Positions 1 to 64,000 of a stretch of 64,000 nucleotides of DNA are shown piece by piece. The notes beneath the pieces are model-generated. The model was given only the letters and a program-made list of their open reading frames with translations, had not been told where the DNA came from and did not search any database. The position numbers were made by a program, and so were the translations under genes. The stretch comes from a virus: UHGV virus genome UHGV-0382128, one strand, 5' to 3'. The number at the start of each line of letters is the position of its first letter. The stretch's first letter is position 1.

Positions 1-59
1 CCGCTACACTCAGGGAGAAGAAGAATGCTAAAGCGCAGATGAGACGCATGAGTTACTCC

Positions 60-470
60 TTAAATTTTAAGTTTATCCATAGCTACAACGATAGGTTTTT
101 CCGAAGTGTCTAATATCCCTACCATCGGTACACCATTTTTGATTTCGAAGAACGGTTTGTTATTGCCAGAGCACAAACGTTTGTCGTTGTATTCGAGACG
201 TTGTGCCTTCCACGTTTCGAGGTTGAGTACGGACATAGGGCTGTCGTAGCACCAGGCCCCACCCTGCTCAACGATGAACACGTATCTGCTACCTTTGTAT
301 TTAAACAGGCTCTTCGCCTGACAGTACAGACCGTCAATTTCTGTACAGTAGAAATCGTCGGTACTATTGACGTACTTAATTCCAGCTGGCAATTGTGTTA
401 TTTTTGCTGATACGTTAACAGAGAACAGAATAGCAATTGCAATGAGAAGAGTGTTGATGATAGTTTTCAT
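60..470 (-). CDS. small secreted protein (N-terminal signal peptide), unknown function
   Basis: ORF 136 aa; hydrophobic N-terminus MKTIINTLLIAIAILFSVNVSA; AGGAG RBS upstream of ATG; four Cys. Confidence 0.6.
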   Translation of the reverse strand: MKTIINTLLIAIAILFSVNVSAKITQLPAGIKYVNSTDDFYCTEIDGLYCQAKSLFKYKGSRYVFIVEQGGAWCYDSPMSVLNLETWKAQRLEYNDKRLCSGNNKPFFEIKNGVPMVGILDTSEKPIVVAMDKLKI

Positions 471-480
471 GATAAACTCC

Positions 481-966
481 TTAGTATTTAGATTGTTCTA
501 CGTACTTCTTAACCAGATAACCGAATTCAGCAACGCCGATTTCGCCGAACCAAACCAGATAACCGGGGTCGATGTTGTAGTAATAACCGACGAGTTTCTT
601 GGTGTGTGGGTTGTATAGCGTTACGATATATTCCCAGCCACAAGCGTTAGCTTTACAGCCACCACTTTCAATCCAGATTTTGTTGTTGATATTTACCGGA
701 TACATGTTACCGCCAGGGCCATCCATGTAACCTTTAGAGCCGAACATTCCATCCAGCCCCACCGGATCTAGTGTTTTATCAACAACACCTTTAAATGACT
801 TATCGGTATCGTACAAGTCGTTGATGTTTGGACACGCATTTGGCTGACCTTCCCGAGCGTTCCCATCGCAGGTAAGTAATTCGTCTACGGAGGCCGCATC
901 TACAGTAGGTGTGGCACCGATAAACAAGAAAACCAGAAAGAACATCAGTGTATGTAAACGTTTCAT
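481..966 (-). CDS. small secreted Cys-containing protein, unknown function
   Basis: ORF 161 aa; signal-peptide-like N-terminus MKRLHTLMFFLVFLFIGATPTVDA; AAGGAG RBS 8 nt upstream. Confidence 0.6.
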   Translation of the reverse strand: MKRLHTLMFFLVFLFIGATPTVDAASVDELLTCDGNAREGQPNACPNINDLYDTDKSFKGVVDKTLDPVGLDGMFGSKGYMDGPGGNMYPVNINNKIWIESGGCKANACGWEYIVTLYNPHTKKLVGYYYNIDPGYLVWFGEIGVAEFGYLVKKYVEQSKY

Positions 967-984
967 TGTGACTACTCCTTTAGA

Positions 985-1377
985 TTATTCAGCAGGACGA
1001 TTTAAAGTAACTCGGCCAATTAATTCGGAGTTATGAAAGAAGTCCACAGCGGTATAGTTACCAACTGATAACGGATGTATGCTAACCGACATGACTTTTG
1101 GTTGTTCACAGGCGATATCGGTCAAACGTTGGTAGACTTGTGCACGGGTGTCAGCAATGAGTAATCCTGTACATGTTTCACCACGTACTAAACGATAAAC
1201 TTGCAGTTTACCGAAACTGCGCATTAACGTAGGTGTCTCATCCGGGTTGATAATCGGTGAGTCAGGAGCGGGTTCGTAATGGTTGACATCCGAACCGCCG
1301 AAAGCGTAAGTGCCAGTAATGCCGATTGCACAGAAAACAATGATAGTATAAAGTATAGTTCTAATATTCATTTTCAC
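985..1377 (-). CDS. small secreted protein, unknown function
   Basis: ORF 130 aa; signal-peptide-like N-terminus (ILYTIIVFCAIGITGTYA). Confidence 0.55.
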   Translation of the reverse strand: MKMNIRTILYTIIVFCAIGITGTYAFGGSDVNHYEPAPDSPIINPDETPTLMRSFGKLQVYRLVRGETCTGLLIADTRAQVYQRLTDIACEQPKVMSVSIHPLSVGNYTAVDFFHNSELIGRVTLNRPAE

Positions 1378-1399
1378 GCACTCTAAAAAAGATTAATAC

Positions 1400-1861
1400 T
1401 TATTTGTTAGGACGGGTGTGTCCACAGTTCTGGAAGAAAGTTTCAGATAGACGTTCGCCTTCTACGGTAAAGTTAGCGGCGTCATTACCATTGATACTCA
1501 CGCTGAAATTTTTGGCATTACCGATAGCATTAACGAAAGCAACCCAAGCGAGTTCTGCTTTGTCACTACCATCCACGGTAGGGATGTTATAGGTTTTGCC
1601 GTTTACGACAATATCCATCGTGTTATCTTCAGCGTTAGTTGCACCTACAGGTTCCCCGTAATACCAAACCATGCGACCGTAAAATTTGCGATTCGCGGTT
1701 TCAGTGTCACAGTTGATAGACAGTCCGTTTCCGGTGGTGTCTTCGATTTCGTAAACTGCCTGACCAGGGTTCTGTATTTGTTCCCAGCTGTTGATAGCGG
1801 CGTGTGCAGTATTGAATCCGAAAGTTAAAATGGTTACTAAGAACGCGATAAAAGTTTTCAT
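1400..1861 (-). CDS. small secreted protein, unknown function (start adjusted from track ORF 1400..1954)
   Basis: Internal ATG at 1861 gives MKTFIAFLVTILTFGFNTAHA signal peptide and is preceded by GAAGGAG RBS; upstream extension in the track lacks an RBS. Confidence 0.55.
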   Translation of the reverse strand: MKTFIAFLVTILTFGFNTAHAAINSWEQIQNPGQAVYEIEDTTGNGLSINCDTETANRKFYGRMVWYYGEPVGATNAEDNTMDIVVNGKTYNIPTVDGSDKAELAWVAFVNAIGNAKNFSVSINGNDAANFTVEGERLSETFFQNCGHTRPNK

Positions 1862-1907
1862 TGAAATGCTCCTTCGGGTTATGGGAAAGTTCCCACAAAT
1901 CATGAAA

Positions 1908-2279
1908 TTAAATGAGAAAGTGGGCAACTCTTTTAATCTGTCTATAACTATCATCGATACCTCTTATTATTTCCAGACGTTCTTCTGAAGAAAGGCATTG
2001 GTTAATGTCTTTGTCAAGATTGAACAATGTCATGAGTTTTGCAATCGAAACTGCCAGGTTGTCCGATAGCTCGTTGTTTTTACGCCATTCTTCGTTACGG
2101 AAAATACAGATAAGGTCTTTCACCTGGTTTTCAGCGAGCGGTTTGGCTAACTGTGCGTCGCGCTGTTCGAGAAGGTATGCTTCGTTGGTAAGTAATTGTT
2201 TCAGGTCTTCTGGGTAAAGGGCAGCGCGAGTAACGATCAGTAATACAACAAACGGGTCTTTGAACAATTCGTTTTTCAT
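1908..2279 (-). CDS. hypothetical protein (start adjusted; track ORF 1908..2330 begins at a GTG inside the leader hairpin)
   Basis: ATG at 2279 preceded by TAGGAGAA RBS; the upstream 17 codons overlap the conserved 5' leader hairpin. Confidence 0.55.
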   Translation of the reverse strand: MKNELFKDPFVVLLIVTRAALYPEDLKQLLTNEAYLLEQRDAQLAKPLAENQVKDLICIFRNEEWRKNNELSDNLAVSIAKLMTLFNLDKDINQCLSSEERLEIIRGIDDSYRQIKRVAHFLI

Positions 2280-2308
2280 CTTTAGTTCTCCTAAAATGGT
2301 TTCGTTAA

Positions 2309-2349
2309 GTGAGAGTAACTGAACTCTCACCTAAGTAATATATATCTGA
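2309..2349 (-). promoter_or_regulatory. conserved promoter-like motif CAGATATATATTACTTAGGTGAGAG plus 5' leader hairpin (GTGAGAGT-loop-ACTCTCAC), copy 1
   Basis: One of six copies of the same element, all on the minus strand immediately upstream of minus-strand genes; preceded by a terminator hairpin and T-run. Confidence 0.55.
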
Positions 2350-2367
2350 AATTATTTTTAATGTTGA

Positions 2368-2403
2368 CGAACAAAAAATAAAAGGTGGGGGTAAACCCCC
2401 ACC
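2368..2403 (-). terminator. rho-independent terminator-like hairpin
   Basis: GGTGGGGGTAAACCCCCACC hairpin directly after the stop of gene 2408..2986, followed on the minus strand by TTTTATTTTTTGT. Confidence 0.6.
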
Positions 2404-2407
2404 GACG

Positions 2408-2986
2408 TTATACATCGAACCGATACTGCCGGGAGTTAATGAGGAACTCAGTATTCAGCTCAATCCATTCGAGTAAATCCCCCAACGGTAATCGGTTTGG
2501 GTTTTCTAACTCGATAGATGCAACCGGATAAGAGTTTACTAATTCCGTAATCGCCTCAATGCCCTCTTGCGTTCCATCGTCTTCTAAGGTGATTGTAAAC
2601 GGCATATCGGTACGTTCCGCATTAGGATTGTACAAACTGACTTTCGTTGCTTGCACAAACGCAGTCAGGTCGTCTCGCATAATGCGAATATCTGGCGCTA
2701 GAACTACCCAGAGATGTTGCCCTGGCTGGAGTTTACGTTTTGCGTAGTTTACGAAAGGACTTGCCGTCAAGTTATCTAAACCACAACAGATGTTACGTAA
2801 ACGAATTCCGCGCGGATCTTTGTAATCCACGTCGAAAATCCCCACAGGTTCATTCGCTGCCCGCTTTATCAGAAAGGCTAATACCGTGTCCGCTCTTTCT
2901 GGTAAGGAAAGCTCTATTCCCTCAAGCTCCCCATCGACGAGATTTTCTAACCAAACGTCTTTTCGCATTTCTATTAATCGGTACAC
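2408..2986 (-). CDS. hypothetical protein
   Basis: ORF 192 aa, tightly packed with neighbours. Confidence 0.5.
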   Translation of the reverse strand: MYRLIEMRKDVWLENLVDGELEGIELSLPERADTVLAFLIKRAANEPVGIFDVDYKDPRGIRLRNICCGLDNLTASPFVNYAKRKLQPGQHLWVVLAPDIRIMRDDLTAFVQATKVSLYNPNAERTDMPFTITLEDDGTQEGIEAITELVNSYPVASIELENPNRLPLGDLLEWIELNTEFLINSRQYRFDV

Positions 2987-2998
2987 GGTTCCACCTCA

Positions 2999-3772
2999 CT
3001 AATAATTAAGTTTTACATCGGCAATAAACAGCAACTGTTTACCGTGTTGCTGCACTTCTTTCCAACCTAGTTTCATAGCAGCGTCAACAACATCTATCAT
3101 GCTGTAACGAGACATCAACGCGGTTGATTTTGTTCCTGACATTAAGTAAAGCGGCTCGTTGGGGCAACGGTCGCGTGCATCAGGAAGTTCCCGAGAGACT
3201 GCTGAGCCTTCGGGTACGGTAACAACATGAATCACGGTAAATGGTCTTTTGTGGGTTAAATAAATACGAAACCCAACGTGTTCAGACTCATGAAAGACTT
3301 TCTTTACAACCACATCTTTTAGTGTCGTCTGAACATCAATCCCAGGTAATATCGTGGATTCGCGAGAAACAAAACAACGACTATTTTCAACCATGGAGAA
3401 ATAATTACGTATCGGTAAACTGGCGTTATGATCGCGCAGTTTTTTGCTCAGTAGATCGAAGTTCAGTTCTTTAACTTTCTCTAGCCATTCTTTGGCTTGT
3501 TGTATGTAATAACTACCAACGGTGCGATAAGTCAATACCTTACCTGTGCTTACTTTCCAAAGTTTAACGCTTAGTGAATTCGGCTTATAGCGACGATACT
3601 CACCCCGCGTATAGTTGATGCGCTCGTAACGCTCTACATCGTCAACGGGCGCAGATTCGATCGATTGTAATTGCAACGTACGATCTAATCTATCGGCGAA
3701 TAGTAGTGATGTTAGCGGACCTTCGATCAAATACGGTTCGGTTTTAAAGATATCATCTAGATGGATTTTCAT
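2999..3772 (-). CDS. hypothetical protein, member of a 4-gene paralog family with conserved C-terminal motif (GW..V.K.G.QLLF.AD)
   Basis: C-terminus AMKLGWKEVQQHGKQLLFIADVKLNY aligns with the C-termini of ORFs 3840..4991, 5023..5577 and 5604..6338. Confidence 0.6.
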   Translation of the reverse strand: MKIHLDDIFKTEPYLIEGPLTSLLFADRLDRTLQLQSIESAPVDDVERYERINYTRGEYRRYKPNSLSVKLWKVSTGKVLTYRTVGSYYIQQAKEWLEKVKELNFDLLSKKLRDHNASLPIRNYFSMVENSRCFVSRESTILPGIDVQTTLKDVVVKKVFHESEHVGFRIYLTHKRPFTVIHVVTVPEGSAVSRELPDARDRCPNEPLYLMSGTKSTALMSRYSMIDVVDAAMKLGWKEVQQHGKQLLFIADVKLNY

Positions 3773-3839
3773 TTCTATTTCCTTCTTAACAAAAGCCGCG
3801 ACTAAAGCGCGGCAGTTAGAGAAAGTCTATTTTTACTTA

Positions 3840-4991
3840 TTAGAGGTCAGCAACAAACAACAGCTGGCAGCCGTACTTTTGTACGTCCGCCCAACCGTAG
3901 TCTTTTCCGATTATAGGTAGATGTAAAAAATCCAGCTTCTCGTCTTTCGCTTTTAGTTTCGCCATTAACGTATTGGACTCCTCAGCACTGAGCAGTAATG
4001 CGGGCTCTTTTTCAGTACGTCCTTCTGCGGTTGGGAAGAAATTGTAATAGCTGCGAGTAGGTAAATCGACAGAAAAACTACGATTGCCTATTCTGGCGAT
4101 GAACGCAACTCCTTCACAGTTAGCATCTACACTACACGACCATCCCGCCTCCGTTAAAAGGTCTTTTAACAGACACCACACTTTAAGTTGGTTCTTAGAA
4201 ACTGTACGGTAAATAGCAAGATGTTCAGGAAGTAAATGTACGCCCATAACCACGTTTTCAGATTTCTCGTCAAGCAACTCTGGATGCTGTATCGGGAACA
4301 ATAATTCAGTGATACCCACGTTATCAATTTTGTTAACAAAATCAGTTAATTCATCTTTTAAGGTACACACGGATTTTTCTCCTTTGTCTTCAATAATCAG
4401 GTGGGGTTCGCCGCTAATTAAAATGTGGTAAACGAGATCGTCAGTAGAACGGTAAGTGAGCTTGATTGCTTTATCACTTAATATTTCGTAGCGGAAGAAA
4501 CTTTCGTACCAACTTGAGCCGAAATCGTTTTGTGTGAGTTCCTGCTCAACTTTGATGGTTTTTGCTTCAAAGCCGATTAACTCGCTTAATAACGCGAGTT
4601 CTTGTTTAGTTAAAATAGCTACACCGTGAAAGGGCACTTGTTCAAGCTGAAAACATAACTTAGTGACTTCACCATTTGGGAAGACCTTAAACATAATCTT
4701 CCGGTTGCTACTCTTTTCCCTAACAACGAGTTTACGGTAATTTAGTCCACAATTTGTGTAAGCCGCGAACTGGTAACCTTCAATTTCTTCATCGGAAGTA
4801 CAGACATCGACAGGCGCGATAATCTCATCGTATTCACTAAGTACACAGCAGCCCAATTTATAACCAAACAACGTATGTTGTAAAAAATAGTCGAGGGTTA
4901 AGCTTGGTAGTGGCCAAGCCCGATTATAGCATCTGTCCATCAGTTCTTTTAGGTACTTGGCATGTCTTGGTTTAGAAATAATATTTCGCAT
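3840..4991 (-). CDS. hypothetical protein, same C-terminal-motif paralog family
   Basis: C-terminus KDYGWADVQKYGCQLLFVADL. Confidence 0.6.
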   Translation of the reverse strand: MRNIISKPRHAKYLKELMDRCYNRAWPLPSLTLDYFLQHTLFGYKLGCCVLSEYDEIIAPVDVCTSDEEIEGYQFAAYTNCGLNYRKLVVREKSSNRKIMFKVFPNGEVTKLCFQLEQVPFHGVAILTKQELALLSELIGFEAKTIKVEQELTQNDFGSSWYESFFRYEILSDKAIKLTYRSTDDLVYHILISGEPHLIIEDKGEKSVCTLKDELTDFVNKIDNVGITELLFPIQHPELLDEKSENVVMGVHLLPEHLAIYRTVSKNQLKVWCLLKDLLTEAGWSCSVDANCEGVAFIARIGNRSFSVDLPTRSYYNFFPTAEGRTEKEPALLLSAEESNTLMAKLKAKDEKLDFLHLPIIGKDYGWADVQKYGCQLLFVADL

Positions 4992-5022
4992 TTTTACTCT
5001 CCTTTAGGGGTTTTTTCGTTAC

Positions 5023-5577
5023 TTAAGCAGGGCAAGCTAAGAACAACAACTGCTGACCGATTTTACGTACGGTATACCAACCGTGGGCTTTAGCGACCGC
5101 GATCAACGTTTCCCAGTCATCAACATCACATTGCTCGTTCCGAAGTTTTGTAAAGAGTGCTTCGGCTTCGTCTTGGTTTAATAACTTACCTGGATTATCA
5201 GGGGTGGTGCCAGAAGGGGTTGGAAAGAAATCGTATTGACGCGCTAAGAGAAAATCAACCAGATACTTGGTGTTCTCTTTATAAACCAGCGTGGAAGTCT
5301 TCCCTTCGTGGAAGAAGCTGCCTGTTTTCCAAACGCTATCTTTCAGTAAGCTCTGAAGGTAATCTGTAAAGCCCGTTCTAAATGGGATATGCGTTTTACG
5401 CGTGATGTTGCGACGCAGCGGGGTTTCCTCTACAGCTTGTACACTTACCCCTACTATCATCGCACCTGGCTGGATAATGGTATTGGTCAGTACGGTATAA
5501 GGACGGACAAAGAAATGTTCGCCTACGCCTTTTTCAAGGGTTTGGATAATTTCATTTTTCAGTTCAGTTTGAAACAT
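5023..5577 (-). CDS. hypothetical protein, same C-terminal-motif paralog family
   Basis: C-terminus KAHGWYTVRKIGQQLLFLACPA. Confidence 0.6.
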   Translation of the reverse strand: MFQTELKNEIIQTLEKGVGEHFFVRPYTVLTNTIIQPGAMIVGVSVQAVEETPLRRNITRKTHIPFRTGFTDYLQSLLKDSVWKTGSFFHEGKTSTLVYKENTKYLVDFLLARQYDFFPTPSGTTPDNPGKLLNQDEAEALFTKLRNEQCDVDDWETLIAVAKAHGWYTVRKIGQQLLFLACPA

Positions 5578-5603
5578 GGTATATTCTCCTTTTAGGTTTT
5601 TAC

Positions 5604-6338
5604 TTACGCGGTTTTAATTAGCAGCAGATAGCCCTTCGTAATCTCAGCACAACTCCACCCTTTTACGGCAGCGACACCACGAAGGTAATTTTCTGTGTGA
5701 TACTGTAAAAACGGATCGTCTGGATTAATCTCAACTAGGTGAGTGGCTTTAGAAATCGTTTCCGCCTCTGGGATTTGTTTTGTTAAGCCTGATGCAATCA
5801 GTTCAATAACGCGGTATCCCTCTAACCAAGAAACATAGATACGTAAACCGTATAACTTACCGTTATCTTTTAAGGGATAAAGACTGATGTCCCGGCCGAG
5901 CAACGTTAATTCTACATCAGTGGGAAGGTTTTCTACATGCTTGATTAACCCTACCCCATGTCTAAACAGTGGGAAGTAAGAGTATAGCGTCAGCATACTG
6001 CTTCCTCCAATAAACGTAACATCGGAAACGGTAGGCGTGCTGGCAATGAGGCGAACATGTTCCGCTACGACTTCAAGTTCGGCGTCACTGATCAATTTAT
6101 AGAATAAAATGACGCTGGTTTCGGTATTAAGAACAAAGAAGAACCGGTTGGCGTGACTGCTTATCGTGTATTCGTCAACCATGCTGTCGATAACGTCACT
6201 GTCTGGATAATCTTCGGGTTTAATTGTTTCAGCAGAGACTAACTTAGCAGGTTGGGATTGCCCTATTAGTTCATTAACCACCGTAGAAGAAAGTTCTAAA
6301 CTGGTGTTAGTAAAGATATCGTCTAATAATTCTCTCAT
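5604..6338 (-). CDS. hypothetical protein, divergent member of the C-terminal-motif family
   Basis: C-terminus AVKGWSCAEITKGYLLLIKTA. Confidence 0.5.
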   Translation of the reverse strand: MRELLDDIFTNTSLELSSTVVNELIGQSQPAKLVSAETIKPEDYPDSDVIDSMVDEYTISSHANRFFFVLNTETSVILFYKLISDAELEVVAEHVRLIASTPTVSDVTFIGGSSMLTLYSYFPLFRHGVGLIKHVENLPTDVELTLLGRDISLYPLKDNGKLYGLRIYVSWLEGYRVIELIASGLTKQIPEAETISKATHLVEINPDDPFLQYHTENYLRGVAAVKGWSCAEITKGYLLLIKTA

Positions 6339-6545
6339 GATTTACTCGCTAATCTCAATAAAGGGGAGTCTATTATTATGGATTGTAAAAGAGGTATAAG
6401 GAAGTCACTACGTTCCTCTGGGAAGAGTATGTCGGTATACTACGTATACCTCCGCTATTTATATCCGTATACATAATGCCCCCTACCCCCTACCGGTATC
6501 CCGAGTAGCAGAATAAAGGGGCAGACTGTAAAATTTTAGTACCTG

Positions 6546-6626
6546 TTATCGGAAGGTACTAAATGGAGTGTAGTCTTTAAGCCGTTTGAGCAGCTCATTG
6601 AGACTTTCTTTCTTTTTAGTAGACAT
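6546..6626 (-). CDS. possible small ORF (26 aa, MSTKKKESLNELLKRLKDYTPFSTFR)
   Basis: Hand-translated; GGGGAGA RBS 6 nt upstream of ATG; lies downstream of promoter-motif copy 2 and its leader hairpin; too short to appear in the ORF track. Confidence 0.3.
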   Translation of the reverse strand: MSTKKKESLNELLKRLKDYTPFSTFR

Positions 6627-6680
6627 GATCTGTCTCCCCAAATGGTTTAATCAATCCGTTTCGAATGAAACGTGTCCGTA

Positions 6681-6731
6681 GGGGCTGAACTGGCACTTCA
6701 GCCCCTATTCACTTAAGTAATATATATCTGA
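6681..6731 (-). promoter_or_regulatory. conserved promoter-like motif CAGATATATATTACTTAAGTGA plus leader hairpin (GGGGCTGAA-loop-TTCAGCCCC), copy 2
   Basis: Same AT-rich core as the other copies; perfect 9-bp inverted repeat immediately downstream on the minus strand. Confidence 0.5.
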
Positions 6732-6759
6732 AATCAATTCCGATCTAAGGAACGTCCCG

Positions 6760-7725
6760 ATGGAGAAATCCAGTGTTGATTTTTTCTCAATTGGTATCGT
6801 CGCGGAAGACAAACCCCGTGGTACAGATCGGGTAAAAGTGATACCAATTGAAACCAACTTTGCTAACCCTACCGTGGTGCAATCTGTTTCTTCAGCAACT
6901 GAAAAGACGCATGAAACATCTGGTGCAACAGATAACCTAACCATTAAGACGGGTAACACGATAACAGCAAAGTGGTGGAAGTTTAACTCCAACCGAATTA
7001 ATTCCCCTGACGTTAAACGAGAAGATTACGTTATCTTGTTACGTTTGGGGAAAACCGATATTTATTTTTGGATTGATCTGAACTTCGCTAACGTTAAGCG
7101 ATTAGAGGATGCGGTTTACGCGTGGTCTGCTGACCCTGAAAACCAGATGGCGGATGACCTGTCCAATGCGTATGTGTTGAATATCTCGACGATTGACAAA
7201 CATATCACGCTAAGAACAAGTATGGTGAACGGTGAGAAAGCGGCGTGGTTGTTTCAGTTTGATAATGCAAACGGTACGTGGCAGTGTGTTGACCATAAAG
7301 GAAACAAGTATTACATTAACTCGGTTGAAGATGATCTCGGGTTTGAGAATGCGATGCTTTCAAAAGTGAACATCAACAAAGAAGATGCGTTCATTTATTC
7401 AAAGCGTTCTATTAACCTGGAAACGAAAACAATTAATGAAAAATGCGAAGTTCGCAATACGGAAGCAGCGAAATCCGTTACGTTTAAAACGCAAACCTGG
7501 TTAACGGAAGCAGGGAGTTCGACAACATTTAAAACGCCGAACTTTAAACAAGAAGGGAATGAAGCGATGTTCACCGGTAATCTGGAAATCGCTAAGAACT
7601 TCAAATACGGTGGTACGGGCAAAGGCGTCGGTGTCTTTACGGTTAAAGATGCCGTTATTTCTGGTATTACCTTTAGCGTTCACATTCACCAAGGTAAACA
7701 TGGCCCGACATCACCTCCACAGTAA
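6760..7725 (+). CDS. hypothetical protein (possibly virion-associated)
   Basis: ORF 321 aa; AAGGA upstream; first plus-strand gene after the divergent point at about 6740. Confidence 0.55.
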   Translation: MEKSSVDFFSIGIVAEDKPRGTDRVKVIPIETNFANPTVVQSVSSATEKTHETSGATDNLTIKTGNTITAKWWKFNSNRINSPDVKREDYVILLRLGKTDIYFWIDLNFANVKRLEDAVYAWSADPENQMADDLSNAYVLNISTIDKHITLRTSMVNGEKAAWLFQFDNANGTWQCVDHKGNKYYINSVEDDLGFENAMLSKVNINKEDAFIYSKRSINLETKTINEKCEVRNTEAAKSVTFKTQTWLTEAGSSTTFKTPNFKQEGNEAMFTGNLEIAKNFKYGGTGKGVGVFTVKDAVISGITFSVHIHQGKHGPTSPPQ

Positions 7726-7931
7726 TTCCCCTTTTTCTTACGTTGTTTTTATATATTGTGACCTGACGTTGGTAAAACTTTTTATCAACACTTTTCTTAA
7801 ACCCATCGTTTAGTTAAGCAGGCCACTTTTTTCGCGCACTCTACTCCTCCCTACGGGGAGGAGCTATCTTATGCTTCGGTTGTAACACACGTCGGTCTTA
7901 GACCACTAACCTTTTGAAATGGAGAGCTGTT

Positions 7932-8141
7932 ATGTCTATTAAAGAGTTCTCTTCTGCTGAGCATATTCCAGAAGAGTTTAAGAAAATCGGTAACGTCAGC
8001 GCTTTCGGCGATACCGTTGATCATGTAACTGGTAAACTGGCTGCTGAAGCCGAAAAAATTGGTGGTGACGCATTCAAAGTTATCGGTATTTCCGGCAACA
8101 ACAAACTGCACGGTAACGCGATTGTCTACAAAAAAGACTAA
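7932..8141 (+). CDS. DUF1471 (YhcN/BhsA/YdgH-like) domain protein lacking a signal peptide (start adjusted from 7914)
   Basis: C-terminal KIGGDAFKVIGISGNNKLHGNAIVYKK resembles the YhcN/BhsA family signature; GGAGAG RBS before ATG at 7932; no hydrophobic N-terminus. Confidence 0.5.
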   Translation: MSIKEFSSAEHIPEEFKKIGNVSAFGDTVDHVTGKLAAEAEKIGGDAFKVIGISGNNKLHGNAIVYKKD

Positions 8142-8146
8142 GCGAA

Positions 8147-8200
8147 AAAAAAACGTGCTACTCCTACCCTCTAAGAGGGTAGGAGGTTACTTTATTTTTT
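8147..8200. terminator. bidirectional rho-independent terminator
   Basis: Hairpin CTCCTACCCTC-TAA-GAGGGTAGGAG flanked by an A-run (5') and a T-run (3'), between convergent genes 7932..8141 (+) and 8192..9454 (-). Confidence 0.7.
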
Positions 8201-9454
8201 TCGTGCTCTAAAGCGATGCATTTCTAAATACACTTTTTCCCAGGGACCGAATGGACCAACGATTGCTTGAGCATCGTTAATCTTCTTCTGATTATACCAC
8301 CGGGCTTCACGAAAGACGTAGTTTTGACTGTCGAATTCGGTAGTGTTAAATACCCACTCACCTTCCTCCCACGTAGGCCAATAACCTACCGTCTTTCCAA
8401 ATCGATTATTTAAGTACCCTAATGGTTTTTCAGAATCAGGATCGTTGGGGTCCTTGAGATAACAGCGTCCCCAAACGGCGTTATGCGAAACACCCACAAC
8501 TTCTTCTTCTAAATACGGATTATCTACCGTAAAGATAAAAGAGGATTCGTGGAGTAAAAGTGCTTTTAGTGTTTCAGGGTTACGAATACGTTGAACGTTG
8601 GTAGGCGATGATAAATCCCCTACACCGATGCTATCCCAGTCGTAATAACGGCGGGTTTCCAGAACGGTCCGTGCAAGATCAAAATTCGGTAAAGAAATCA
8701 TGATCGCACGGTCAGAGAAATAACCGTCCGGTGGCAACCAACGTAGCAATCCGCCTATGACGAAACCCACGGTTTTTCCCGTAATAGACTCAGGCAGCGA
8801 TATCATTAACGTGGAGTAATAGTCGCGCGTAGTGTCGAGCTTGTTTAGCGTAAGGTTGGCGATTGGGTAAGTTTTAACATTCCCTAGCTGACCAAAAACC
8901 ATACAGCCAATATCTGGTGTACATGCTCTCCGTACGATTTTACCGGCCCCAGGCAATCGCACACCTACGGTATCCGTCTGGTGTGGTACCCATTGGCCGT
9001 TAATGTTGTACAGTACACTATTACGGTATTTGTCTTTCCACTTGTCCTCACAAACGACGACAACGTCATCAGCATCGTCTAGGCTGAAATCTTGACTGTG
9101 GTGGTACCCTGGTGGACACAGATATGTTTCGACAGGTACATCGGCATTAATTGATTGGTAATGTGCCCAACTGAATTCCAGTTTCGGCAATCCAGCCTTT
9201 AGAGTGGGAATGACGTTTCCGGCCTTTTCGTTTAACCAATCTTGTAAAGTGTCTGTTCGGTTTTGTAGTTCGGCAAGATGGTATTGACTGACTAACGTAT
9301 AGTCTTTACCAAGTGCACTTAAACCGATCTCAAAGGTGTGGTAGTCTGAACACAACGTAGTTAAAGGTTGCGTGACATCGATGGCTCCCCAGGTACGGGA
9401 CTCTCGAGAGAAGCCAAAAGCGCTGTCGGGCCGCACTTGATAAGCAGTAGTCAC
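8192..9454 (-). CDS. hypothetical protein, 420 aa (possibly structural)
   Basis: Long ORF diverging from the fibre operon; no recognisable motif. Confidence 0.55.
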   Translation of the reverse strand: MTTAYQVRPDSAFGFSRESRTWGAIDVTQPLTTLCSDYHTFEIGLSALGKDYTLVSQYHLAELQNRTDTLQDWLNEKAGNVIPTLKAGLPKLEFSWAHYQSINADVPVETYLCPPGYHHSQDFSLDDADDVVVVCEDKWKDKYRNSVLYNINGQWVPHQTDTVGVRLPGAGKIVRRACTPDIGCMVFGQLGNVKTYPIANLTLNKLDTTRDYYSTLMISLPESITGKTVGFVIGGLLRWLPPDGYFSDRAIMISLPNFDLARTVLETRRYYDWDSIGVGDLSSPTNVQRIRNPETLKALLLHESSFIFTVDNPYLEEEVVGVSHNAVWGRCYLKDPNDPDSEKPLGYLNNRFGKTVGYWPTWEEGEWVFNTTEFDSQNYVFREARWYNQKKINDAQAIVGPFGPWEKVYLEMHRFRARKK

Positions 9455-9523
9455 AGCTCTTTTTCCTCTATAGATTCAAGTCATAGTATGAACTTCGACG
9501 CCCACGGACTATAGGAGTAGATA

Positions 9524-12500
9524 ATGGCTGTCGTCTTAGACCCACACTTCAAAAAACCGGGGAATAAAATAACCGGTGAAGCGGTCGCCGTCATTGGTAC
9601 GAAATACCGAATGTTGGTACCTGCCCACGCCCCTTTTTTCACCACATCCCTGGTGGTCAAGAGCGGCGGCAAAATACTGACCTTAGGCGACGATTACGTT
9701 ATTACACACTCGTACGAGACTGGTATGTTGCGCACAGCCTATCTCATTCACGGGATGATTTGGATTGTTAATGACAAATACAAATCGAACTTTACTGTAG
9801 ATTACCATGCTGTTGGTTGTGGTGAAGCAACCCAAGAGCAGATTACCGCAGAGCGCGAGCTTAATAAAGGTAAATACCCCTCCGCGTGTCAGTGGGACAC
9901 CGTTATCGGAGACGTTTACTTTCCACCGGTCGATATCCAGTTCGATTGGGAGAATTGGAAAGGTGAACTGGAGCTAATGCAGGCCATTGCTGGGGTAGGC
10001 GATTCGTTAGGGGAAGTCGTGAGTCGTCTTAACCCAATCGCACGCAATACACTGGATTTGGAATATCGTGCTAATAGCAAGGTTATCACTTCCGAGCAGT
10101 ATGCTGCGTACGATAATAAAGGCGGTTTCACCTACAACACAGCTCGCCACCGTTATAGCCTGAGTTATAAAGCGACAACCTTTAACAACTATTCCCTGTC
10201 GGTGAAACACAGAATTCCTGCTATTCTGCCAGACATGACAAAGTTGAATCCGAACGAACAGATCGATTGGATGCTCTGTTATGCCAACGGCGGTGCAAGT
10301 ATTCTACGGTTACAGCTAAAACAGCGCAAAATCTCACTGGTCTTAACTGTCGCTATTGGCAGTGGTTCAACAAACTACGATTATACTTTAATCAACGGTT
10401 TAACTGACGATGAGTTAAAAAACGATATCGATTTTAGTGTAACCCGACAACCCGGAAACGGCGTTTACGTAATCGTAGTAAAAACAAATAAACAGACCAT
10501 GGATTATACGTTCAACGTAGATACGCCGCCTGATGAGTTCTCGGCAGGGTATTCGAAAACGGATGTAGCCAAATGGTTGAAGTCTAAAACGAACATTAAC
10601 CTGAACTGGTATGCGGCTGAAAACGATTATGTTCAAATTCGTTCTTTACCCGGCGCGCCGGAGCCTGACGTCGATAACGATGTTTACCAGTTAATAGTTA
10701 AGTATCATCAGTTGGTTGAGCAGCTGTATCGTAATGCGCCTGCGCACGAACACATCACACGTAAGGACAACCCACACACAGATACGTGGGGTCCGATCCG
10801 TGCGTTAGAGTTGAACGGTATTGCGTCGGATGCAGCATTAGCTTACGGAAAAACGAAGCCGCAGTTAACGGATTATGTTAATGCTAAGTATCCAACACAA
10901 GCGACGCTGACAGCACAAAAGAAACTATTGCGCACGTCAGCTACGAAAACGGCTAACGGAACTATTGGAACGCTGCCCGGTTTTACTTCGTTCACGACGG
11001 AAGTTGACCCGGTGTCAATGTCGAAATACGTGAGTCCTCGTTTTAGCGAAAGCTACGTTAGTAATGGTCACAGGTATCACGGTGCGCTTCGTTACACAGG
11101 AACGAAGAGTGGATTCGCCACTTCTTTTAATGCGGTACCTGCTAACCTGCAAGATATTGACTTTATTGTTACCGGACGTAAAACAGCGTCTGGTAATGAA
11201 GCTGTCGGTACGGTTAGCCTACGTTTCTATCAGAAACCTGGTACTAACTCTGGAAAATTTATCCAGCTTACAGGTGAAATTTCTGCGGGTAAAGTCGGCG
11301 TTAAGTTGGAACTGAACGGTTTTTCGAATCCCACACCGGAAGTTCAGTATCTTTCCCAAGCTCCTAATCCAGCAATACCGGATGGGGATTTTACGCTGCG
11401 TTTTCAACTGAAACGCACAGGGAACGTGTTTGATGTCGTTATTACCATAAACGGCAAGACATACAGTGCACGTGTTAACTTCACTAACATGGACGCTGCA
11501 CTAGAAGCATTGGAGAATAGCCACCACTTTAAATCATTGATCAGTAATGTTGCTGACAACGTCACTATTAGCTCGGGGAATAAAGGTAACACGGTTACCA
11601 TTAAGAAAGCGCCCGACGTCGTTGACGGGACCCGTTTAGGTGCCCAGTTTGTCGTTGACCCGAAATCCATTAAGTTTATTGGACAAGGTTCAACCGAGGT
11701 TAATGTGGGGAATAACCCGGTAACGTTTCAAGCAGGTATTAACCAGCTTATATTGTATCCTGATGATCGTGGATTACAGTGGCGTGGTAAGAAACTCTTA
11801 GACCCCACTACCGTGGCTCCGTATCTGCCAGGCAATACCGCGGGCGGTACGGGATTATTCTACGGTACATCTACAACCACGGTAGAGCTTACCGGTAGCG
11901 GGATAAAAGCATCGCCGTTCGTAGCGACTTTTATTCTCCCTACCGCGACAGATACAACAGCCCTGGCAGCTTGGCAGTTGACTGATGAGTTTGGTACCGC
12001 TGAAAACCTTGCAGCAACGCCAGCACTGATTGAAAAACTCGATGCGGAGTTCACCGGTAAATTAGTTGCGGTTAAATCGTACATTAACGATATGCAACTT
12101 ACCAGCTCGGTCACTATCGACAAAATTACCTTTGGTTTAGGTAACGTTGCGAATACACCCGATGTCAATTTACCGATTTCTACAGCACAACGTGCGGAGT
12201 TAGATAAATACTCGCCTAAAGTTCACCAACACCCGTTTACCGCTTTTGGTACTGGGAACGCAACCACAGCGAAACGTGGTCTGATTAAATTTGGTCTGGA
12301 TGTGGATGATGCGACTTTAGCACTCGATGGGAGTGTGGTAATGGCGCAGACCTCCCAGATTGAAAAATTGGAAAATGCTGTCGGTGGCGTTGACTCGGGT
12401 GCTCGCGTTGACATTATTCGTTTCGGCAAGTCTGGTGACGACTTAATTAACGTTACGGTTAAAGACAAAATTCTGGCTATGCTCCCCGCTTCAACGTACT

Positions 12501-13846
12501 TTGTTGGTGGTGAGACGTATGACGTACCGTTAATGTCGGTTAACGTCACTGAACGTTTCCCGAATCCGAAAACGTTGATCTACGCAGGAATTTTTGTTGA
12601 TATTGTTGACAACAAAGCGAAGTATGTTATCCACGACAGCTACAATCAGGCTGAAACGGATACCATGACGCGCGTGGGAAGACTCGTTGTCAATGAGCTT
12701 TCCGAAGTGGACGTAGTGGAATTGCGTAACGTGACACGATTAGGCGAATTCCACGAGCTGAAAGACCACATCGCTAATGACAACGCACACATTCAACGTT
12801 CTGCTTCGCGTGCAGTATTGGGGTTAAGTGATTTAACAGTAGGTGCACCTTGCTGGGCTTCTGGACTCCAGGCAGTAGTGCGTGGTGAAGCAGATTGGCG
12901 TTATGTTGTTCGTGGACAGTATAAAGCCTTAGACGGGGTGAAATACGACCAGATCGCATCAAAGTGGATTTTCGATGCGAAAGGGGTAAGTGACAACGTT
13001 CACGGGTTTATTCACAACTTATTCCCGACTTTCAAAAACGCAGGAATGCGGGTAAGTTGGGAAACAGAAAGCAACGCAAAAACCGGAACAGTGTTAGAAA
13101 CTGTTTTAGGTTGTTGGAAGAACAACGACGGCGAGTTTATGCGGTTGTCATTACTTATCACTCGCGGTTATCGTTTAACTGACAGTAACGGTGAATATTG
13201 TTACGCAGGGTTCGGTTTGAACTTCGGTAGCGGGAAATCGGTAGTGGTAGGTTTCACACCAACGAAGCGTGTTACGCCTGCACCGTGGAGTTCATTACGA
13301 CCTGACGTAACGTTTACCCACACCCGTGGTGCAAACAACGCAATAACGTTTAATGCATCGCTGACTTTAGCTGGCACTGTGTATACTATCGTGGTGTTTT
13401 TATCCGCGACAGATAAATACGTAAGCTGTACGGCGGCAGGGGGAACTACGCAGAAAATCCCATTAGCCGACCGTTTAACCGGGTTCAATATCGAACCTAT
13501 CGTTAATGATCCGTATACCCCTATTTACTACGGTTTAGGGGGACTTTATGAGGATGAGGTTCGTGCCAACATCCGCTCTACAGCAGACAGCGCAACTGCG
13601 AACAAAGTCTACGGTACGTTGTTGGACTATGTTAGCAACTATTCCTCATTAAATCGAGTACGCGTCATGGAATTGTCCGGTGTCAGCTCAGACCCCGAAA
13701 CGCTTAATGCGTTAGTGGCAACTGAATTTAATAACAACCTGGCAGATTACGCTGCGTTACCGATACCTCCTTATCTTAACAAGGAGCGCGTAATGTCGTT
13801 TATCGACACCGACAATAAAGTGCAGGCGGTAATCATTCGCGATTAA
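9524..13846 (+). CDS. large virion fibre-like protein (1440 aa)
   Basis: First of four consecutive large proteins sharing an N-terminal P-F-[FY] ... G-x-DY-x-[LI] motif (here PAHAPFFTTSLVV...GDDYVI). Confidence 0.6.
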   Translation: MAVVLDPHFKKPGNKITGEAVAVIGTKYRMLVPAHAPFFTTSLVVKSGGKILTLGDDYVITHSYETGMLRTAYLIHGMIWIVNDKYKSNFTVDYHAVGCGEATQEQITAERELNKGKYPSACQWDTVIGDVYFPPVDIQFDWENWKGELELMQAIAGVGDSLGEVVSRLNPIARNTLDLEYRANSKVITSEQYAAYDNKGGFTYNTARHRYSLSYKATTFNNYSLSVKHRIPAILPDMTKLNPNEQIDWMLCYANGGASILRLQLKQRKISLVLTVAIGSGSTNYDYTLINGLTDDELKNDIDFSVTRQPGNGVYVIVVKTNKQTMDYTFNVDTPPDEFSAGYSKTDVAKWLKSKTNINLNWYAAENDYVQIRSLPGAPEPDVDNDVYQLIVKYHQLVEQLYRNAPAHEHITRKDNPHTDTWGPIRALELNGIASDAALAYGKTKPQLTDYVNAKYPTQATLTAQKKLLRTSATKTANGTIGTLPGFTSFTTEVDPVSMSKYVSPRFSESYVSNGHRYHGALRYTGTKSGFATSFNAVPANLQDIDFIVTGRKTASGNEAVGTVSLRFYQKPGTNSGKFIQLTGEISAGKVGVKLELNGFSNPTPEVQYLSQAPNPAIPDGDFTLRFQLKRTGNVFDVVITINGKTYSARVNFTNMDAALEALENSHHFKSLISNVADNVTISSGNKGNTVTIKKAPDVVDGTRLGAQFVVDPKSIKFIGQGSTEVNVGNNPVTFQAGINQLILYPDDRGLQWRGKKLLDPTTVAPYLPGNTAGGTGLFYGTSTTTVELTGSGIKASPFVATFILPTATDTTALAAWQLTDEFGTAENLAATPALIEKLDAEFTGKLVAVKSYINDMQLTSSVTIDKITFGLGNVANTPDVNLPISTAQRAELDKYSPKVHQHPFTAFGTGNATTAKRGLIKFGLDVDDATLALDGSVVMAQTSQIEKLENAVGGVDSGARVDIIRFGKSGDDLINVTVKDKILAMLPASTYFVGGETYDVPLMSVNVTERFPNPKTLIYAGIFVDIVDNKAKYVIHDSYNQAETDTMTRVGRLVVNELSEVDVVELRNVTRLGEFHELKDHIANDNAHIQRSASRAVLGLSDLTVGAPCWASGLQAVVRGEADWRYVVRGQYKALDGVKYDQIASKWIFDAKGVSDNVHGFIHNLFPTFKNAGMRVSWETESNAKTGTVLETVLGCWKNNDGEFMRLSLLITRGYRLTDSNGEYCYAGFGLNFGSGKSVVVGFTPTKRVTPAPWSSLRPDVTFTHTRGANNAITFNASLTLAGTVYTIVVFLSATDKYVSCTAAGGTTQKIPLADRLTGFNIEPIVNDPYTPIYYGLGGLYEDEVRANIRSTADSATANKVYGTLLDYVSNYSSLNRVRVMELSGVSSDPETLNALVATEFNNNLADYAALPIPPYLNKERVMSFIDTDNKVQAVIIRD

Positions 13847-13856
13847 GGAGAATTTT

Positions 13857-16800
13857 TTGATGAAAGCGTATCCTTACGATCCTCGGGGGACGAAAACCGA
13901 GAATCACTTCTTAGAGGAGCGTATCATCGGGTCAGAAAACAACAACGATCGGGTGGTGATTTTAGACCATCGCCCGTTCTTTGAAGATTTAGTCGTCAGA
14001 CAACCAGGTTCAACCACCCCACTGAGTCGTGGGGTGGACTACGAACTGCAATATCAGCTGACGGAACTGGATGACTCGGTAGCAGCCAACGTGTATTGTG
14101 GGGTACACCTTATCAACCCTTCCATCAAAGGCATCGTAACCTTTGAAGGACAAATGCTCGGCGGTACGTTCTACGACCCGTTTGTTGATATTCTCGATGA
14201 GCTGGTGAAATATTTGAATAACCCAGTCAGCGCTGACTGGCTGTTATTAGACGGTAGACCGTCGTTATATCCAGCGACGCCTGCGGCAACGTCTTGGGCG
14301 GATTTGCTAAACAAAAAATATTTAGCGTCGGCAGTCCACGATGTTGAATTGAAAACCGATGACGCTAACCAGTTAATTAAAGATAAATTAGCCGAAGTTA
14401 AAGCGTTAGTCGCCGCGCTGGGTAAAGAAATCGAGGCATTTAACTACCCGGCACACATCGCGGAAACCAACCCGCACCAAACTACTTCTGCACAGATTAG
14501 CGCACATCCTGTTAACTTGAAAACACCCGACACCTTTATGGCGTACGGGTTAAAGTTGAAAGCACTGACGGATGAACTGAAAGCGTTTCGTTTACCACAG
14601 TCAGTTATCGACACGTATATCTCTCACTGGATTTCTTCGGAAGTACGGGGTGTGTTTAACTGCACGGTGTCAGGAAACCGTGCACAGTTCCGCTCAAAAA
14701 ACGGTGAGTCAGAAATCATTTTTGCGAATGATGGCTTTACGTTAAAATCCAACGGTTCTGTAGTGTTAGCGGTAGGGCATCTGGAAGGAACGGGTGCAGG
14801 ACGTTACATTAACTGGCGTGCTGGTAAAAACACGTTACGCATCGAGTCAACGGGCGATGCTTTAGGGATGAACAAACTTACCCTAAACGGTAACCCGTTA
14901 CTGACCACCACAGCATTGATGGAATACCAACAGGACCCGGATGCTGGCGGGAGCGGTGGCGGTGACCCTGACGACTCAAAGGTGTACATCGAAGGCCGTA
15001 ATGGGATTAGCTTCACCGGTAAAGGCTCTCGGACCGATCCTATCGTGGGTACTATCGAACCGACGAAAGCGACAACCACCGAAAAAGGTGTTGTTAAGCT
15101 TAAAACTGGTAAAGGTACAGAAATCGTTGGGGTTGCAGCAACTCCGGCTTCGTTAGCGCCATATGCGACCGACCTATCGGGGTATGTGGCTAAAACGACC
15201 ATGATTAACGGTAAGCCGATGAATGACGGCTCCAGGACAATCACGAAAGCTGACCTGGGGTTAGGGCAAGCGGATAATACCGCAGATCTTGACAAACCGT
15301 TGTCAACCAAGTTAACTGAGGCGGTTAGCGGTCTAGCAGATGTGGGCCATCATCACGATTGGTCGGAGTTAGGTATTTATAAAGCCTCTCAATCTGTTTA
15401 CGGTATCGGTCGTTATGCAACTAACCAGAACGGTTTGGTTGAAAACCGTGCAGTGGTACCGAACATCCTAAAAGAGCTTTCGGCACGTTTAAGTGTGGTC
15501 GCTGCGGCAATTGCAAATGCGAAAGAAGGAACAGTCACGGATTTCGCTGCTGTAAAAGGCGCAGACTGGCGATTTAATAGCCAGGGTACGGCAATCTCCG
15601 TTCAGGATTTGAAATATTTCTATTTGCTGGACGGCACGAAAGGTGACAGCACCGTTACCGGTGCGATTGACCTGCAAACCACTCCGATGTTTAACTGGTT
15701 CTCACCGAACAACCAACTTGAGCTGACTTGGCCTACGGGTAAGGTGAGTAAAGGTACCGGGATTAGTTGGGATGGAATTGTTGATCCCCCAACAATGGGG
15801 TTTCAGTCAGTTCCGGTAGGTAAAAGCGCCACCCAGATGGGCGTTCAGTCCGTTGTATCGGTACTGGCTAAAACGCGCGTCAAAGCTCGTCAGAAAAGGC
15901 TGTTTGTTTATGCCGCTGGCGGTGGGACAATAACCGTTTATGTAAATGGTGTTGTAGCCGCTACTGGTGCGTCGCCATTGTTAATGAACTATGGAACGTC
16001 TCCAGATGTTGAAAACTACACAATTGCTGTTAAAGCAGAGTGTAGTGACACGGCTAAATCTGCAGCGGTACAGTTCGAAGTTTACGATGGTGACTACCCC
16101 GTTTATTTCAGTGGTCCTGAAACGCGTGTAGATCTTCTCCAGGAGTTTGTCACAACGCATGTAGGTATTCGTCATTATTTGTACGTTAACATGCTCACAG
16201 GCTCTCTGTATTCGCGTGCTGAACCAGTTCAAGGATTTGAGGTCGATCCAGAACGCGGATATATCGGTTATGTTGATATCGTTCCTGGTCAGTCTTACGC
16301 GAATAAAACCGTGGGATTTGAAACCACGTTTGATTTCGGGAAAAGTGCGGAAGTTAGCGAGCATAATAGTATTCGTAAGGCACACGGTCTCAACGCTGCG
16401 GACTGGTCACTGACGGATAACCCACGGTTGCCGTTATTAAACCGTGCTATTGCCGAACCAAGAGCGTGTATCTTTAGGAAACCGTTAGCAACCGCTACAG
16501 GGGATGTTTTCCATCTTGTCAGTCGTGGCCTTTATACCTACGCACACAACCAAAACGTGAAGTCGAGTCTTCAATACGTTGTGATACCTGAAGGTGCTAC
16601 GCCGTATTGTTGGTTTACACCATTTAACCCGAAAGAAAACAACGCACCGACATTCGAAGGCTCGTTTGCGTTCGATGTTGACGATGTTGGTGGAACGCAA
16701 GCCCTTGCTGCTGCGCCGGATTTGGTTCTATGCACGTCAACGCAAGGTAGCAGCGTTAAACGTCGCTATCTACGCATTGACCTAACTACCAAAGCCTGTA

Positions 16801-18041
16801 GGCTGGGGATTGGTTCCCGTTCAGATTCTGCCGTTACAGATATTCCGTTAGTGATGGAGGAGTCTGGGGAAACGGCGGTGGTCGCAACGTTTAAGGATGT
16901 GTTGTTCAACGGCGAGGAAACCAACCCCGCGGCACTCGACTTGATAGGTTGGGGTGCCAGCCGAGATAAAATTTCTGCAAACCATGCACCTCGTGGCATG
17001 ATTCGCTATCGTTACAACGTAAACACTCGGGTATTACGTTTAGCACTGTCGTTCTCACAGTTCGGAACGACAACAGTTAAACATCGACAGCTGGAGATTC
17101 AATTCCCGTTCGATTTAGTGGATTATTTCACTGGCGACGGTGTGGGATTGTCGTTTAAAGAACTGTCTGCGAAATGCCGTGTAACGATTAGTCATGCACT
17201 GATTGATCCGGCTACGAGTAACGTCGACATTGATAAGTACCATTACTTACGTTCGTTGTTCGAATCGTATCTGGATTCGTCCGTTGGGTATTTGGCTGAT
17301 ACCAAAGACGTTGATTTTAGTCAGTCTGTGATTGACCCTGCGACTTACGAGGTTAGTCAAAAATACCGCGTTACAGAAAGCATCGCGCTGCCAACCGGCC
17401 AGGGAAGTGTTGCTGTTTCCCATGACGGCCAGTTGCCTGCGCAGTTCTTTGACCGTAAGCTGTCTCGTGGTGCCTTGATGGCCAAGAAAGGTGAACTCAA
17501 CACTTCCTGGAATAATGAGTGGAGCACGACTAAAGCTGCTGCGAGTCGTTATCGCCATAAACTCATTCTACGCTTTGCACAAGGTGCTGATAAACAGCAG
17601 TATCGCGTTGCAAAAGTGGCCGGGACGGTGAAGTCTAACTGGCCGGGTAAAGTGATTATCGGTGATGCCGGGAAGGACCCGTATGTATCGGCTATTGATA
17701 GCGTATCTTTTGCGCTTTCGACCGCCTCTGATACAGGTAAAGCGATTACTCTTACGCCAAAGGACTTACGTGTAGGTCAGGACATTTATATTGTCTTAGA
17801 ACCACCCGGCAATAATCCAGAAGGTTATGAACTTAACTTCACTTGTTCGTTAGATGTCACTGACGAGAAAAGTGTCCGTCAAGATCAACTCAATGCACAG
17901 AGTTTCGAACTCCGTAGCGGCGAAAGTCAGTTCTTAATGGAGAAACGCAACCCGTACCACATCACGAGTAAAGCGTGGAAGTGGATTCTGGCTGTACTGA
18001 AACGAGAACTTAACGGGAAGCAGTTAGGGGATCGTACTTAG
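13857..18041 (+). CDS. tail fibre protein (1394 aa)
   Basis: Shared N-terminal motif (RPFFEDLVV...GVDYEL); contains a tail-fibre-repeat-like segment TEKGVVKLKTGKGTEIVGVAATPASLAPY. Confidence 0.65.
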   Translation: MMKAYPYDPRGTKTENHFLEERIIGSENNNDRVVILDHRPFFEDLVVRQPGSTTPLSRGVDYELQYQLTELDDSVAANVYCGVHLINPSIKGIVTFEGQMLGGTFYDPFVDILDELVKYLNNPVSADWLLLDGRPSLYPATPAATSWADLLNKKYLASAVHDVELKTDDANQLIKDKLAEVKALVAALGKEIEAFNYPAHIAETNPHQTTSAQISAHPVNLKTPDTFMAYGLKLKALTDELKAFRLPQSVIDTYISHWISSEVRGVFNCTVSGNRAQFRSKNGESEIIFANDGFTLKSNGSVVLAVGHLEGTGAGRYINWRAGKNTLRIESTGDALGMNKLTLNGNPLLTTTALMEYQQDPDAGGSGGGDPDDSKVYIEGRNGISFTGKGSRTDPIVGTIEPTKATTTEKGVVKLKTGKGTEIVGVAATPASLAPYATDLSGYVAKTTMINGKPMNDGSRTITKADLGLGQADNTADLDKPLSTKLTEAVSGLADVGHHHDWSELGIYKASQSVYGIGRYATNQNGLVENRAVVPNILKELSARLSVVAAAIANAKEGTVTDFAAVKGADWRFNSQGTAISVQDLKYFYLLDGTKGDSTVTGAIDLQTTPMFNWFSPNNQLELTWPTGKVSKGTGISWDGIVDPPTMGFQSVPVGKSATQMGVQSVVSVLAKTRVKARQKRLFVYAAGGGTITVYVNGVVAATGASPLLMNYGTSPDVENYTIAVKAECSDTAKSAAVQFEVYDGDYPVYFSGPETRVDLLQEFVTTHVGIRHYLYVNMLTGSLYSRAEPVQGFEVDPERGYIGYVDIVPGQSYANKTVGFETTFDFGKSAEVSEHNSIRKAHGLNAADWSLTDNPRLPLLNRAIAEPRACIFRKPLATATGDVFHLVSRGLYTYAHNQNVKSSLQYVVIPEGATPYCWFTPFNPKENNAPTFEGSFAFDVDDVGGTQALAAAPDLVLCTSTQGSSVKRRYLRIDLTTKACRLGIGSRSDSAVTDIPLVMEESGETAVVATFKDVLFNGEETNPAALDLIGWGASRDKISANHAPRGMIRYRYNVNTRVLRLALSFSQFGTTTVKHRQLEIQFPFDLVDYFTGDGVGLSFKELSAKCRVTISHALIDPATSNVDIDKYHYLRSLFESYLDSSVGYLADTKDVDFSQSVIDPATYEVSQKYRVTESIALPTGQGSVAVSHDGQLPAQFFDRKLSRGALMAKKGELNTSWNNEWSTTKAAASRYRHKLILRFAQGADKQQYRVAKVAGTVKSNWPGKVIIGDAGKDPYVSAIDSVSFALSTASDTGKAITLTPKDLRVGQDIYIVLEPPGNNPEGYELNFTCSLDVTDEKSVRQDQLNAQSFELRSGESQFLMEKRNPYHITSKAWKWILAVLKRELNGKQLGDRT

Positions 18042-18079
18042 GACAGACTGCCTGCGGGCAGTTGTGTGTCCGTAGGTAA

Positions 18080-18118
18080 CCCCTCCCTGTAATGGGGAGG
18101 GGTATCCATTTTATTTAA
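18080..18118 (+). terminator. terminator-like hairpin between fibre genes
   Basis: CCCCTCCC-TGTAAT-GGGGAGGGG followed by TATCCATTTTATTT. Confidence 0.45.
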
Positions 18119-18135
18119 AAGTAGGAGTCTTTACG

Positions 18136-21100
18136 ATGCCGAGAGAAGACGCGGCGCAGTTTAACGGTACGCTAAGCACAACGACGTACCCTAACCGATT
18201 TAACGTGGTCATTCCGCCTGAAGGACCTTTTTATCGTATCGGATTAAAACTCACAGTAGCCGACGATACCGCGCCTAACGGACGTCGTACTCTGATTGAG
18301 GGGTTGGACTACTATTTAGGCTATTACTTTAAAGAACTCGCAGAAGCTGAACAAGATCAGATTTATGGCGGGTTTATGTTGCTTACTGCAACAGAAATCG
18401 AATATGAGATTTTAGGGGTAGCACGTCAATACCGTGTACCGCAATCTGAAATCGGTAAGTTCTTAGTTCGTACTGACCTGAAAGACCCACGTAACGTGGA
18501 CTGGTCGGAGTTAATGGCGTACGCGCCGGTTATTCAACCAATCGACCCCCCTGCTAACTTAGAAGAAGCTATTCTGAGGGACGAGGTCGTTAAAGCGTTG
18601 AACGATATCCGCAAGAAAATCATTCAGCGTTCAACAGAGTTAGATGCGGCCTTCACCGAAGTCACTAACCTGATTTACGAGAACGGTAAAAAGATTTTCG
18701 ATGAAGAACTATACCAACACCACCTTAATCCTAACGCTCACCAGTATACGACCAATGACGTTGGGGCCCTTCCGGTTTTAGGACGTGCTGTTGACGCTAC
18801 AAAAGCGTTTGGGTTGACAATTGACCAACTGGCTACGCTGATGGGTTCGGCGGGCATTGAGCAATCAGACGTTGAACAGCTAATGGGTGAAGCCCTCGGT
18901 ACCGTTTACGGTCGTTGGGGCACCACGAACGGTAACGAACTAACGTTTAAAACACCGGGTGGACACATCATCAGCATCCGTGGTGATAAGTGGTTAATTA
19001 CCTCCCCGCAACCGTTAGTGATTAAAGCAGACCAAGACAACAACGAATCCGGTTTGGCGGTTGAGTTTAGTGCGGGACTGAATACGCTTTGGGTACACTC
19101 TGGGTCAGAACAGGATGTATTAGCACCGGTCTATAACTCTGTGTATCTCGTTACACCAGAAATGGTGAACATGTACCTGACGTCTGTAACGTTACTTGAA
19201 GCGAATGCCTATTTCAAACCGTCAGACACCGTAAAACCGTACGGTACAGCGAAGCAGTCTAACCCACTAACGTTGAACGCGAATATTCCCACAGCAACCG
19301 AGTCGGTTTATGGGGTGTTTTCGATTACGAATATCGCAACCTCTGTAGCGCTAGGCACTGCTATTTCCCAAAAGGCTGTGACCGAGTTAAAAAACCGGTT
19401 GGACTTGTACGTTGACGACGACTACACGGTTAACGGTAAAGGGTTTGTTAAGACAGGCGACAACATGGTGTTAACCTTAACGAAGGCCGATTTCGGTATC
19501 GATAAGATGAATAACACCGCACCCATCGCTAAACCGGTAACAAAAGCATTAGCGAACGTGCTGAAAAATAAAAGTTTGAAGGTTCACACGCACACTACCG
19601 CTGATTTGGATAATGTCCCGATTGGTAGCGCAACAGTGGACGGTATCTTACAGCTGTGGGATGCGATTGATACCACGAATGATAAAGCCGTCACATCACG
19701 CCAAGGGTGGCTGTTCGCAAAAGAGATTAAGAAGGTCTCTGATAAACTGAATACCCTCTTGCCCGCATGGACAACGGCCGGGAGCAAATATACCAACAAT
19801 TCGATATTGCCGATCTTGTCGATGGGTAATTACGAAGGTTATGGTAAAAACATGGATGCGCTCCAGATGGTTATAGGGGTACAACAAGGTAAGCTTTATG
19901 CTTTAATTAGCTCTAAATCCGCCCTTCCGGGAACTGAGGGTATTTATTACGCTGTTGCTGGGTTAAAAAACGACAAAAGTCTCGGTGAAATTTACAAAAC
20001 AACTTTCCGTTATAAGCCGAAAGGGTTAGAGACGAATTATCCGGGGGTGGAACTAAAAGAAATTACCGTTACTGGTACCGAAGCATTTATAGCGAAGGGC
20101 AGCGACGATAATTATTATTTAGTTAAACTGAACGGTTCAATGGATTACACCAAACATACCGATGTCAGGTTGGTAACTTTCTCAGAATTTGTTTCAGAAA
20201 CAACATGGGAATTTGTGCCGAATATGTTCATGGATCGTGTGGTCATAGCCGATAACGGCGTCTATGTTTTGCGTACGATGCTAATGGCCGATCTGAAAAA
20301 CAATACTCTGGTGGACTACATTAAGGATACCCCACAACCCATGTTCCGTGTTGGCTTATTGCGGCTTAATAAAACCGATCGGTTTGAACAGGTTGATTTA
20401 AGGTCTACACGAAAAATCGGTAAGTGTGCCGATTTGGTTGAACCTGGCGCGTTCGATGTAGATAATCCGAATACGAAGCGTCTTGCCTACTTCACTGCGG
20501 AAGGCAAAGCGTTGTGGACAGTGAACTTACAATTAACTAGAGGGTCGTCAAGATGGATAACGCCCGTTGTTAAGGACGGTCACTTGTTAACCGTCGGCGT
20601 GTCTGGTGTTTGTCTTGGTTTTTCTTCAACGAAAGGTACCACATTCGGGCCATGGAATGGTGCTTATCGTCTTGACCTATTAACCGGGGAGGTTGGGTTA
20701 GAGACAACTAACGTCTTCCCAATTAAAATCGATACTACAGGTTGTTACTTAAAAGACGGAACAAAAATAGAGCTGAAATGGAAATGGGCTACTCGAAGTT
20801 CTGGCTATATGGCCGACAATAGAATCTGTGTCGGTGATATGGTTTATTCTTGCTGCTGTTCGACAGAAAAACAACTTGCACCATCTCTCCATTACCAGAA
20901 ACTCCCAGAAGGAGTTAGTTATCTGGACTATGTTAAGTTGAGTGTGGGGTATGAGGGGCAATCTACGTTTGAAAATCGGATAAACCCTGTGGTGGGTTCG
21001 GTGTGGAAACCGTCTATGACCTTCCCATTGTTCTTCCCAGGAACAAACAAAGTATGGCTTAAACATCAAAAATCGGCTTATTTCATTGAAGCCGAATATG

Positions 21101-23322
21101 ATAAAAATACGACCTATGGTTATCCTGGATACGGTGGTTTTGGACCAACATCCCGCCGTGTTGAAAAAACAGCGAACGAATACGGCATATTGACAAATAT
21201 ACCGCTGGTTGTTACGCCAGAAATACCGAACGGCCTACTAGAAGGGGCTTATTTTATCGGTGCCGAAAGTAAACCGTGTACAGTTGTTTACGGTACCACT
21301 ACGGTGGGTAGTGATCGGTTGTCTATCGATGCGGCAGAATGGGCGAAGCTGACTAATATTGTTCAGTCCAGCCAGTTCTCCGGGGCATCTAACGGCAACG
21401 CCTATGAGCGGATTAGCGTAGCTAAGACCAAAAAGAACAACTACAGTTTGTCCTTTTGGGTGCTTGGTCAAACGATGTCTGGTGGTCCGCTTTGTATCGC
21501 GATAGTGAGTCTTATCTATAAAGACACTGACGGGGTAAATAAGTTTGCTTTTTACTTCTTTCAGGTAAAACCGACTATAACCAACGGGGTCATAAGGTTC
21601 GTTAGTTCGGAAGCGAGATTGATGACGTTTAGGGAAAAAGTGGCCAGTAACGCCATTAATCTCTCACCCACAGCTTTTAATGGTGAACTTAAACAACGCT
21701 CCGGTCAAGTTTTCCTTTATTCGCAAGACGGACAAAAGTTCAGATTCTCAATACATAACCTGGTTGGTGGGAATCTTGTAGGATCAGAGATTTCTTTTGC
21801 TTTTGGGATAAACTTGACTAAAAAAGGCGAATGGTTTACCGGCGAAATTCATCGGGCGTGGGGCTATACGTATACGCTGAATAATACATCTGAAGTCTAT
21901 ATACCCGATCTCTCGGGCATCGCGCTATTGACTTGTAACTCGGAAGATTTAAACGAGTTGTATCTCGGTGGCGAACAGTATAGAATCTCTGATTTGTTTA
22001 ACAAAAAATATACTGTTATCGATAAGATTATTATTGGCGGCGTACAAACACAGAGCGGTTGGAATTTCTATCTGACGGAGGAAACCGAGTTAAGTTTTGG
22101 AAATAAAAGATATACCGTTCCAAGATGGTCCGTTGATTTAAGCGATGAATTCCCGACTAATCATGCTAACCAGACGTTCTACGTTTATGCTGAAGTGGTC
22201 GGTTCTACTGCCCAATACCGCATCGGTTTAGAGCAGTTAGCTGATACCTCGTCGAGACTGTTTGTTGGGACTGTAACCACTGATTCGAACCGTATTACGG
22301 ATATCAGTATCGATAAAGTAAAACGGTTAGGTCGCGTAAAAGAGCTGGAAAATCATGCCTCGATTGTTGATCAACACGATGTGGCGCAGGCATTCGACAG
22401 GAAAACTGGCCCACTATTAACGCTGGTTAATAAACCCGTTAAAGTCGTTACAGCATCTGCGAGCAAGGGTGCTGGGTATGTCGATGGTCAGAAATGGAAT
22501 ACGTTGTCCGGGATTACAACACGTTCCAGGTTGCCGGTACAGGAAACCTATTCAGGTTATAAAAGTATCAGCAGGGTGGCGTATGAGAACTGCGCTGACC
22601 AGTTCTGGCAGAAAGCGGTTGCTGCGAACGTTGCAGCGGCTACTGCTTCTGAGAACAAACAAGCAGCAACCGCGAACATGAAGTGGTTGGGCGCGTATAC
22701 GAAACCGACTGTCGGTGCGAATGTGTGTCTGGTATTGAGTCTACGTGTTAAAGTGCCTGGTAATCCCGGCACCGCTAATCGTAAACTAAAAATCAGATTC
22801 GCGGCTCCGACAGGTATAACTGATGTTAGTTACGGGCTAAATCAGTCTGGCGGTTCGATGGCTGAACAGACAGTAACGCTAACTGCTAACAGTTATCTGG
22901 AAAAAGAACATGCCGGATTTAAGCCAGCCGAAGAAGTCCGTCTTCATGCTACGTTTTACATTCCAACAAATGAATACGATAGTTACCGTACGAAGTTCGG
23001 TGCTGTTCAGCTGATTGACGTTGAGACGAACACTGTCATTAAACAGACAGATATCGACACACCGTTTATCGTGTACACCGCCACAGAGCAAGCGGCACAA
23101 TCTGGTTTGGTCTATAAAGCGGTTAAGAGTCAGTTTCGTCAACTCCCGGCTCAACCTGTCGTCATTGTAACTGATGGACAGACAGGGACTACACCACCGG
23201 TGAAAACCGCGTATTCTGACGGCACGTTAACGGTCTATGTGGCAACCACGTACGATGCGGTTAACCCAGCACAAACTCGCGATATCGATAAACTCCAGTT
23301 CAATCTTATGTTTACATCTTAA
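18136..23322 (+). CDS. tail fibre protein (1728 aa)
   Basis: Shared N-terminal motif (PPEGPFYRIGL...GLDYYL); fibre-repeat-like segment TESVYGVFSITNIATSVALGTAISQKAV. Confidence 0.65.
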   Translation: MPREDAAQFNGTLSTTTYPNRFNVVIPPEGPFYRIGLKLTVADDTAPNGRRTLIEGLDYYLGYYFKELAEAEQDQIYGGFMLLTATEIEYEILGVARQYRVPQSEIGKFLVRTDLKDPRNVDWSELMAYAPVIQPIDPPANLEEAILRDEVVKALNDIRKKIIQRSTELDAAFTEVTNLIYENGKKIFDEELYQHHLNPNAHQYTTNDVGALPVLGRAVDATKAFGLTIDQLATLMGSAGIEQSDVEQLMGEALGTVYGRWGTTNGNELTFKTPGGHIISIRGDKWLITSPQPLVIKADQDNNESGLAVEFSAGLNTLWVHSGSEQDVLAPVYNSVYLVTPEMVNMYLTSVTLLEANAYFKPSDTVKPYGTAKQSNPLTLNANIPTATESVYGVFSITNIATSVALGTAISQKAVTELKNRLDLYVDDDYTVNGKGFVKTGDNMVLTLTKADFGIDKMNNTAPIAKPVTKALANVLKNKSLKVHTHTTADLDNVPIGSATVDGILQLWDAIDTTNDKAVTSRQGWLFAKEIKKVSDKLNTLLPAWTTAGSKYTNNSILPILSMGNYEGYGKNMDALQMVIGVQQGKLYALISSKSALPGTEGIYYAVAGLKNDKSLGEIYKTTFRYKPKGLETNYPGVELKEITVTGTEAFIAKGSDDNYYLVKLNGSMDYTKHTDVRLVTFSEFVSETTWEFVPNMFMDRVVIADNGVYVLRTMLMADLKNNTLVDYIKDTPQPMFRVGLLRLNKTDRFEQVDLRSTRKIGKCADLVEPGAFDVDNPNTKRLAYFTAEGKALWTVNLQLTRGSSRWITPVVKDGHLLTVGVSGVCLGFSSTKGTTFGPWNGAYRLDLLTGEVGLETTNVFPIKIDTTGCYLKDGTKIELKWKWATRSSGYMADNRICVGDMVYSCCCSTEKQLAPSLHYQKLPEGVSYLDYVKLSVGYEGQSTFENRINPVVGSVWKPSMTFPLFFPGTNKVWLKHQKSAYFIEAEYDKNTTYGYPGYGGFGPTSRRVEKTANEYGILTNIPLVVTPEIPNGLLEGAYFIGAESKPCTVVYGTTTVGSDRLSIDAAEWAKLTNIVQSSQFSGASNGNAYERISVAKTKKNNYSLSFWVLGQTMSGGPLCIAIVSLIYKDTDGVNKFAFYFFQVKPTITNGVIRFVSSEARLMTFREKVASNAINLSPTAFNGELKQRSGQVFLYSQDGQKFRFSIHNLVGGNLVGSEISFAFGINLTKKGEWFTGEIHRAWGYTYTLNNTSEVYIPDLSGIALLTCNSEDLNELYLGGEQYRISDLFNKKYTVIDKIIIGGVQTQSGWNFYLTEETELSFGNKRYTVPRWSVDLSDEFPTNHANQTFYVYAEVVGSTAQYRIGLEQLADTSSRLFVGTVTTDSNRITDISIDKVKRLGRVKELENHASIVDQHDVAQAFDRKTGPLLTLVNKPVKVVTASASKGAGYVDGQKWNTLSGITTRSRLPVQETYSGYKSISRVAYENCADQFWQKAVAANVAAATASENKQAATANMKWLGAYTKPTVGANVCLVLSLRVKVPGNPGTANRKLKIRFAAPTGITDVSYGLNQSGGSMAEQTVTLTANSYLEKEHAGFKPAEEVRLHATFYIPTNEYDSYRTKFGAVQLIDVETNTVIKQTDIDTPFIVYTATEQAAQSGLVYKAVKSQFRQLPAQPVVIVTDGQTGTTPPVKTAYSDGTLTVYVATTYDAVNPAQTRDIDKLQFNLMFTS

Positions 23323-23362
23323 CGCCACGAGACAAGGACGTCTCGGATTAAGGAGAGTGGCC

Positions 23363-24562
23363 ATGGCCTCCATTGTATACCAATACCCTTTAGATTTAAC
23401 GGGAACCCTAACCTCTAACGCCGTGGAGCGTCAGATTACGTTAGGTACAGGCAAAGTTAACCGTGCGTTTGCTTTCCCTGATGGTCCGTTTTATGCCGAT
23501 ACGTTCCGCTTGCGGGTTGCCAATCGACCTGGAGCGACATATGAGCGTGGAACGGACTATGAACTGATTTTTGCACACCCGGCTTATGAGAAATTGACGA
23601 AGAACCGGGAAGTGGTAATGGCGGTTGTTGTAACGAACACCGCGATTCCGACCGATATCACGGTATCGGCGCAAGTAGTTGGTGGTCCTCAGTCTGCAAA
23701 TGTGACCGCGATTGAGCAAGCGATTGCCGAGTTGAAACTCGATAATCGAACTGTTGGCTTTAAAGACTTGCGAAATGTGCCGGACACGTTTCCTTCAGCA
23801 CCAACGTATAAAGACGTCGGTGATATTTACGGCTTCGAATATATCATTACAGTGCTCGCTGGCATTAAAGATGCGATAACTGCGGGTGATGCTGTACAGC
23901 TTGAGAACATCAAAGCGATTCTCGATAGCCTGAAAAACGATTTCCTGGACGCGCTGAACGCGCACATTAACTCTACTGGTAATGTCCACCATCTGGATAT
24001 TCATCAGGTTAACGGGTTAACGGAAACGGAGATCCGCGCTTTAATTCGCAGTGTTCAGACAGCCATTGATGCAACGATTGCCGATATCAATGCATTGAAG
24101 AAAGCGGACGAAGCGTTAGGAAAACGTATTGATGCTGTTGTCAAATCTCTGGAAGCGTGGAACGACCAACTTAACGTCGTTGCACAAAACTATCAGAAAA
24201 TGGCACTGGCGCTGGCGAACCTAAACTCGTTAGTGTTACAGTTACAGAAAAATATCAACGATCTGAACACCAAACTCAACCAAGCGATTCAGCGCATTGC
24301 TGCGTTAGAACAGCGGGGTAATGAGACCGATCAGAAAATTGATAATCTGCAACAAAACTTGGATGCGCTTAAACAACAGGTTGCGAATAACACGAACGCA
24401 ATCAGTCAGGCGAATCAGAACCTACAAAACCATATTGCGGCAGATAACCCACACACAGGTTATCTCCACAAGAAATACGGTGGTGTGGTTCAGGCTTCAG
24501 TACACGTTAACGCTAACCTGACGTCCCGTGATGACGTTCAGGCAGAAGCAGGTACGAAATAA
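23363..24562 (+). CDS. coiled-coil fibre protein (about 399 aa; start adjusted from track ORF 23237)
   Basis: ATG at 23363 preceded by AAGGAGAG RBS; N-terminal FPDGPFYADTFRL...GTDYELIF motif shared with the three upstream proteins; long heptad-like C-terminal region. Confidence 0.6.
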   Translation: MASIVYQYPLDLTGTLTSNAVERQITLGTGKVNRAFAFPDGPFYADTFRLRVANRPGATYERGTDYELIFAHPAYEKLTKNREVVMAVVVTNTAIPTDITVSAQVVGGPQSANVTAIEQAIAELKLDNRTVGFKDLRNVPDTFPSAPTYKDVGDIYGFEYIITVLAGIKDAITAGDAVQLENIKAILDSLKNDFLDALNAHINSTGNVHHLDIHQVNGLTETEIRALIRSVQTAIDATIADINALKKADEALGKRIDAVVKSLEAWNDQLNVVAQNYQKMALALANLNSLVLQLQKNINDLNTKLNQAIQRIAALEQRGNETDQKIDNLQQNLDALKQQVANNTNAISQANQNLQNHIAADNPHTGYLHKKYGGVVQASVHVNANLTSRDDVQAEAGTK

Positions 24563-24629
24563 TTTAATTACAGGAGGAACTATGTTTATGGACGTAGTCC
24601 TCCATTCTTTTTTATTTTAAGGATACGTG

Positions 24630-25022
24630 ATGGCGATCAGTGTTAAAAATGTGCGTGACCGAATCACCAACGTAGAGAACCAAATGGCAACTGGCCCACG
24701 TGTTGATCCGCAAGTTGCGTCGAAAGCACATAATGCTGCTGATTCATTTTCAGGTTGGACACCCGGTCGATTAGATTGTGGAGGTAGCTGTAGCTGGACG
24801 TGCTCAAACGGTTGTACGCATGGTTGTACGAGTTGTTCAGGTACATGTACATCGGTGTGCGTAGGAAGCTGTTCCTCTGCGTGTGGTAATCAATGCAGTG
24901 GTTGTAGCGGAACGTGTTCTGGTGGTTGTTCAGGATGTAGCGGGACTTGTAGTGGGGGATGTGCTGGACGTTGTTCCTCGGGGTGTAGCGGTTCTTGTGC
25001 AGGTGGTTGTTCTAACCCATAA
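24630..25022 (+). CDS. Cys/Ser/Gly-rich precursor-like protein 1 (leader plus (C-x2-3)n core, about 22 Cys)
   Basis: Cys-free N-terminal about 50 aa then CGGSCSWTCSNGCTHGCTSCSGTC...; leader and junction (HY(D/N)C.G.CSW.CS) shared with two downstream paralogs; next gene is a radical SAM enzyme. Confidence 0.6.
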   Translation: MAISVKNVRDRITNVENQMATGPRVDPQVASKAHNAADSFSGWTPGRLDCGGSCSWTCSNGCTHGCTSCSGTCTSVCVGSCSSACGNQCSGCSGTCSGGCSGCSGTCSGGCAGRCSSGCSGSCAGGCSNP

Positions 25023-25041
25023 AAAATAAGGATCAATTCGA

Positions 25042-25956
25042 ATGGAAGAACTTACTAGACCGACGGTATCCGATAAGCTCTACAGTAATCCGAGAACGTT
25101 AAACGTGATTACAACATCCAAATGTAATCTGGACTGTAGCTTCTGCGGCGGAGCCTATTACATGCATAGAGAGGATACAACCGCAGAAGTACAAAAGGAA
25201 AGTATTATCGAGGCGCTGGAAAATAACCCGACTATCACAAATATCCAATGGTCAGGGGGCGAACCATTACTTGCCACGCGTAAAATTGATACCCTTATAG
25301 AAGAGATAAGGGAGAAGTATCCTCGTTGCGAACATTACCTGTATACCAATGGTTTAAAAATGCGTAAATCGCATCTACCGTTGTTAAAGGGTTTTGATAG
25401 TATCTTTTTTAGCATGGATGGATTCAAAGAATCAGAGCGTCCGTTCATGCGGATTATCGAAGAAAAACAATACGAGGTTTTGGAGACAATTTACGAATTG
25501 AAAAATATTCGTACTTGGGCGGTTTTGACGCGCGAGCGTATTGGGGATAAACGTTGGTACGAAGATATAATTGCGTTACATAACCACATTTACCATTATG
25601 GTTTTTGTGAGATGTCGCTGGTTTTGGACAAAAACATGCCAAAACCGTTATCTCCCGATCACGTTATGAACTTTATTTACGGGTATTTTAGAATTCAGGA
25701 GAATATAGAAAGACTGAATTCGTCCAATCGAAGCGAATGTGCGTTTACGCTAAATGCGTTATTTGATGAACCCTGTAACACATGTAGTCGTTGTTTTCGC
25801 ATTGAGTCTGACGGTGCCCAGAACCAAGTAAAGAACGTTGAAATCGTAACGCAACACGGCTGTAGTGACTTGGCCAGAAAGGTTGGATTAGATGCTTACG
25901 ACTATATACGTCGTGTGGTAGGGGCTAAGAATAGAGTCTCAGAAAAACTACGATAA
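25042..25956 (+). CDS. radical SAM enzyme (Cx3Cx2C; extra C-terminal Cys cluster), paralog 1
   Basis: TSKCNLDCSFCGG motif; GGEPLL glycine-rich motif; C-terminal Cys cluster (C..C.TC.RC...C) suggesting an auxiliary Fe-S domain. Confidence 0.75.
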   Translation: MEELTRPTVSDKLYSNPRTLNVITTSKCNLDCSFCGGAYYMHREDTTAEVQKESIIEALENNPTITNIQWSGGEPLLATRKIDTLIEEIREKYPRCEHYLYTNGLKMRKSHLPLLKGFDSIFFSMDGFKESERPFMRIIEEKQYEVLETIYELKNIRTWAVLTRERIGDKRWYEDIIALHNHIYHYGFCEMSLVLDKNMPKPLSPDHVMNFIYGYFRIQENIERLNSSNRSECAFTLNALFDEPCNTCSRCFRIESDGAQNQVKNVEIVTQHGCSDLARKVGLDAYDYIRRVVGAKNRVSEKLR

Positions 25957-26014
25957 TTTTACAGAAAGTGAATTATAATGTGTCCTAGGGGGCACTAAAC
26001 CAGTAGGTATTAAA

Positions 26015-26413
26015 ATGGCGATTGGTTTATCTTCTTTAAAGGCCCGGCTAGATAACATAGACTCTACTGCATTAAAAAATACAGGTGCGGTGCAGAACTA
26101 TATTCGTGGTAAAGCCACTAATAATAGCGATCTGTTTGGAGGACAGCCGAGAAATCACTATGACTGCGGAGGTAGCTGTAGCTGGACGTGCTCAAGTTGT
26201 TCGGGCGGCTGTACCGGCAACGCCTCCGGCGGCTGCGGTTCTTCCTGTTCAGCGAACTGTGTTTCAGGATGTAGTACAGGTTGCACAGGTTGTAGCAGTA
26301 CCTGCTCAGGAGGGTGCACAGGTAATTGCTCGGGCGGTTGTTCAAGTAGTTGCACCGGAACATGTTCAGGTTCATGTCGAGGCGGATGTCAGCAATCGTG
26401 TACTGGAAGATAA
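26015..26413 (+). CDS. Cys/Ser/Gly-rich precursor-like protein 2
   Basis: Leader MAIGLSSLKARLDNID..., junction HYDCGGSCSWTCSS, core rich in C-x3-C; 28-nt block identical to precursor 1 (24780-24807 = 26168-26195). Confidence 0.6.
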   Translation: MAIGLSSLKARLDNIDSTALKNTGAVQNYIRGKATNNSDLFGGQPRNHYDCGGSCSWTCSSCSGGCTGNASGGCGSSCSANCVSGCSTGCTGCSSTCSGGCTGNCSGGCSSSCTGTCSGSCRGGCQQSCTGR

Positions 26414-26416
26414 GAA

Positions 26417-27083
26417 ATGATAAGTCTTAAAAACATACGCGACAGATTAGTGACGGCGGAGGGATATATCACCACCGCTAATGCAAACAACTATATTGCA
26501 AACCAAGGAACGGTTTCCTCAACCAACAATCTCGCAGGATTACCTTTAAGTCATTATAATTGTAATGGCGGATGTAGTTGGTCGTGCAGCGGTAGCTGTA
26601 GTAAGGGGGCGGGGGGGGGTAAGTAAGCCCTCTAGCGGTGGTTCTACGCCAACCCCTTCAAGACCAACCTACGACAACAAAGCCGTTGTTTATGTTGAGT
26701 CTAAGCTACACGCTAAAGATACTGTTCGTATCAATTTCTCTACTGGGGCTGTCTTTATTCAATGCGTAACGTCAACCGGTAGAGAGAAACCGATAAGGGT
26801 CTTTAAATCGTTACTGTCTGGAAAGTCCTACGCCTACCCTCAAGTTGCAATGGGTAATGGTATCACTGTTAATTTTACAGACGCGGCTAGTTTTAAGATA
26901 GACTCTATCGGTAATGCATCTTCTGCTTCTATCTCATTAGAAGTATTAAGTAATTCCGGCGGAAGCATGGCGATTACGCAGCAACCGAGTAAATCAAACG
27001 GCTTTACTGCAGAATTTGAAGTTACCGGCAGGCAATGGCGTGGCGGGTTCTATACCTTGAACGTCAGATTGACCGTAAAATAA
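26417..27083 (+). CDS. Cys-rich precursor-like module 3 apparently fused to a C-terminal domain; reading frame interrupted at a G-tract (26605-26619)
   Basis: ORF 26417..26626 (leader plus short core ...HYNCNGGCSWSCSGSCSKGAGGGK*) and ORF 26565..27083 join into one frame if the G9 run is 8 or 11 long, continuing into a Pro/Ser/Thr linker (SKPSSGGSTPTPSRPT) and a domain of about 150 aa. Confidence 0.45.
26605..26619 (+). repeat. homopolymeric tract GGGGGCGGGGGGGGG inside coding sequence
   Basis: G5-C-G9 counted directly; coincides with the frame change between ORFs 26417..26626 and 26565..27083. Confidence 0.9.
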
Positions 27084-27095
27084 TTGGAGTAATCA

Positions 27096-27983
27096 ATGAA
27101 AAACGATTTGCATTTAGCCTATAAAACAATTTTCAACCACCCACTTCATATTTCTTCCCCCGATTCAATACGCGCTCATTTGGAAGATAAAGTTCGTTTG
27201 TTAACCCAGTTACCTGGCGAATGGCCCAAAGTGCGTGGTCGTTTTTTTACCGATCGCAATAACTATTCAGTAGAAAACACTTTTAAAATACGCGATCTGA
27301 CAGCAGAAAGCGTAGTGGTGTTTACCGGTGATTCAGATTTACGCGGTAAATTGGTTGACGGTAAATATTTCTTTAGTGACGGTATTCTGAATAATTCTGT
27401 AGATTTGGAATTGTTCTTTACGCCATTTAAAGAGTTGAATGCGAAGCCTGTAGCACGACGTTGGTGGTCTCCAGACTATCTTGGTTCATTCCCGTACTTT
27501 TATGCCCTGGTTCCTGTAGAAACAAAAAACTATGTTGATACTGAACCGTATATTGAAATAGAAGGTTACGAGGAACTTGGCATCAACTGTTTAGCAGATC
27601 TGATGGCGTACAGTTACAAATTTATGTGGGATCGTGAACGTTCAGTATGGGTTGCCCTTACAGATGAACATGAAATCACAAAACGTATTCGTAAACCATG
27701 GATGCAGCATTTAATTCAAACACGTATTGGTGAACATCCGTCATCGGAAGCAGATTTAGCGAAACTTGTTAGTTTCTTAATGACGAAAGTCACGTTAACT
27801 GATGAAGAAAAAGCGGCAGTGTCGGCGGTATTGGAACGTAACGTAACGTTAGCGGATCTAGAACGTTTAAACGTGCGTTATAAAGACCTTAATCGTATTA
27901 TTGAGGCTTACAATTCACCGTTTGTATTAAAACCTGGAGTTAACGCTTACGACGATCCTTTGTTATCCATTGGCTATATTTAA
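27096..27983 (+). CDS. hypothetical protein (295 aa) inside the radical-SAM cluster
   Basis: GGAG RBS; no recognisable motif; position between precursor 3 and rSAM paralog 2. Confidence 0.55.
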   Translation: MKNDLHLAYKTIFNHPLHISSPDSIRAHLEDKVRLLTQLPGEWPKVRGRFFTDRNNYSVENTFKIRDLTAESVVVFTGDSDLRGKLVDGKYFFSDGILNNSVDLELFFTPFKELNAKPVARRWWSPDYLGSFPYFYALVPVETKNYVDTEPYIEIEGYEELGINCLADLMAYSYKFMWDRERSVWVALTDEHEITKRIRKPWMQHLIQTRIGEHPSSEADLAKLVSFLMTKVTLTDEEKAAVSAVLERNVTLADLERLNVRYKDLNRIIEAYNSPFVLKPGVNAYDDPLLSIGYI

Positions 27984-27989
27984 AAATAG

Positions 27990-28928
27990 ATGGACTCACC
28001 TGCAATGACAACCGACGTAGAGCCAAGGTTATCGAATCGTTTATACAATAAACCCACCGTATTGTCCGTAGTTGCTACATCCAAATGTAATCTGGACTGT
28101 AGCTTCTGCGGCGGAGCCTATTACATGCATCGTGAAGATTCTCCGCGAGAGTTTCAACGTGAACGAATTTTGAAAGCGTTGGCGTCTAACCCAACCATTA
28201 CTGAAATTCAGTGGACTGGCGGTGAACCGCTACTGGCAACTCGAAAGATTGAGGCGTTTGTCGACGAATTAAAAACGATCCGTCCTGAACTCAAACACCA
28301 GATGTTCACGAACGGTTTAAAAATGCGTAAATCGCATCTACCGTTGTTAAAACAATTCGATGGTATATATGTTAGCATCGATGGGTTTAATCTTTCTGAA
28401 CGGCCTTTTAAGCGCTTTATTGATGATAATTGTCATGAAGCGTTAGAAGTAATTTACAGCTTGAATAATGTTAACACCTGGGCTGTTGTTACGAGGGAGA
28501 ATTTATCCAATAAAAGATGGCATGAAGATATCATTCAATTACATACTGCTATCTATCATTACGGTTTTCGTTCCATGTCCTTATTACTAGATAAAAACAT
28601 GCCAAAACCGTTATCTCCCGATCACGTTATGAACTTTATTTACGGGTATTTTAGAATTCAGGAGAATATAGAAAGATTAAACGTTCTAAATTCTAGAGAC
28701 TGCGGTTTTATTGTAAACAGATTCTTCGATCATGCTTGTAATGTCTGTAGCGAAAGTCTCAGGATAGACGCGGACGGGGAAGAAAACCAACTTAAAAATG
28801 TACCAATAACTACAAAAGCAGGGTGTAACCAACTAGCCTCCTCAATAGGTGTAGAAGCTTACGAGTACATTCGTCGTGTAGTGATGGCAGAGCGTAATAG
28901 AGGGGCGGAAAATGAGTCAAGAAAATAG
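27990..28928 (+). CDS. radical SAM enzyme, paralog 2
   Basis: TSKCNLDCSFCGG; three blocks of 100 percent nucleotide identity with rSAM paralog 1 (54, 38 and 84 nt). Confidence 0.75.
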   Translation: MDSPAMTTDVEPRLSNRLYNKPTVLSVVATSKCNLDCSFCGGAYYMHREDSPREFQRERILKALASNPTITEIQWTGGEPLLATRKIEAFVDELKTIRPELKHQMFTNGLKMRKSHLPLLKQFDGIYVSIDGFNLSERPFKRFIDDNCHEALEVIYSLNNVNTWAVVTRENLSNKRWHEDIIQLHTAIYHYGFRSMSLLLDKNMPKPLSPDHVMNFIYGYFRIQENIERLNVLNSRDCGFIVNRFFDHACNVCSESLRIDADGEENQLKNVPITTKAGCNQLASSIGVEAYEYIRRVVMAERNRGAENESRK

Positions 28929-30234
28929 TTATCCTAAACAACTGACTTATCAAATTGTTACAAATTTATCGTGTAACTTGGACTGTGAGTATTGTTACGA
29001 ACGTAAGTATCCCCGTAATAACAAAGCGGCGGATATTGTTGATTTTCTACACGCTTGTTTTGAACGAGATAAAGATCTGACAAACATCGAGGTCGTTATC
29101 GATATCATCGGTGGTGAGCCGTTTATGCAGCCTAAACTATTAAAGGCGGCATTTGAAACCGCAGAAGAGTTATGCGAAAAACATAATCGGCCGTTTATGT
29201 TTAGCATCTCTACTAACGGAACGTTGTTAGATAGACCTTTGAATAGAGAAATTATTGAACGTTGGAAAGACAGGCTTTCTATCGGCGTGTCTATTGATGG
29301 ATTGCCCGAATCGCACGATAAGTACCGGATTTTTACAACAACTCGTGAAGGATCTTACGAGGCCGCTGTGCGGGGCTATAACTACTTAAAAGAAGTCGGT
29401 ATTGCAGAACTTGGTGTAAAAGCGACCTTTACGTTGGAAACGTTACCGTTCTATGCTGCTGGAATGAAATCATTAATTGATATTACTGGCGGCGGAACTA
29501 TTTCTGGCAACGTAACCTTCGAAGACATTATGCCACGGAGCATGGCTACTTCAATCGCATTGCAGATGATGGACGTGGTAGATTATTGGGTTGAGAAGGG
29601 CTTACACACCAACCCACGTAACACTTTGTCGCACATCATTCCAGACGGGTTAGATTTTGATACTATCTGGGAACCAAACTGGCGTGATCAGTTATTGTAT
29701 AACGATACTGTACGTTTGAATCCAGAACGTTTACGCCCGTTCTGCGGTACGTTAACACACATGACATGCTTAGGATTTGATCGTAAGATCTTCGGTTGTA
29801 ACCGTTTCATGTCAACCGTAACATCACGTTCTGCCGTATTTGAATTAGTTGGGCGGGAATTTGTTAGCTTAGATGACGGGAAATTGCTGGAAGAGATTCA
29901 GACGCAATACACCAACTATCCTGAAACCTGTTTAGGTTGTCCAATGAAGCACGCTTGTGGTAGTTGTGCGGCTGCATCTTACGAGAATGGAGAAGGGACG
30001 CTAGAAGATCGCAAAGCTTATCACGCTGAACGCCGTCAATGTGGCTGGACAACTGCAAAGTTGATGGTTGCGGAATATTGGAAACAGAAAATGGGCACGA
30101 CGTCAGTGAAAGATTTTCATGACAATAGCATGTGTTATTGCCCTCGTTGCGTACGTGAACGTACCCAGAAAGAAAAACAATTGAGAGAAACCAAAGATGA
30201 AGCCAATTCTGATCCACAATATTACGAAGCGTAA
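28912..30234 (+). CDS. radical SAM enzyme with SPASM-like C-terminal Cys-rich domain (anSME-like architecture)
   Basis: N-terminal SCNLDCEYC (Cx3Cx2C); C-terminal CLGCPMKHACGSCAAASYENGEG and further Cys; start overlaps the stop of rSAM 2 by 17 nt. Confidence 0.75.
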   Translation: MSQENSYPKQLTYQIVTNLSCNLDCEYCYERKYPRNNKAADIVDFLHACFERDKDLTNIEVVIDIIGGEPFMQPKLLKAAFETAEELCEKHNRPFMFSISTNGTLLDRPLNREIIERWKDRLSIGVSIDGLPESHDKYRIFTTTREGSYEAAVRGYNYLKEVGIAELGVKATFTLETLPFYAAGMKSLIDITGGGTISGNVTFEDIMPRSMATSIALQMMDVVDYWVEKGLHTNPRNTLSHIIPDGLDFDTIWEPNWRDQLLYNDTVRLNPERLRPFCGTLTHMTCLGFDRKIFGCNRFMSTVTSRSAVFELVGREFVSLDDGKLLEEIQTQYTNYPETCLGCPMKHACGSCAAASYENGEGTLEDRKAYHAERRQCGWTTAKLMVAEYWKQKMGTTSVKDFHDNSMCYCPRCVRERTQKEKQLRETKDEANSDPQYYEA

Positions 30235-30769
30235 ATTCCGTTTTCTGGAAAAATTTTTAGAAACTACAAAATTGTTTGGTTGTTATGTGCAAATTAATGG
30301 TGAAGACTTCACTGACGATGTTAAACGATTATTAATTCGTCACGGAGTAACTGTAGTTATCCCAATGTATTGCACAGAACTCACCGATCTTTCAGTTACA
30401 GAAATTGAGAAACGGAATCCTGGGTTTGAACAACGTGTACTAGATTTTCCACGACATAAAATCGTGCTATTACGCAGGGCCTTGCAAGAACCAAGCGTCG
30501 AATCTATAACAGCATTAGGATTATCCTTTCCGGGCATCACGATTTACGCAATGCGGAATCCAGATTCTACTATCGATGGATTTTACGAGGAACGTGAAGC
30601 GTTCCATGATTTAATTTATCCTGAACTTACCGATGAAGAACGACAAGGATTACACATCGATTGGGATTCTGGTTTTGATAACAAATTTCGCCAAATCGAT
30701 TTTGAATTGTTAATTGAACTGGGTTTAGTTAAAGGGGAAGATGAATGTCTGTTATTGACGAAGGCTTAA
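30197..30769 (+). CDS. hypothetical protein (190 aa), translationally coupled to the rSAM genes
   Basis: Overlaps the previous gene by 38 nt. Confidence 0.5.
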   Translation: MKPILIHNITKRKFRFLEKFLETTKLFGCYVQINGEDFTDDVKRLLIRHGVTVVIPMYCTELTDLSVTEIEKRNPGFEQRVLDFPRHKIVLLRRALQEPSVESITALGLSFPGITIYAMRNPDSTIDGFYEEREAFHDLIYPELTDEERQGLHIDWDSGFDNKFRQIDFELLIELGLVKGEDECLLLTKA

Positions 30770-31419
30770 CGAAAGAGGAAATACGTCAACGTTATTTCTC
30801 ACGAGGGCTTCCAATCGATCGCCACGGTAATTACATGGAACGAATTGGCAACGAGGATCGTGGTCGTGCGGGTTTTTGTGCGCTTCTACACTACAAATTA
30901 ATCGATGGGTTGGAAGATAAGGCCGCAATCGAACAGATGCGTAGTTACGATATGTCGGAGATTGAGGCTAATTTCACTCTACAGAAAGCGAAAGAATTTA
31001 TCGCTGATGTTCTTGAGATTGATTTAGAAGAAATACGAAACAACGTTCGATCAACTGCACGTTATATCTATCAAGATGTTCAGAAAATCATGATAGAGAT
31101 GGAACGTCTTTATGAGGAACAGCGTTATGCACCCATTAAGTTAAATGGGTGTTATTTCCAAACAGACGACGCATCGCGACAGATGTTAAGTCAGTATATT
31201 CAGTCTGAAACCGCCCCGGAATATTGGTTGGATACGTCGAATGCACGAATAGAACCGTTCACGTTGGAACAATGCAAAGAACTGATGGCAGCGATTGTGA
31301 AACGTGATCAGAAATTGCATGGGCAGAAAACCGAGCAGAAAAAAGAGCTTCGGCTTTTAGCCGAGCGGCGTGATTATGATACCATCCGAGCGTACGCTTT
31401 GGAAATGGGGATAAAATAA
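30745..31419 (+). CDS. hypothetical protein (224 aa), last gene of the plus-strand cluster
   Basis: Overlaps the previous gene; followed by a strong terminator. Confidence 0.5.
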   Translation: MSVIDEGLTKEEIRQRYFSRGLPIDRHGNYMERIGNEDRGRAGFCALLHYKLIDGLEDKAAIEQMRSYDMSEIEANFTLQKAKEFIADVLEIDLEEIRNNVRSTARYIYQDVQKIMIEMERLYEEQRYAPIKLNGCYFQTDDASRQMLSQYIQSETAPEYWLDTSNARIEPFTLEQCKELMAAIVKRDQKLHGQKTEQKKELRLLAERRDYDTIRAYALEMGIK

Positions 31420-31468
31420 AAAAGTACCTACCTCCTTTACGGAGGTAGGTAAACTTATTATTTTTTTT
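31415..31468. terminator. bidirectional rho-independent terminator
   Basis: TACCTACCTCC-TTTAC-GGAGGTAGGTA hairpin flanked by A-run and T8 run, between convergent genes. Confidence 0.75.
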
Positions 31469-31490
31469 GTTATAGTAGTTGACTTAGCGA

Positions 31491-32021
31491 TTAAGCAGTA
31501 AAGCCGTCAAGTTCACCGTCGGTGGTGGCCAGGTCAATACGATTATCAACAACTTTCGGCGTAATTACGAAAGTTGCCATTACACCCGGTTTATAACGGA
31601 GGTTCTTTTCAGTAACGGTACACGTTACCGTACGCAGAGTGACGCTATCGTGTTCGTCTTTCTGGTCTTCGGTGGTGTACTCAACGTCACCAGGTGCGAT
31701 AGAGTCGTCAGGTTTTACTTTATTGATGTAAAACTGTAATCGGTCGCGTAGTTCGTTTTCTCCAGTCCAGAGAGCCAAATCGTCCGTTACCTCAATGCGT
31801 CCGACAACGCCAGGTTCCAGACGATCGTAATGCAGTTCGATTGCGCCTTTAAAATTTTCAGACTCTGTACGTGCGGTCATGGTAACTTTGGTATTTTTAT
31901 CGCCCTTTTCAAGAGCGACAGGTTGACCAAAAGTTACCTCTTTATCAGTGACCTGATGCGGTAGCTCTGTGTTAGCAGCATTATAAAGCGCAACTAACAT
32001 CATCTGGTTAGTAGCTGCCAT
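31491..32021 (-). CDS. small beta-rich protein, member of a 6-copy paralog family (putatively virion or fibre associated)
   Basis: Shares N-terminal pattern and C-terminal GELDGFTA with 32090..32620; weaker similarity to 35297, 35775, 46811 and 53418. Confidence 0.55.
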   Translation of the reverse strand: MAATNQMMLVALYNAANTELPHQVTDKEVTFGQPVALEKGDKNTKVTMTARTESENFKGAIELHYDRLEPGVVGRIEVTDDLALWTGENELRDRLQFYINKVKPDDSIAPGDVEYTTEDQKDEHDSVTLRTVTCTVTEKNLRYKPGVMATFVITPKVVDNRIDLATTDGELDGFTA

Positions 32022-32072
32022 TATCTTAAATCCTTAAAATGAAAGTTAAAGAAATATCGGGGGAGGTTACCA

Positions 32073-32082
32073 CCCCCCCCCC
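32073..32082 (+). repeat. C10 homopolymer (G10 on the coding minus strand), intergenic
   Basis: Counted directly; lies between the stop of 32090..32620 and the RBS of 31491..32021. Confidence 0.9.
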
Positions 32083-32089
32083 GAATCAA

Positions 32090-32620
32090 TTACTCTTTAG
32101 GCGCTGGTGCGGTGAAGCCATCCAGTTCACCTTCCAAACCGTTCAGTGCTACTTTCTCAATAGCCGGAGGAGTAACTTTATACGTTGCAACAGTACCTGG
32201 CAGGAACTTCAGGTGTCCAGCCACAACAGTTACTACGTAAATGGTTTTGCCTTCTTCTTCACGAGAAATAGTTTGCAGGTCGTTTTCACCGAATTCGTCA
32301 TCGGTGTACCCCTTCTCAACCATGGCTGCGTTAACTTTTGCCAGGATTTTCGTTGGTGAATCGAAATCGGTAGTAGGTGCAGTTACTTCAACTTCACCAA
32401 CGATGTCGCAGGAAAGACGAGTATAGTGGAATTCTTTCTCGCCTTTGAAGTTCTGGCTTTCTGCCTTGGCGGTCAGAGTAATTTTAGTGTTGCGGCCAGC
32501 TTCTCCGGTGAAGTCAGCGACAGCACTAAAGTCAACATCAGCTACGGTGAGAGCGGAGTTCAGAGAGCTGTTTTTAGTGTTAATAAGTTCGATAAGCTGC
32601 TGTTGAAAAGTTTTAGCCAT
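32090..32620 (-). CDS. small beta-rich protein, same paralog family
   Basis: 176 aa; C-terminal GELDGFTAPAPKE; pattern LIELINT...TKITLTAKAESQNFKG...HYTRL. Confidence 0.55.
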   Translation of the reverse strand: MAKTFQQQLIELINTKNSSLNSALTVADVDFSAVADFTGEAGRNTKITLTAKAESQNFKGEKEFHYTRLSCDIVGEVEVTAPTTDFDSPTKILAKVNAAMVEKGYTDDEFGENDLQTISREEEGKTIYVVTVVAGHLKFLPGTVATYKVTPPAIEKVALNGLEGELDGFTAPAPKE

Positions 32621-32752
32621 TGTTTTTTACCTCGTAAGTAGTATGGGTGGTTTGCATAGTATTGTTCGGATTATAGAAGCGGTGTTAATAGTTATGACAG
32701 GCGGCAGAAGGGTTGCTTGTAAAATTAATTAACTTTAACTTTTTTATAAAAG

Positions 32753-33244
32753 GTGAAAAGTATGATAAAACGTTTTCTTATTGTTATGGTTGGTGTTTTT
32801 TCATTGGCAGGATGTGCCTTACAACCGAATGGTGACGGCCAATTCTCGACTGTGCCGGTGGAGCCACATGATATGGTTATTTACACCTGTATGGGTGCAG
32901 AGCAAGATTTTGCAAATTACAAACCTGTCGTCAGCTCGACTAATATAATGTTAGGGTCAGTAACTGTACTCGATACTGGTGCTAACTGGGTAGCCACTTG
33001 GCCAAATGGTAAGATTGAGTCGCCGCAACTTTATAAAGATTTATTAGGTAAAGTTAATGGGAATATTGATCCTATCACAGGACAACGTTACTATCGTGTA
33101 AATGGTTTACTTTCAAAAACGCCAACGTTTGCGTATTCTACTTTAGAATATAAAACGGGTGATGGTAAAGGCATTACTTTCTTCCACTGTAAAGAAGGTG
33201 TAGCGTCTGACACTGGAACAATGCTCCATCCTGCGGAACAATAA
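32753..33244 (+). CDS. lipoprotein (163 aa)
   Basis: Signal peptide with lipobox LAGC (MKSMIKRFLIVMVGVFSLAGCALQ); isolated plus-strand gene with its own terminator. Confidence 0.6.
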   Translation: MKSMIKRFLIVMVGVFSLAGCALQPNGDGQFSTVPVEPHDMVIYTCMGAEQDFANYKPVVSSTNIMLGSVTVLDTGANWVATWPNGKIESPQLYKDLLGKVNGNIDPITGQRYYRVNGLLSKTPTFAYSTLEYKTGDGKGITFFHCKEGVASDTGTMLHPAEQ

Positions 33245-33250
33245 AAACTA

Positions 33251-33286
33251 CCCTACTCCTTATCGGGAGTAGGGTATATTCATTTT
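33251..33286 (+). terminator. rho-independent terminator
   Basis: CCCTACTCC-TTATCG-GGAGTAGGG hairpin followed by TATATTCATTTT. Confidence 0.6.
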
Positions 33287-33359
33287 AACCGCCAAATCGT
33301 GCGTAAAACGCATTCTGAGCGTCTTTATACAAAATAAGGTATAAACACCTTAGAAATAG

Positions 33360-33875
33360 TTAAATCTCGACTAAGGCGCTCCAATCGATTGGTTTTTGCT
33401 TAACAACTTTCACAGTACCGCGATTTGGTGACCAGAAAGTAATGTTAGGCTGGTTACGAACGTCAATGTGCAACCAACTGATGTCACATTCAATAAAGTG
33501 AATGAACGGAAACTCGTCAGGGTTAGCAGCGATATAGTCGTGAACCTGTTTTACGGTGCTATCCAACAACGTTGCATCAATGGCGTTACCGAATTTGTGT
33601 TGACTTCCTGAATCGGCGTAAAGCTGCAACGCACGTTGTTTATAACTACCACCCTTAGGCTTTTCTTGATTAATAAAGAAATCTAAGGTTCTTAGTCCAC
33701 GTTGTTGTGCGGCAGTTGAGTTAATCACCATTCTACCGAAACGGTTACGAATCTGTTGTAGGGAAATCATTAGCAACGGATTCATAAACCGAATTGCGGA
33801 ATCGCCGTATTTGGCAATATAGGACTGTGGTACTAACTCTCTGAGTTTAAAGTTACTCGGATTTGGATGAAACAT
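33360..33875 (-). CDS. peptidase M15-family-like cell-wall hydrolase (putative lysin)
   Basis: SQHKFGNAIDA (S.H..G.A.D) and WLHIDVR (H.D) motifs typical of the M15 zinc peptidase fold. Confidence 0.5.
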   Translation of the reverse strand: MFHPNPSNFKLRELVPQSYIAKYGDSAIRFMNPLLMISLQQIRNRFGRMVINSTAAQQRGLRTLDFFINQEKPKGGSYKQRALQLYADSGSQHKFGNAIDATLLDSTVKQVHDYIAANPDEFPFIHFIECDISWLHIDVRNQPNITFWSPNRGTVKVVKQKPIDWSALVEI

Positions 33876-34527
33876 CTTCCCTCCCAGACAGAAAAGCCCG
33901 TTTGATGTTCAGGTATTTGACATTAACGGGACAATCTGTGGTGATATCAATACGTTCGTGGTCAGGGATTGCAGGTTCCTTAAACTCGCGAACGAATAAA
34001 TAGTTTCGATTGTAATCTAACGTACGAAACGCGTTAGTGTTGTAGGATGGCTTTGCATTAGGATCTACGTAGGCATCCCAGCCGAAATCAACAACGGCCT
34101 TATAAAATGTTTGGCAGATATAAGGCGAGATTTCCAACGACTGCATAATACGCAGGAAAGTTAAGTCAGAAAACTCTTTATCGATAAAACGCGAAACGTT
34201 ACCACCCGGTGTCATGGGATAGCTACGCTCCGTGTTGCATTTTTGATAGAGTAAGTCGTGAATACAGGCCGCAGGTGCCCACGGTCCGTCAGGATGGAAA
34301 ATTCCCTGGAGGTGATCAGGAATTGACGCTAAATCGGTAACGAACCCTTTCGGTGCTGTTAACCACAGTTGTGTGTCAGGCAATACACCCGTTAAATAAA
34401 CCGCACGGTCTAAGTGTACGTGGTCGTGATAAATCTCGCGTAACGTAAACGGATAATGGTAATCCTCCGTTAATACAAACCACTTATTGTCTAAACGTTT
34501 ATATTGAAGCTTCTCCATTACCCACAC
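33853..34527 (-). CDS. DUF1353-like protein
   Basis: GFVTDLASIP ... AACIHDLLYQ resembles the F.TD..SIP / HD..Y signature recalled for DUF1353. Confidence 0.4.
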   Translation of the reverse strand: MWVMEKLQYKRLDNKWFVLTEDYHYPFTLREIYHDHVHLDRAVYLTGVLPDTQLWLTAPKGFVTDLASIPDHLQGIFHPDGPWAPAACIHDLLYQKCNTERSYPMTPGGNVSRFIDKEFSDLTFLRIMQSLEISPYICQTFYKAVVDFGWDAYVDPNAKPSYNTNAFRTLDYNRNYLFVREFKEPAIPDHERIDITTDCPVNVKYLNIKRAFLSGREDVSSKSE

Positions 34528-34533
34528 CTTCCC

Positions 34534-34638
34534 TTATAGAAACCAGAAAAATTCGTACCCACGCTTTTCGTCTTTACGTTTCCGTCCAGACGTTAACGCT
34601 TTCCACAATAGTGCTAAGAGTTTAGCAAACCAATTCAT
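34534..34638 (-). CDS. possible small ORF (34 aa, MNWFAKLLALLWKALTSGRKRKDEKRGYEFFWFL)
   Basis: Hand-translated; ATG overlaps the GH108 stop (AAATGA); hydrophobic then basic segment; not in the ORF track. Confidence 0.25.
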   Translation of the reverse strand: MNWFAKLLALLWKALTSGRKRKDEKRGYEFFWFL

Positions 34639-35225
34639 TTTACTAACCCCGCCTTCACTACATAATCCGGCATTTCCCTGTACACGCGTCCGTACCAGCC
34701 GTAAGCGAATTTTTCATTCTTCTTACGCTTTTCGGAGATTTCTGTGTAGTAGGTTACCTGGTGTGAGATTAACGCAAAGATTAAGATGCCTAATCCCTCG
34801 CCTTTACGGTAATTCAGATAAGCATTCAGAGCACCTAGTGTTTTAGGTCCCATACCACCGTCGGTGTCAATATCTGCGTAAAGTTTCCCTTCGTTATTTA
34901 AAACGTTGAGAATACGTTGTAATGATTTCACACAGTTAACACGACCAGAGTTAATACCAAAATCAAACATCCTGTCGGCGAGTATCGGCGAGATAGCGAA
35001 AATCTCATCGAGTTTAAGTTTCTTCCACCAACCACGATCGTAAATATCAAACGCTTGCGCACGGGTCAGATCTTTCATTCTTCCTTTGTACCCGTATTCG
35101 CGTGCAGTTGTCAGTGTTACCCCGTGACAGGTTTCCCCACCTTTATCGTCAGGGTCATTGACGTACCCACCCTCTAAATCTGTTTTCGAAGCAATAATGC
35201 CTTCTTTAGTCCAACGTTCGGCCAT
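34635..35225 (-). CDS. GH108-like muramidase with peptidoglycan-binding domain (putative endolysin)
   Basis: EGGYVNDPDDKGGETCHGVT matches the GH108 N-terminal signature; C-terminal GWYGR typical of the associated PG-binding domain; AGGAG RBS. Confidence 0.65.
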   Translation of the reverse strand: MAERWTKEGIIASKTDLEGGYVNDPDDKGGETCHGVTLTTAREYGYKGRMKDLTRAQAFDIYDRGWWKKLKLDEIFAISPILADRMFDFGINSGRVNCVKSLQRILNVLNNEGKLYADIDTDGGMGPKTLGALNAYLNYRKGEGLGILIFALISHQVTYYTEISEKRKKNEKFAYGWYGRVYREMPDYVVKAGLVK

Positions 35226-35246
35226 TTTGTTTAACTCCTCTTTTAC

Positions 35247-35282
35247 ACAAAAAAAGAAAAGAGGGTGGGATTACCCCACCCT
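35247..35282 (-). terminator. rho-independent terminator
   Basis: GGGTGGGATTACCCCACCC hairpin followed on the minus strand by a T-rich run. Confidence 0.65.
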
Positions 35283-35296
35283 GTAGTTATTTCTTC

Positions 35297-35761
35297 TTAG
35301 CGAGATGGCTTGGCTGGCGCTGCGGCGACAGACGGTTTACGCGCAACACGCACTGTAAAACCACCGACCCAGGTTAGACACTCGGGGCGGAAGAAAATAC
35401 CGTGCTCGATTGCACTGCCGTCTAGCGGTAACGCACCAACCTGCTCTACCCATACATCGTCTTCTGTAAGGGTTAAGCCATACTGCTCGTTAATTACAGG
35501 CAGCAAGTCCGCAGTCGTGGTTGCTGCCTCAACTAACAGTTTCGGCAATACGTTGTGGAAATACAAACCTGCATCAATGCGGTTATACTGGAACGTTTGC
35601 TTATTAACATAACCGAGATTCTTAACCGGCACAACCGTAATTTCGGTGTTGTACGTACCGGTACTTACGACGGGCTCACCCAATGTGACTTTGGCGGTGT
35701 CGAGCTCGGCGTCTGGGTTAGCCTTTTTAATAAGGTCGAAGATAGTTTCTTGACTGGTCAT
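35297..35761 (-). CDS. small beta-rich protein, paralog family member
   Basis: 154 aa; pattern IFDLIKKANP...VTLGEPV...TEITVVP..F.YNRI. Confidence 0.5.
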   Translation of the reverse strand: MTSQETIFDLIKKANPDAELDTAKVTLGEPVVSTGTYNTEITVVPVKNLGYVNKQTFQYNRIDAGLYFHNVLPKLLVEAATTTADLLPVINEQYGLTLTEDDVWVEQVGALPLDGSAIEHGIFFRPECLTWVGGFTVRVARKPSVAAAPAKPSR

Positions 35762-35774
35762 TACTGTAATCCTC

Positions 35775-36623
35775 TTAATCTAAGAATCCAGGTAAGACCG
35801 AATTAGTCTTGGCTAATTCAATCTTCGACTTCGGACGATCGGTTCCGTTAAAGTGAATTAACAGTTTACCGGTCAGGTTAGAACACATACCGCTTAGGGC
35901 GAGTACCAGCACACGCGTGTACTTCGCATTTGCGCCTTCGAAACCTGCGGTAGGGCCATCGTAGATAACCTTAGCACCGAACAAGTTATTAGCAGCGTTC
36001 TTAGGTACGCTTACCCATTTCTCATCAACAACGTTAGTCAGTTTAGTAGCTAACTCTACTAAGTCTACGGTGCCGTTGATGGTAATTGGATCAAGGTAAT
36101 CTTTTTCTGCGGTGAAGTCAATTGGGTAAGAATAAACCGCAGCGTTACCTTTCTTAGTGGACGGATACTCTACCAGGTTTTCTAATTGAGTAACAGGCAG
36201 CAATTTAGCCAGATCAATAGGATCGCGTAGCGTAAGCGTCACTTCGCCACACCACTCGTAAGATTTCTCGTTAGCGGTAAGTTGGTGGGTTTTACCTTCA
36301 ACTTTCGCATCAACGATATCCGATGGCAGAATATTTAAATCGTATTTTGCGTTGATTGCGTTAAGCAAATCTGAGGCGGTTACAACACCGTCGTTACCGA
36401 ATACCAACTCACCTGTTAGGTATTCGGGCAAATTACGACGATGGTAAGTCACCGTTAAAGTAGTAGACTCATCGCCTTTGAGTTTAGAAGTCAGAACCAC
36501 CTGGGTATCAACCCCAGTACCAGTAGGTTCGCCGATATCAACATCACTGAAGGTCAATGGCGGAACAATATTGTTTTCAGTGTTGATGAGTTTTAGCAGT
36601 TTCTGTTTTGACGTAAGAGACAT
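35775..36623 (-). CDS. paralog family member with C-terminal extension (282 aa)
   Basis: N-terminal LLKLINTENN...FSDVDIGEP...LTVTYHRR pattern. Confidence 0.5.
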   Translation of the reverse strand: MSLTSKQKLLKLINTENNIVPPLTFSDVDIGEPTGTGVDTQVVLTSKLKGDESTTLTVTYHRRNLPEYLTGELVFGNDGVVTASDLLNAINAKYDLNILPSDIVDAKVEGKTHQLTANEKSYEWCGEVTLTLRDPIDLAKLLPVTQLENLVEYPSTKKGNAAVYSYPIDFTAEKDYLDPITINGTVDLVELATKLTNVVDEKWVSVPKNAANNLFGAKVIYDGPTAGFEGANAKYTRVLVLALSGMCSNLTGKLLIHFNGTDRPKSKIELAKTNSVLPGFLD

Positions 36624-36724
36624 CGCGTTAACTCACAATAAGTAAAAAGGTTTAAGAGGTCGTTTTACATCCCTCAGCCAGCATAGGAATAGTCGAGTAG
36701 AAGGTAAGTAAAGTAGCGTCAAAA

Positions 36725-36782
36725 TAACAAAAAAGAAAAGGGAAAGAAAATTAATTCCGCTATAGACCGAAGTCTATAGCGG
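36725..36782 (-). terminator. rho-independent terminator (UUCG-loop hairpin)
   Basis: CCGCTATAGAC-TTCG-GTCTATAGCGG perfect 11-bp stem followed on the minus strand by a T-rich tract. Confidence 0.7.
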
Positions 36783-36789
36783 AGAGAGC

Positions 36790-37221
36790 TTAACGAACGT
36801 TGTGTGCTAAGTACATGAGCTGTCGTGTGTCTACTGCTCGAGCAGTTGGTGACAGTTGTTGCAGTATCGTACGTGTAGCATGATCGTTGTTAATACGAGT
36901 AATCCATTCATCAACCATATCTGGCACGCTGTCAGTGGTTAGTGGGTAATTAAGACTTTCTAAAACATACTCGGTAAATTCAAAAGCTAAATTTTGGTCA
37001 CGATGCATAGTGTCGCCTAGGTCACCGACCGGATATTCGTCTCGTGGTCTCTTACCTTGACAAACTATGAAACCGCAATGAGCTTCCACAACGGCTTTAA
37101 ACTGTGCTAGTTCGATTTTATCAAACTCAGCTATTGGTGTACAGAAAGTAACTAAAACGGCCAGAGCAACTGGATTATTGCGAACATAATCACGAAATTC
37201 ATCATTTAATACGAAAAACAT
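36790..37221 (-). CDS. hypothetical protein, paralog of 38468..38896
   Basis: Shared L..DLRDYIR..P...VL ... YP.GD.G..M motif. Confidence 0.55.
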   Translation of the reverse strand: MFFVLNDEFRDYVRNNPVALAVLVTFCTPIAEFDKIELAQFKAVVEAHCGFIVCQGKRPRDEYPVGDLGDTMHRDQNLAFEFTEYVLESLNYPLTTDSVPDMVDEWITRINNDHATRTILQQLSPTARAVDTRQLMYLAHNVR

Positions 37222-37239
37222 TTTAATACTCCTTTAGGT

Positions 37240-37272
37240 AAATACAATAATAGAGGGGTGGTAAACCACCCC
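37240..37272 (-). terminator. terminator-like hairpin (weak T-run)
   Basis: AGGGGTGGTTTACCACCCCT hairpin after the stop of 37291..38445. Confidence 0.4.
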
Positions 37273-37290
37273 TTGTACGAATTTAGTTAA

Positions 37291-38445
37291 TTAACGATGT
37301 TTCTGACAAGCAGGGCAAACGCAGACTACGCCAGAAGATATTTCTCTAAAGAGCGCGTCGATCGTGTGCTCATTATCCTTAAGAAAACGAACTGACCGCA
37401 AGTCACTCAGATGAGTTTTTAACTTTCCAATAATACCGGGTTCATAGTTGAGCATAATGGTAAGTGTATTGTTTGTGTAAGTCCACTGACGGACTTTCTC
37501 AGGAAACCAACGAGTGATATCACGCATAAACGTATCGGCATCTTCTTTTCCAATAGCAATGATTGTCAGAAGACGTAGCCGATCGTTAACAATATCGTCA
37601 ATGAGATCACGAATTTCATCTCCCAGAGAAAGGTCGTCTAACGGGAGTTTAATGGTGAGCTGTTCGCCCTCGAGTTTAGTTTCTACCCTGCTGGAGTAGA
37701 ATGCTGCCAAGGTATCATTAATATCTTTGGCTTCTGGGCCAGTATAATTAATGGCATCCTGTCTTTCGCCGCATTTACGGGAATTTTTCTTTATTAACTC
37801 ATCCATACGGGTGCGTAGCTGATTAATAACAACAGGGTCTTTATCAACAAGTACAGTTAGAGTGTCGCGAACATAATTAGACTGGTGAATTTTCTCCTTG
37901 TGTTCGTGAACAGCCCCACGCATGAATTCGTCCGCTTCACTTTTTCCGATACCTTGAAACGAAATAAGTAGAACGGCGCCGTTATCGATCAGCTCAGCGA
38001 TAGAACGTACTTCTTCCATGAAGTTACGATCGTCTTTCTTCAATCGAACGACGAGTTTGCTGTTATCCCAGTAAATACCTAAATCGCCGGGATAGAAGGT
38101 CTCTAACACCTTTTTAATTTGTTCAATATTTTCGCCTTCGTACCAGAGGACGTGAGGTTCGTCTTTCTGCTGTTCTTTGACTTTCGGTTGCTCTGTCTCG
38201 GCCGCTTTTGCCTTGGCGTTTGCGGCTACCGGGTTGAGCAACTCACCGATTTCCACCGCAATAGTGTCAGAAACGTACTCACTGCTGTCAGTCCAGTAGA
38301 ATACGATGCTTTCATCGTTGACCTGCTCTACACGGAAATGTACACCTTTATCCAGGAATATGCGATAAAGTTGATCAAGTAACTGTGCTTCAGGAACCGG
38401 ACGGATTTCAGTTTTAACGAGCGGAGTAATTTCGATATTAAACAT
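37291..38445 (-). CDS. hypothetical protein with internal duplicated domain (384 aa)
   Basis: Two similar segments (about aa 150-215 and 290-350); domain recurs in 42416..43258. Confidence 0.55.
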   Translation of the reverse strand: MFNIEITPLVKTEIRPVPEAQLLDQLYRIFLDKGVHFRVEQVNDESIVFYWTDSSEYVSDTIAVEIGELLNPVAANAKAKAAETEQPKVKEQQKDEPHVLWYEGENIEQIKKVLETFYPGDLGIYWDNSKLVVRLKKDDRNFMEEVRSIAELIDNGAVLLISFQGIGKSEADEFMRGAVHEHKEKIHQSNYVRDTLTVLVDKDPVVINQLRTRMDELIKKNSRKCGERQDAINYTGPEAKDINDTLAAFYSSRVETKLEGEQLTIKLPLDDLSLGDEIRDLIDDIVNDRLRLLTIIAIGKEDADTFMRDITRWFPEKVRQWTYTNNTLTIMLNYEPGIIGKLKTHLSDLRSVRFLKDNEHTIDALFREISSGVVCVCPACQKHR

Positions 38446-38467
38446 GTCATTTTTTCCTTTTGGTAAA

Positions 38468-38896
38468 TTAGCTGTAATTGTGCTTAAAGAACTCTAAAGC
38501 ACGCTGGTCGTTTGTAATCGCCGTTGTGGACATTCGTTTTAACGCCTGTCGGCAGTAAGCGTCGCTCAGAATACGTTGCTGCCAAGCGTTGACTATTTCC
38601 GTCACTGTTTCCCCTTCTACAGCAGTGTTAAGTTTATCGAGGCAGTGTCGCCCTAACAGAAATGCAACCGCATAATCTGTAAACATCTCGGTGCCGAAAT
38701 CCCCGTCGGGATAATCGCAACGTTTACGTACTGACGTTGCGGTAATGGAGTTATAAGCGGTTTTTATTATCTCGTGGAACTGTTCCACCGTTAAGATGTT
38801 AACGTCAGTACCTGAAAGCGTAAGCGAAGCCAGTACAGGAATACTGGCTGGGTACTGACGGATGTAATCACGCAAATCTGAATTGAGCGTTTTCAT
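38468..38896 (-). CDS. hypothetical protein, paralog of 36790..37221
   Basis: See 36790..37221. Confidence 0.55.
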   Translation of the reverse strand: MKTLNSDLRDYIRQYPASIPVLASLTLSGTDVNILTVEQFHEIIKTAYNSITATSVRKRCDYPDGDFGTEMFTDYAVAFLLGRHCLDKLNTAVEGETVTEIVNAWQQRILSDAYCRQALKRMSTTAITNDQRALEFFKHNYS

Positions 38897-39644
38897 TCAT
38901 GAACCCTTTTGTTTTTATCCAATATAAGCAATTTGCACCAACCTGAACTGGCTCGATCCTATCAAGTTCTTCCATCAGAGCCAGATAAGTTTGCCAAACG
39001 GTTTGACGTTCGAAGAAAAATGATGTTGTGCCATTAGACCTAAGACATGCACGTACTAAGTGCTCGGTTTGTGAAAACTGAATATTAACGTTGTTCAGGA
39101 CACGTTGAATAGTATCAGAATCGTAATGCGCGAAACGATCTTTGTGTACCAGAACCATCTCTATAGGCGTGGAATCGTCATTGACTGAAAAAGGTTCGTC
39201 AATGCGAATAAGGTTATTCCGGTGAGGTACTCCATCGTAACCGAGCGTATAGACATCCATACCTTCCCCCGGGTTACAGTCGAAATACTCCAGAATTTTA
39301 TCAGCGTTTTTCTCCGCCGAACGTTTAAAGTAAACAATATAAACGGTATGACTAATCTTCTCAACTTCGTATACTTTTTCGGAGAACGATCTGAAAATTG
39401 CCATGACGTTTAATCTTCCTTTGTCTTTAGCAACGTAACATGCAACTAAACACGTTGCTTCACCACGAAGAACATCGTCAATGAACTCTTTTGCTCGTTT
39501 TAATTCATCCTCGTTAAAACCACCGATAGTGAGCTCATTCCCATAAATCTGATAAGCAAGATGTGGAGTAACGTTTTTCAGGAAACTCGTAATGATGTGC
39601 GTGTATGCCCAAAGACTACTATTCTTAAACTCGATAGTTTTCAT
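38868..39644 (-). CDS. hypothetical protein (258 aa)
   Basis: ORF with overlapping stop/start arrangement. Confidence 0.5.
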   Translation of the reverse strand: MKTIEFKNSSLWAYTHIITSFLKNVTPHLAYQIYGNELTIGGFNEDELKRAKEFIDDVLRGEATCLVACYVAKDKGRLNVMAIFRSFSEKVYEVEKISHTVYIVYFKRSAEKNADKILEYFDCNPGEGMDVYTLGYDGVPHRNNLIRIDEPFSVNDDSTPIEMVLVHKDRFAHYDSDTIQRVLNNVNIQFSQTEHLVRACLRSNGTTSFFFERQTVWQTYLALMEELDRIEPVQVGANCLYWIKTKGFMNENAQFRFA

Positions 39645-39688
39645 TTTATTTTCCTTTTGGTTTTACAAGCTGAAGCGTTAATTTACGC

Positions 39689-40183
39689 TTAGAGGTGTTT
39701 TCCGATAACTTCCGAAACTAATTCGTAAAGGTCATCGTCACTGCACACGTCTACGCTAATTCCGATATCGATACTACGACTGCGGAACCCTACTTTGAGC
39801 GTTTTACCGAATTCGGTTTGTAGGGCTTTATAGAGTCTATTCTTATCTTCTTTAAAGAGAGGAACAGGTAGTCTAACAGTGAACTTGTAATGTTCTTTCG
39901 AAACAAGTTCGTTAGAATAATTAAAACGTTTAGCCACACGAGTTCCGATAATCTGTGTTATCAGCTTAAACATTTCTTCGTCGCTATACGGTGTTGCACC
40001 ATAACCGATATCAATAGAATTTCTACGGAATCCTGCGCAGAATAATGCACCGAATTGCTCACGGAATTCTTTGTGTAGAATATCTTTTTCTACGTCCCAC
40101 AGCCCGTAACCCAAGTCAATCGTGAATTTGTATTTTTCTTTGTCGACTAATTCGTTAGTGTAATCAAGTCTAGTGAAGTTCAT
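39689..40183 (-). CDS. hypothetical protein built from two tandem repeats of about 80 aa (start adjusted from 40234)
   Basis: Repeats NELVDKEKYKFTIDLGYGLW...SIDIGYGATPYSDEEMFKLITQIIG and NELVSKEHYKFTVRLPVPLF...SIDIGISVDVCSDDDLYELVSEVIG; ATG at 40183 preceded by TAGGAGAA. Confidence 0.55.
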   Translation of the reverse strand: MNFTRLDYTNELVDKEKYKFTIDLGYGLWDVEKDILHKEFREQFGALFCAGFRRNSIDIGYGATPYSDEEMFKLITQIIGTRVAKRFNYSNELVSKEHYKFTVRLPVPLFKEDKNRLYKALQTEFGKTLKVGFRSRSIDIGISVDVCSDDDLYELVSEVIGKHL

Positions 40184-40212
40184 GGTATATTCTCCTAAAA
40201 TGGTTTCGTTAA

Positions 40213-40253
40213 GTGAGAGTAACTGAACTCTCACCTAGGTAATATATATCTGA
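40213..40253 (-). promoter_or_regulatory. conserved promoter-like motif plus leader hairpin, copy 3 (leader nearly identical to copy 1)
   Basis: CAGATATATATTACCTAGGTGAGAGTTCAGTTACTCTCACTTAACGAAACCATTTTAGGAGAA. Confidence 0.55.
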
Positions 40254-40264
40254 AAATATTTTTA

Positions 40265-40546
40265 TTAAAAACCCGCAATAAAACTGCCTAGCGAGACACG
40301 CTGTAGGTATTTGGGCTTACGGGCCAGGTAACAGTTCTTAGGATTACCTATTGCCATCTGCGCAACTGCACGTTCTAAACGCGGTGCTTCTAAGATGGCA
40401 CGATAGTTCCCTTCGTAATGCATTAACCACGCACACTCTTCAACGAAACGTTTTGCTTCGCGATAATCTAACGTACGAATTAACTTCTTGCCCCGGTATT
40501 GTTTTACATCACCGTTTTGACAAAATACAATAGTTTCACGATTCAT
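40265..40546 (-). CDS. hypothetical small protein (start adjusted to ATG at 40546)
   Basis: GGGAGA RBS 6 nt upstream of the internal ATG; the track start at 40567 is GTG. Confidence 0.4.
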   Translation of the reverse strand: MNRETIVFCQNGDVKQYRGKKLIRTLDYREAKRFVEECAWLMHYEGNYRAILEAPRLERAVAQMAIGNPKNCYLARKPKYLQRVSLGSFIAGF

Positions 40547-40877
40547 TGATAATCTCCCAGAATTCACGTACTAAATTACTTTTATAGCCTTCAACCTCGG
40601 CACGACAACCTTTTGAGATTTTCTCAAGCAGTGCCAGGCCACCCTCTTTAGATAGCTTACCTTCGCAGATCAATTCAGATATTGCACAGAGCTTGTAATA
40701 AAGTTCCCATTGTTCGGAGATTGATTTCGACTGTACCTTGATCAGTTCATCTTGCGTAGCAATAAGTTTTTCACTGATCTCGCAGACATCGCATTTCTTA
40801 CGTTTAAAGAATTCTATTAGTTTAAAAACCACTGTCACCTCCTCTGGCAATCCAGGTCGCCACACGCACATGGGCAT
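40536..40877 (-). CDS. hypothetical small protein
   Basis: ORF 113 aa; overlaps the upstream ORF by 56 nt, so the start is uncertain. Confidence 0.4.
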   Translation of the reverse strand: MPMCVWRPGLPEEVTVVFKLIEFFKRKKCDVCEISEKLIATQDELIKVQSKSISEQWELYYKLCAISELICEGKLSKEGGLALLEKISKGCRAEVEGYKSNLVREFWEIINES

Positions 40878-41133
40878 CTTGAAAAGATGAGATTAATAAG
40901 ATCACACCACCTAACGTACGAGGTACGCGTAAGGCTTCGAAACGTCGGCAGTAAGAGCGTACACAATACTCGGAACCTAAGATAACGATTTCGCAGTATT
41001 CTGAACGAATAGGCAGTAGTTGAGAAACGAGTTTATCGCACGTTTCTTTGTTGTCTTCTAATAACCCGCCTCTGAGAATATAATTGACAATGTTCTCAGG
41101 TACCGATGTGTTCGCGATTTTATTTTCCATCAT
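40822..41133 (-). CDS. hypothetical small Cys-containing protein
   Basis: ORF 103 aa. Confidence 0.4.
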   Translation of the reverse strand: MMENKIANTSVPENIVNYILRGGLLEDNKETCDKLVSQLLPIRSEYCEIVILGSEYCVRSYCRRFEALRVPRTLGGVILLISSFQDAHVRVATWIARGGDSGF

Positions 41134-41531
41134 TAAACTCCTATTGTGATCTCCGTAATGTGCATTCTTCGCATCTCACGGGTCATTCTGTCCATTGCTC
41201 GTTGACACTCGAATAAATTGTCGTAGTATTTCTGGGCGGTAACATTGAATAAAACTCGACCATCTTTCAATTGTTTAGCAGCGACTCTTATAGTTTCCGA
41301 TTCAAACAACCGACCGCCACCCCTACCAACCTTAACCATAACGTCACGAATAGTAACGTTTATAAGTTCACCGTTAGGGGAAGTCACAACCTCCGTATAC
41401 CAGTCGCCTTCTTTAACGACATATTGTACCCTTTTACCGCACAGCCAGTTTTTAACTTTCTCGTTAACAAACAGTTGGACTTTTAATGACAAACGCCTTT
41501 TTAAGTAAACTAAACGTATCATGTAAATCAC
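41133..41531 (-). CDS. hypothetical protein
   Basis: ORF 132 aa. Confidence 0.45.
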   Translation of the reverse strand: MIYMIRLVYLKRRLSLKVQLFVNEKVKNWLCGKRVQYVVKEGDWYTEVVTSPNGELINVTIRDVMVKVGRGGGRLFESETIRVAAKQLKDGRVLFNVTAQKYYDNLFECQRAMDRMTREMRRMHITEITIGV

Positions 41532-41565
41532 CTTATCTCCCTCGGTGTTCCCGAGGGAGAGCTAA

Positions 41566-41847
41566 TCACAGTTTCTCTTCTATTGTATCTAATCGAACTA
41601 ACGCATCGTGACTGACTTTCCGTGCGTGTCCGATTGTCCCACCGAGGGCTTTTGTTGTTGGGTCTAAGGTATTCAGACGGTGATACTGATAATCGATATC
41701 ACGTATACAACGCGCCTGTTGTTTTACCATCCGAATTAATTGTCGTTTGGTTTGACGATTGTTACTAAGCTCCTGCCGTAATCGCGTGTTTTCTTTATAA
41801 AGCTCCTGTTGACGTGAGTTAATTAAACCCAACAACCAATCTAACAT
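41566..41847 (-). CDS. hypothetical coiled-coil protein
   Basis: ORF 93 aa, heptad-like polar/basic composition. Confidence 0.45.
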   Translation of the reverse strand: MLDWLLGLINSRQQELYKENTRLRQELSNNRQTKRQLIRMVKQQARCIRDIDYQYHRLNTLDPTTKALGGTIGHARKVSHDALVRLDTIEEKL

Positions 41848-41849
41848 TT

Positions 41850-42365
41850 TTACCCCCGGTGCAAGAAAATACGGTTAGTGTTTTCGAATTTCGGTTCTGT
41901 CCACTCCAGTTCCCAGTAAGCCTGGTTAATATCGCGAGACGTGAGTTTCAAATTCGAAACGCCGGGGATTTCGATCTGCTGCAGTAAATTAATAATCGTC
42001 ACCAGCTCTTTACGAGGACGGTTCCAGATAACTTCAAGATACTCTTTCAGACGCTCTGGGTAAGCAACGGGGCGAATATAAACTAGCCCAGTGGGATACT
42101 CAATTGCTGAGGGTGTTCTTGGCACTAACCAAACCCAGTCTTTTAATAGCGGCCCTGAGTGGTAGTTAGAGAGTTGAGTAAGCGCATTTGCGACCGAACA
42201 ACAACGGAAGTAGGTGATATCCCAATCGTGTTCATGGCAATTTCGCGCAACGATAACTTTTAAACGGTCAATAGGTTTACCGTCGATGGTCGTAACACCA
42301 GGTTGATTCGCCAGAATCTGACGTTCACGTTTAGTATAAAGATTCATGTTAATATTTACTGACAT
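41850..42365 (-). CDS. hypothetical protein
   Basis: ORF 171 aa. Confidence 0.5.
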   Translation of the reverse strand: MSVNINMNLYTKRERQILANQPGVTTIDGKPIDRLKVIVARNCHEHDWDITYFRCCSVANALTQLSNYHSGPLLKDWVWLVPRTPSAIEYPTGLVYIRPVAYPERLKEYLEVIWNRPRKELVTIINLLQQIEIPGVSNLKLTSRDINQAYWELEWTEPKFENTNRIFLHRG

Positions 42366-42391
42366 TTAATGCTCCTTTAGGTAAATGGTGT

Positions 42392-42401
42392 GGGGGGGGG
42401 G
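42392..42401 (+). repeat. G10 homopolymer (C10 on the coding minus strand), intergenic
   Basis: Counted directly; between the stop of 42416..43258 and the RBS of 41850..42365. Confidence 0.9.
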
Positions 42402-42415
42402 TAGTTAATGCTTCG

Positions 42416-43258
42416 TTATTTAAGATTCTGAATTTCTCTCATCTCGTTACAAAACTTATCAAACAACTGGGCGTATTTGTCAATGTGATTTTCGAACTCC
42501 CCAAAAAGGTGGCGTGAAAGGCGTTCGCTGACTTCCTTTTCGTATTTCTCGAGAAGTTGTTTAAAATATTCACTGTCTCTCTTAATTTTCTTCACATGGG
42601 ATTCCAAAACTTTAAGAATCCATGATTCGTTTCTGATCAAGAGATTCAAATTACCTTCAAGATATTTGCTTTGATAAATCATAAATTCGCGGCCTTCGAG
42701 TTCATCTTTCACGCGTCGGATAAACTCGCCAGCATTGGCTTCGCTAATATCTTCAACTGTAAATACCAGAACATTTTCTCCCTCTATGTCTTCCAATAGT
42801 TGATTTAAAAGAACACGATAGCTAGTATATTCATAGTTCACCCTAAGTACGTTGTTTTCAACCAGATAAGTGAATTTGTCGCTGTAAAAAAGGTATAATA
42901 TCGATCCAATTTTACCTGCTTGTTTGGGGGTAAGCGGAATCTCGTCTGTGAAGTAAGCGACGTCTTTTGCGGTGGGCTTGTCTTTTAGCCTACAAGTCAT
43001 TTGATCGGGTATTTCTTGCCCTTTAGGCATCTCAACAGGCCGTACCAAAATATCCATAACTGCACTAATGAGCTTGTTAGAGAAATCGACCTCGCCTTCT
43101 ACCCAGAAAATATTAAATGTTTCCGATTTAACTTTATAGTAAAAGGTGTACGTTTTTTGTAACTCAGCGATTTCCTTAATTTGTTCTTCAGTGGGGATAG
43201 GGGAGATCTTAAACCTGCTGATGACTTTTTCTTCTTCGGTGAGTTCGAACTGTAACAT
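42416..43258 (-). CDS. hypothetical protein sharing a repeated domain with 37291..38445
   Basis: Segment VFTVEDISEANAGEFIRRVKDELEGREFMIYQSKYLEGNLNLLIRNESW resembles the repeat in 37291..38445. Confidence 0.5.
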   Translation of the reverse strand: MLQFELTEEEKVISRFKISPIPTEEQIKEIAELQKTYTFYYKVKSETFNIFWVEGEVDFSNKLISAVMDILVRPVEMPKGQEIPDQMTCRLKDKPTAKDVAYFTDEIPLTPKQAGKIGSILYLFYSDKFTYLVENNVLRVNYEYTSYRVLLNQLLEDIEGENVLVFTVEDISEANAGEFIRRVKDELEGREFMIYQSKYLEGNLNLLIRNESWILKVLESHVKKIKRDSEYFKQLLEKYEKEVSERLSRHLFGEFENHIDKYAQLFDKFCNEMREIQNLK

Positions 43259-43269
43259 GTTATAGTTCC

Positions 43270-43713
43270 TTAAATCATACCTGGGAATTCGAAATCGATT
43301 TTATCTAAAAGTTTGTAGTCGTCTTTTAGTTGAAGCATTAGTGTATTCTTAAACAGTTCAAGTGAACCGATAAAGTAAGCCGTATAGCAGCTACCACGAA
43401 CAGAAGAGGAAAGACCCAAGTCTCTTAAACACTGTTTCAAGATTTCATGTTCTTCAGCGGTACCGAAAAGTTGGAAATTGATAACGGTAATATGTTTATT
43501 AATGATTGCCGATAACCATTCTTTAATTCTTCTCGTGGTTATACGTTCTTTGAAATCACTAGCTTCTGGCAACCAGGTAATGTGAACAAACGGTGCATCG
43601 TAATCCACGAGAACTTTCTGCTGCCAACGTACTTGCATCAAACCACGAATACGGTTTGCTAACGTTTCAGAATCACAAAGCAACATAATGCCATTAGTAG
43701 TATTTGGTTTCAT
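43270..43713 (-). CDS. hypothetical protein
   Basis: ORF 147 aa. Confidence 0.45.
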   Translation of the reverse strand: MKPNTTNGIMLLCDSETLANRIRGLMQVRWQQKVLVDYDAPFVHITWLPEASDFKERITTRRIKEWLSAIINKHITVINFQLFGTAEEHEILKQCLRDLGLSSSVRGSCYTAYFIGSLELFKNTLMLQLKDDYKLLDKIDFEFPGMI

Positions 43714-44561
43714 AATTGCCCTTCCTTCTTAATGTAATCTTCAACCAACTTATCAAACACGATTTTTATCTTCTCGCGTTCTTCTTCACCCAATTCACCA
43801 GAACAGGTCAGCCCATTTATCTTCCCGTACCGTAATTCCAACACATATTTCAACCGATGACGTAAGGCTTGTTCAAAATGTGTCGGGATATAGATCGGTT
43901 CGAAGTTGTGCAATAAAATAAAATCGTCTTCGGTGTGTTTAGGGGGTTCGAATTTTACTCTATCTAAGATAGTAAGCCAGCGTTGTCTGTCGACTAGCCG
44001 ATCGTCCCAATAAACAGGTTTTGTTTTAGAGGGGGTAAGTGTATTGTAGTTACTGGAATCGGAGATACGGAAATTTGCTGTGACGTAAGTCTTCGTGAGT
44101 AACGAGAGAAGACAGATCGTTCCTTCTTCAGAGTAGCTTAAACCCTCCTCGAGTACGTCTTTAGCTTTCTTGAAGTAGTCTTCAATATAGTCTTCAGCAA
44201 TTGGTTGAATCTCTACTTCTATAGCGCTAATTTGAGGTCCGTCTATCCGTAAAGGAAATTTTAGCTCAGCAATATACTGCCTATCCGATGTATAGGCGCG
44301 TGTAACAATAGGGTAAGTAACAGGCTTAGCCAAATGACGATATTCATCATCTCTAATGACTGAGTAACGTCCAAACCCACCTTTATTCGATTTTGAAAAA
44401 GCGTAAAGGTCTTTTAGATACTCTAGATACTGGCCATCTGTCATTTCATCGGTATTAAATTCACGAATATAAAGTCGTTCAACAAATCCCTTTGTTTGTT
44501 CGTAGTAATAACTGGGATCCCTATTTGCTAGAATGCGCGGGAGATAATACGGGTGTGACAT
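43710..44561 (-). CDS. hypothetical protein
   Basis: ORF 283 aa. Confidence 0.5.
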   Translation of the reverse strand: MSHPYYLPRILANRDPSYYYEQTKGFVERLYIREFNTDEMTDGQYLEYLKDLYAFSKSNKGGFGRYSVIRDDEYRHLAKPVTYPIVTRAYTSDRQYIAELKFPLRIDGPQISAIEVEIQPIAEDYIEDYFKKAKDVLEEGLSYSEEGTICLLSLLTKTYVTANFRISDSSNYNTLTPSKTKPVYWDDRLVDRQRWLTILDRVKFEPPKHTEDDFILLHNFEPIYIPTHFEQALRHRLKYVLELRYGKINGLTCSGELGEEEREKIKIVFDKLVEDYIKKEGQL

Positions 44562-44589
44562 CTAATCCTCCTTTTCGGCTATAACTAAT

Positions 44590-44636
44590 GGAGTGAACGT
44601 AAATTTCACTCTCTCTCCTAGGTAATATATATCTGA
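44590..44636 (-). promoter_or_regulatory. conserved promoter-like motif plus leader stem-loop, copy 4
   Basis: TTCTCAGATATATATTACCTAGGAGAGAGAGTGAA...; preceded by terminator hairpin 44649-44683. Confidence 0.5.
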
Positions 44637-44683
44637 GAAAAAATATAAAAACCGTAGGATGGACTTAGTCCATCCTACGGTTT
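44637..44683 (-). terminator. rho-independent terminator
   Basis: AAACCGTAGGATGGAC-TAAG-TCCATCCTACGGTTT hairpin then TTATATTTTTT on the minus strand, after the tailspike gene. Confidence 0.7.
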
Positions 44684-44686
44684 AAA

Positions 44687-46807
44687 TTAAATAACTACCC
44701 AGCTTTTACCATCGGAACCAATCTGCATTAGCGTAATACTTTCATTGGTATCAATGGGTTTGGCAAGACCTTCTGTCCCACTCTTTGGAGTGATGAGAAC
44801 GTTTGAATTTTCCGGTTTAACGGTGATCTTACCAGCCTTATTTGCCACGATCTGAATATTTCTGCCCACGCTATATTCTAGATCAGGAATAGTAAGTTGG
44901 CCGCCACGGTTGGTGGGTGGGAAATACACATAAGACGACACATCTTCCTCAGATAACACTATGCTACCAGAATCACGATTGACCGAGATCTCAAACTTAG
45001 AAATATCGATATCATAGGCAGTAACTTTCGTAATATCCGTCAGAACCAATTCGTTCAAATCGGTCTTAGCTGGACTGTTCGCCAGATCAAATGGAGTACC
45101 ATTCGTACCGTCCAGCACAGGTGTGACTGTGGTTTTATTGGCACCAGGATAAATGATTTCAAGCGTATGCCAGTTATTATCGTACGCACCAAAAGTTCCT
45201 AATTTCGCATTCTGCTTTTTATGATGCATCAGATTAAGATTCTTAGCGTCGGTCTGTAAGAAAAAAGACATTAGGTACGGGTTTGTATCAGCCACACTAG
45301 CGTCAGCAAGTGTAGTACCAGAAGGTAGGTCGGACGCGGAGATACGCCAATAAAGCCCTAAGCCGAAACGATTTTCTGCTAAATCACCTTTTAGTCTAAA
45401 AGTAACGGTCAGTCGTCCACCGTAACGTATCATGTCCGCAGCAGATGTCATTGACTTAGTTACATTCCAAGGTTTCATCGTTACAGCCTTTCTTAATTCG
45501 ACGAAATGCCCGTTTCCATCCTCAGAATCTTGCACGGTTACGTTACAATCAACGATATTGTTCCAACCCTGCCCTTTCAGGGAACCATCTCCACGACGTC
45601 CGTTATAACCCACAGACTCTACTAATGGGGTATAGCTTCTTACCACATTCATATTGTCTTTGAGCTCTTTAGTGTCGTTCTTCGTCAGGAGCATTGCACC
45701 ATTCGCTGTTCTTGATAATATCTCAGCAGCTATTCTCTCTGAGATAATACCGCGTCGTGCCCAAGAACTGAAATGGCTATTCCTTGTTTCAGACGTCCAG
45801 TTTTTATTACTACGGGTGGCAGCACCGTAGTAGGCAGCACCAGCGATATCAGGATCGTCAGTGGGATCATTAGTCGGTACACGTTGGCCATTATCGTCGT
45901 ACATGAATGGAACAAAAAAGATATTTTTTTGTTCATTGTTACGATAATTACCGTATATGGTTTCATATTGAACAGGATATTTTTCCTTCCAATAGTAGGT
46001 AGTGTCCCCGCAGATCCATGGTACTTCGGCGGTGTCGTACTCGGGCATCTGAGAGAGATGGTCAGAGAGATCAGTTCGGAAACGCTCTACCATTGCCATA
46101 AATAACGCTGGTTGTTGTGCGTAACCTACTTTAGTCAGATCATACTCCCCCTGCATCCACACTACAGCCAAGAGTTTATTTTTAGGATTAACGTCCAGAG
46201 CTTTTTTGGTCCGGCTAACTAAATCTTTATAAAGAGGTTTTTCCACCCCCCATACCGATGACGTCGCAGAGGCTCCTGTGGCTTCATCGAAGGTACCTTC
46301 TGCACCACCCGTGAAAGCAGAACCGCCGCGTGCGCAGGGTACTAGTAAGATACCAGCGTTGCTAGGAATATACGGGAGAAGACGCTTCGCGATGTGTAGA
46401 CCTTGACCCACACATCCGTATTCACCTTTGTCCAAATTGGCTTTGGGGTGCGAGAATACGGACATATCTTGCACGTCGTGCAGACAGTGATCCGCTGGAA
46501 TGACGTCGTTATACTTACAATCAGCCCCGTTAGGCGTTACCTTCGCACGGCGCGCCATCTGTTTAATTCGCGGATCGGGAGCGTCCAACGTCGCCGGTAG
46601 AGGCAACCCTTCACCATAACTCATCGCATTAGATTGCCCGGCTATAGGAATCACGAAGTAATACTCCGGCTCCGTCGTGCCCTGAAGTTTTGCAATATCA
46701 ATTTTATATTCTTTTTCTTCCTTAGAAAGAAGAACTAACGCACCTTTGAGATCGCCAGAGAAATTGTCGAGTTCATGGATACGTTTCTTTCCAATTGGCT
46801 GACTCAT
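44687..46807 (-). CDS. tailspike/fibre protein with SGNH (GDSL-type) esterase-like domain
   Basis: GQSNA motif at about residue 56; N-terminal KKRIHELDNFSGDLKGALVLLSKEEKEYK shared with the 1479-aa fibre (KKIRLHDLHPYTGDIGEGVLLFSKDEKDYK), suggesting a common attachment domain. Confidence 0.6.
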   Translation of the reverse strand: MSQPIGKKRIHELDNFSGDLKGALVLLSKEEKEYKIDIAKLQGTTEPEYYFVIPIAGQSNAMSYGEGLPLPATLDAPDPRIKQMARRAKVTPNGADCKYNDVIPADHCLHDVQDMSVFSHPKANLDKGEYGCVGQGLHIAKRLLPYIPSNAGILLVPCARGGSAFTGGAEGTFDEATGASATSSVWGVEKPLYKDLVSRTKKALDVNPKNKLLAVVWMQGEYDLTKVGYAQQPALFMAMVERFRTDLSDHLSQMPEYDTAEVPWICGDTTYYWKEKYPVQYETIYGNYRNNEQKNIFFVPFMYDDNGQRVPTNDPTDDPDIAGAAYYGAATRSNKNWTSETRNSHFSSWARRGIISERIAAEILSRTANGAMLLTKNDTKELKDNMNVVRSYTPLVESVGYNGRRGDGSLKGQGWNNIVDCNVTVQDSEDGNGHFVELRKAVTMKPWNVTKSMTSAADMIRYGGRLTVTFRLKGDLAENRFGLGLYWRISASDLPSGTTLADASVADTNPYLMSFFLQTDAKNLNLMHHKKQNAKLGTFGAYDNNWHTLEIIYPGANKTTVTPVLDGTNGTPFDLANSPAKTDLNELVLTDITKVTAYDIDISKFEISVNRDSGSIVLSEEDVSSYVYFPPTNRGGQLTIPDLEYSVGRNIQIVANKAGKITVKPENSNVLITPKSGTEGLAKPIDTNESITLMQIGSDGKSWVVI

Positions 46808-46810
46808 CTA

Positions 46811-47323
46811 CTACTCTCCAAAAGTTAAGATTTTATTGTCAAACGTCAACACGACAGAATCATCACCGATGCCACACGGTGTTTCATCTGGGCCGAAAAC
46901 CACCACGGAGAACTGTCCTTTATAAGCGATGGAATTCGGAGCGATGCTAAGCGTTACCGCGTCTTTACCTACCGTGAACGACTGGTCGGTTAAATCGTCG
47001 GTTTGTAAGTTAGCACCACAAACGGCATTGACGGATTCGATAAGATCGTGTGCATTAAACCCTTCACCTCTTACTTTTACCAGAATAGGTTGTTGGTTTA
47101 ACCACCGCTCTGCGGTTAAACGGTTGTAGTAGATTTGCAACGTTCTGTTTCCAGGACGTTTAATCTTTACAATGGCAGTGGAGTCACGATCCATTTCATC
47201 ACTGGTTTTTACGTCACTGACTTCAACCTCGTTCTCTTGCAAGTCAAGTTGGAGGTCATGGTTAACCAGTGAAATAACCATGTTAAGTGAAGTTAGTGAT
47301 AAATCTGGTGTGAATTTTTCCAC
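46811..47323 (-). CDS. small beta-rich protein, paralog family member (GTG start)
   Basis: Pattern LSLTSLNMVISLVNHD ... IYYNRL; paralog 53418..53978 sits in the equivalent position upstream of the other fibre. Confidence 0.5.
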   Translation of the reverse strand: MEKFTPDLSLTSLNMVISLVNHDLQLDLQENEVEVSDVKTSDEMDRDSTAIVKIKRPGNRTLQIYYNRLTAERWLNQQPILVKVRGEGFNAHDLIESVNAVCGANLQTDDLTDQSFTVGKDAVTLSIAPNSIAYKGQFSVVVFGPDETPCGIGDDSVVLTFDNKILTFGE

Positions 47324-47377
47324 GTATGTTTACCTCCTACGGTTGGGGGTCATAAAATATTGACTAAAAAACATTCA

Positions 47378-47387
47378 CCCCCCCCCC
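47378..47387 (+). repeat. C10 homopolymer (G10 on the coding minus strand), intergenic
   Basis: Counted directly; follows a 12-bp AT-rich stem-loop (47389-47420) after the stop of 47422..47865. Confidence 0.9.
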
Positions 47388-47421
47388 ACGATTATTTTCA
47401 ACCGCTTTCAGTTGAAAATAA

Positions 47422-47865
47422 TTAGCTAATTCTCAAATCACGCAGTGCGCCTGTCGATTTCATCACGTTTTGGAACGCGCCACTGATGTTATTAGTCCAG
47501 TAATAATGCTGTCCGTTAATAACCTGCTGATAGGCCAGCGCGCAGGTGTTACCACCTAAATTTACGGTAATGTTAGAGGCTCTGCCTCCTTGTAAGTAAA
47601 CCGCTAAAGTAGGCTTTGCGTTGGCAACTATCGTCGTTAACTGTAACTCAATACCTACTAAAGTTCCCACCCCGCAGTTACCCGCGTTTTGAATGGTTCC
47701 CTGATTTTTCTGGTTTAACGGCCAGCTTGGTCCTACCGCGCCCCATTTCTTACCTAAAGAATCGCTATATGCAGCGGTTGCAATTTTACAGCCCATAGAT
47801 CGTCCCACCATTTGACTCATCATAAAAGGTCTACCCAATCCTAATTTACTACCAGCAGCGCTCAT
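47422..47865 (-). CDS. receptor-binding-like protein, paralog of 48184..48729; true start probably upstream at 47930 but frame broken by a G10 tract
   Basis: Track ORF starts at an internal ATG; an upstream ATG (47930) with AGGAG RBS is followed by 10 G then TAA. With 8 or 11 G the frame reads MGGGVTGSWVGSSAKNETGEQW-MSAAGSKL..., matching the paralog N-terminus MGVASGWVGSSAKAVTGQEW-MSVAGNKL. Confidence 0.55.
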   Translation of the reverse strand: MSAAGSKLGLGRPFMMSQMVGRSMGCKIATAAYSDSLGKKWGAVGPSWPLNQKNQGTIQNAGNCGVGTLVGIELQLTTIVANAKPTLAVYLQGGRASNITVNLGGNTCALAYQQVINGQHYYWTNNISGAFQNVMKSTGALRDLRIS

Positions 47866-47918
47866 CCATTGTTCGCCCGTTTCGTTCTTGGCCGAAGAAC
47901 CGACCCACGAACCGGTTA

Positions 47919-47928
47919 CCCCCCCCCC
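47919..47928 (+). repeat. C10 homopolymer (G10 on the coding strand) directly after the start codon of the receptor-binding-like paralog
   Basis: Counted directly; length determines whether the N-terminal 22 codons are in frame. Confidence 0.9.
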
Positions 47929-47942
47929 ATCGCGATCTCCTG

Positions 47943-48173
47943 TTAAGATTTTCTACATGTTATTGAATCGAAAGCACCACGCCCAACCCAACGCCAATTA
48001 TAATGATGATCAGCTTTATAAAGTGTGTATCTGCCCTGCTTTTTTACGTCGAAAATATTGATCGTAGTCTCTTCATTACCCAGCTTAGCTGTGCCGTAAC
48101 ATACAGGTTCGGGTAGTTGTTGACATCCACTTACTGTAAGCAATGCGAAACCCAGTAAAACTTTTCTTAACAT
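47943..48173 (-). CDS. small lipoprotein (76 aa)
   Basis: MLRKVLLGFALLTVSGC lipobox-type signal; located between the two receptor-binding-like paralogs. Confidence 0.5.
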   Translation of the reverse strand: MLRKVLLGFALLTVSGCQQLPEPVCYGTAKLGNEETTINIFDVKKQGRYTLYKADHHYNWRWVGRGAFDSITCRKS

Positions 48174-48183
48174 CTTTCTGTCC

Positions 48184-48729
48184 TTAGACTACACTTATTG
48201 AAATTGTTGCGCCGTTCTGATTAAATAACCAGTTGGTTGCCGTCTTAGCCTCATAGCGCCGGACGCCGTTACTGTAAGAGTACGGTAGAAAAGTAATCTT
48301 CGTTCCGTTAAACGAAAGCGTAATATTCTGATTTGGTCCATTGGTTAGGGCCATGTAGATAATACCAGTATTTTGTACTTGGCTAAGATGTGTGACGCTA
48401 CAACCCAAGATCGAACCTGACACCGAACCGGCCGCATTTTGTGTTTGCACACGATTCGATACTGTAGAACCAGCACCCGTTGTTGTAGAGTTGTTCGAAT
48501 ACCCCCCATACGTATTTGTAATAGGAACCCACTGCGTGTTCGTAGCCTGCACCAAAACAACATAGGTTGATCGGCCTACAACGAGTTTAAGATCCTCTAC
48601 GCTACGCCCGACCATCTGCGACATGTTAAATGGCGTGCTCAGTTTAAGCTTATTACCTGCCACACTCATCCACTCCTGACCGGTTACTGCCTTTGCTGAG
48701 CTTCCAACCCAGCCGGATGCTACCCCCAT
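48184..48729 (-). CDS. receptor-binding-like protein (181 aa), intact paralog
   Basis: N-terminal MGVASGWVGSSAKAVTGQEWMSVAGNKLKLSTPFNMSQMVGRS conserved with 47422..47865; GGAGG RBS; immediately downstream of the 1479-aa fibre gene. Confidence 0.55.
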   Translation of the reverse strand: MGVASGWVGSSAKAVTGQEWMSVAGNKLKLSTPFNMSQMVGRSVEDLKLVVGRSTYVVLVQATNTQWVPITNTYGGYSNNSTTTGAGSTVSNRVQTQNAAGSVSGSILGCSVTHLSQVQNTGIIYMALTNGPNQNITLSFNGTKITFLPYSYSNGVRRYEAKTATNWLFNQNGATISISVV

Positions 48730-48743
48730 AAATCCTCCAAACT

Positions 48744-48771
48744 AAGATAGGGGGATTACTCCCCCTATCTT
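48744..48771 (-). promoter_or_regulatory. intercistronic stem-loop (perfect 12-bp stem) between fibre gene and downstream receptor-binding-like gene
   Basis: AAGATAGGGGGA-GTAA-TCCCCCTATCTT overlapping the fibre stop codon and just upstream of the RBS of 48184..48729. Confidence 0.45.
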
Positions 48772-51700
48772 TAATTCCCCTTGAGTTCTTTAAGCTCTCG
48801 GCGAAGAGACTTCATACCCTCTACTAACAGCGCAATAACGCCATTGTAATTTAGACGTAAACGTTTTTCGCCTGAAATGGCATCGTCGTCCTCGGACACA
48901 AGTTCAGGTAACGCTTCTAAAGCGTCCTGAGCAATTAGACCTACAGAAGTCTGCCAGCCGTCGTCAGGATGCTGAATTTCGTACAAATACCCTGTTAGTA
49001 ACTCTAACCGATCCAAAGCTTTATCCAGCTTCACCAGATTACGTTTGTTACGACGGTCAGAACGAATCTGTACGTCGTTAAACGAACCGTTACCGTTGCC
49101 AGTAACGTTATGTCCAAAGTTTACTTGACCGTTGGAATTATTAAAAGACAACGGACGTAATCCGTTCCAGGAACCCGCTGCGGCTTGTCCGGCATCGGTT
49201 ACTAAGAAATAGGTATTGGCACCATCGTTACGTAAAATAAAACCGTAGGTACCGTAAGCGATTCGAAAATCAGGGTATTTAGTGGCCAATTTACCGTTAA
49301 CGGTTAAATCGCCGCCTATAGTACCGCCCCCCGAAGGTAGTGCACCCACTTCCGCAGCAGTTGGCTTGTTTCTCGTATTGTAAGCACGACGCCAGCCTGG
49401 TGAGTATCCATCGCCGTTAAATACGTAGATAAACTCCGCATTAGTGAGTGCTCCGCCGACGCTCGTCGTTGTGGCGGTCGTTATACGGATCGTGTAGTTG
49501 TTTGTGCTGTTGCCGTTACTAATGACTTCTATAACGGCCCCAGCTAACGGAATGACACCACAACCCGTCTCGCTGTGAGGTATGGACGCACTGGCGGCAT
49601 AAGCCCACGCACAGCGAGCAACCCACGATCTTGTGGTAAATGCGCCGTTATTTTTCAATAACGTCACTAGCTGTGCTGTAGTTATTGCACCGCCATCAGC
49701 GCCAGTTTCTAACCAACCACTAGGTGATGCCGGACAACCTATTTCGGCTGGCCCTAACGATATATTTCTAGTGCCATCAAACGCAATACCATTGATGGTT
49801 CTTGCGGTTTGCAACTTTGTTGCCGTGGCTGCGTTTCCGGTGGTCGACTGATTCCCTGTTTGGTTTACTCCAGGTAAACTGATGTCTTTAGTACCATCAA
49901 AAGCCACGCCACCTATATTTCGCGCAGTCTGGAGCTTAGTCGCTGTCGCCGCATTCCCCGTAGTCGATTGGTTACCGGTTTGGTTTACGCCAGGAAGATT
50001 AACGTCTTTTGTCCCATCGAACACCACACCGCCGATCTTACGTGCGGTTTGTAACTTAGTAGCGGTCGCTGCATTACCTGTCGTATTCTGGTTGCCTTGC
50101 TGGTTAACGCCCGGTAAATTGATGTCACCTGTACCGTCAAAGCTAACGCCTCCGATCCTGCGAGCGGTTTTCAGTTTCGTCGCGGTAGCGGCGTTGCCGG
50201 TAGTATCCTGATTACCTGTGGCATTTACACCAGGAATGCTATCACGGGCAGTATAAACTTGTGCCCAATCTGACCACGGCGCATCAGCAGTATCACGTCG
50301 ACTACGAATATAAACGGGTGCGTGCGCACCGCTCGTCCCCGACCATCCGATTAACAGTTCTCCTTCGCCTAGCGCAGCAGAACCGCCCAAATGCAGTAAG
50401 TTACCATAAGCGGTTGGATAACCGTTATTGTAAACTTCGTACATCTGAATACCGGGTGTACCTTTGTTTGATCCAGTCAGTGCAGTAACACGTCCACGTC
50501 CTACCAACGTGTTGATATTGATGTCTCTAGACCCATCAAATTTCACACCGTTGATGTTTCGAGCCGTTTGTAATTTGGTTGCGGTTCCCGCGTTCCCAGA
50601 GGTGTTTTGATTACCCTGTTGGTTTACACCAGGGAGGCTAATGTCTCCGCTACCGTCGAAACTTACACCGCCGATTAAACGGGCTGTTTTCAGTTTCGTT
50701 GCCGTAGCAGCATTGCCTGTTAACTCACCTGATAACCCTTTTGCAAAGGTCTGTTTTTCTGCCCACGTATGCGCTGCATTCAATACGGGCATCTGGCGGC
50801 TAGTAATAGTACGTTTACCCTTTTCACCAGCGACGCGAACAGCAAAGAAGCGATAGTTAGCAGTAGACACTGTACCACGCCAGACCAACATACTCCGGCC
50901 AGTACCGGTGTCCTCCGACGCCCCTACAAGAATAGTGACCAAGTTACCGTCGATAACACCCCAATCCATTCCCGCAGGAATGTTTTTCATGGTATTCAAT
51001 GGTGTACTTATCATCTGGCCAGGAACGAAGTCGAAGGTTTGCCAGTCTAACGGATCGACCTTAGCAGCAACCCCACCGATCCCTAAAGTCAACGGGAGTG
51101 AATAGGATGTGAAAATTTCTCGCCATTCGCTCCAGGCGTTTCCTGTACGAATTCGTTGGAACTTGCGACCTTTCGAAGTTGCGCCTGTACCGTATGTGGT
51201 ATAATTTTGTTCAACACCTGAACCGTCTAAGCGTAAGGTAACTTCGCAAACACCTAGCAAGGTTGCGCCAGCAGAGTCTGTTAACGGACTGTCTGTAGCC
51301 TCACCGGTAACACTAAAGCGACCCGGTTTAGTTAAGTCGTTAAAGCTACCCTTATAGTAGGCACCGTCTACCTGATACCCAACCTGAATCCAATCTTCCC
51401 ACTGCGGATTAGACGAATCCCAAGTCGCAGTCAAACCACGGACATACATCGTACCACGTCGTGTGGTGTATCGTTGCAACCGTCCGTAAAGACCACCTTC
51501 CATGACTTCTAATACGCCTTGCGCATTACCGCCCTCTTCAGGATAATGTCTGTCGAACACCGCTAACGAACTGGACGAGTTACGCCAGTTACCCATGTGC
51601 TCAGCGCCGCCTAAGGAGTTCAGATCGATCGATGTAGATAACGGACGTACACCGGTAGTTACCATTCTCCACGGTGACCACGGGCCATTAGTTCCGTTCC

Positions 51701-53210
51701 ACGCACCTGACAACATACGGTTGTACACGTTACCATTACGACAGGTAAAACGTTGCGCACCGCTATAGTTACCCGCTTTATACACTTCTAGATAACCTAC
51801 CGCACCGTCTTCCGGGAAGTGTTTTGCTATTGATGCGTTTGTTGATGTCGACTTGGACCATGTTCCTGTGTAATTGGCATCTGGAGCAAATGTGTTAATA
51901 TCAGCATCTGCGGGCATTTCACCACGGAAACGCAGATAGGTATCAGGAGATAGACCAATATTGCGAGCAAAGGTTTCTTTATTGGGGATATCAGCACCGT
52001 TAGAGTTTTTCTGTAACGCAGCGTTCGCTTTATCTACAGTGGCTTTTAATCCCAAGAAATTGATGATATCCGCAGTTGTCCCTTTTGCTAACAAGGTTCT
52101 GGCGGTTTCTGTAAAGTCAGTTAACCCGACTTTATTAGTGCCAGTGAAATAAGGGAGCTTGTTTGCTGCGGTTGTGACTGCGGCAATAGCAGTAAGTAGT
52201 GGACTGATAGGTTGCTTCTGTGCAAGTTTCTCAGTAATCGTTGTTGCGAAGTTAGGGTCATTACCTAACGCCGTAGCTAATTCCGCTAAGGTATCTAACG
52301 TCTCAGGTGAAGAACCAACCAATTCCGCGATAGCAGCACGCACCCAGGCCGTTGTGGAGATGCTCGTGTCATTCGAGTCCTTTGGGGGCGTTGGTGATGT
52401 CGGGTTACCCGTAAAATTCGGCGAATGTTTATCGGCTTTTAACTGTAATTCGTCGTTCAGCTGTTTAACCGTGGACGGTGTGGCAGCCTCCGTCACGGAT
52501 TCGCTAGTCAGGGTATTGTTAAGTTTAACGATACCTTTACCGGTCGTACTAGCGTCAACTAAACCCTGTGCAGCGATTTTCTCCGCACGCAGAGCGGCTG
52601 ACTCCGAGCGTGTAGCTGCGCCTTCTGAGCTTTCTTTATCTTTCGTAACCTGCGCAGCAACCTTCTCCACCGCGCCCTTACTGGCCTCAATTGAAGCCGC
52701 AGTATTTGCGATACTGGTAGCGGTCTGTTGAACCTGTCCGGCCCGTTGCGTAACCGTTTCTGCTTTCTTAGTTACATCAGCCGCTACAGCTGTCACAGAT
52801 TGTTCGCTTGCGGCGACAGCTTGAGCCTTCTCATTTACTGATTGTGAAACAGTATCTACGGCAGTTTTTGCTGCTAAAACTTCAGCGTGTTTTTTGTTAA
52901 CCTCCGCAGTTTTAGTGGCGACGGTTCCCGCTTGCTCATTAACTGTGGAAGCTAAAGTGGTGGTCTGTTGCTTCGCTGTTTCTGCTAAATCTTTAGCTTT
53001 CGTAGCTTCTGTTGCGGACTGTTGTGATTTGGCCGCAGCCGTTTGTGCATCAGCAACCGCACTTCTGACGGTGTCAATGTCCGCAACGATCTCGCGGACG
53101 GGTAACTTATAATCTTTTTCGTCTTTCGAAAAAAGTAAAACGCCTTCACCGATATCCCCGGTGTACGGATGTAAGTCGTGTAAACGTATTTTCTTTACCG
53201 CTTTAGCCAT
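48771..53210 (-). CDS. long tail fibre protein (1479 aa) with tandem about 39-aa repeats and C-terminal intramolecular chaperone (peptidase S74-like) domain
   Basis: C-terminus SDRRNKRNLVKLDKALDRLELLTGYLYEIQHPDDGWQTSVGLIAQDALEALPELVS fits the S74 auto-cleaving chaperone signature; six repeats of GNQ.TTGNAATATKLQTAR.IGGV.FDGT.DI.LPGVNQ; fibre-repeat-like TTGKGIVKLNNTLTSESVTEAATPSTV. Confidence 0.8.
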   Translation of the reverse strand: MAKAVKKIRLHDLHPYTGDIGEGVLLFSKDEKDYKLPVREIVADIDTVRSAVADAQTAAAKSQQSATEATKAKDLAETAKQQTTTLASTVNEQAGTVATKTAEVNKKHAEVLAAKTAVDTVSQSVNEKAQAVAASEQSVTAVAADVTKKAETVTQRAGQVQQTATSIANTAASIEASKGAVEKVAAQVTKDKESSEGAATRSESAALRAEKIAAQGLVDASTTGKGIVKLNNTLTSESVTEAATPSTVKQLNDELQLKADKHSPNFTGNPTSPTPPKDSNDTSISTTAWVRAAIAELVGSSPETLDTLAELATALGNDPNFATTITEKLAQKQPISPLLTAIAAVTTAANKLPYFTGTNKVGLTDFTETARTLLAKGTTADIINFLGLKATVDKANAALQKNSNGADIPNKETFARNIGLSPDTYLRFRGEMPADADINTFAPDANYTGTWSKSTSTNASIAKHFPEDGAVGYLEVYKAGNYSGAQRFTCRNGNVYNRMLSGAWNGTNGPWSPWRMVTTGVRPLSTSIDLNSLGGAEHMGNWRNSSSSLAVFDRHYPEEGGNAQGVLEVMEGGLYGRLQRYTTRRGTMYVRGLTATWDSSNPQWEDWIQVGYQVDGAYYKGSFNDLTKPGRFSVTGEATDSPLTDSAGATLLGVCEVTLRLDGSGVEQNYTTYGTGATSKGRKFQRIRTGNAWSEWREIFTSYSLPLTLGIGGVAAKVDPLDWQTFDFVPGQMISTPLNTMKNIPAGMDWGVIDGNLVTILVGASEDTGTGRSMLVWRGTVSTANYRFFAVRVAGEKGKRTITSRQMPVLNAAHTWAEKQTFAKGLSGELTGNAATATKLKTARLIGGVSFDGSGDISLPGVNQQGNQNTSGNAGTATKLQTARNINGVKFDGSRDININTLVGRGRVTALTGSNKGTPGIQMYEVYNNGYPTAYGNLLHLGGSAALGEGELLIGWSGTSGAHAPVYIRSRRDTADAPWSDWAQVYTARDSIPGVNATGNQDTTGNAATATKLKTARRIGGVSFDGTGDINLPGVNQQGNQNTTGNAATATKLQTARKIGGVVFDGTKDVNLPGVNQTGNQSTTGNAATATKLQTARNIGGVAFDGTKDISLPGVNQTGNQSTTGNAATATKLQTARTINGIAFDGTRNISLGPAEIGCPASPSGWLETGADGGAITTAQLVTLLKNNGAFTTRSWVARCAWAYAASASIPHSETGCGVIPLAGAVIEVISNGNSTNNYTIRITTATTTSVGGALTNAEFIYVFNGDGYSPGWRRAYNTRNKPTAAEVGALPSGGGTIGGDLTVNGKLATKYPDFRIAYGTYGFILRNDGANTYFLVTDAGQAAAGSWNGLRPLSFNNSNGQVNFGHNVTGNGNGSFNDVQIRSDRRNKRNLVKLDKALDRLELLTGYLYEIQHPDDGWQTSVGLIAQDALEALPELVSEDDDAISGEKRLRLNYNGVIALLVEGMKSLRRELKELKGN
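49770..50720 (-). repeat. tandem coding repeats (about 117 nt units) inside the 1479-aa fibre gene
   Basis: Repeating nucleotide units readable on the plus strand (e.g. ...gccgtggctgcgtttccggtggtcgactgattccctgtttggtttac...) corresponding to the protein repeats; two runs separated by a non-repeat segment at about 50230-50500. Confidence 0.7.
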
Positions 53211-53417
53211 GATATTTAATTCTCTATCGGGAGCTAAAAGATCTGGGGAGGTACTTTACCCCCCGCCCAATATTTTTATAAGCGGATTATTATACTGGTT
53301 TTAATCCATCATCTTCTAACGTGAAAGTGATGCCCAACTCCGCGTTCTCATGATCTGGGTTTACTAAGTCTTGATAAACGTTTGCTTTGGCCTCCATTAC
53401 CAGAAAAACCGTCAAGT

Positions 53418-53978
53418 TCATGTAGCCGGGTTTTCTTCAGCGGAGTCTCCATCTGGAACCTCAAATGTAAGAACAGCATCGTCACCAATACAGAAGATTG
53501 CATCTTCTTCGTTTGCTAATGCCCGTTCAGTTGTATCAAATAACGTCACCATAAACGCATTCATCCACGCAGGAGAATCGTCAGCAACGTTGACAGCAAT
53601 AGGATCGTTACCTAAAGTGATATCTGAAGCACGTAAATCCTCGGGTTGTAAGTTCGTTCCGCAGAATTCATTTACAACACCTAAAATGTCGCGTACGTTG
53701 TCTTCGGTACCATCTAACGAAATCAAAATAGGTTCGGACGCTAACACTTTGTCCGCATCCAAACGGTCGTAATAAACAACTACAGAAGCACCATCAGGTT
53801 TCCTGATTTTTGTAATCTCTGTCAGTGTGTTACGACGCGAAGTGGTCGGGGATGGGTTTGCCGTAGTGTTGCTAATACGGATTTCGCTTAGAGACAACCG
53901 TGAACCGTTATCGTGGTTGATTAAAGCGACCACTAGTTCGGCTGAGGACAAACTTAAATCAGGTACGTAAGCAGTCAC
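53418..53978 (-). CDS. small beta-rich protein, paralog family member (GTG start at 53978 with GGGAGG RBS)
   Basis: MTAYVPDLSLSSAELVVALINHDNG parallels MEKFTPDLSLTSLNMVISLVNHDLQ of 46811..47323. Confidence 0.5.
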   Translation of the reverse strand: MTAYVPDLSLSSAELVVALINHDNGSRLSLSEIRISNTTANPSPTTSRRNTLTEITKIRKPDGASVVVYYDRLDADKVLASEPILISLDGTEDNVRDILGVVNEFCGTNLQPEDLRASDITLGNDPIAVNVADDSPAWMNAFMVTLFDTTERALANEEDAIFCIGDDAVLTFEVPDGDSAEENPAT

Positions 53979-53992
53979 TAAAACCTCCCAGA

Positions 53993-54040
53993 TCAAAAAA
54001 AATAAAAACACCTACCGCCCCATAGAATCGGGCGGTAGGC
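53993..54040 (-). terminator. rho-independent terminator
   Basis: CCTACCGCCC-loop-GGGCGGTAGG 10-bp stem followed by T-rich run on the minus strand. Confidence 0.65.
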
Positions 54041-54065
54041 GGTCATTTTACAGCTAAATATCAAA

Positions 54066-54476
54066 TCAGACCGTTAGTTCTCCACATAACTCAACGTCGA
54101 TACCGAACGTCATTCCCACTTCTTGAAGTTTGTTCGCCAGTAGGTGACGATGACAAAACTTACCTGCGGGACAATAGCACATCAAAACCAAATCTTCGTG
54201 TCTAAGCAACGAGACCAACGTTTCGGCATCGGCATCTAACAGTCGTTCGAGTTTGTACAAATACTTTATCGTGTATTCACGCTCAGCGGCAGCGTCTTGG
54301 GCAGAATTTTTATACGCCATTAGGAAATCCCAGTCGGGGGCGAGTTCCTTTCGCCCTGACTTCACAGTGATATCCACTGCGTGAAATCCTTTCTGCTTAG
54401 CTAATCGCCACTTAGCGAGTTGTAGCGTCCAGATTCGCATTAGGAACGAGTCTGCGATTCGGCCATCAGTGCACAA
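54066..54476 (-). CDS. hypothetical protein with C-terminal Cys/His motif (DUF4326-like)
   Basis: LVLMCYCPAGKFCHRHLLANKL resembles the C.C....CH signature recalled for DUF4326; start uncertain. Confidence 0.35.
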   Translation of the reverse strand: MCTDGRIADSFLMRIWTLQLAKWRLAKQKGFHAVDITVKSGRKELAPDWDFLMAYKNSAQDAAAEREYTIKYLYKLERLLDADAETLVSLLRHEDLVLMCYCPAGKFCHRHLLANKLQEVGMTFGIDVELCGELTV

Positions 54477-54637
54477 CTTTTTACAGCCTGTGCATGAAGC
54501 TCTGTACCTGGTGTGTAATCCTTTATACAGTCCTGATACAGTTCGCGCTTTGTTTCTAAAACACGATTATCGTACTCAGCACTTGCTAGTGCTCCTGCGA
54601 TAAGGATAAAAACTAGAATCGGTAACCAAATTTTCAT
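54440..54637 (-). CDS. small membrane or secreted protein
   Basis: MKIWLPILVFILIAGALASA hydrophobic N-terminus; paralogous to 54634..54846 (ELY.DC ... C motif). Confidence 0.45.
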   Translation of the reverse strand: MKIWLPILVFILIAGALASAEYDNRVLETKRELYQDCIKDYTPGTELHAQAVKSCALMAESQTRS

Positions 54638-54846
54638 CCTCCACCTCTCATTCGTTTAGCGTAATCCGTACACGCCATTACCAATTCAGCGTAGCGTGGA
54701 TTATCTACCGTAGTACCTGCCATACATTCACGATAAAGAGATTCTTTACGTGATTCGTCGGAAGTCTTAACGTAGAACATCAACATTGTTACAATCAGCG
54801 CAGTTGAAACAATTGCCGAGATGATATATCCGTCATTTATTTTCAT
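54634..54846 (-). CDS. small membrane protein, paralog of 54440..54637
   Basis: Transmembrane-like IISAIVSTALIVTMLMFYV; ATGA overlap with downstream gene. Confidence 0.45.
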   Translation of the reverse strand: MKINDGYIISAIVSTALIVTMLMFYVKTSDESRKESLYRECMAGTTVDNPRYAELVMACTDYAKRMRGGG

Positions 54847-55363
54847 CTATAAAACACCATGGTTCTGGATAAAACTCTGTAAGTAAATCAACGTAAAAAC
54901 TATGTAAATTTGTTAGCCTTATAACACGCCCTAACAAATCATTCTCAGTACGGTGATAAATCACTACAGAAGTTTCTGATACCCGTTTAACATGTATATG
55001 GCCCACGTCTTTAATGCATCGATAGAATCGTCCGAAATCAACTGTACCGACCGCATCAGATGAATCCGCAACCGAGAACTGTATGCGTGGGGTTTCATTG
55101 CCCGCCATCGATAAAAATTTCTCTGCGGTTATTGCATAAACCTGCCCTGAAAAAGATAGGTGGGGAATTACCTGTTTACGTAAAGCACTACTTGAAATCT
55201 TAGCAAAGACCTGAGTTTCCTTTAGGCGCATTATTTCGCCCAATCTCTTCAAGTCTTTGTTATAGTTCAGAAAAGCAACCACCTTTTCATCGTGCGTAAT
55301 AGGCGGCCATTCGACCGCCTTTGCCCGACGTTGCTTAAACCAACTCGCAAGTCGCGCTATCAC
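54833..55363 (-). CDS. hypothetical protein
   Basis: ORF 176 aa. Confidence 0.45.
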   Translation of the reverse strand: MIARLASWFKQRRAKAVEWPPITHDEKVVAFLNYNKDLKRLGEIMRLKETQVFAKISSSALRKQVIPHLSFSGQVYAITAEKFLSMAGNETPRIQFSVADSSDAVGTVDFGRFYRCIKDVGHIHVKRVSETSVVIYHRTENDLLGRVIRLTNLHSFYVDLLTEFYPEPWCFIDENK

Positions 55364-55365
55364 GT

Positions 55366-56058
55366 TTAGTAATCCTCTTCCTGATTGACTACCGATTGGA
55401 TACGCGTTGCGACTTCGCTAGTGTCCAGGTCAGTTTCGTCGACCTTATCCACAAGTTTCTGTACTTTACGTACATGGGATTCGGTAACATCAAAACGACC
55501 ACGATCGGCTAACAGCAACGTTACCATATCCTTACGTGTAACCATCAGTTCTTCTTCAGGTAAGTGTAGGGATTTGTCTAACAGCCCAGAATGCATGAAG
55601 TTTTCCAGTAAGCGTTCTTCTCCCTGGTCAAAATCATAACGTTCATTAGGTGCAGCAACAAAAGCATAACCGAAGTAGTTTTCTTCTGTCTCACGTAGCG
55701 ATTTAATGATTTTGTCACCGTGTTGGCAGAAATCACTTAACGTGTAGTCGTCAAGTGTTGCCACGATGGTTTCTGCCTGTACACCATTATCCGTTTCGTA
55801 GAGATGCGCAACCCAAAGTTTCCAGTTACGCGGTTCGTCAAACAAACCACCGATTAACATATCAGTCGCCGCCATGCGCATACGCGGTGACGTTGTAAAC
55901 TGGAAACCACGGCCCGCGTACGGACCGATAGGACGAATAGAGCTACCGACGAAGGTAATGCGGTTTAACGCATTTTCAGCAATGGTATGCGCGGTACGGT
56001 TAGCAGCCGCTTTCGGGTTATACTTTTTGTTACGAGGTTTCTTTTGTTTAGTAGCCAT
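55366..56058 (-). CDS. hypothetical protein with basic N-terminus
   Basis: ORF 230 aa; MATKQKKPRNKKYNPKAAANR. Confidence 0.45.
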   Translation of the reverse strand: MATKQKKPRNKKYNPKAAANRTAHTIAENALNRITFVGSSIRPIGPYAGRGFQFTTSPRMRMAATDMLIGGLFDEPRNWKLWVAHLYETDNGVQAETIVATLDDYTLSDFCQHGDKIIKSLRETEENYFGYAFVAAPNERYDFDQGEERLLENFMHSGLLDKSLHLPEEELMVTRKDMVTLLLADRGRFDVTESHVRKVQKLVDKVDETDLDTSEVATRIQSVVNQEEDY

Positions 56059-56540
56059 TATTTATTCTCAACTAATACTGTGCGAAATGCTTTATAAAGA
56101 GCCTGTCGTGCCTCAATTAATACTGGACGATTAATCAAGCACATGTATCCGATTTTCCAAGACCAGTAAGACGTGTCGTCGGTGTTTAGCCCGTAATCAG
56201 GTTCAAGATATACCAAATCCGTGTATGCATCTGGTATATAAAGACGACACAAACTAAGATTCCAAAAATTAGGTAAATCCGACTTTGCAAGTTCGGACAT
56301 AACCTGCATTGGAAGCTGGCTTCCGATACCATCTGTTGCAAAAACAATATGCAAGTTTCCTGGCGATTTAGAATACATACCGTGCCCTTCACAACTCCAC
56401 ATTGTCGCCAGATGCGGATGGTCGTTGACTAGTTTACAGGTTTCACGAACACCTTTTTCAATATAGCCGTTTTTAACTGCAAACTGAGCACGGTCTTTAA
56501 ATGACGCCAATCTTTCTGCGTCAACAGAAAATTGAATCAT
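56058..56540 (-). CDS. hypothetical protein
   Basis: ORF 160 aa. Confidence 0.45.
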   Translation of the reverse strand: MIQFSVDAERLASFKDRAQFAVKNGYIEKGVRETCKLVNDHPHLATMWSCEGHGMYSKSPGNLHIVFATDGIGSQLPMQVMSELAKSDLPNFWNLSLCRLYIPDAYTDLVYLEPDYGLNTDDTSYWSWKIGYMCLINRPVLIEARQALYKAFRTVLVENK

Positions 56541-57001
56541 ATCGGATTCTTCCCTAAAATTATCTCGCGCATTTCCAGGTAGGTGTCAAACGGCACCACA
56601 GTGTCTTTATAACGTAGCGTTACGTAGGTTACGAAGTGTTGTGGTGCCAGGAAAGCACGTTTTGGCGACCCGTCGTGGTTGTAATACTGTTTCGGACGAT
56701 AGTTGTTGAAAATGTCTTCCCGTGGGAATAATGATTTCTGAATAACCACTTCCCAACGGTGTGGCGTTTCCAAGAGTCCAATACGGATCAGCATAGCATC
56801 TACCCACCGGCTCATGTTTTCGGTTAATACGAAACTGACGTGGTGGTGCTGTACCTCTGCTAACGCGACTTCGGGTTCTTTATCCAGTCGCATTAATACC
56901 GCAAACAGAGGACGATAGTCAGAATCGTACAGGTCACGGAAAGCGGTTTTCTCACGCTGCTTAAACAACTCAACAATTTCTTTAGATTCAAAACATTTCA
57001 T
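56537..57001 (-). CDS. hypothetical protein
   Basis: ORF 154 aa. Confidence 0.45.
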   Translation of the reverse strand: MKCFESKEIVELFKQREKTAFRDLYDSDYRPLFAVLMRLDKEPEVALAEVQHHHVSFVLTENMSRWVDAMLIRIGLLETPHRWEVVIQKSLFPREDIFNNYRPKQYYNHDGSPKRAFLAPQHFVTYVTLRYKDTVVPFDTYLEMREIILGKNPI

Positions 57002-57046
57002 TTTCTTTTCTCCTAATCATTAGAATAGCCGCAGTTGTAAAAAAGA

Positions 57047-57568
57047 CTAAGGATTAAAAGGTAGCGGCTTGCAACCCCGCTTTTTCAACTCCTCTACTAG
57101 CTCAGGTAATGTACACCAACGTTTAAATTTGTTGTTGGCTTTAAAGTGACTAAGAATTTCCTCTACACGTTCAATCGACCACTTCCCTTTACCCACGTTA
57201 TCTAAATCTTTACGTAGCGAGAGCGTCTCAATGGTAAACGCTAATTCAGAACTGTCCGAGTGCTCGTACAGCAGTCTTACCGGTGTGGCTTGATGTAGCG
57301 TAACGCGCCAACCTGACTCCTTAGTCCAGTAGACATCTTTAATTCGGCCACTGGCGTCAATTACGGAACTGATATAAGTCCAATCGGTATCCAATTTGTT
57401 CTTTTCGGCGGTTAATGCATCTTCTAATCGTAAAGAGTTAGGGGACGGAATCCACCAACCGTACTTACCGTAATAATCGTCTATTACAGTAATACCTTCG
57501 TAATACAAATATTGTGTTTTTGTGTTAACAAATAATTCATCGCCAATTAAAACCGCATTTATCTTCAT
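57047..57568 (-). CDS. hypothetical protein
   Basis: ORF 173 aa. Confidence 0.45.
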   Translation of the reverse strand: MKINAVLIGDELFVNTKTQYLYYEGITVIDDYYGKYGWWIPSPNSLRLEDALTAEKNKLDTDWTYISSVIDASGRIKDVYWTKESGWRVTLHQATPVRLLYEHSDSSELAFTIETLSLRKDLDNVGKGKWSIERVEEILSHFKANNKFKRWCTLPELVEELKKRGCKPLPFNP

Positions 57569-58056
57569 CGTAAACCCTTCCTGTAAAACAAGTCGTAAGT
57601 GGTCGAGCTAGACGGATCAATAGAACCTACCAATGGCATAATTTTCTTTTCTGATATTCCAGTTGCCCAAGCAGCCCGCGCAAATCCCCCACCAGAACCC
57701 GTTGCCCAAACCGCATTTTTATTTATTACAAACGTTTTAAACTTATCTGCCGCCAATGTCAGCCAATGTGTTTCTCTAGCCGTAAAAATGACGATTTGAT
57801 CGAATATTCGCTCTTTTTCGAAAAGATCTGCAAGCAAGGGCTCAACTTTCTGACGTTTATCCTCGTCTAAATATTCTTCTATAGCAGCGGTAATCGATAT
57901 TTTCCAAAATTCGGTGTCCAGTACACGTTCTCCCGTGTAGAAAACAAACTTGTTTTTGTGTTTGTGCAGTTTGGGCAATTCTTTAACCGTGCCGCCATAA
58001 TCCACAAGTCGGTCAGCTAAAATGTAATCCTTTGTTACTAATACCGTTGTCATCAC
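57565..58056 (-). CDS. hypothetical protein
   Basis: ORF 163 aa; contains ATGSGGGFARAAW glycine-rich segment. Confidence 0.45.
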   Translation of the reverse strand: MMTTVLVTKDYILADRLVDYGGTVKELPKLHKHKNKFVFYTGERVLDTEFWKISITAAIEEYLDEDKRQKVEPLLADLFEKERIFDQIVIFTARETHWLTLAADKFKTFVINKNAVWATGSGGGFARAAWATGISEKKIMPLVGSIDPSSSTTYDLFYRKGLR

Positions 58057-58063
58057 ACACCTC

Positions 58064-58104
58064 GAAGAAAAATAAAAAGTACCCTCTCTCCGTTAGGAGA
58101 GAGG
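58064..58104 (-). terminator. rho-independent terminator
   Basis: CCCTCTCTCC-GTTA-GGAGAGAGGG hairpin followed by T-rich run on the minus strand. Confidence 0.65.
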
Positions 58105-58112
58105 GGCACTGC

Positions 58113-58382
58113 TTAAATCTTACGACTGCTACCGTAGCATCCACGACCAGCTGTCGTCTTCGCAGCACTGACGGGTGCTAACGCAACCATCGTACCATCG
58201 GCCTTAACAATGTGTAAGTTACCTGCACGAGTCAGACCTTTAAAGGTAATCTTCACACCCTTGCGTAAACTCTTCACATCGAAACCGTCGAGTTTGAGTG
58301 TTTTGATTTTCTCAGGTTTACCTTCTTCGTAATAAGAAAGTACATTACCTGCACGTTTTTCAACAATATAGATCTTAGCCAT
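58113..58382 (-). CDS. hypothetical small basic protein
   Basis: ORF 89 aa; preceded by divergent promoter-motif copy 6 and leader hairpin. Confidence 0.45.
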   Translation of the reverse strand: MAKIYIVEKRAGNVLSYYEEGKPEKIKTLKLDGFDVKSLRKGVKITFKGLTRAGNLHIVKADGTMVALAPVSAAKTTAGRGCYGSSRKI

Positions 58383-58405
58383 TTTAGATTACTCCATTTA
58401 GTTAA

Positions 58406-58440
58406 GTGAGAATTCTCACATAGATGAAATATATCTTAAA
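58406..58440 (-). promoter_or_regulatory. divergent copy of the promoter-like motif plus leader hairpin (GTGAGAATTCTCAC), copy 6
   Basis: AAGATATATTTCATCTATGTGAGAATTCTCAC; weaker match to the consensus. Confidence 0.35.
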
Positions 58441-58455
58441 TTTTTTAGACAGCCA

Positions 58456-58764
58456 TTAACATAGCGCAATATTAACAGACTTACCAGGCAGCGGGAAATG
58501 CTGAAGTTCTATCGATAGAAGTTTCCTGTCAATAGTCAGTATTTCATCAACGTTGGGTGTAAGGCGGAACACAGTGCGCGGTAACGTGAAAGGCACGTTC
58601 GTTGAGCAGTTTTTTAACAGTAACTGATCATGAGGATAGTCAATTTCTACCACCCTCCCAATTACCCAACGTTCGTGAACCTCACCACCTAGCGGTGCAG
58701 TTAGTGTCCGTTGCAAGCGCTGTAAATTCGTTTCGTCGGTATTAGTGTGGTTTTGGTTCGACAT
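58456..58764 (-). CDS. hypothetical protein (start adjusted to internal ATG)
   Basis: Track ORF 58456..58875 overlaps 58742..59059 extensively; internal start reduces the overlap to 23 nt. Confidence 0.35.
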   Translation of the reverse strand: MSNQNHTNTDETNLQRLQRTLTAPLGGEVHERWVIGRVVEIDYPHDQLLLKNCSTNVPFTLPRTVFRLTPNVDEILTIDRKLLSIELQHFPLPGKSVNIALC

Positions 58765-59059
58765 AGATTTCCCCAAACACGTATGCGGTTCCGGCTTCAT
58801 TTGTCGGTTTAGCAACACACCATTTCCATTCTTTAGTTTCAGGGATTTGCCAGGATAACAAAAGAGAACCCTCACAGATTTCAGAGGTATCGACCTCAGG
58901 GTGGAACAACATGAATTCGTTTTCGTTGTCGTCTACTACGACGAATTGACCTTCTTCTACCCTTTCGAACTTAGCAACACCTACTACAGTTGCTGGTTCC
59001 CCAACGGTAAATACCATTTCTTGTTTTGGTAAATCACGGTGAATCGCACTTAACCACAT
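58742..59059 (-). CDS. hypothetical protein
   Basis: ORF 105 aa. Confidence 0.4.
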   Translation of the reverse strand: MWLSAIHRDLPKQEMVFTVGEPATVVGVAKFERVEEGQFVVVDDNENEFMLFHPEVDTSEICEGSLLLSWQIPETKEWKWCVAKPTNEAGTAYVFGEIYVEPKPH

Positions 59060-59156
59060 TTAAGCTGTTCCTCAATTAATTTGTTTACGTGTGCATAATT
59101 AGACGCGGAAGCGTAAAAATAAATTCTCCCTCCCTCCAAACGGAGAGAGGGGAAGT

Positions 59157-59663
59157 TTACAGTACGTTTTCTTCGCGATCGTCTACTAACACAGAAGTAA
59201 TCACATAACGCGCTAAGCGATTACGTGCTTCTTCCGTTTCTTCTTCAGAAGGTAGCTGTTCGCCCGCAGGCGCACACAACGTTAGCCCAGACTCACGAAG
59301 CTGTTCGGCATAGTCTTCTACGGCTGTGTCGAACGTACCACGAATACCTGCTACCGCATCCATAATTTCGTCGTTCGGAATAATGGATTCTTTTAGCACA
59401 GCGTGGGCATCTGTAGGCTCCACCATTTGCAGGTTCTGTTCTACCAGCAATGCCTGTTTCGCTAAGCTGTCTGTGATAAAGCAAGACAGAATCTTTTCGA
59501 AATCGTCTAACGAGAATTCTGTGTCTTCAGATGCCCCGGTAATCAATTGCCCGTAGCGATTAAAGAATTCTTTACAACGTGTTTCGTAGTCAGCTTCTAA
59601 GTCGCGAACACCGAGATCAAAATCGTGCTGCTCCAGCTGATTAAAATCCAGAGTCTCTTTCAT
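59157..59663 (-). CDS. hypothetical acidic protein
   Basis: ORF 168 aa, Glu/Asp-rich. Confidence 0.45.
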   Translation of the reverse strand: MKETLDFNQLEQHDFDLGVRDLEADYETRCKEFFNRYGQLITGASEDTEFSLDDFEKILSCFITDSLAKQALLVEQNLQMVEPTDAHAVLKESIIPNDEIMDAVAGIRGTFDTAVEDYAEQLRESGLTLCAPAGEQLPSEEETEEARNRLARYVITSVLVDDREENVL

Positions 59664-59701
59664 CTCTAAGTCTCCAGTTAAGAGGTCATATTACCTGCTG
59701 G

Positions 59702-59929
59702 CTAGAGTACCAACGTTAACCCGGTATGGGTTTGTGCTGAACCAACACCATCACGCGCTTTTGCTTTGGCGATAAGTTTGTCAATCACACGTTGATGACT
59801 GCGAGTAATATCTTTACCTGGATAACCGATAATCAGCACGTTCTCAGCATTAATAACCGCCGAGAACTCGTTATCACCTGCAACATAAGCAATCTTTTTG
59901 TCTTTGGTTACAATACGTTTGATTTCCAT
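59702..59929 (-). CDS. hypothetical small protein
   Basis: ORF 75 aa. Confidence 0.4.
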   Translation of the reverse strand: MEIKRIVTKDKKIAYVAGDNEFSAVINAENVLIIGYPGKDITRSHQRVIDKLIAKAKARDGVGSAQTHTGLTLVL

Positions 59930-59938
59930 TCAATGTCC

Positions 59939-60712
59939 TTAAAAGATAAAATGACCAGTTAATGCTTCTGCTTCAACACCAGGCATCGATGGAGGTGCTG
60001 AATATGGAAAAGTAAGACGCACGGTTGCGTCCTTTAAATACGCAATACGGTAGTACGTGGTCAAGAGCGCATTCCCGTAAGTACAATCGTTATAGAAGAA
60101 ACCTTCGGTGGCAAACGTCTTTTCGTTGATTTTCGAATAGACTAAGATACCTTCAACTTTACCATCTTTACGGCAGCACAAACCTTCTGCTGCACCAATC
60201 GCTAACAATTCCAGGCAGCGCGTATCCAAGCTGACATTAACCACCTTAGTGATCGTAAACGTTTCTTCTAACGTTAGAGATTCAATATCATCTACATCAG
60301 GCAAATCGGTGCGAACTTCAGGTTTTTCAGTAAACGTCAGCTCATAATCGATGAACGACGGCTGCATACGCAAGAACGCCATTAACTGATCGCGACGTTT
60401 TAGGTCATTGGCAGGGTATGTGACATCAAACACCTCTACATTTAACAAACGTTTGAGTTGTGCGAAATTAATTTTCTTCTTCGCAAACACAACGATTGCC
60501 GACATGTAGAAAATCTTACCATCGGCGCGACCGGAGAAGACACATTGCAGCTGATTCGTGTTCGAAAGAATGATAAAGGTCGGATCTTCAGATTCGCGAA
60601 TGATGTCTTTTTCTATCAACCCTTTTCGTAGACGGGTTAGCGAAACTATTCTACCACCCACACCAATTGCTAAATGGTCATTACGATAATCGTCAATATC
60701 CACTATACGCAT
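59939..60712 (-). CDS. hypothetical protein
   Basis: ORF 257 aa; start overlaps the Dam stop (TAATG). Confidence 0.5.
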   Translation of the reverse strand: MRIVDIDDYRNDHLAIGVGGRIVSLTRLRKGLIEKDIIRESEDPTFIILSNTNQLQCVFSGRADGKIFYMSAIVVFAKKKINFAQLKRLLNVEVFDVTYPANDLKRRDQLMAFLRMQPSFIDYELTFTEKPEVRTDLPDVDDIESLTLEETFTITKVVNVSLDTRCLELLAIGAAEGLCCRKDGKVEGILVYSKINEKTFATEGFFYNDCTYGNALLTTYYRIAYLKDATVRLTFPYSAPPSMPGVEAEALTGHFIF

Positions 60713-61527
60713 TAGAGCACTCCCAGTAATTCAGTCACCGTTTTCCGAGTAGCGCCAGACGCACCCATATAGCGACCAACCTCAATACTGCGCCACTCAA
60801 AACCGTAATAAATTTCTCGGGTGAGTAGGGTGTCTGCATTTGACAACACGACACTGTTGCCACGTTCCACCTGTTGCTGTAGTAACTTGGCCAATTCACG
60901 ATGATCCGTTTGTGAGAATTCTTTACGGTGGTATTGCGCATGTTTCGCAGTATCCGATAACGGAATATACGGAGGATCAGCATAAATCACAGCATCCTCA
61001 GGTGTCCGTGCTAATACAGAACGAAAGTCCTCACAAACAATTTCCAGATAATCAACTTCCGCACAACGTTTAGCCCAGTCACGAATTTCTTCTAATGGAT
61101 AATAAACCCCATTCGGGTAACGTCCAAACGGAACATTGAACCCACCGCTACTGTTATAGCGACACATACCGTTATAACCGTGACGCATTAAGTATAAAAA
61201 CATCGCAGCACGCTCAACTTCTGACATCGATTTACCGCTATTAAACAGCTCACGACGCTCCATATACTTTACAGTAGTATTACCGTCTAAGAACAACGGC
61301 TGCGACGCAGCGATCAGTTCTTCAGGCTGTTCACGCGCAACACAAAGTAAGCGTATCAAATCAGGGTTAGAATCCGATAAAATATACCGGCTGTAATTCG
61401 TATTTAGGAAAACAGACCCTGCACCCACAAACGGTTCTACAAAGGTTGTACGTTTAGGCAAGACCTTTTGTAATTCCCCTAAAACACGTGTTTTCCCACC
61501 CATCCACTTAATAATTGGTTTCCGCAT
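60712..61527 (-). CDS. dam: DNA adenine methyltransferase (Dam family, GATC-type N6-adenine MTase)
   Basis: KWMGGK, VEPFVGAGSVFLNTNYSRYILSDSNPDLI and DPPY motifs closely match E. coli Dam as recalled. Confidence 0.85.
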   Translation of the reverse strand: MRKPIIKWMGGKTRVLGELQKVLPKRTTFVEPFVGAGSVFLNTNYSRYILSDSNPDLIRLLCVAREQPEELIAASQPLFLDGNTTVKYMERRELFNSGKSMSEVERAAMFLYLMRHGYNGMCRYNSSGGFNVPFGRYPNGVYYPLEEIRDWAKRCAEVDYLEIVCEDFRSVLARTPEDAVIYADPPYIPLSDTAKHAQYHRKEFSQTDHRELAKLLQQQVERGNSVVLSNADTLLTREIYYGFEWRSIEVGRYMGASGATRKTVTELLGVL

Positions 61528-62506
61528 TATATCCGCCTTGTAACGATGATACTTCGTCGCCTAACACCAGCTCGACACGATTTTTCCGACGCTCCCAACT
61601 GACGACGTCATCGTCGCGCACTAAAACAAATTCGTACTCGTAGGACCGAAATTTAAATAATTCGACGACCAGGTGTCTAAATGCAGGGTTGTTATTGAAA
61701 CACCCTATCTCCAATGGTGCCGCTGTTGTCGATGCAATCTGCAGAGCACGGTATAACAAAGTCCGTCCGATACCACGCCCCCGATGTGTTTCACTTACCG
61801 CAATGGCTTTTAATTCACACTCGTTAAGATTACGCAATTTAACTTGCACCACGCCCACAACATCGTTGCCGTCCATCCAAACGTAGGTGTGGTGGTTGAC
61901 GTGACGTACTAACTCCACCAACGTTTCGACTTGTGGCATGATTTGTCGTGAGCGGCCCACAGGGTCAGCGTTGATGTTTTCAACTACGCTCGCGCCTAAA
62001 AGCAACATAAGCTGTTCTCGTTGTGCAGCGGTTAACTCTTTATAAAAATCACCAGAGATGTTCTTCACGTTCGTTGGTAGAGCGATATCCAATAACGAGC
62101 GTGTACCTAAACGGTATGTGGTGTGGGTGTGTCTAAATCCTAAGTCATTAAGCTCAGAGATTTCTTCTACACCACTGGCGATTCGATTAAGATACGTAAA
62201 ACCGGTGTAGTCGAGTACCAGTAGTAGGTTCAGTTTGTTCAAACAACCTGGTACAATTTCATGCATATACAAGCAGTGTAACGTTGGATCGCCGTAAATG
62301 TGTTTTGTGATGATAAACCCTTGAATTGTTTTTCCTTTTTGTAAAGAGAACGTATTCAGTTCACTATTGCACAACGCCTCACGAATCACCGCACCGTTAG
62401 GGCCCGATAAACAAGCCTGAAGTTGAGGGTTGCGAATATCTCTACGTGCTAACCGACCTACTGTTAAATCCGTGGCGGTACGTTCTATAGTCTTCCTAAA
62501 AGCCAT
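61508..62506 (-). CDS. two-domain protein with C-terminal GNAT-type acetyltransferase motif
   Basis: ELKAIAVSETHRGRGIGRTLL matches the GNAT acetyl-CoA-binding motif; N-terminal about 200 aa unknown; overlaps Dam by 20 nt. Confidence 0.55.
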   Translation of the reverse strand: MAFRKTIERTATDLTVGRLARRDIRNPQLQACLSGPNGAVIREALCNSELNTFSLQKGKTIQGFIITKHIYGDPTLHCLYMHEIVPGCLNKLNLLLVLDYTGFTYLNRIASGVEEISELNDLGFRHTHTTYRLGTRSLLDIALPTNVKNISGDFYKELTAAQREQLMLLLGASVVENINADPVGRSRQIMPQVETLVELVRHVNHHTYVWMDGNDVVGVVQVKLRNLNECELKAIAVSETHRGRGIGRTLLYRALQIASTTAAPLEIGCFNNNPAFRHLVVELFKFRSYEYEFVLVRDDDVVSWERRKNRVELVLGDEVSSLQGGYNAETNY

Positions 62507-62600
62507 GTTAATTACTCCTTAAAAGGTCGTCTCAAAACAATACGCTAAAGCTGTAAAAACAAAAAAGAAAGGGGAACCGAAGTTCCCCAATTATTGAACA

Positions 62601-63257
62601 TCATGCAAAAGGGGCGGAGCTTGTGAAAGCAAGATTGGGTGTCATGCCAGCTTTCCCTAATTTTTCATACAGGTAATTGAAAAATCTGAGATGGACCTCG
62701 TAGTGGCCAGTCGCTACTCGCTGGCCGTAAACTTCTACCAAGTCAGGCGAAAACTTAATATGGCAGTTTTGTCTAGAGAACAAAGGTTGTTGCACCCCAC
62801 CCTTAATTAAGATGCGATACTTTTTACCATCGTCTGTTACGGCGTGAAGAATATTTGTATTGAAATGGAAATAGATAGAAGGGTTAAAACTCAACCAGTC
62901 GGCAGCATTGACTAGTAGGTCAGCTAACTTAACACCGATTTTGTCAAGTTCAGGCCCTTCAAACTTATGCATTAACCGCAGGAGAATTTCAGTAATAACC
63001 GTACCTGTAAGTAACTTGTCTCTATTAAGGCCAGGCGCAACCGCCAAAATGTCGCCATTATAAGTGCAGACAAGTGTGAATAAGTTGAAAGGCTGGTCTT
63101 GATAAAAATCGAAAACCAGGTCAGTATACGGATTAAAAGTTAAGAATTTCACCCCAATTATTTCATTAACGCAGGGTAAAAGTTCAACCTTCGCAGCCGG
63201 TTGAACTTCGTTGGCTTTAGTCTCGTTCTTTACAGTTTCTTTAGTTTTCGGTGCCAT
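62601..63257 (-). CDS. hypothetical protein
   Basis: ORF 218 aa. Confidence 0.5.
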   Translation of the reverse strand: MAPKTKETVKNETKANEVQPAAKVELLPCVNEIIGVKFLTFNPYTDLVFDFYQDQPFNLFTLVCTYNGDILAVAPGLNRDKLLTGTVITEILLRLMHKFEGPELDKIGVKLADLLVNAADWLSFNPSIYFHFNTNILHAVTDDGKKYRILIKGGVQQPLFSRQNCHIKFSPDLVEVYGQRVATGHYEVHLRFFNYLYEKLGKAGMTPNLAFTSSAPFA

Positions 63258-63278
63258 GATATTACTCCTTCAGGTTGA

Positions 63279-63638
63279 TTAGTGTGTTACAGTGTTAGTG
63301 ATAAAACGCACATTCTTCTTGGTACGTTTAATGGACGTGTTTGCAACGTAGTCCAATGCGGACTCTACGTGAACGGTTACTGAGCAACGACCCTTAACGG
63401 AATTAAAACTAATCTGATATTTCAGACGAATCGCATCAGCAACTTTCATCATAATCGGCAAGCTTAAACGTTCTACGCGTTCGTTCTTAATAGATGAGAT
63501 AACGGGTTGTGAAACTTTCGCAAGCTGGGCAAGCTCACGCTGGGTAATGTCTTTCGTGGTCAAATGACAAACTACGTAAGACAAATGAAGCCCAAATTTA
63601 CGTTTTGCCAGAACGATGGAATTGTGATTGTAAGCCAC
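63279..63638 (-). CDS. helix-turn-helix DNA-binding protein (putative transcriptional regulator), GTG start
   Basis: ITQRELAQLAKVSQPVISSIKN resembles an XRE-type HTH; AAGGAG RBS; follows promoter-motif copy 5. Confidence 0.5.
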   Translation of the reverse strand: MAYNHNSIVLAKRKFGLHLSYVVCHLTTKDITQRELAQLAKVSQPVISSIKNERVERLSLPIMMKVADAIRLKYQISFNSVKGRCSVTVHVESALDYVANTSIKRTKKNVRFITNTVTH

Positions 63639-63674
63639 GGTAATACTCCTTTAGGTTAACAAGTCGGTGTAAAG

Positions 63675-63712
63675 AGTTAATTGTAACTCTCACCTAAGTA
63701 ATATATATCTGA
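63675..63712 (-). promoter_or_regulatory. conserved promoter-like motif plus leader, copy 5
   Basis: TTCTCAGATATATATTACTTAGGTGAGAGTTACAATTAACTC; preceded by terminator 63727-63752 and T-run. Confidence 0.55.
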
Positions 63713-63752
63713 GAAAAAATAAAATATAGGTACCACCGTTGGGTGGTACCTA
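63711..63752 (-). terminator. rho-independent terminator
   Basis: TAGGTACCACC-loop-GGTGGTACCTA hairpin followed by TATATTTTATTTTTT on the minus strand. Confidence 0.65.
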
Positions 63753-63757
63753 AGCGG

Positions 63758-64000
63758 TTAGTTTGCTAAAATGTGCGTAACAATCTCTGCGGCTTTCAAA
63801 CGGTAATCGTCATTCTGCGTTACCGGTAATAACGTGTGAAGACAACCGCCTTCTGTTAAGATGTGGTGCGCGAATCGATAATGGTCGCGTAAGCCATCCC
63901 AACATTGGTTGTCTTTTAGATACTTAACTGTAAGTACCTCATCATCCCAATTCTTACCTTGTTCTTCTACACGTTTCTTAAATCGCGCTAACGCTGTTGG
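63758..64000 (-). CDS. 3' end of a minus-strand gene extending beyond the window (partial CDS)
   Basis: Hand-translated open frame ...KYLKDNQCWDGLRDHYRFAHHILTEGGCLHTLLPVTQNDDYRLKAAEIVTHILAN* ending at TAA 63758-63760, followed by a terminator. Confidence 0.45.
   Translation of the reverse strand, partial: PTALARFKKRVEEQGKNWDDEVLTVKYLKDNQCWDGLRDHYRFAHHILTEGGCLHTLLPVTQNDDYRLKAAEIVTHILAN

What the first reader, a model, noticed from the sequence alone, without database searches (positions are those of the whole stretch)
60712..62506. Dam methyltransferase very close to E. coli Dam, overlapping a GNAT-domain gene
The Dam protein shares long near-identical stretches with host Dam as I recall it (VEPFVGAGSVFLNT.YSRYIL.D.N.DLI), which suggests relatively recent acquisition from an enterobacterial host and a role in evading GATC-sensitive restriction or in packaging. 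It overlaps by 20 nt a two-domain protein with a C-terminal GNAT acetyltransferase motif of unknown target.
Basis: partly seen in the sequence, partly recalled or inferred. Interest (0 to 1): 0.4.

Follow-up and report, generated by a model that had tools for sequence, protein, structure and literature searches.

The report
Jumbo-phage Dam methylase beside tandem GNAT
The two genes are real, but the DNA methylase is only 43% identical to E. coli Dam and, together with its acetyltransferase neighbour, is an old, already annotated gene pair of SPN3US-like giant phages rather than a recent capture from the host.

Summary
Both ORFs, their coordinates and the 20-nt overlap are confirmed. The 271-aa protein is a Dam-family (D12 class) N6-adenine methyltransferase. 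It has intact FxGxG and DPPY motifs, and 6 of the 7 EcoDam GATC-contact residues are identical.

It is not "very close" to E. coli Dam. It passes the Dam-family cut-off but fails the E. coli-type equivalog cut-off. The nearest bacterial Dams are 44-49% identical.

Its closest relatives are Dams of SPN3US-like nucleus-forming jumbo phages: Erskinevirus 71-72%, Seoulvirus 67%. These form one clade, and their divergence follows that of a core virion protein, which indicates old, vertical inheritance.

The 332-aa neighbour is a tandem GNAT: a degenerate N-terminal GNAT plus a C-terminal GNAT with an intact acetyl-CoA loop. It is the fast-evolving ortholog of SPN3US gp104 (31% identity). The order GNAT, Dam, gp106-like gene is conserved in four genera. 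The gene downstream of Dam is a distant GNAT paralog without the CoA motif.

There is no restriction-enzyme partner and no similarity to Mu Mom. The finding is ordinary: a new member of a known kind. The acetylation target remains unknown.

The parts
62571..62588 (-). Terminator-like hairpin (GGGGAACTTCGGTTCCCC followed by a T-run) between the upstream 218-aa gene and the GNAT gene. It marks the 5' boundary of the transcription unit. A strong AAGGAG ribosome-binding site follows at about 62518-62523.
61508..62506 (-). 332-aa tandem-GNAT N-acyltransferase, the ortholog of SPN3US gp104 (phrog_8663).
62108..62467 (-). N-terminal degenerate GNAT-fold domain (about aa 14-133). It has no acetyl-CoA loop. 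Conserved motifs are GDPTL (aa 72-76) and LDYTGF (aa 98-103).
   Evidence: As a sequence domain it is almost lineage-restricted: 5 hits among 1.84 billion representatives.
61619..62068 (-). C-terminal catalytic-type GNAT domain (about aa 147-296). The acetyl-CoA pyrophosphate-binding loop R-G-R-G-I-G is at aa 242-247 (nt 61766-61783).
61508..61527 (-). 20-nt overlap between the GNAT 3' end and the Dam 5' end. It implies co-transcription and probably coupled translation. The GNAT tail encoded here is disordered in the model and variable between relatives.
60712..61527 (-). 271-aa orphan Dam-family (D12 class) N6-adenine DNA methyltransferase, predicted to act on GATC. Motif I FVGAGS is at aa 33-38 and motif IV DPPY at aa 184-187. 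Residues K7, Y118, N119, M121, R123, P133 and Y137 correspond to EcoDam K9, Y119, N120, L122, R124, P134 and Y138.
59939..60712 (-). 257-aa gene overlapping the Dam stop by 1 nt (TAATG). It is the ortholog of SPN3US gp106 (phrog_9941) and a distant paralog of the tandem-GNAT family, without the acetyl-CoA loop.
   Evidence: hhalign against the GNAT family gives probability 90.7%, E 1.2e-6, over 218 colinear columns. Fold not verified: the single-sequence AF2 model has pLDDT 32.
59157..59929 (-). Two further small genes of the same unit: 75 aa at 59702-59929 and 168 aa at 59157-59663 (phrog_8221). Function unknown.
59128..59151 (-). Terminator-like hairpin (10-bp stem, 7 G-C pairs) that closes the five-gene unit.

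Best explanation
The region is the conserved GNAT, Dam, gp106-like module of an uncultured SPN3US-like jumbo phage of about 225 kb. This is a relative of the Seoulvirus/Erskinevirus lineage of nucleus-forming Chimalliviridae, and its host is probably E. coli or a close relative.

Shown:
- Five same-strand genes lie between two terminator-like hairpins.
- The second gene encodes an orphan Dam-family N6-adenine methyltransferase. Its catalytic, AdoMet-binding and GATC-contact residues match EcoDam.
- The first gene encodes a tandem GNAT whose C-terminal half keeps the acetyl-CoA loop.
- The third gene encodes a distant GNAT-family paralog lacking that loop.
- The Dam gene is old in this phage lineage and vertically inherited. 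The GNAT evolves much faster.

Inferred:
- The phage Dam methylates GATC on phage DNA. That DNA replicates inside a protein shell that is expected to exclude host Dam.
- Progeny genomes would therefore carry the same GATC methylation as the Dam+ enterobacterial host. This would make them insensitive to host factors that act on unmethylated GATC, namely MboI/DpnII-type nucleases and MutH.
- The GNAT most likely acetylates a host or phage protein, or a small amine, early in infection. Its target is unknown.
- The tight spacing means co-expression with Dam. It does not necessarily mean a shared pathway.

The confidence of 0.7 is a blend: about 0.9 for the identity and evolutionary history of the genes, and about 0.45 for the proposed biological role of Dam.
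For: - ORFs and overlap.
- Domains.
- EcoDam alignment, 43% identity with motifs and contact residues conserved. Residue roles come from PMC4417163.
- The Dam-family cut-off is passed and the best PADLOC model is 'orphan methyltransferase'.
- Closest Dams are jumbo phages at 67-72% identity. They form one NJ clade apart from bacterial Dams at 44-49%.
- Synteny in four genera.
- A core virion protein shows the same identity ranking and links the phage to Goslar and 201phi2-1.
- SPN3US and Asesino are experimentally shown to form a nucleus: review PMC13282480.
- Paralogy of the downstream gene.
- Terminators.
- GATC is depleted in the window (O/E 0.61) and more strongly in relatives (0.19-0.37). 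This fits the long-known counter-selection of GATC in enterobacteriophages (McClelland 1984; Deschavanne and Radman 1991, as cited in PMC5014478).
Against: - No methylation data exist for this phage or, as far as I could find, for SPN3US.
- The phage nucleus already excludes nucleases, so the need for Dam is not obvious. The review notes that DNA modification is uncommon in Chimalliviridae.
- GATC depletion is not specific to this clade. Goslar, a nucleus-forming coliphage from outside it, has O/E 0.68. Whether Goslar carries a Dam was not checked.
- One contact residue differs, L122 to M.
- Exclusion of host Dam from the nucleus and import of phage Dam are both assumed, not shown.
- Nothing identifies the GNAT substrate. 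Its CoA loop is degenerate in the Machinavirus and Wellingtonvirus orthologs, and Erskinevirus lacks the gene altogether. It is therefore dispensable for Dam function.
Confidence: 0.7

Rival explanations
1. The Dam was captured recently from an enterobacterial host chromosome and serves restriction evasion or packaging.
For: Dam belongs to the same family as EcoDam. A 29-residue stretch is 83% identical. The nearest non-phage relatives are Enterobacterales Dams from Pectobacterium, Enterobacter, Erwinia and Serratia, so the ultimate source was probably a gammaproteobacterium or one of its temperate phages.
Against: - Overall identity is 43%, and the best bacterial hits are 44-49%.
- The protein fails the equivalog cut-off, 258.5 against 441 bits.
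- Jumbo-phage Dams are monophyletic in the NJ tree.
- Synteny and divergence parallel a core gene.
- A genome-collection scan with six 8-residue peptides of the protein found no near-identical bacterial copy.
- No GATC cluster resembling a P1 pac site is present.
Confidence: 0.03
2. Dam is the methylase half of a phage-borne GATC restriction-modification system of the DpnII/MboI type. The 1-nt-overlapping 257-aa gene would be the endonuclease.
For: The genes overlap tightly. The 257-aa size is similar to the MboI and DpnII endonucleases (sizes from my own knowledge). The second-best PADLOC model for Dam is a Type II MTase.
Against: - The 257-aa protein has no Pfam, NCBIfam, PADLOC or PDB-sequence match to any nuclease.
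- It is instead homologous to the neighbouring GNAT family.
- The best PADLOC model for Dam is orphan MTase.
- A GATC endonuclease would be useless against Dam+ hosts.
Confidence: 0.03
3. GNAT and Dam act on the same substrate. One version is a Mom-like acyl modification of adenine in phage DNA. The other is acetylation that regulates Dam or a host GATC-binding protein such as SeqA, MutH or host Dam.
For: Adjacency or overlap is conserved in four genera. Mu Mom is a GNAT-superfamily adenine-modifying enzyme, and jumbo phages do carry Mom-family genes (PMC7824862).
Against: - There is no detectable similarity to Mu Mom: hhalign probability 0.4%.
- Erskinevirus keeps Dam without the GNAT.
- The acetyl-CoA loop is degenerate in the Machinavirus and Wellingtonvirus orthologs.
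- GNAT diverges far faster than Dam, 31% against 67% identity to SPN3US. This is not expected for two parts of one pathway.
Confidence: 0.08
4. The phage Dam acts mainly as a regulator rather than as protection. It would time phage gene expression or replication, or over-methylate host DNA to disturb mismatch repair, SeqA binding or oriC.
For: Dam methylation has regulatory roles in P1, Mu and E. coli (my own knowledge; PMC4417163). The nucleus should already protect phage DNA. The gene is conserved over long phage divergence.
Against: No conserved GATC clusters were seen in the window's intergenic regions. The only cluster is four sites at 44825-44987. GATC is depleted rather than enriched. 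There are no expression or localisation data.
Confidence: 0.15

Closest known systems
Salmonella phage SPN3US gp105 (putative DNA adenine methylase) and its orthologs in Erwinia phages Asesino and phiEaH2
   Same: Same family, same length and same genomic position. Identity is 67% (SPN3US) and 71-72% (Erskinevirus). They share the conserved N-terminus and all motifs.
   Different: The phage in the window is a distinct lineage. Nucleotide identity is only about 72-75% even in the best-conserved genes, and megablast finds nothing across the region of the finding. It is known only from metagenome contigs of about 225 kb.
E. coli Dam (EcoDam, PDB 2G1P)
   Same: Same D12/alpha-class fold family. 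The FxGxG and DPPY motifs are shared. The GATC-contact residues K9, Y119, N120, R124, P134 and Y138 are conserved.
   Different: Identity is only 43%. L122 is replaced by M. The protein lacks the EcoDam C-terminal tail. It scores below the equivalog cut-off. It is encoded by a lytic jumbo phage, not a chromosome.
T4 Dam (PDB 1YFJ, 1Q0S)
   Same: Both are phage-encoded orphan GATC adenine methyltransferases.
   Different: The relationship is far more distant: E about 1e-10 against 1e-65 for EcoDam. The window's enzyme belongs to the EcoDam/DpnM branch, not the T4 branch.
SPN3US gp104 (putative GCN5-related N-acetyltransferase, 332 aa; phrog_8663)
   Same: It is the ortholog: same length, same two-domain layout, same position immediately upstream of Dam.
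   Different: Identity is only 31%. The C-terminal tail differs, which is why it overlaps Dam here but not in SPN3US.
Tandem-GNAT enzymes: mycothiol synthase MshD (1OZP), MAB_4324 (7Q3A), Legionella VipF (6WQB)
   Different: Identity is 11-12%. The protein fails the MshD equivalog model, 19.6 against 163 bits. No inference about substrate is possible.
Phage GNATs with known roles: Rac of phiKMV-like phages (acetylates RNAP alpha), Mu Mom (adenine modification), and phage SpeG-like spermidine acetyltransferases
   Same: All belong to the GNAT superfamily and are phage-encoded. A host-takeover role is the usual prediction for jumbo-phage GNATs (PMC7824862).
   Different: There is no similarity to Mom. 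Similarity to SpeG is not significant, E 0.17-0.33. The spermidine-acetyltransferase candidates tested in SPN3US, Caitlin and phiEaH2 (PMC9992855) are a separate gene, 154 aa in SPN3US and matching gp95 by length. Similarity to Rac was not tested.

Membership tests
Dam family / D12-class N6-adenine DNA methyltransferase (PF02086, TIGR00571) | Profile score above the curated cut-offs | tested here: met
   PF02086 scores 194.8 bits against a cut-off of 22. TIGR00571 scores 254.5 bits against 114.85.
Dam family / D12-class N6-adenine DNA methyltransferase (PF02086, TIGR00571) | AdoMet-binding motif I (FxGxG) and catalytic motif IV (DPPY) | tested here: met
   FVGAGS is at aa 33-38 and DPPY at aa 184-187.
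Dam family / D12-class N6-adenine DNA methyltransferase (PF02086, TIGR00571) | GATC-recognition residues of EcoDam (K9, Y119, N120, L122, R124, P134, Y138) | tested here: met
   Six of seven are identical and L122 is replaced by M121. Residue roles are taken from PMC4417163.
Dam family / D12-class N6-adenine DNA methyltransferase (PF02086, TIGR00571) | N6-methylation of adenine in GATC | not testable with these tools
   This needs DpnI/MboI digestion or 6mA sequencing.
Enterobacterial chromosomal Dam (NCBIfam equivalog NF008152 / PRK10904) | Equivalog score of at least 441 bits and high identity to EcoDam | tested here: not met
   The score is 258.5 bits and identity is 43%.
GNAT (GCN5-related N-acetyltransferase) superfamily | Pfam Acetyltransf_1 above the cut-off, and the Q/R-x-x-G-x-G/A acetyl-CoA loop | tested here: met
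   PF00583 scores 47.5 bits against 20.7. RGRGIG is at aa 242-247.
GNAT (GCN5-related N-acetyltransferase) superfamily | GNAT fold (beta1-alpha1-alpha2-beta2-4-alpha3-beta5-alpha4-beta6) | tested here: met
GNAT (GCN5-related N-acetyltransferase) superfamily | Acyl-CoA-dependent N-acylation of a defined substrate | not testable with these tools
   The substrate is unknown. No specific subfamily model is passed.
Mycothiol synthase MshD (TIGR03448) | Equivalog score of at least 163 bits | tested here: not met
   The score is 19.6 bits. Only the tandem architecture is shared.
Mom-family adenine-modifying GNAT (phage Mu Mom) | Sequence or profile similarity to Mu Mom | tested here: not met
   hhalign of the family profile against Mu Mom gives probability 0.4%.
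Type II restriction-modification system (DpnII/MboI type) | A cognate endonuclease gene next to the methylase | tested here: not met
   No neighbour has a nuclease or defence-system hit. The downstream gene is a GNAT-family paralog.
SPN3US-like (Seoulvirus/Erskinevirus/Machinavirus) jumbo-phage lineage | Shared gene order (thymidylate kinase, HTH, x, GNAT, Dam, gp106-like) and homologous core virion proteins | tested here: met
   Synteny is shown. A core virion protein is 76-80% identical to Seoulvirus and Erskinevirus homologs. Large paralogous virion proteins are present.

The most novel reading that the evidence does not exclude
In nucleus-forming jumbo phages the shell excludes host Dam. 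A phage-encoded Dam, presumably imported into the nucleus, would then be needed to keep progeny DNA 'host-like' at GATC. The Dam gene also sits within a cluster of rapidly diverging tandem-GNAT paralogs: one appears catalytically competent and at least one appears to be a pseudoenzyme. These could form a lineage-specific family of host-takeover or anti-defence effectors that are co-expressed with Dam.
Probability: 0.2. Interest if true: 0.5.

Novelty: new member of a known kind. Interest (0 to 1): 0.15.

Why it matters
There is little here beyond annotation. The result corrects an over-reading: a conserved cofactor-binding motif was taken as a sign of recent host capture.

It also gives the GNAT a clearer description. 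It is a tandem GNAT, and the gene downstream of Dam is a degenerate paralog of it.

The one modestly interesting question is why nucleus-forming phages, whose DNA is already shielded, have kept a GATC methylase through long divergence while also depleting GATC. This can be tested directly in SPN3US, which has a genetic system.

Tried and rejected
- Megablast of the region against 50,697 phage records found no match. The lineage is too diverged, so protein searches were needed.
- A scan of GTDB species genomes for close Dam relatives using six 8-residue peptides found none.
- Mom-like DNA modification is rejected: hhalign probability 0.4%.
- An R-M system with the 257-aa protein as endonuclease is rejected. 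That protein has no nuclease hits and is homologous to the GNAT family.
- Spermidine acetyltransferase is rejected. Matches to SpeG are not significant, and the tested phage candidates are a different gene, 154 aa in SPN3US.
- A P1-like, Dam-dependent pac site is rejected. The window has no dense GATC cluster.
- The upstream 218-aa gene is not detectably related to the GNAT family.
- The SPN3US gp107 family gives only weak, inconclusive matches, and the window has no gp107 homolog.
The single-sequence run was useless, with pLDDT 32.
- Literature searches found no experimental work on SPN3US gp104 or gp105, or on Dam in Chimalliviridae.
Full report
**Observation**

The ORF list shows a 271-aa ORF at 60712..61527 (-) and a 332-aa ORF at 61508..62506 (-). 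They share 20 nt, 61508-61527. A third ORF of 257 aa at 59939..60712 (-) overlaps the stop of the first by one base (TAATG).

Pfam places the 271-aa protein in the D12 class of N6-adenine DNA methyltransferases (PF02086, E 2.7e-57). It finds a GNAT domain (PF00583, E 2.5e-12) in residues 198-278 of the 332-aa protein.

**How close is the methylase to E. coli Dam?**

A search of PDB sequences puts EcoDam (2G1P) on top at E 9e-66. DpnM follows at 4e-40 and T4 Dam at about 1e-10.

A BLASTP alignment with EcoDam gives 117/269 identities, or 43%. This stretch is motif I, the FxGxG AdoMet-binding region, and its core (EPFVGAGS) is shared by six of the seven phage Dams compared; Wellington has EPFVGGGS.

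NCBIfam gives a clean membership result. The protein passes the Dam-family model TIGR00571 (254.5 bits, cut-off 114.85). It fails the E. coli-type equivalog NF008152 (258.5 bits, cut-off 441).

The residues that contact GATC in EcoDam are K9, Y119, N120, L122, R124, P134 and Y138 (roles from PMC4417163). Here they are K7, Y118, N119, M121, R123, P133 and Y137. GATC specificity is therefore a strong prediction, though it was not measured.

**Where does the Dam gene come from?**

A tblastn search against 50,697 phage records finds the best matches in jumbo phages. Erwinia phages Asesino, phiEaH2 and Stratton (Erskinevirus) reach 71-72%. Salmonella phage SPN3US and its relatives (Seoulvirus) reach 67%.

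In the 5.8-billion-protein collection, the hits fall steadily from 98% to about 50% identity. These are either named jumbo-phage proteins or unnamed proteins, many of them on contigs of more than 200 kb. Only after them do bacterial Dams appear, at 44-49%, from Pectobacterium, Enterobacter, Erwinia, Serratia and others.

In a neighbour-joining tree of 122 sequences, the window's Dam falls in one clade of about 30. This clade holds all five of the sequences named as jumbo-phage Dams, apart from EcoDam and all but one of the named bacterial sequences. The exception, P0058, carries only a generic JGI label. This is a crude tree without support values.

A core virion protein (8192-9454) shows the same ranking of relatives: Erskinevirus 80%, Seoulvirus 76-79%, Machinavirus 62%, Wellingtonvirus 56%. 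It also has distant homologs in Goslar and 201phi2-1 at 24-25%. The matching Dam values are 72, 67 and about 51%, with SNUABM_11 at 50%.

Together with conserved gene order, this indicates that Dam was already present in the common ancestor of these genera and has descended vertically. 'Recent acquisition from an enterobacterial host' is not supported. An ultimately gammaproteobacterial origin remains likely.

**What is the window?**

Megablast finds no match for the region of the finding. Across the first 25 kb it finds only about 72-75% identity in the best-conserved genes. The phage is therefore a new lineage relative to cultured isolates.

The exact Dam protein occurs in 132 blocks of the metagenome and assembly index, on contigs of about 225 kb from several ENA samples. 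A partial GNAT homolog that is 90% identical is labelled 'Escherichia coli' at NCBI.

SPN3US and Asesino are among the Chimalliviridae shown experimentally to build a phage nucleus. [quoted passage not shown]

**Gene context**

In SPN3US the order is thymidylate kinase, HTH regulator gp101, gp102, gp103, GNAT gp104 (332 aa), Dam gp105, gp106, gp107. The window and its metagenomic relatives have the same order without gp102 and gp107.

GNAT directly precedes Dam in Huxley and Caitlin (Machinavirus), Wellington (Wellingtonvirus) and pEa_SNUABM_29 (Seoulvirus). Asesino (Erskinevirus) keeps Dam and gp106/gp107 but has two unrelated small genes where the GNAT would be.

The junction is tight but variable:
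- 20-nt overlap in the window
- 8-nt overlap in an 82%-identical relative
- 6-nt gap in SPN3US, once the Dam start is corrected
- 1 to 8 nt in the Machinaviruses
- 79 nt in Wellington

The Dam N-terminus, (M/V)x(K/R)PI(I/L)KWMGGK, is conserved. This supports the ATG at 61527 as the true start.

Terminator-like hairpins at 62588-62571 and 59151-59128 bracket five genes: GNAT, Dam, the 257-aa gene, a 75-aa gene and a 168-aa gene. A strong AAGGAG site precedes the GNAT start.

**The GNAT protein**

It is the ortholog of SPN3US gp104 but only 31% identical to it. This makes it far more diverged than Dam (67%) or the core virion protein (76%).

The family is tiny. About ten clusters were found in 5.8 billion proteins, even with a profile query. 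The N-terminal 150 residues alone find 5 proteins among 1.84 billion representatives.

An AlphaFold2 model built on eight family members has pLDDT 79.8 and pTM 0.72. It shows the GNAT topology twice, at residues about 14-133 and about 147-296, followed by a disordered tail that includes the part overlapping Dam.

Only the C-terminal half carries the acetyl-CoA loop, RGRGIG at aa 242-247. That loop is degenerate in the Machinavirus and Wellingtonvirus orthologs.

No specific subfamily is matched. The rimI, MshD and other models all score far below their cut-offs, and the best PDB sequence hits are generic. There is no similarity to Mu Mom.

The substrate cannot be inferred. Rapid divergence, occasional loss and decay of the CoA loop fit an accessory function facing the host better than an obligatory partnership with Dam. 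This last point is inference.

**The gene after Dam**

The 257-aa protein (phrog_9941, the SPN3US gp106 ortholog at 24% identity) has no Pfam, NCBIfam, PADLOC or PDB-sequence match.

A profile-profile comparison with the GNAT family gives probability 90.7% and E 1.2e-6 over 218 colinear columns. The segment aligned to the acetyl-CoA loop lacks the motif. It is most likely a degenerate paralog of the tandem GNAT.

The fold could not be confirmed. The family alignment was not accepted for prediction, and the single-sequence model is meaningless (pLDDT 32). This result argues against the idea that Dam plus the 257-aa gene form an R-M pair.

**GATC content**

GATC is the second most depleted 4-base palindrome in the window: 164 observed against 269 expected, O/E 0.61. 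It has no pac-like clusters.

Depletion is stronger in relatives:

| Sequence | GATC O/E |
|---|---|
| SPN3US, 50 kb | 0.37 |
| Asesino, Huxley, Caitlin and Wellington loci, 7-13 kb | 0.19-0.23 |
| Goslar (nucleus-forming coliphage outside this lineage), 50 kb | 0.68 |

Counter-selection of GATC in enterobacteriophages is long known. It has been attributed to MutH acting on under-methylated phage DNA (McClelland 1984; Deschavanne and Radman 1991, as cited in PMC5014478). The depletion therefore shows long-standing selection at GATC. It does not discriminate between roles for the phage Dam.

**Mechanism proposed**

Shown:
- An orphan Dam-family enzyme with all catalytic and recognition determinants.
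- Co-transcription with a tandem GNAT and a degenerate paralog of it.
- Conservation by descent in a nucleus-forming jumbo-phage lineage.

Inferred:
- Phage DNA replicates behind a protein shell, so host Dam probably cannot reach it.
- The phage's own Dam would keep GATC sites methylated. Packaged genomes would then resist MboI/DpnII-type nucleases and MutH when injected into Dam+ hosts, before the shell exists.

I put about 0.9 on the identity and evolutionary history and about 0.45 on this biological role. A regulatory or host-directed role for Dam is the main alternative (0.15). A coupled GNAT-Dam pathway is less likely (0.08).

**Verdict**

This is an ordinary, already annotated gene pair in a new, uncultured relative of SPN3US-like phages. 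The new points are modest: the tandem-GNAT architecture, the paralogy of the gene downstream of Dam, and apparently truncated Dam start annotations in two GenBank records.

Noticed in passing
L002 (SPN3US JN641803.1) 5995-6019; L001 (Asesino KX397364.2) 6001-6088: The deposited Dam start codons look too far downstream. SPN3US gp105 is annotated from the internal ATG of KWMGGK, which loses 8 codons. Asesino gp121 is annotated from a GTG 29 codons in. Both cut off the conserved N-terminus that contains the residue equivalent to the EcoDam DNA contact K9.
   Followed up: partly
window 59939-60712 (-): The 257-aa gene that overlaps the Dam stop by 1 nt is a distant paralog of the upstream tandem GNAT (hhalign probability 90.7%) and lacks the acetyl-CoA loop. 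Foldseek also matches the GNAT model to several other uncharacterised proteins of 213-289 aa; those that carry a name are from Kwan, phiEaH2 and Huxley. This suggests an expanded, fast-evolving family of GNAT-like proteins in this lineage.
   Followed up: partly
window whole; L013 (SPN3US 100000-149999); L001, L003, L004, L005; L015 (Goslar 1-50000): GATC is depleted throughout these Dam-encoding jumbo phages. O/E is 0.61 in the window, 0.37 in SPN3US and about 0.2 in short loci of Asesino, Huxley, Caitlin and Wellington. It is 0.68 in Goslar. That a phage both encodes Dam and avoids GATC is unexplained.
   Followed up: partly
window 25042-25956, 27990-28928, 28912-30234 (+): There are three radical-SAM / 4Fe-4S genes close together. 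SPN3US annotates two such genes at the syntenic position. Their function is unknown.
   Followed up: no
window 44687-46807 (-) and 48771-53210 (-): A 706-aa protein carries a SASA (sialate O-acetylesterase-type) domain and DUF6645. It lies near a 1479-aa tail fibre whose C-terminus matches long-tail-fibre distal-subunit families. This is probably the host-range module, perhaps including a receptor-deacetylating fibre.
   Followed up: no
window 9524-13846, 13857-18041, 18136-23322, 23237-24562 (+): Four consecutive large virion-protein genes share PHROG families (7557, 8078, 7449, 2163), so they are paralogs. The 1394-aa one starts with TTG.
   Followed up: no
window 57565-58056 (-): A 163-aa protein has a weak match to an HslV-family peptidase PHROG (phrog_1040, E 2.9e-8).
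   Followed up: no
window 59151-59128 and 58105-58082 (-): Two terminator-like hairpins share almost the same stem (CCCTCTCTCC...GGAG(G/A)GAGGG) about 1 kb apart. This may be a repeated terminator motif of the phage.
   Followed up: no
P0067, Dam clade: A Dam labelled 'MAG: Shewanella sp.' sits on a 223-kb contig. In the tree it branches next to the clade that holds the jumbo-phage Dams. The contig is probably a jumbo-phage genome binned as bacterial.
   Followed up: no
L007-L010 (ENA ERZ28648449, ERZ28648651, ERZ27264788, ERZ28645622): The exact Dam protein of the window is listed in 132 blocks of the assembly index. Some of these are near-complete contigs of about 225 kb from several metagenome samples. 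The phage appears to be common although uncultured.
   Followed up: partly
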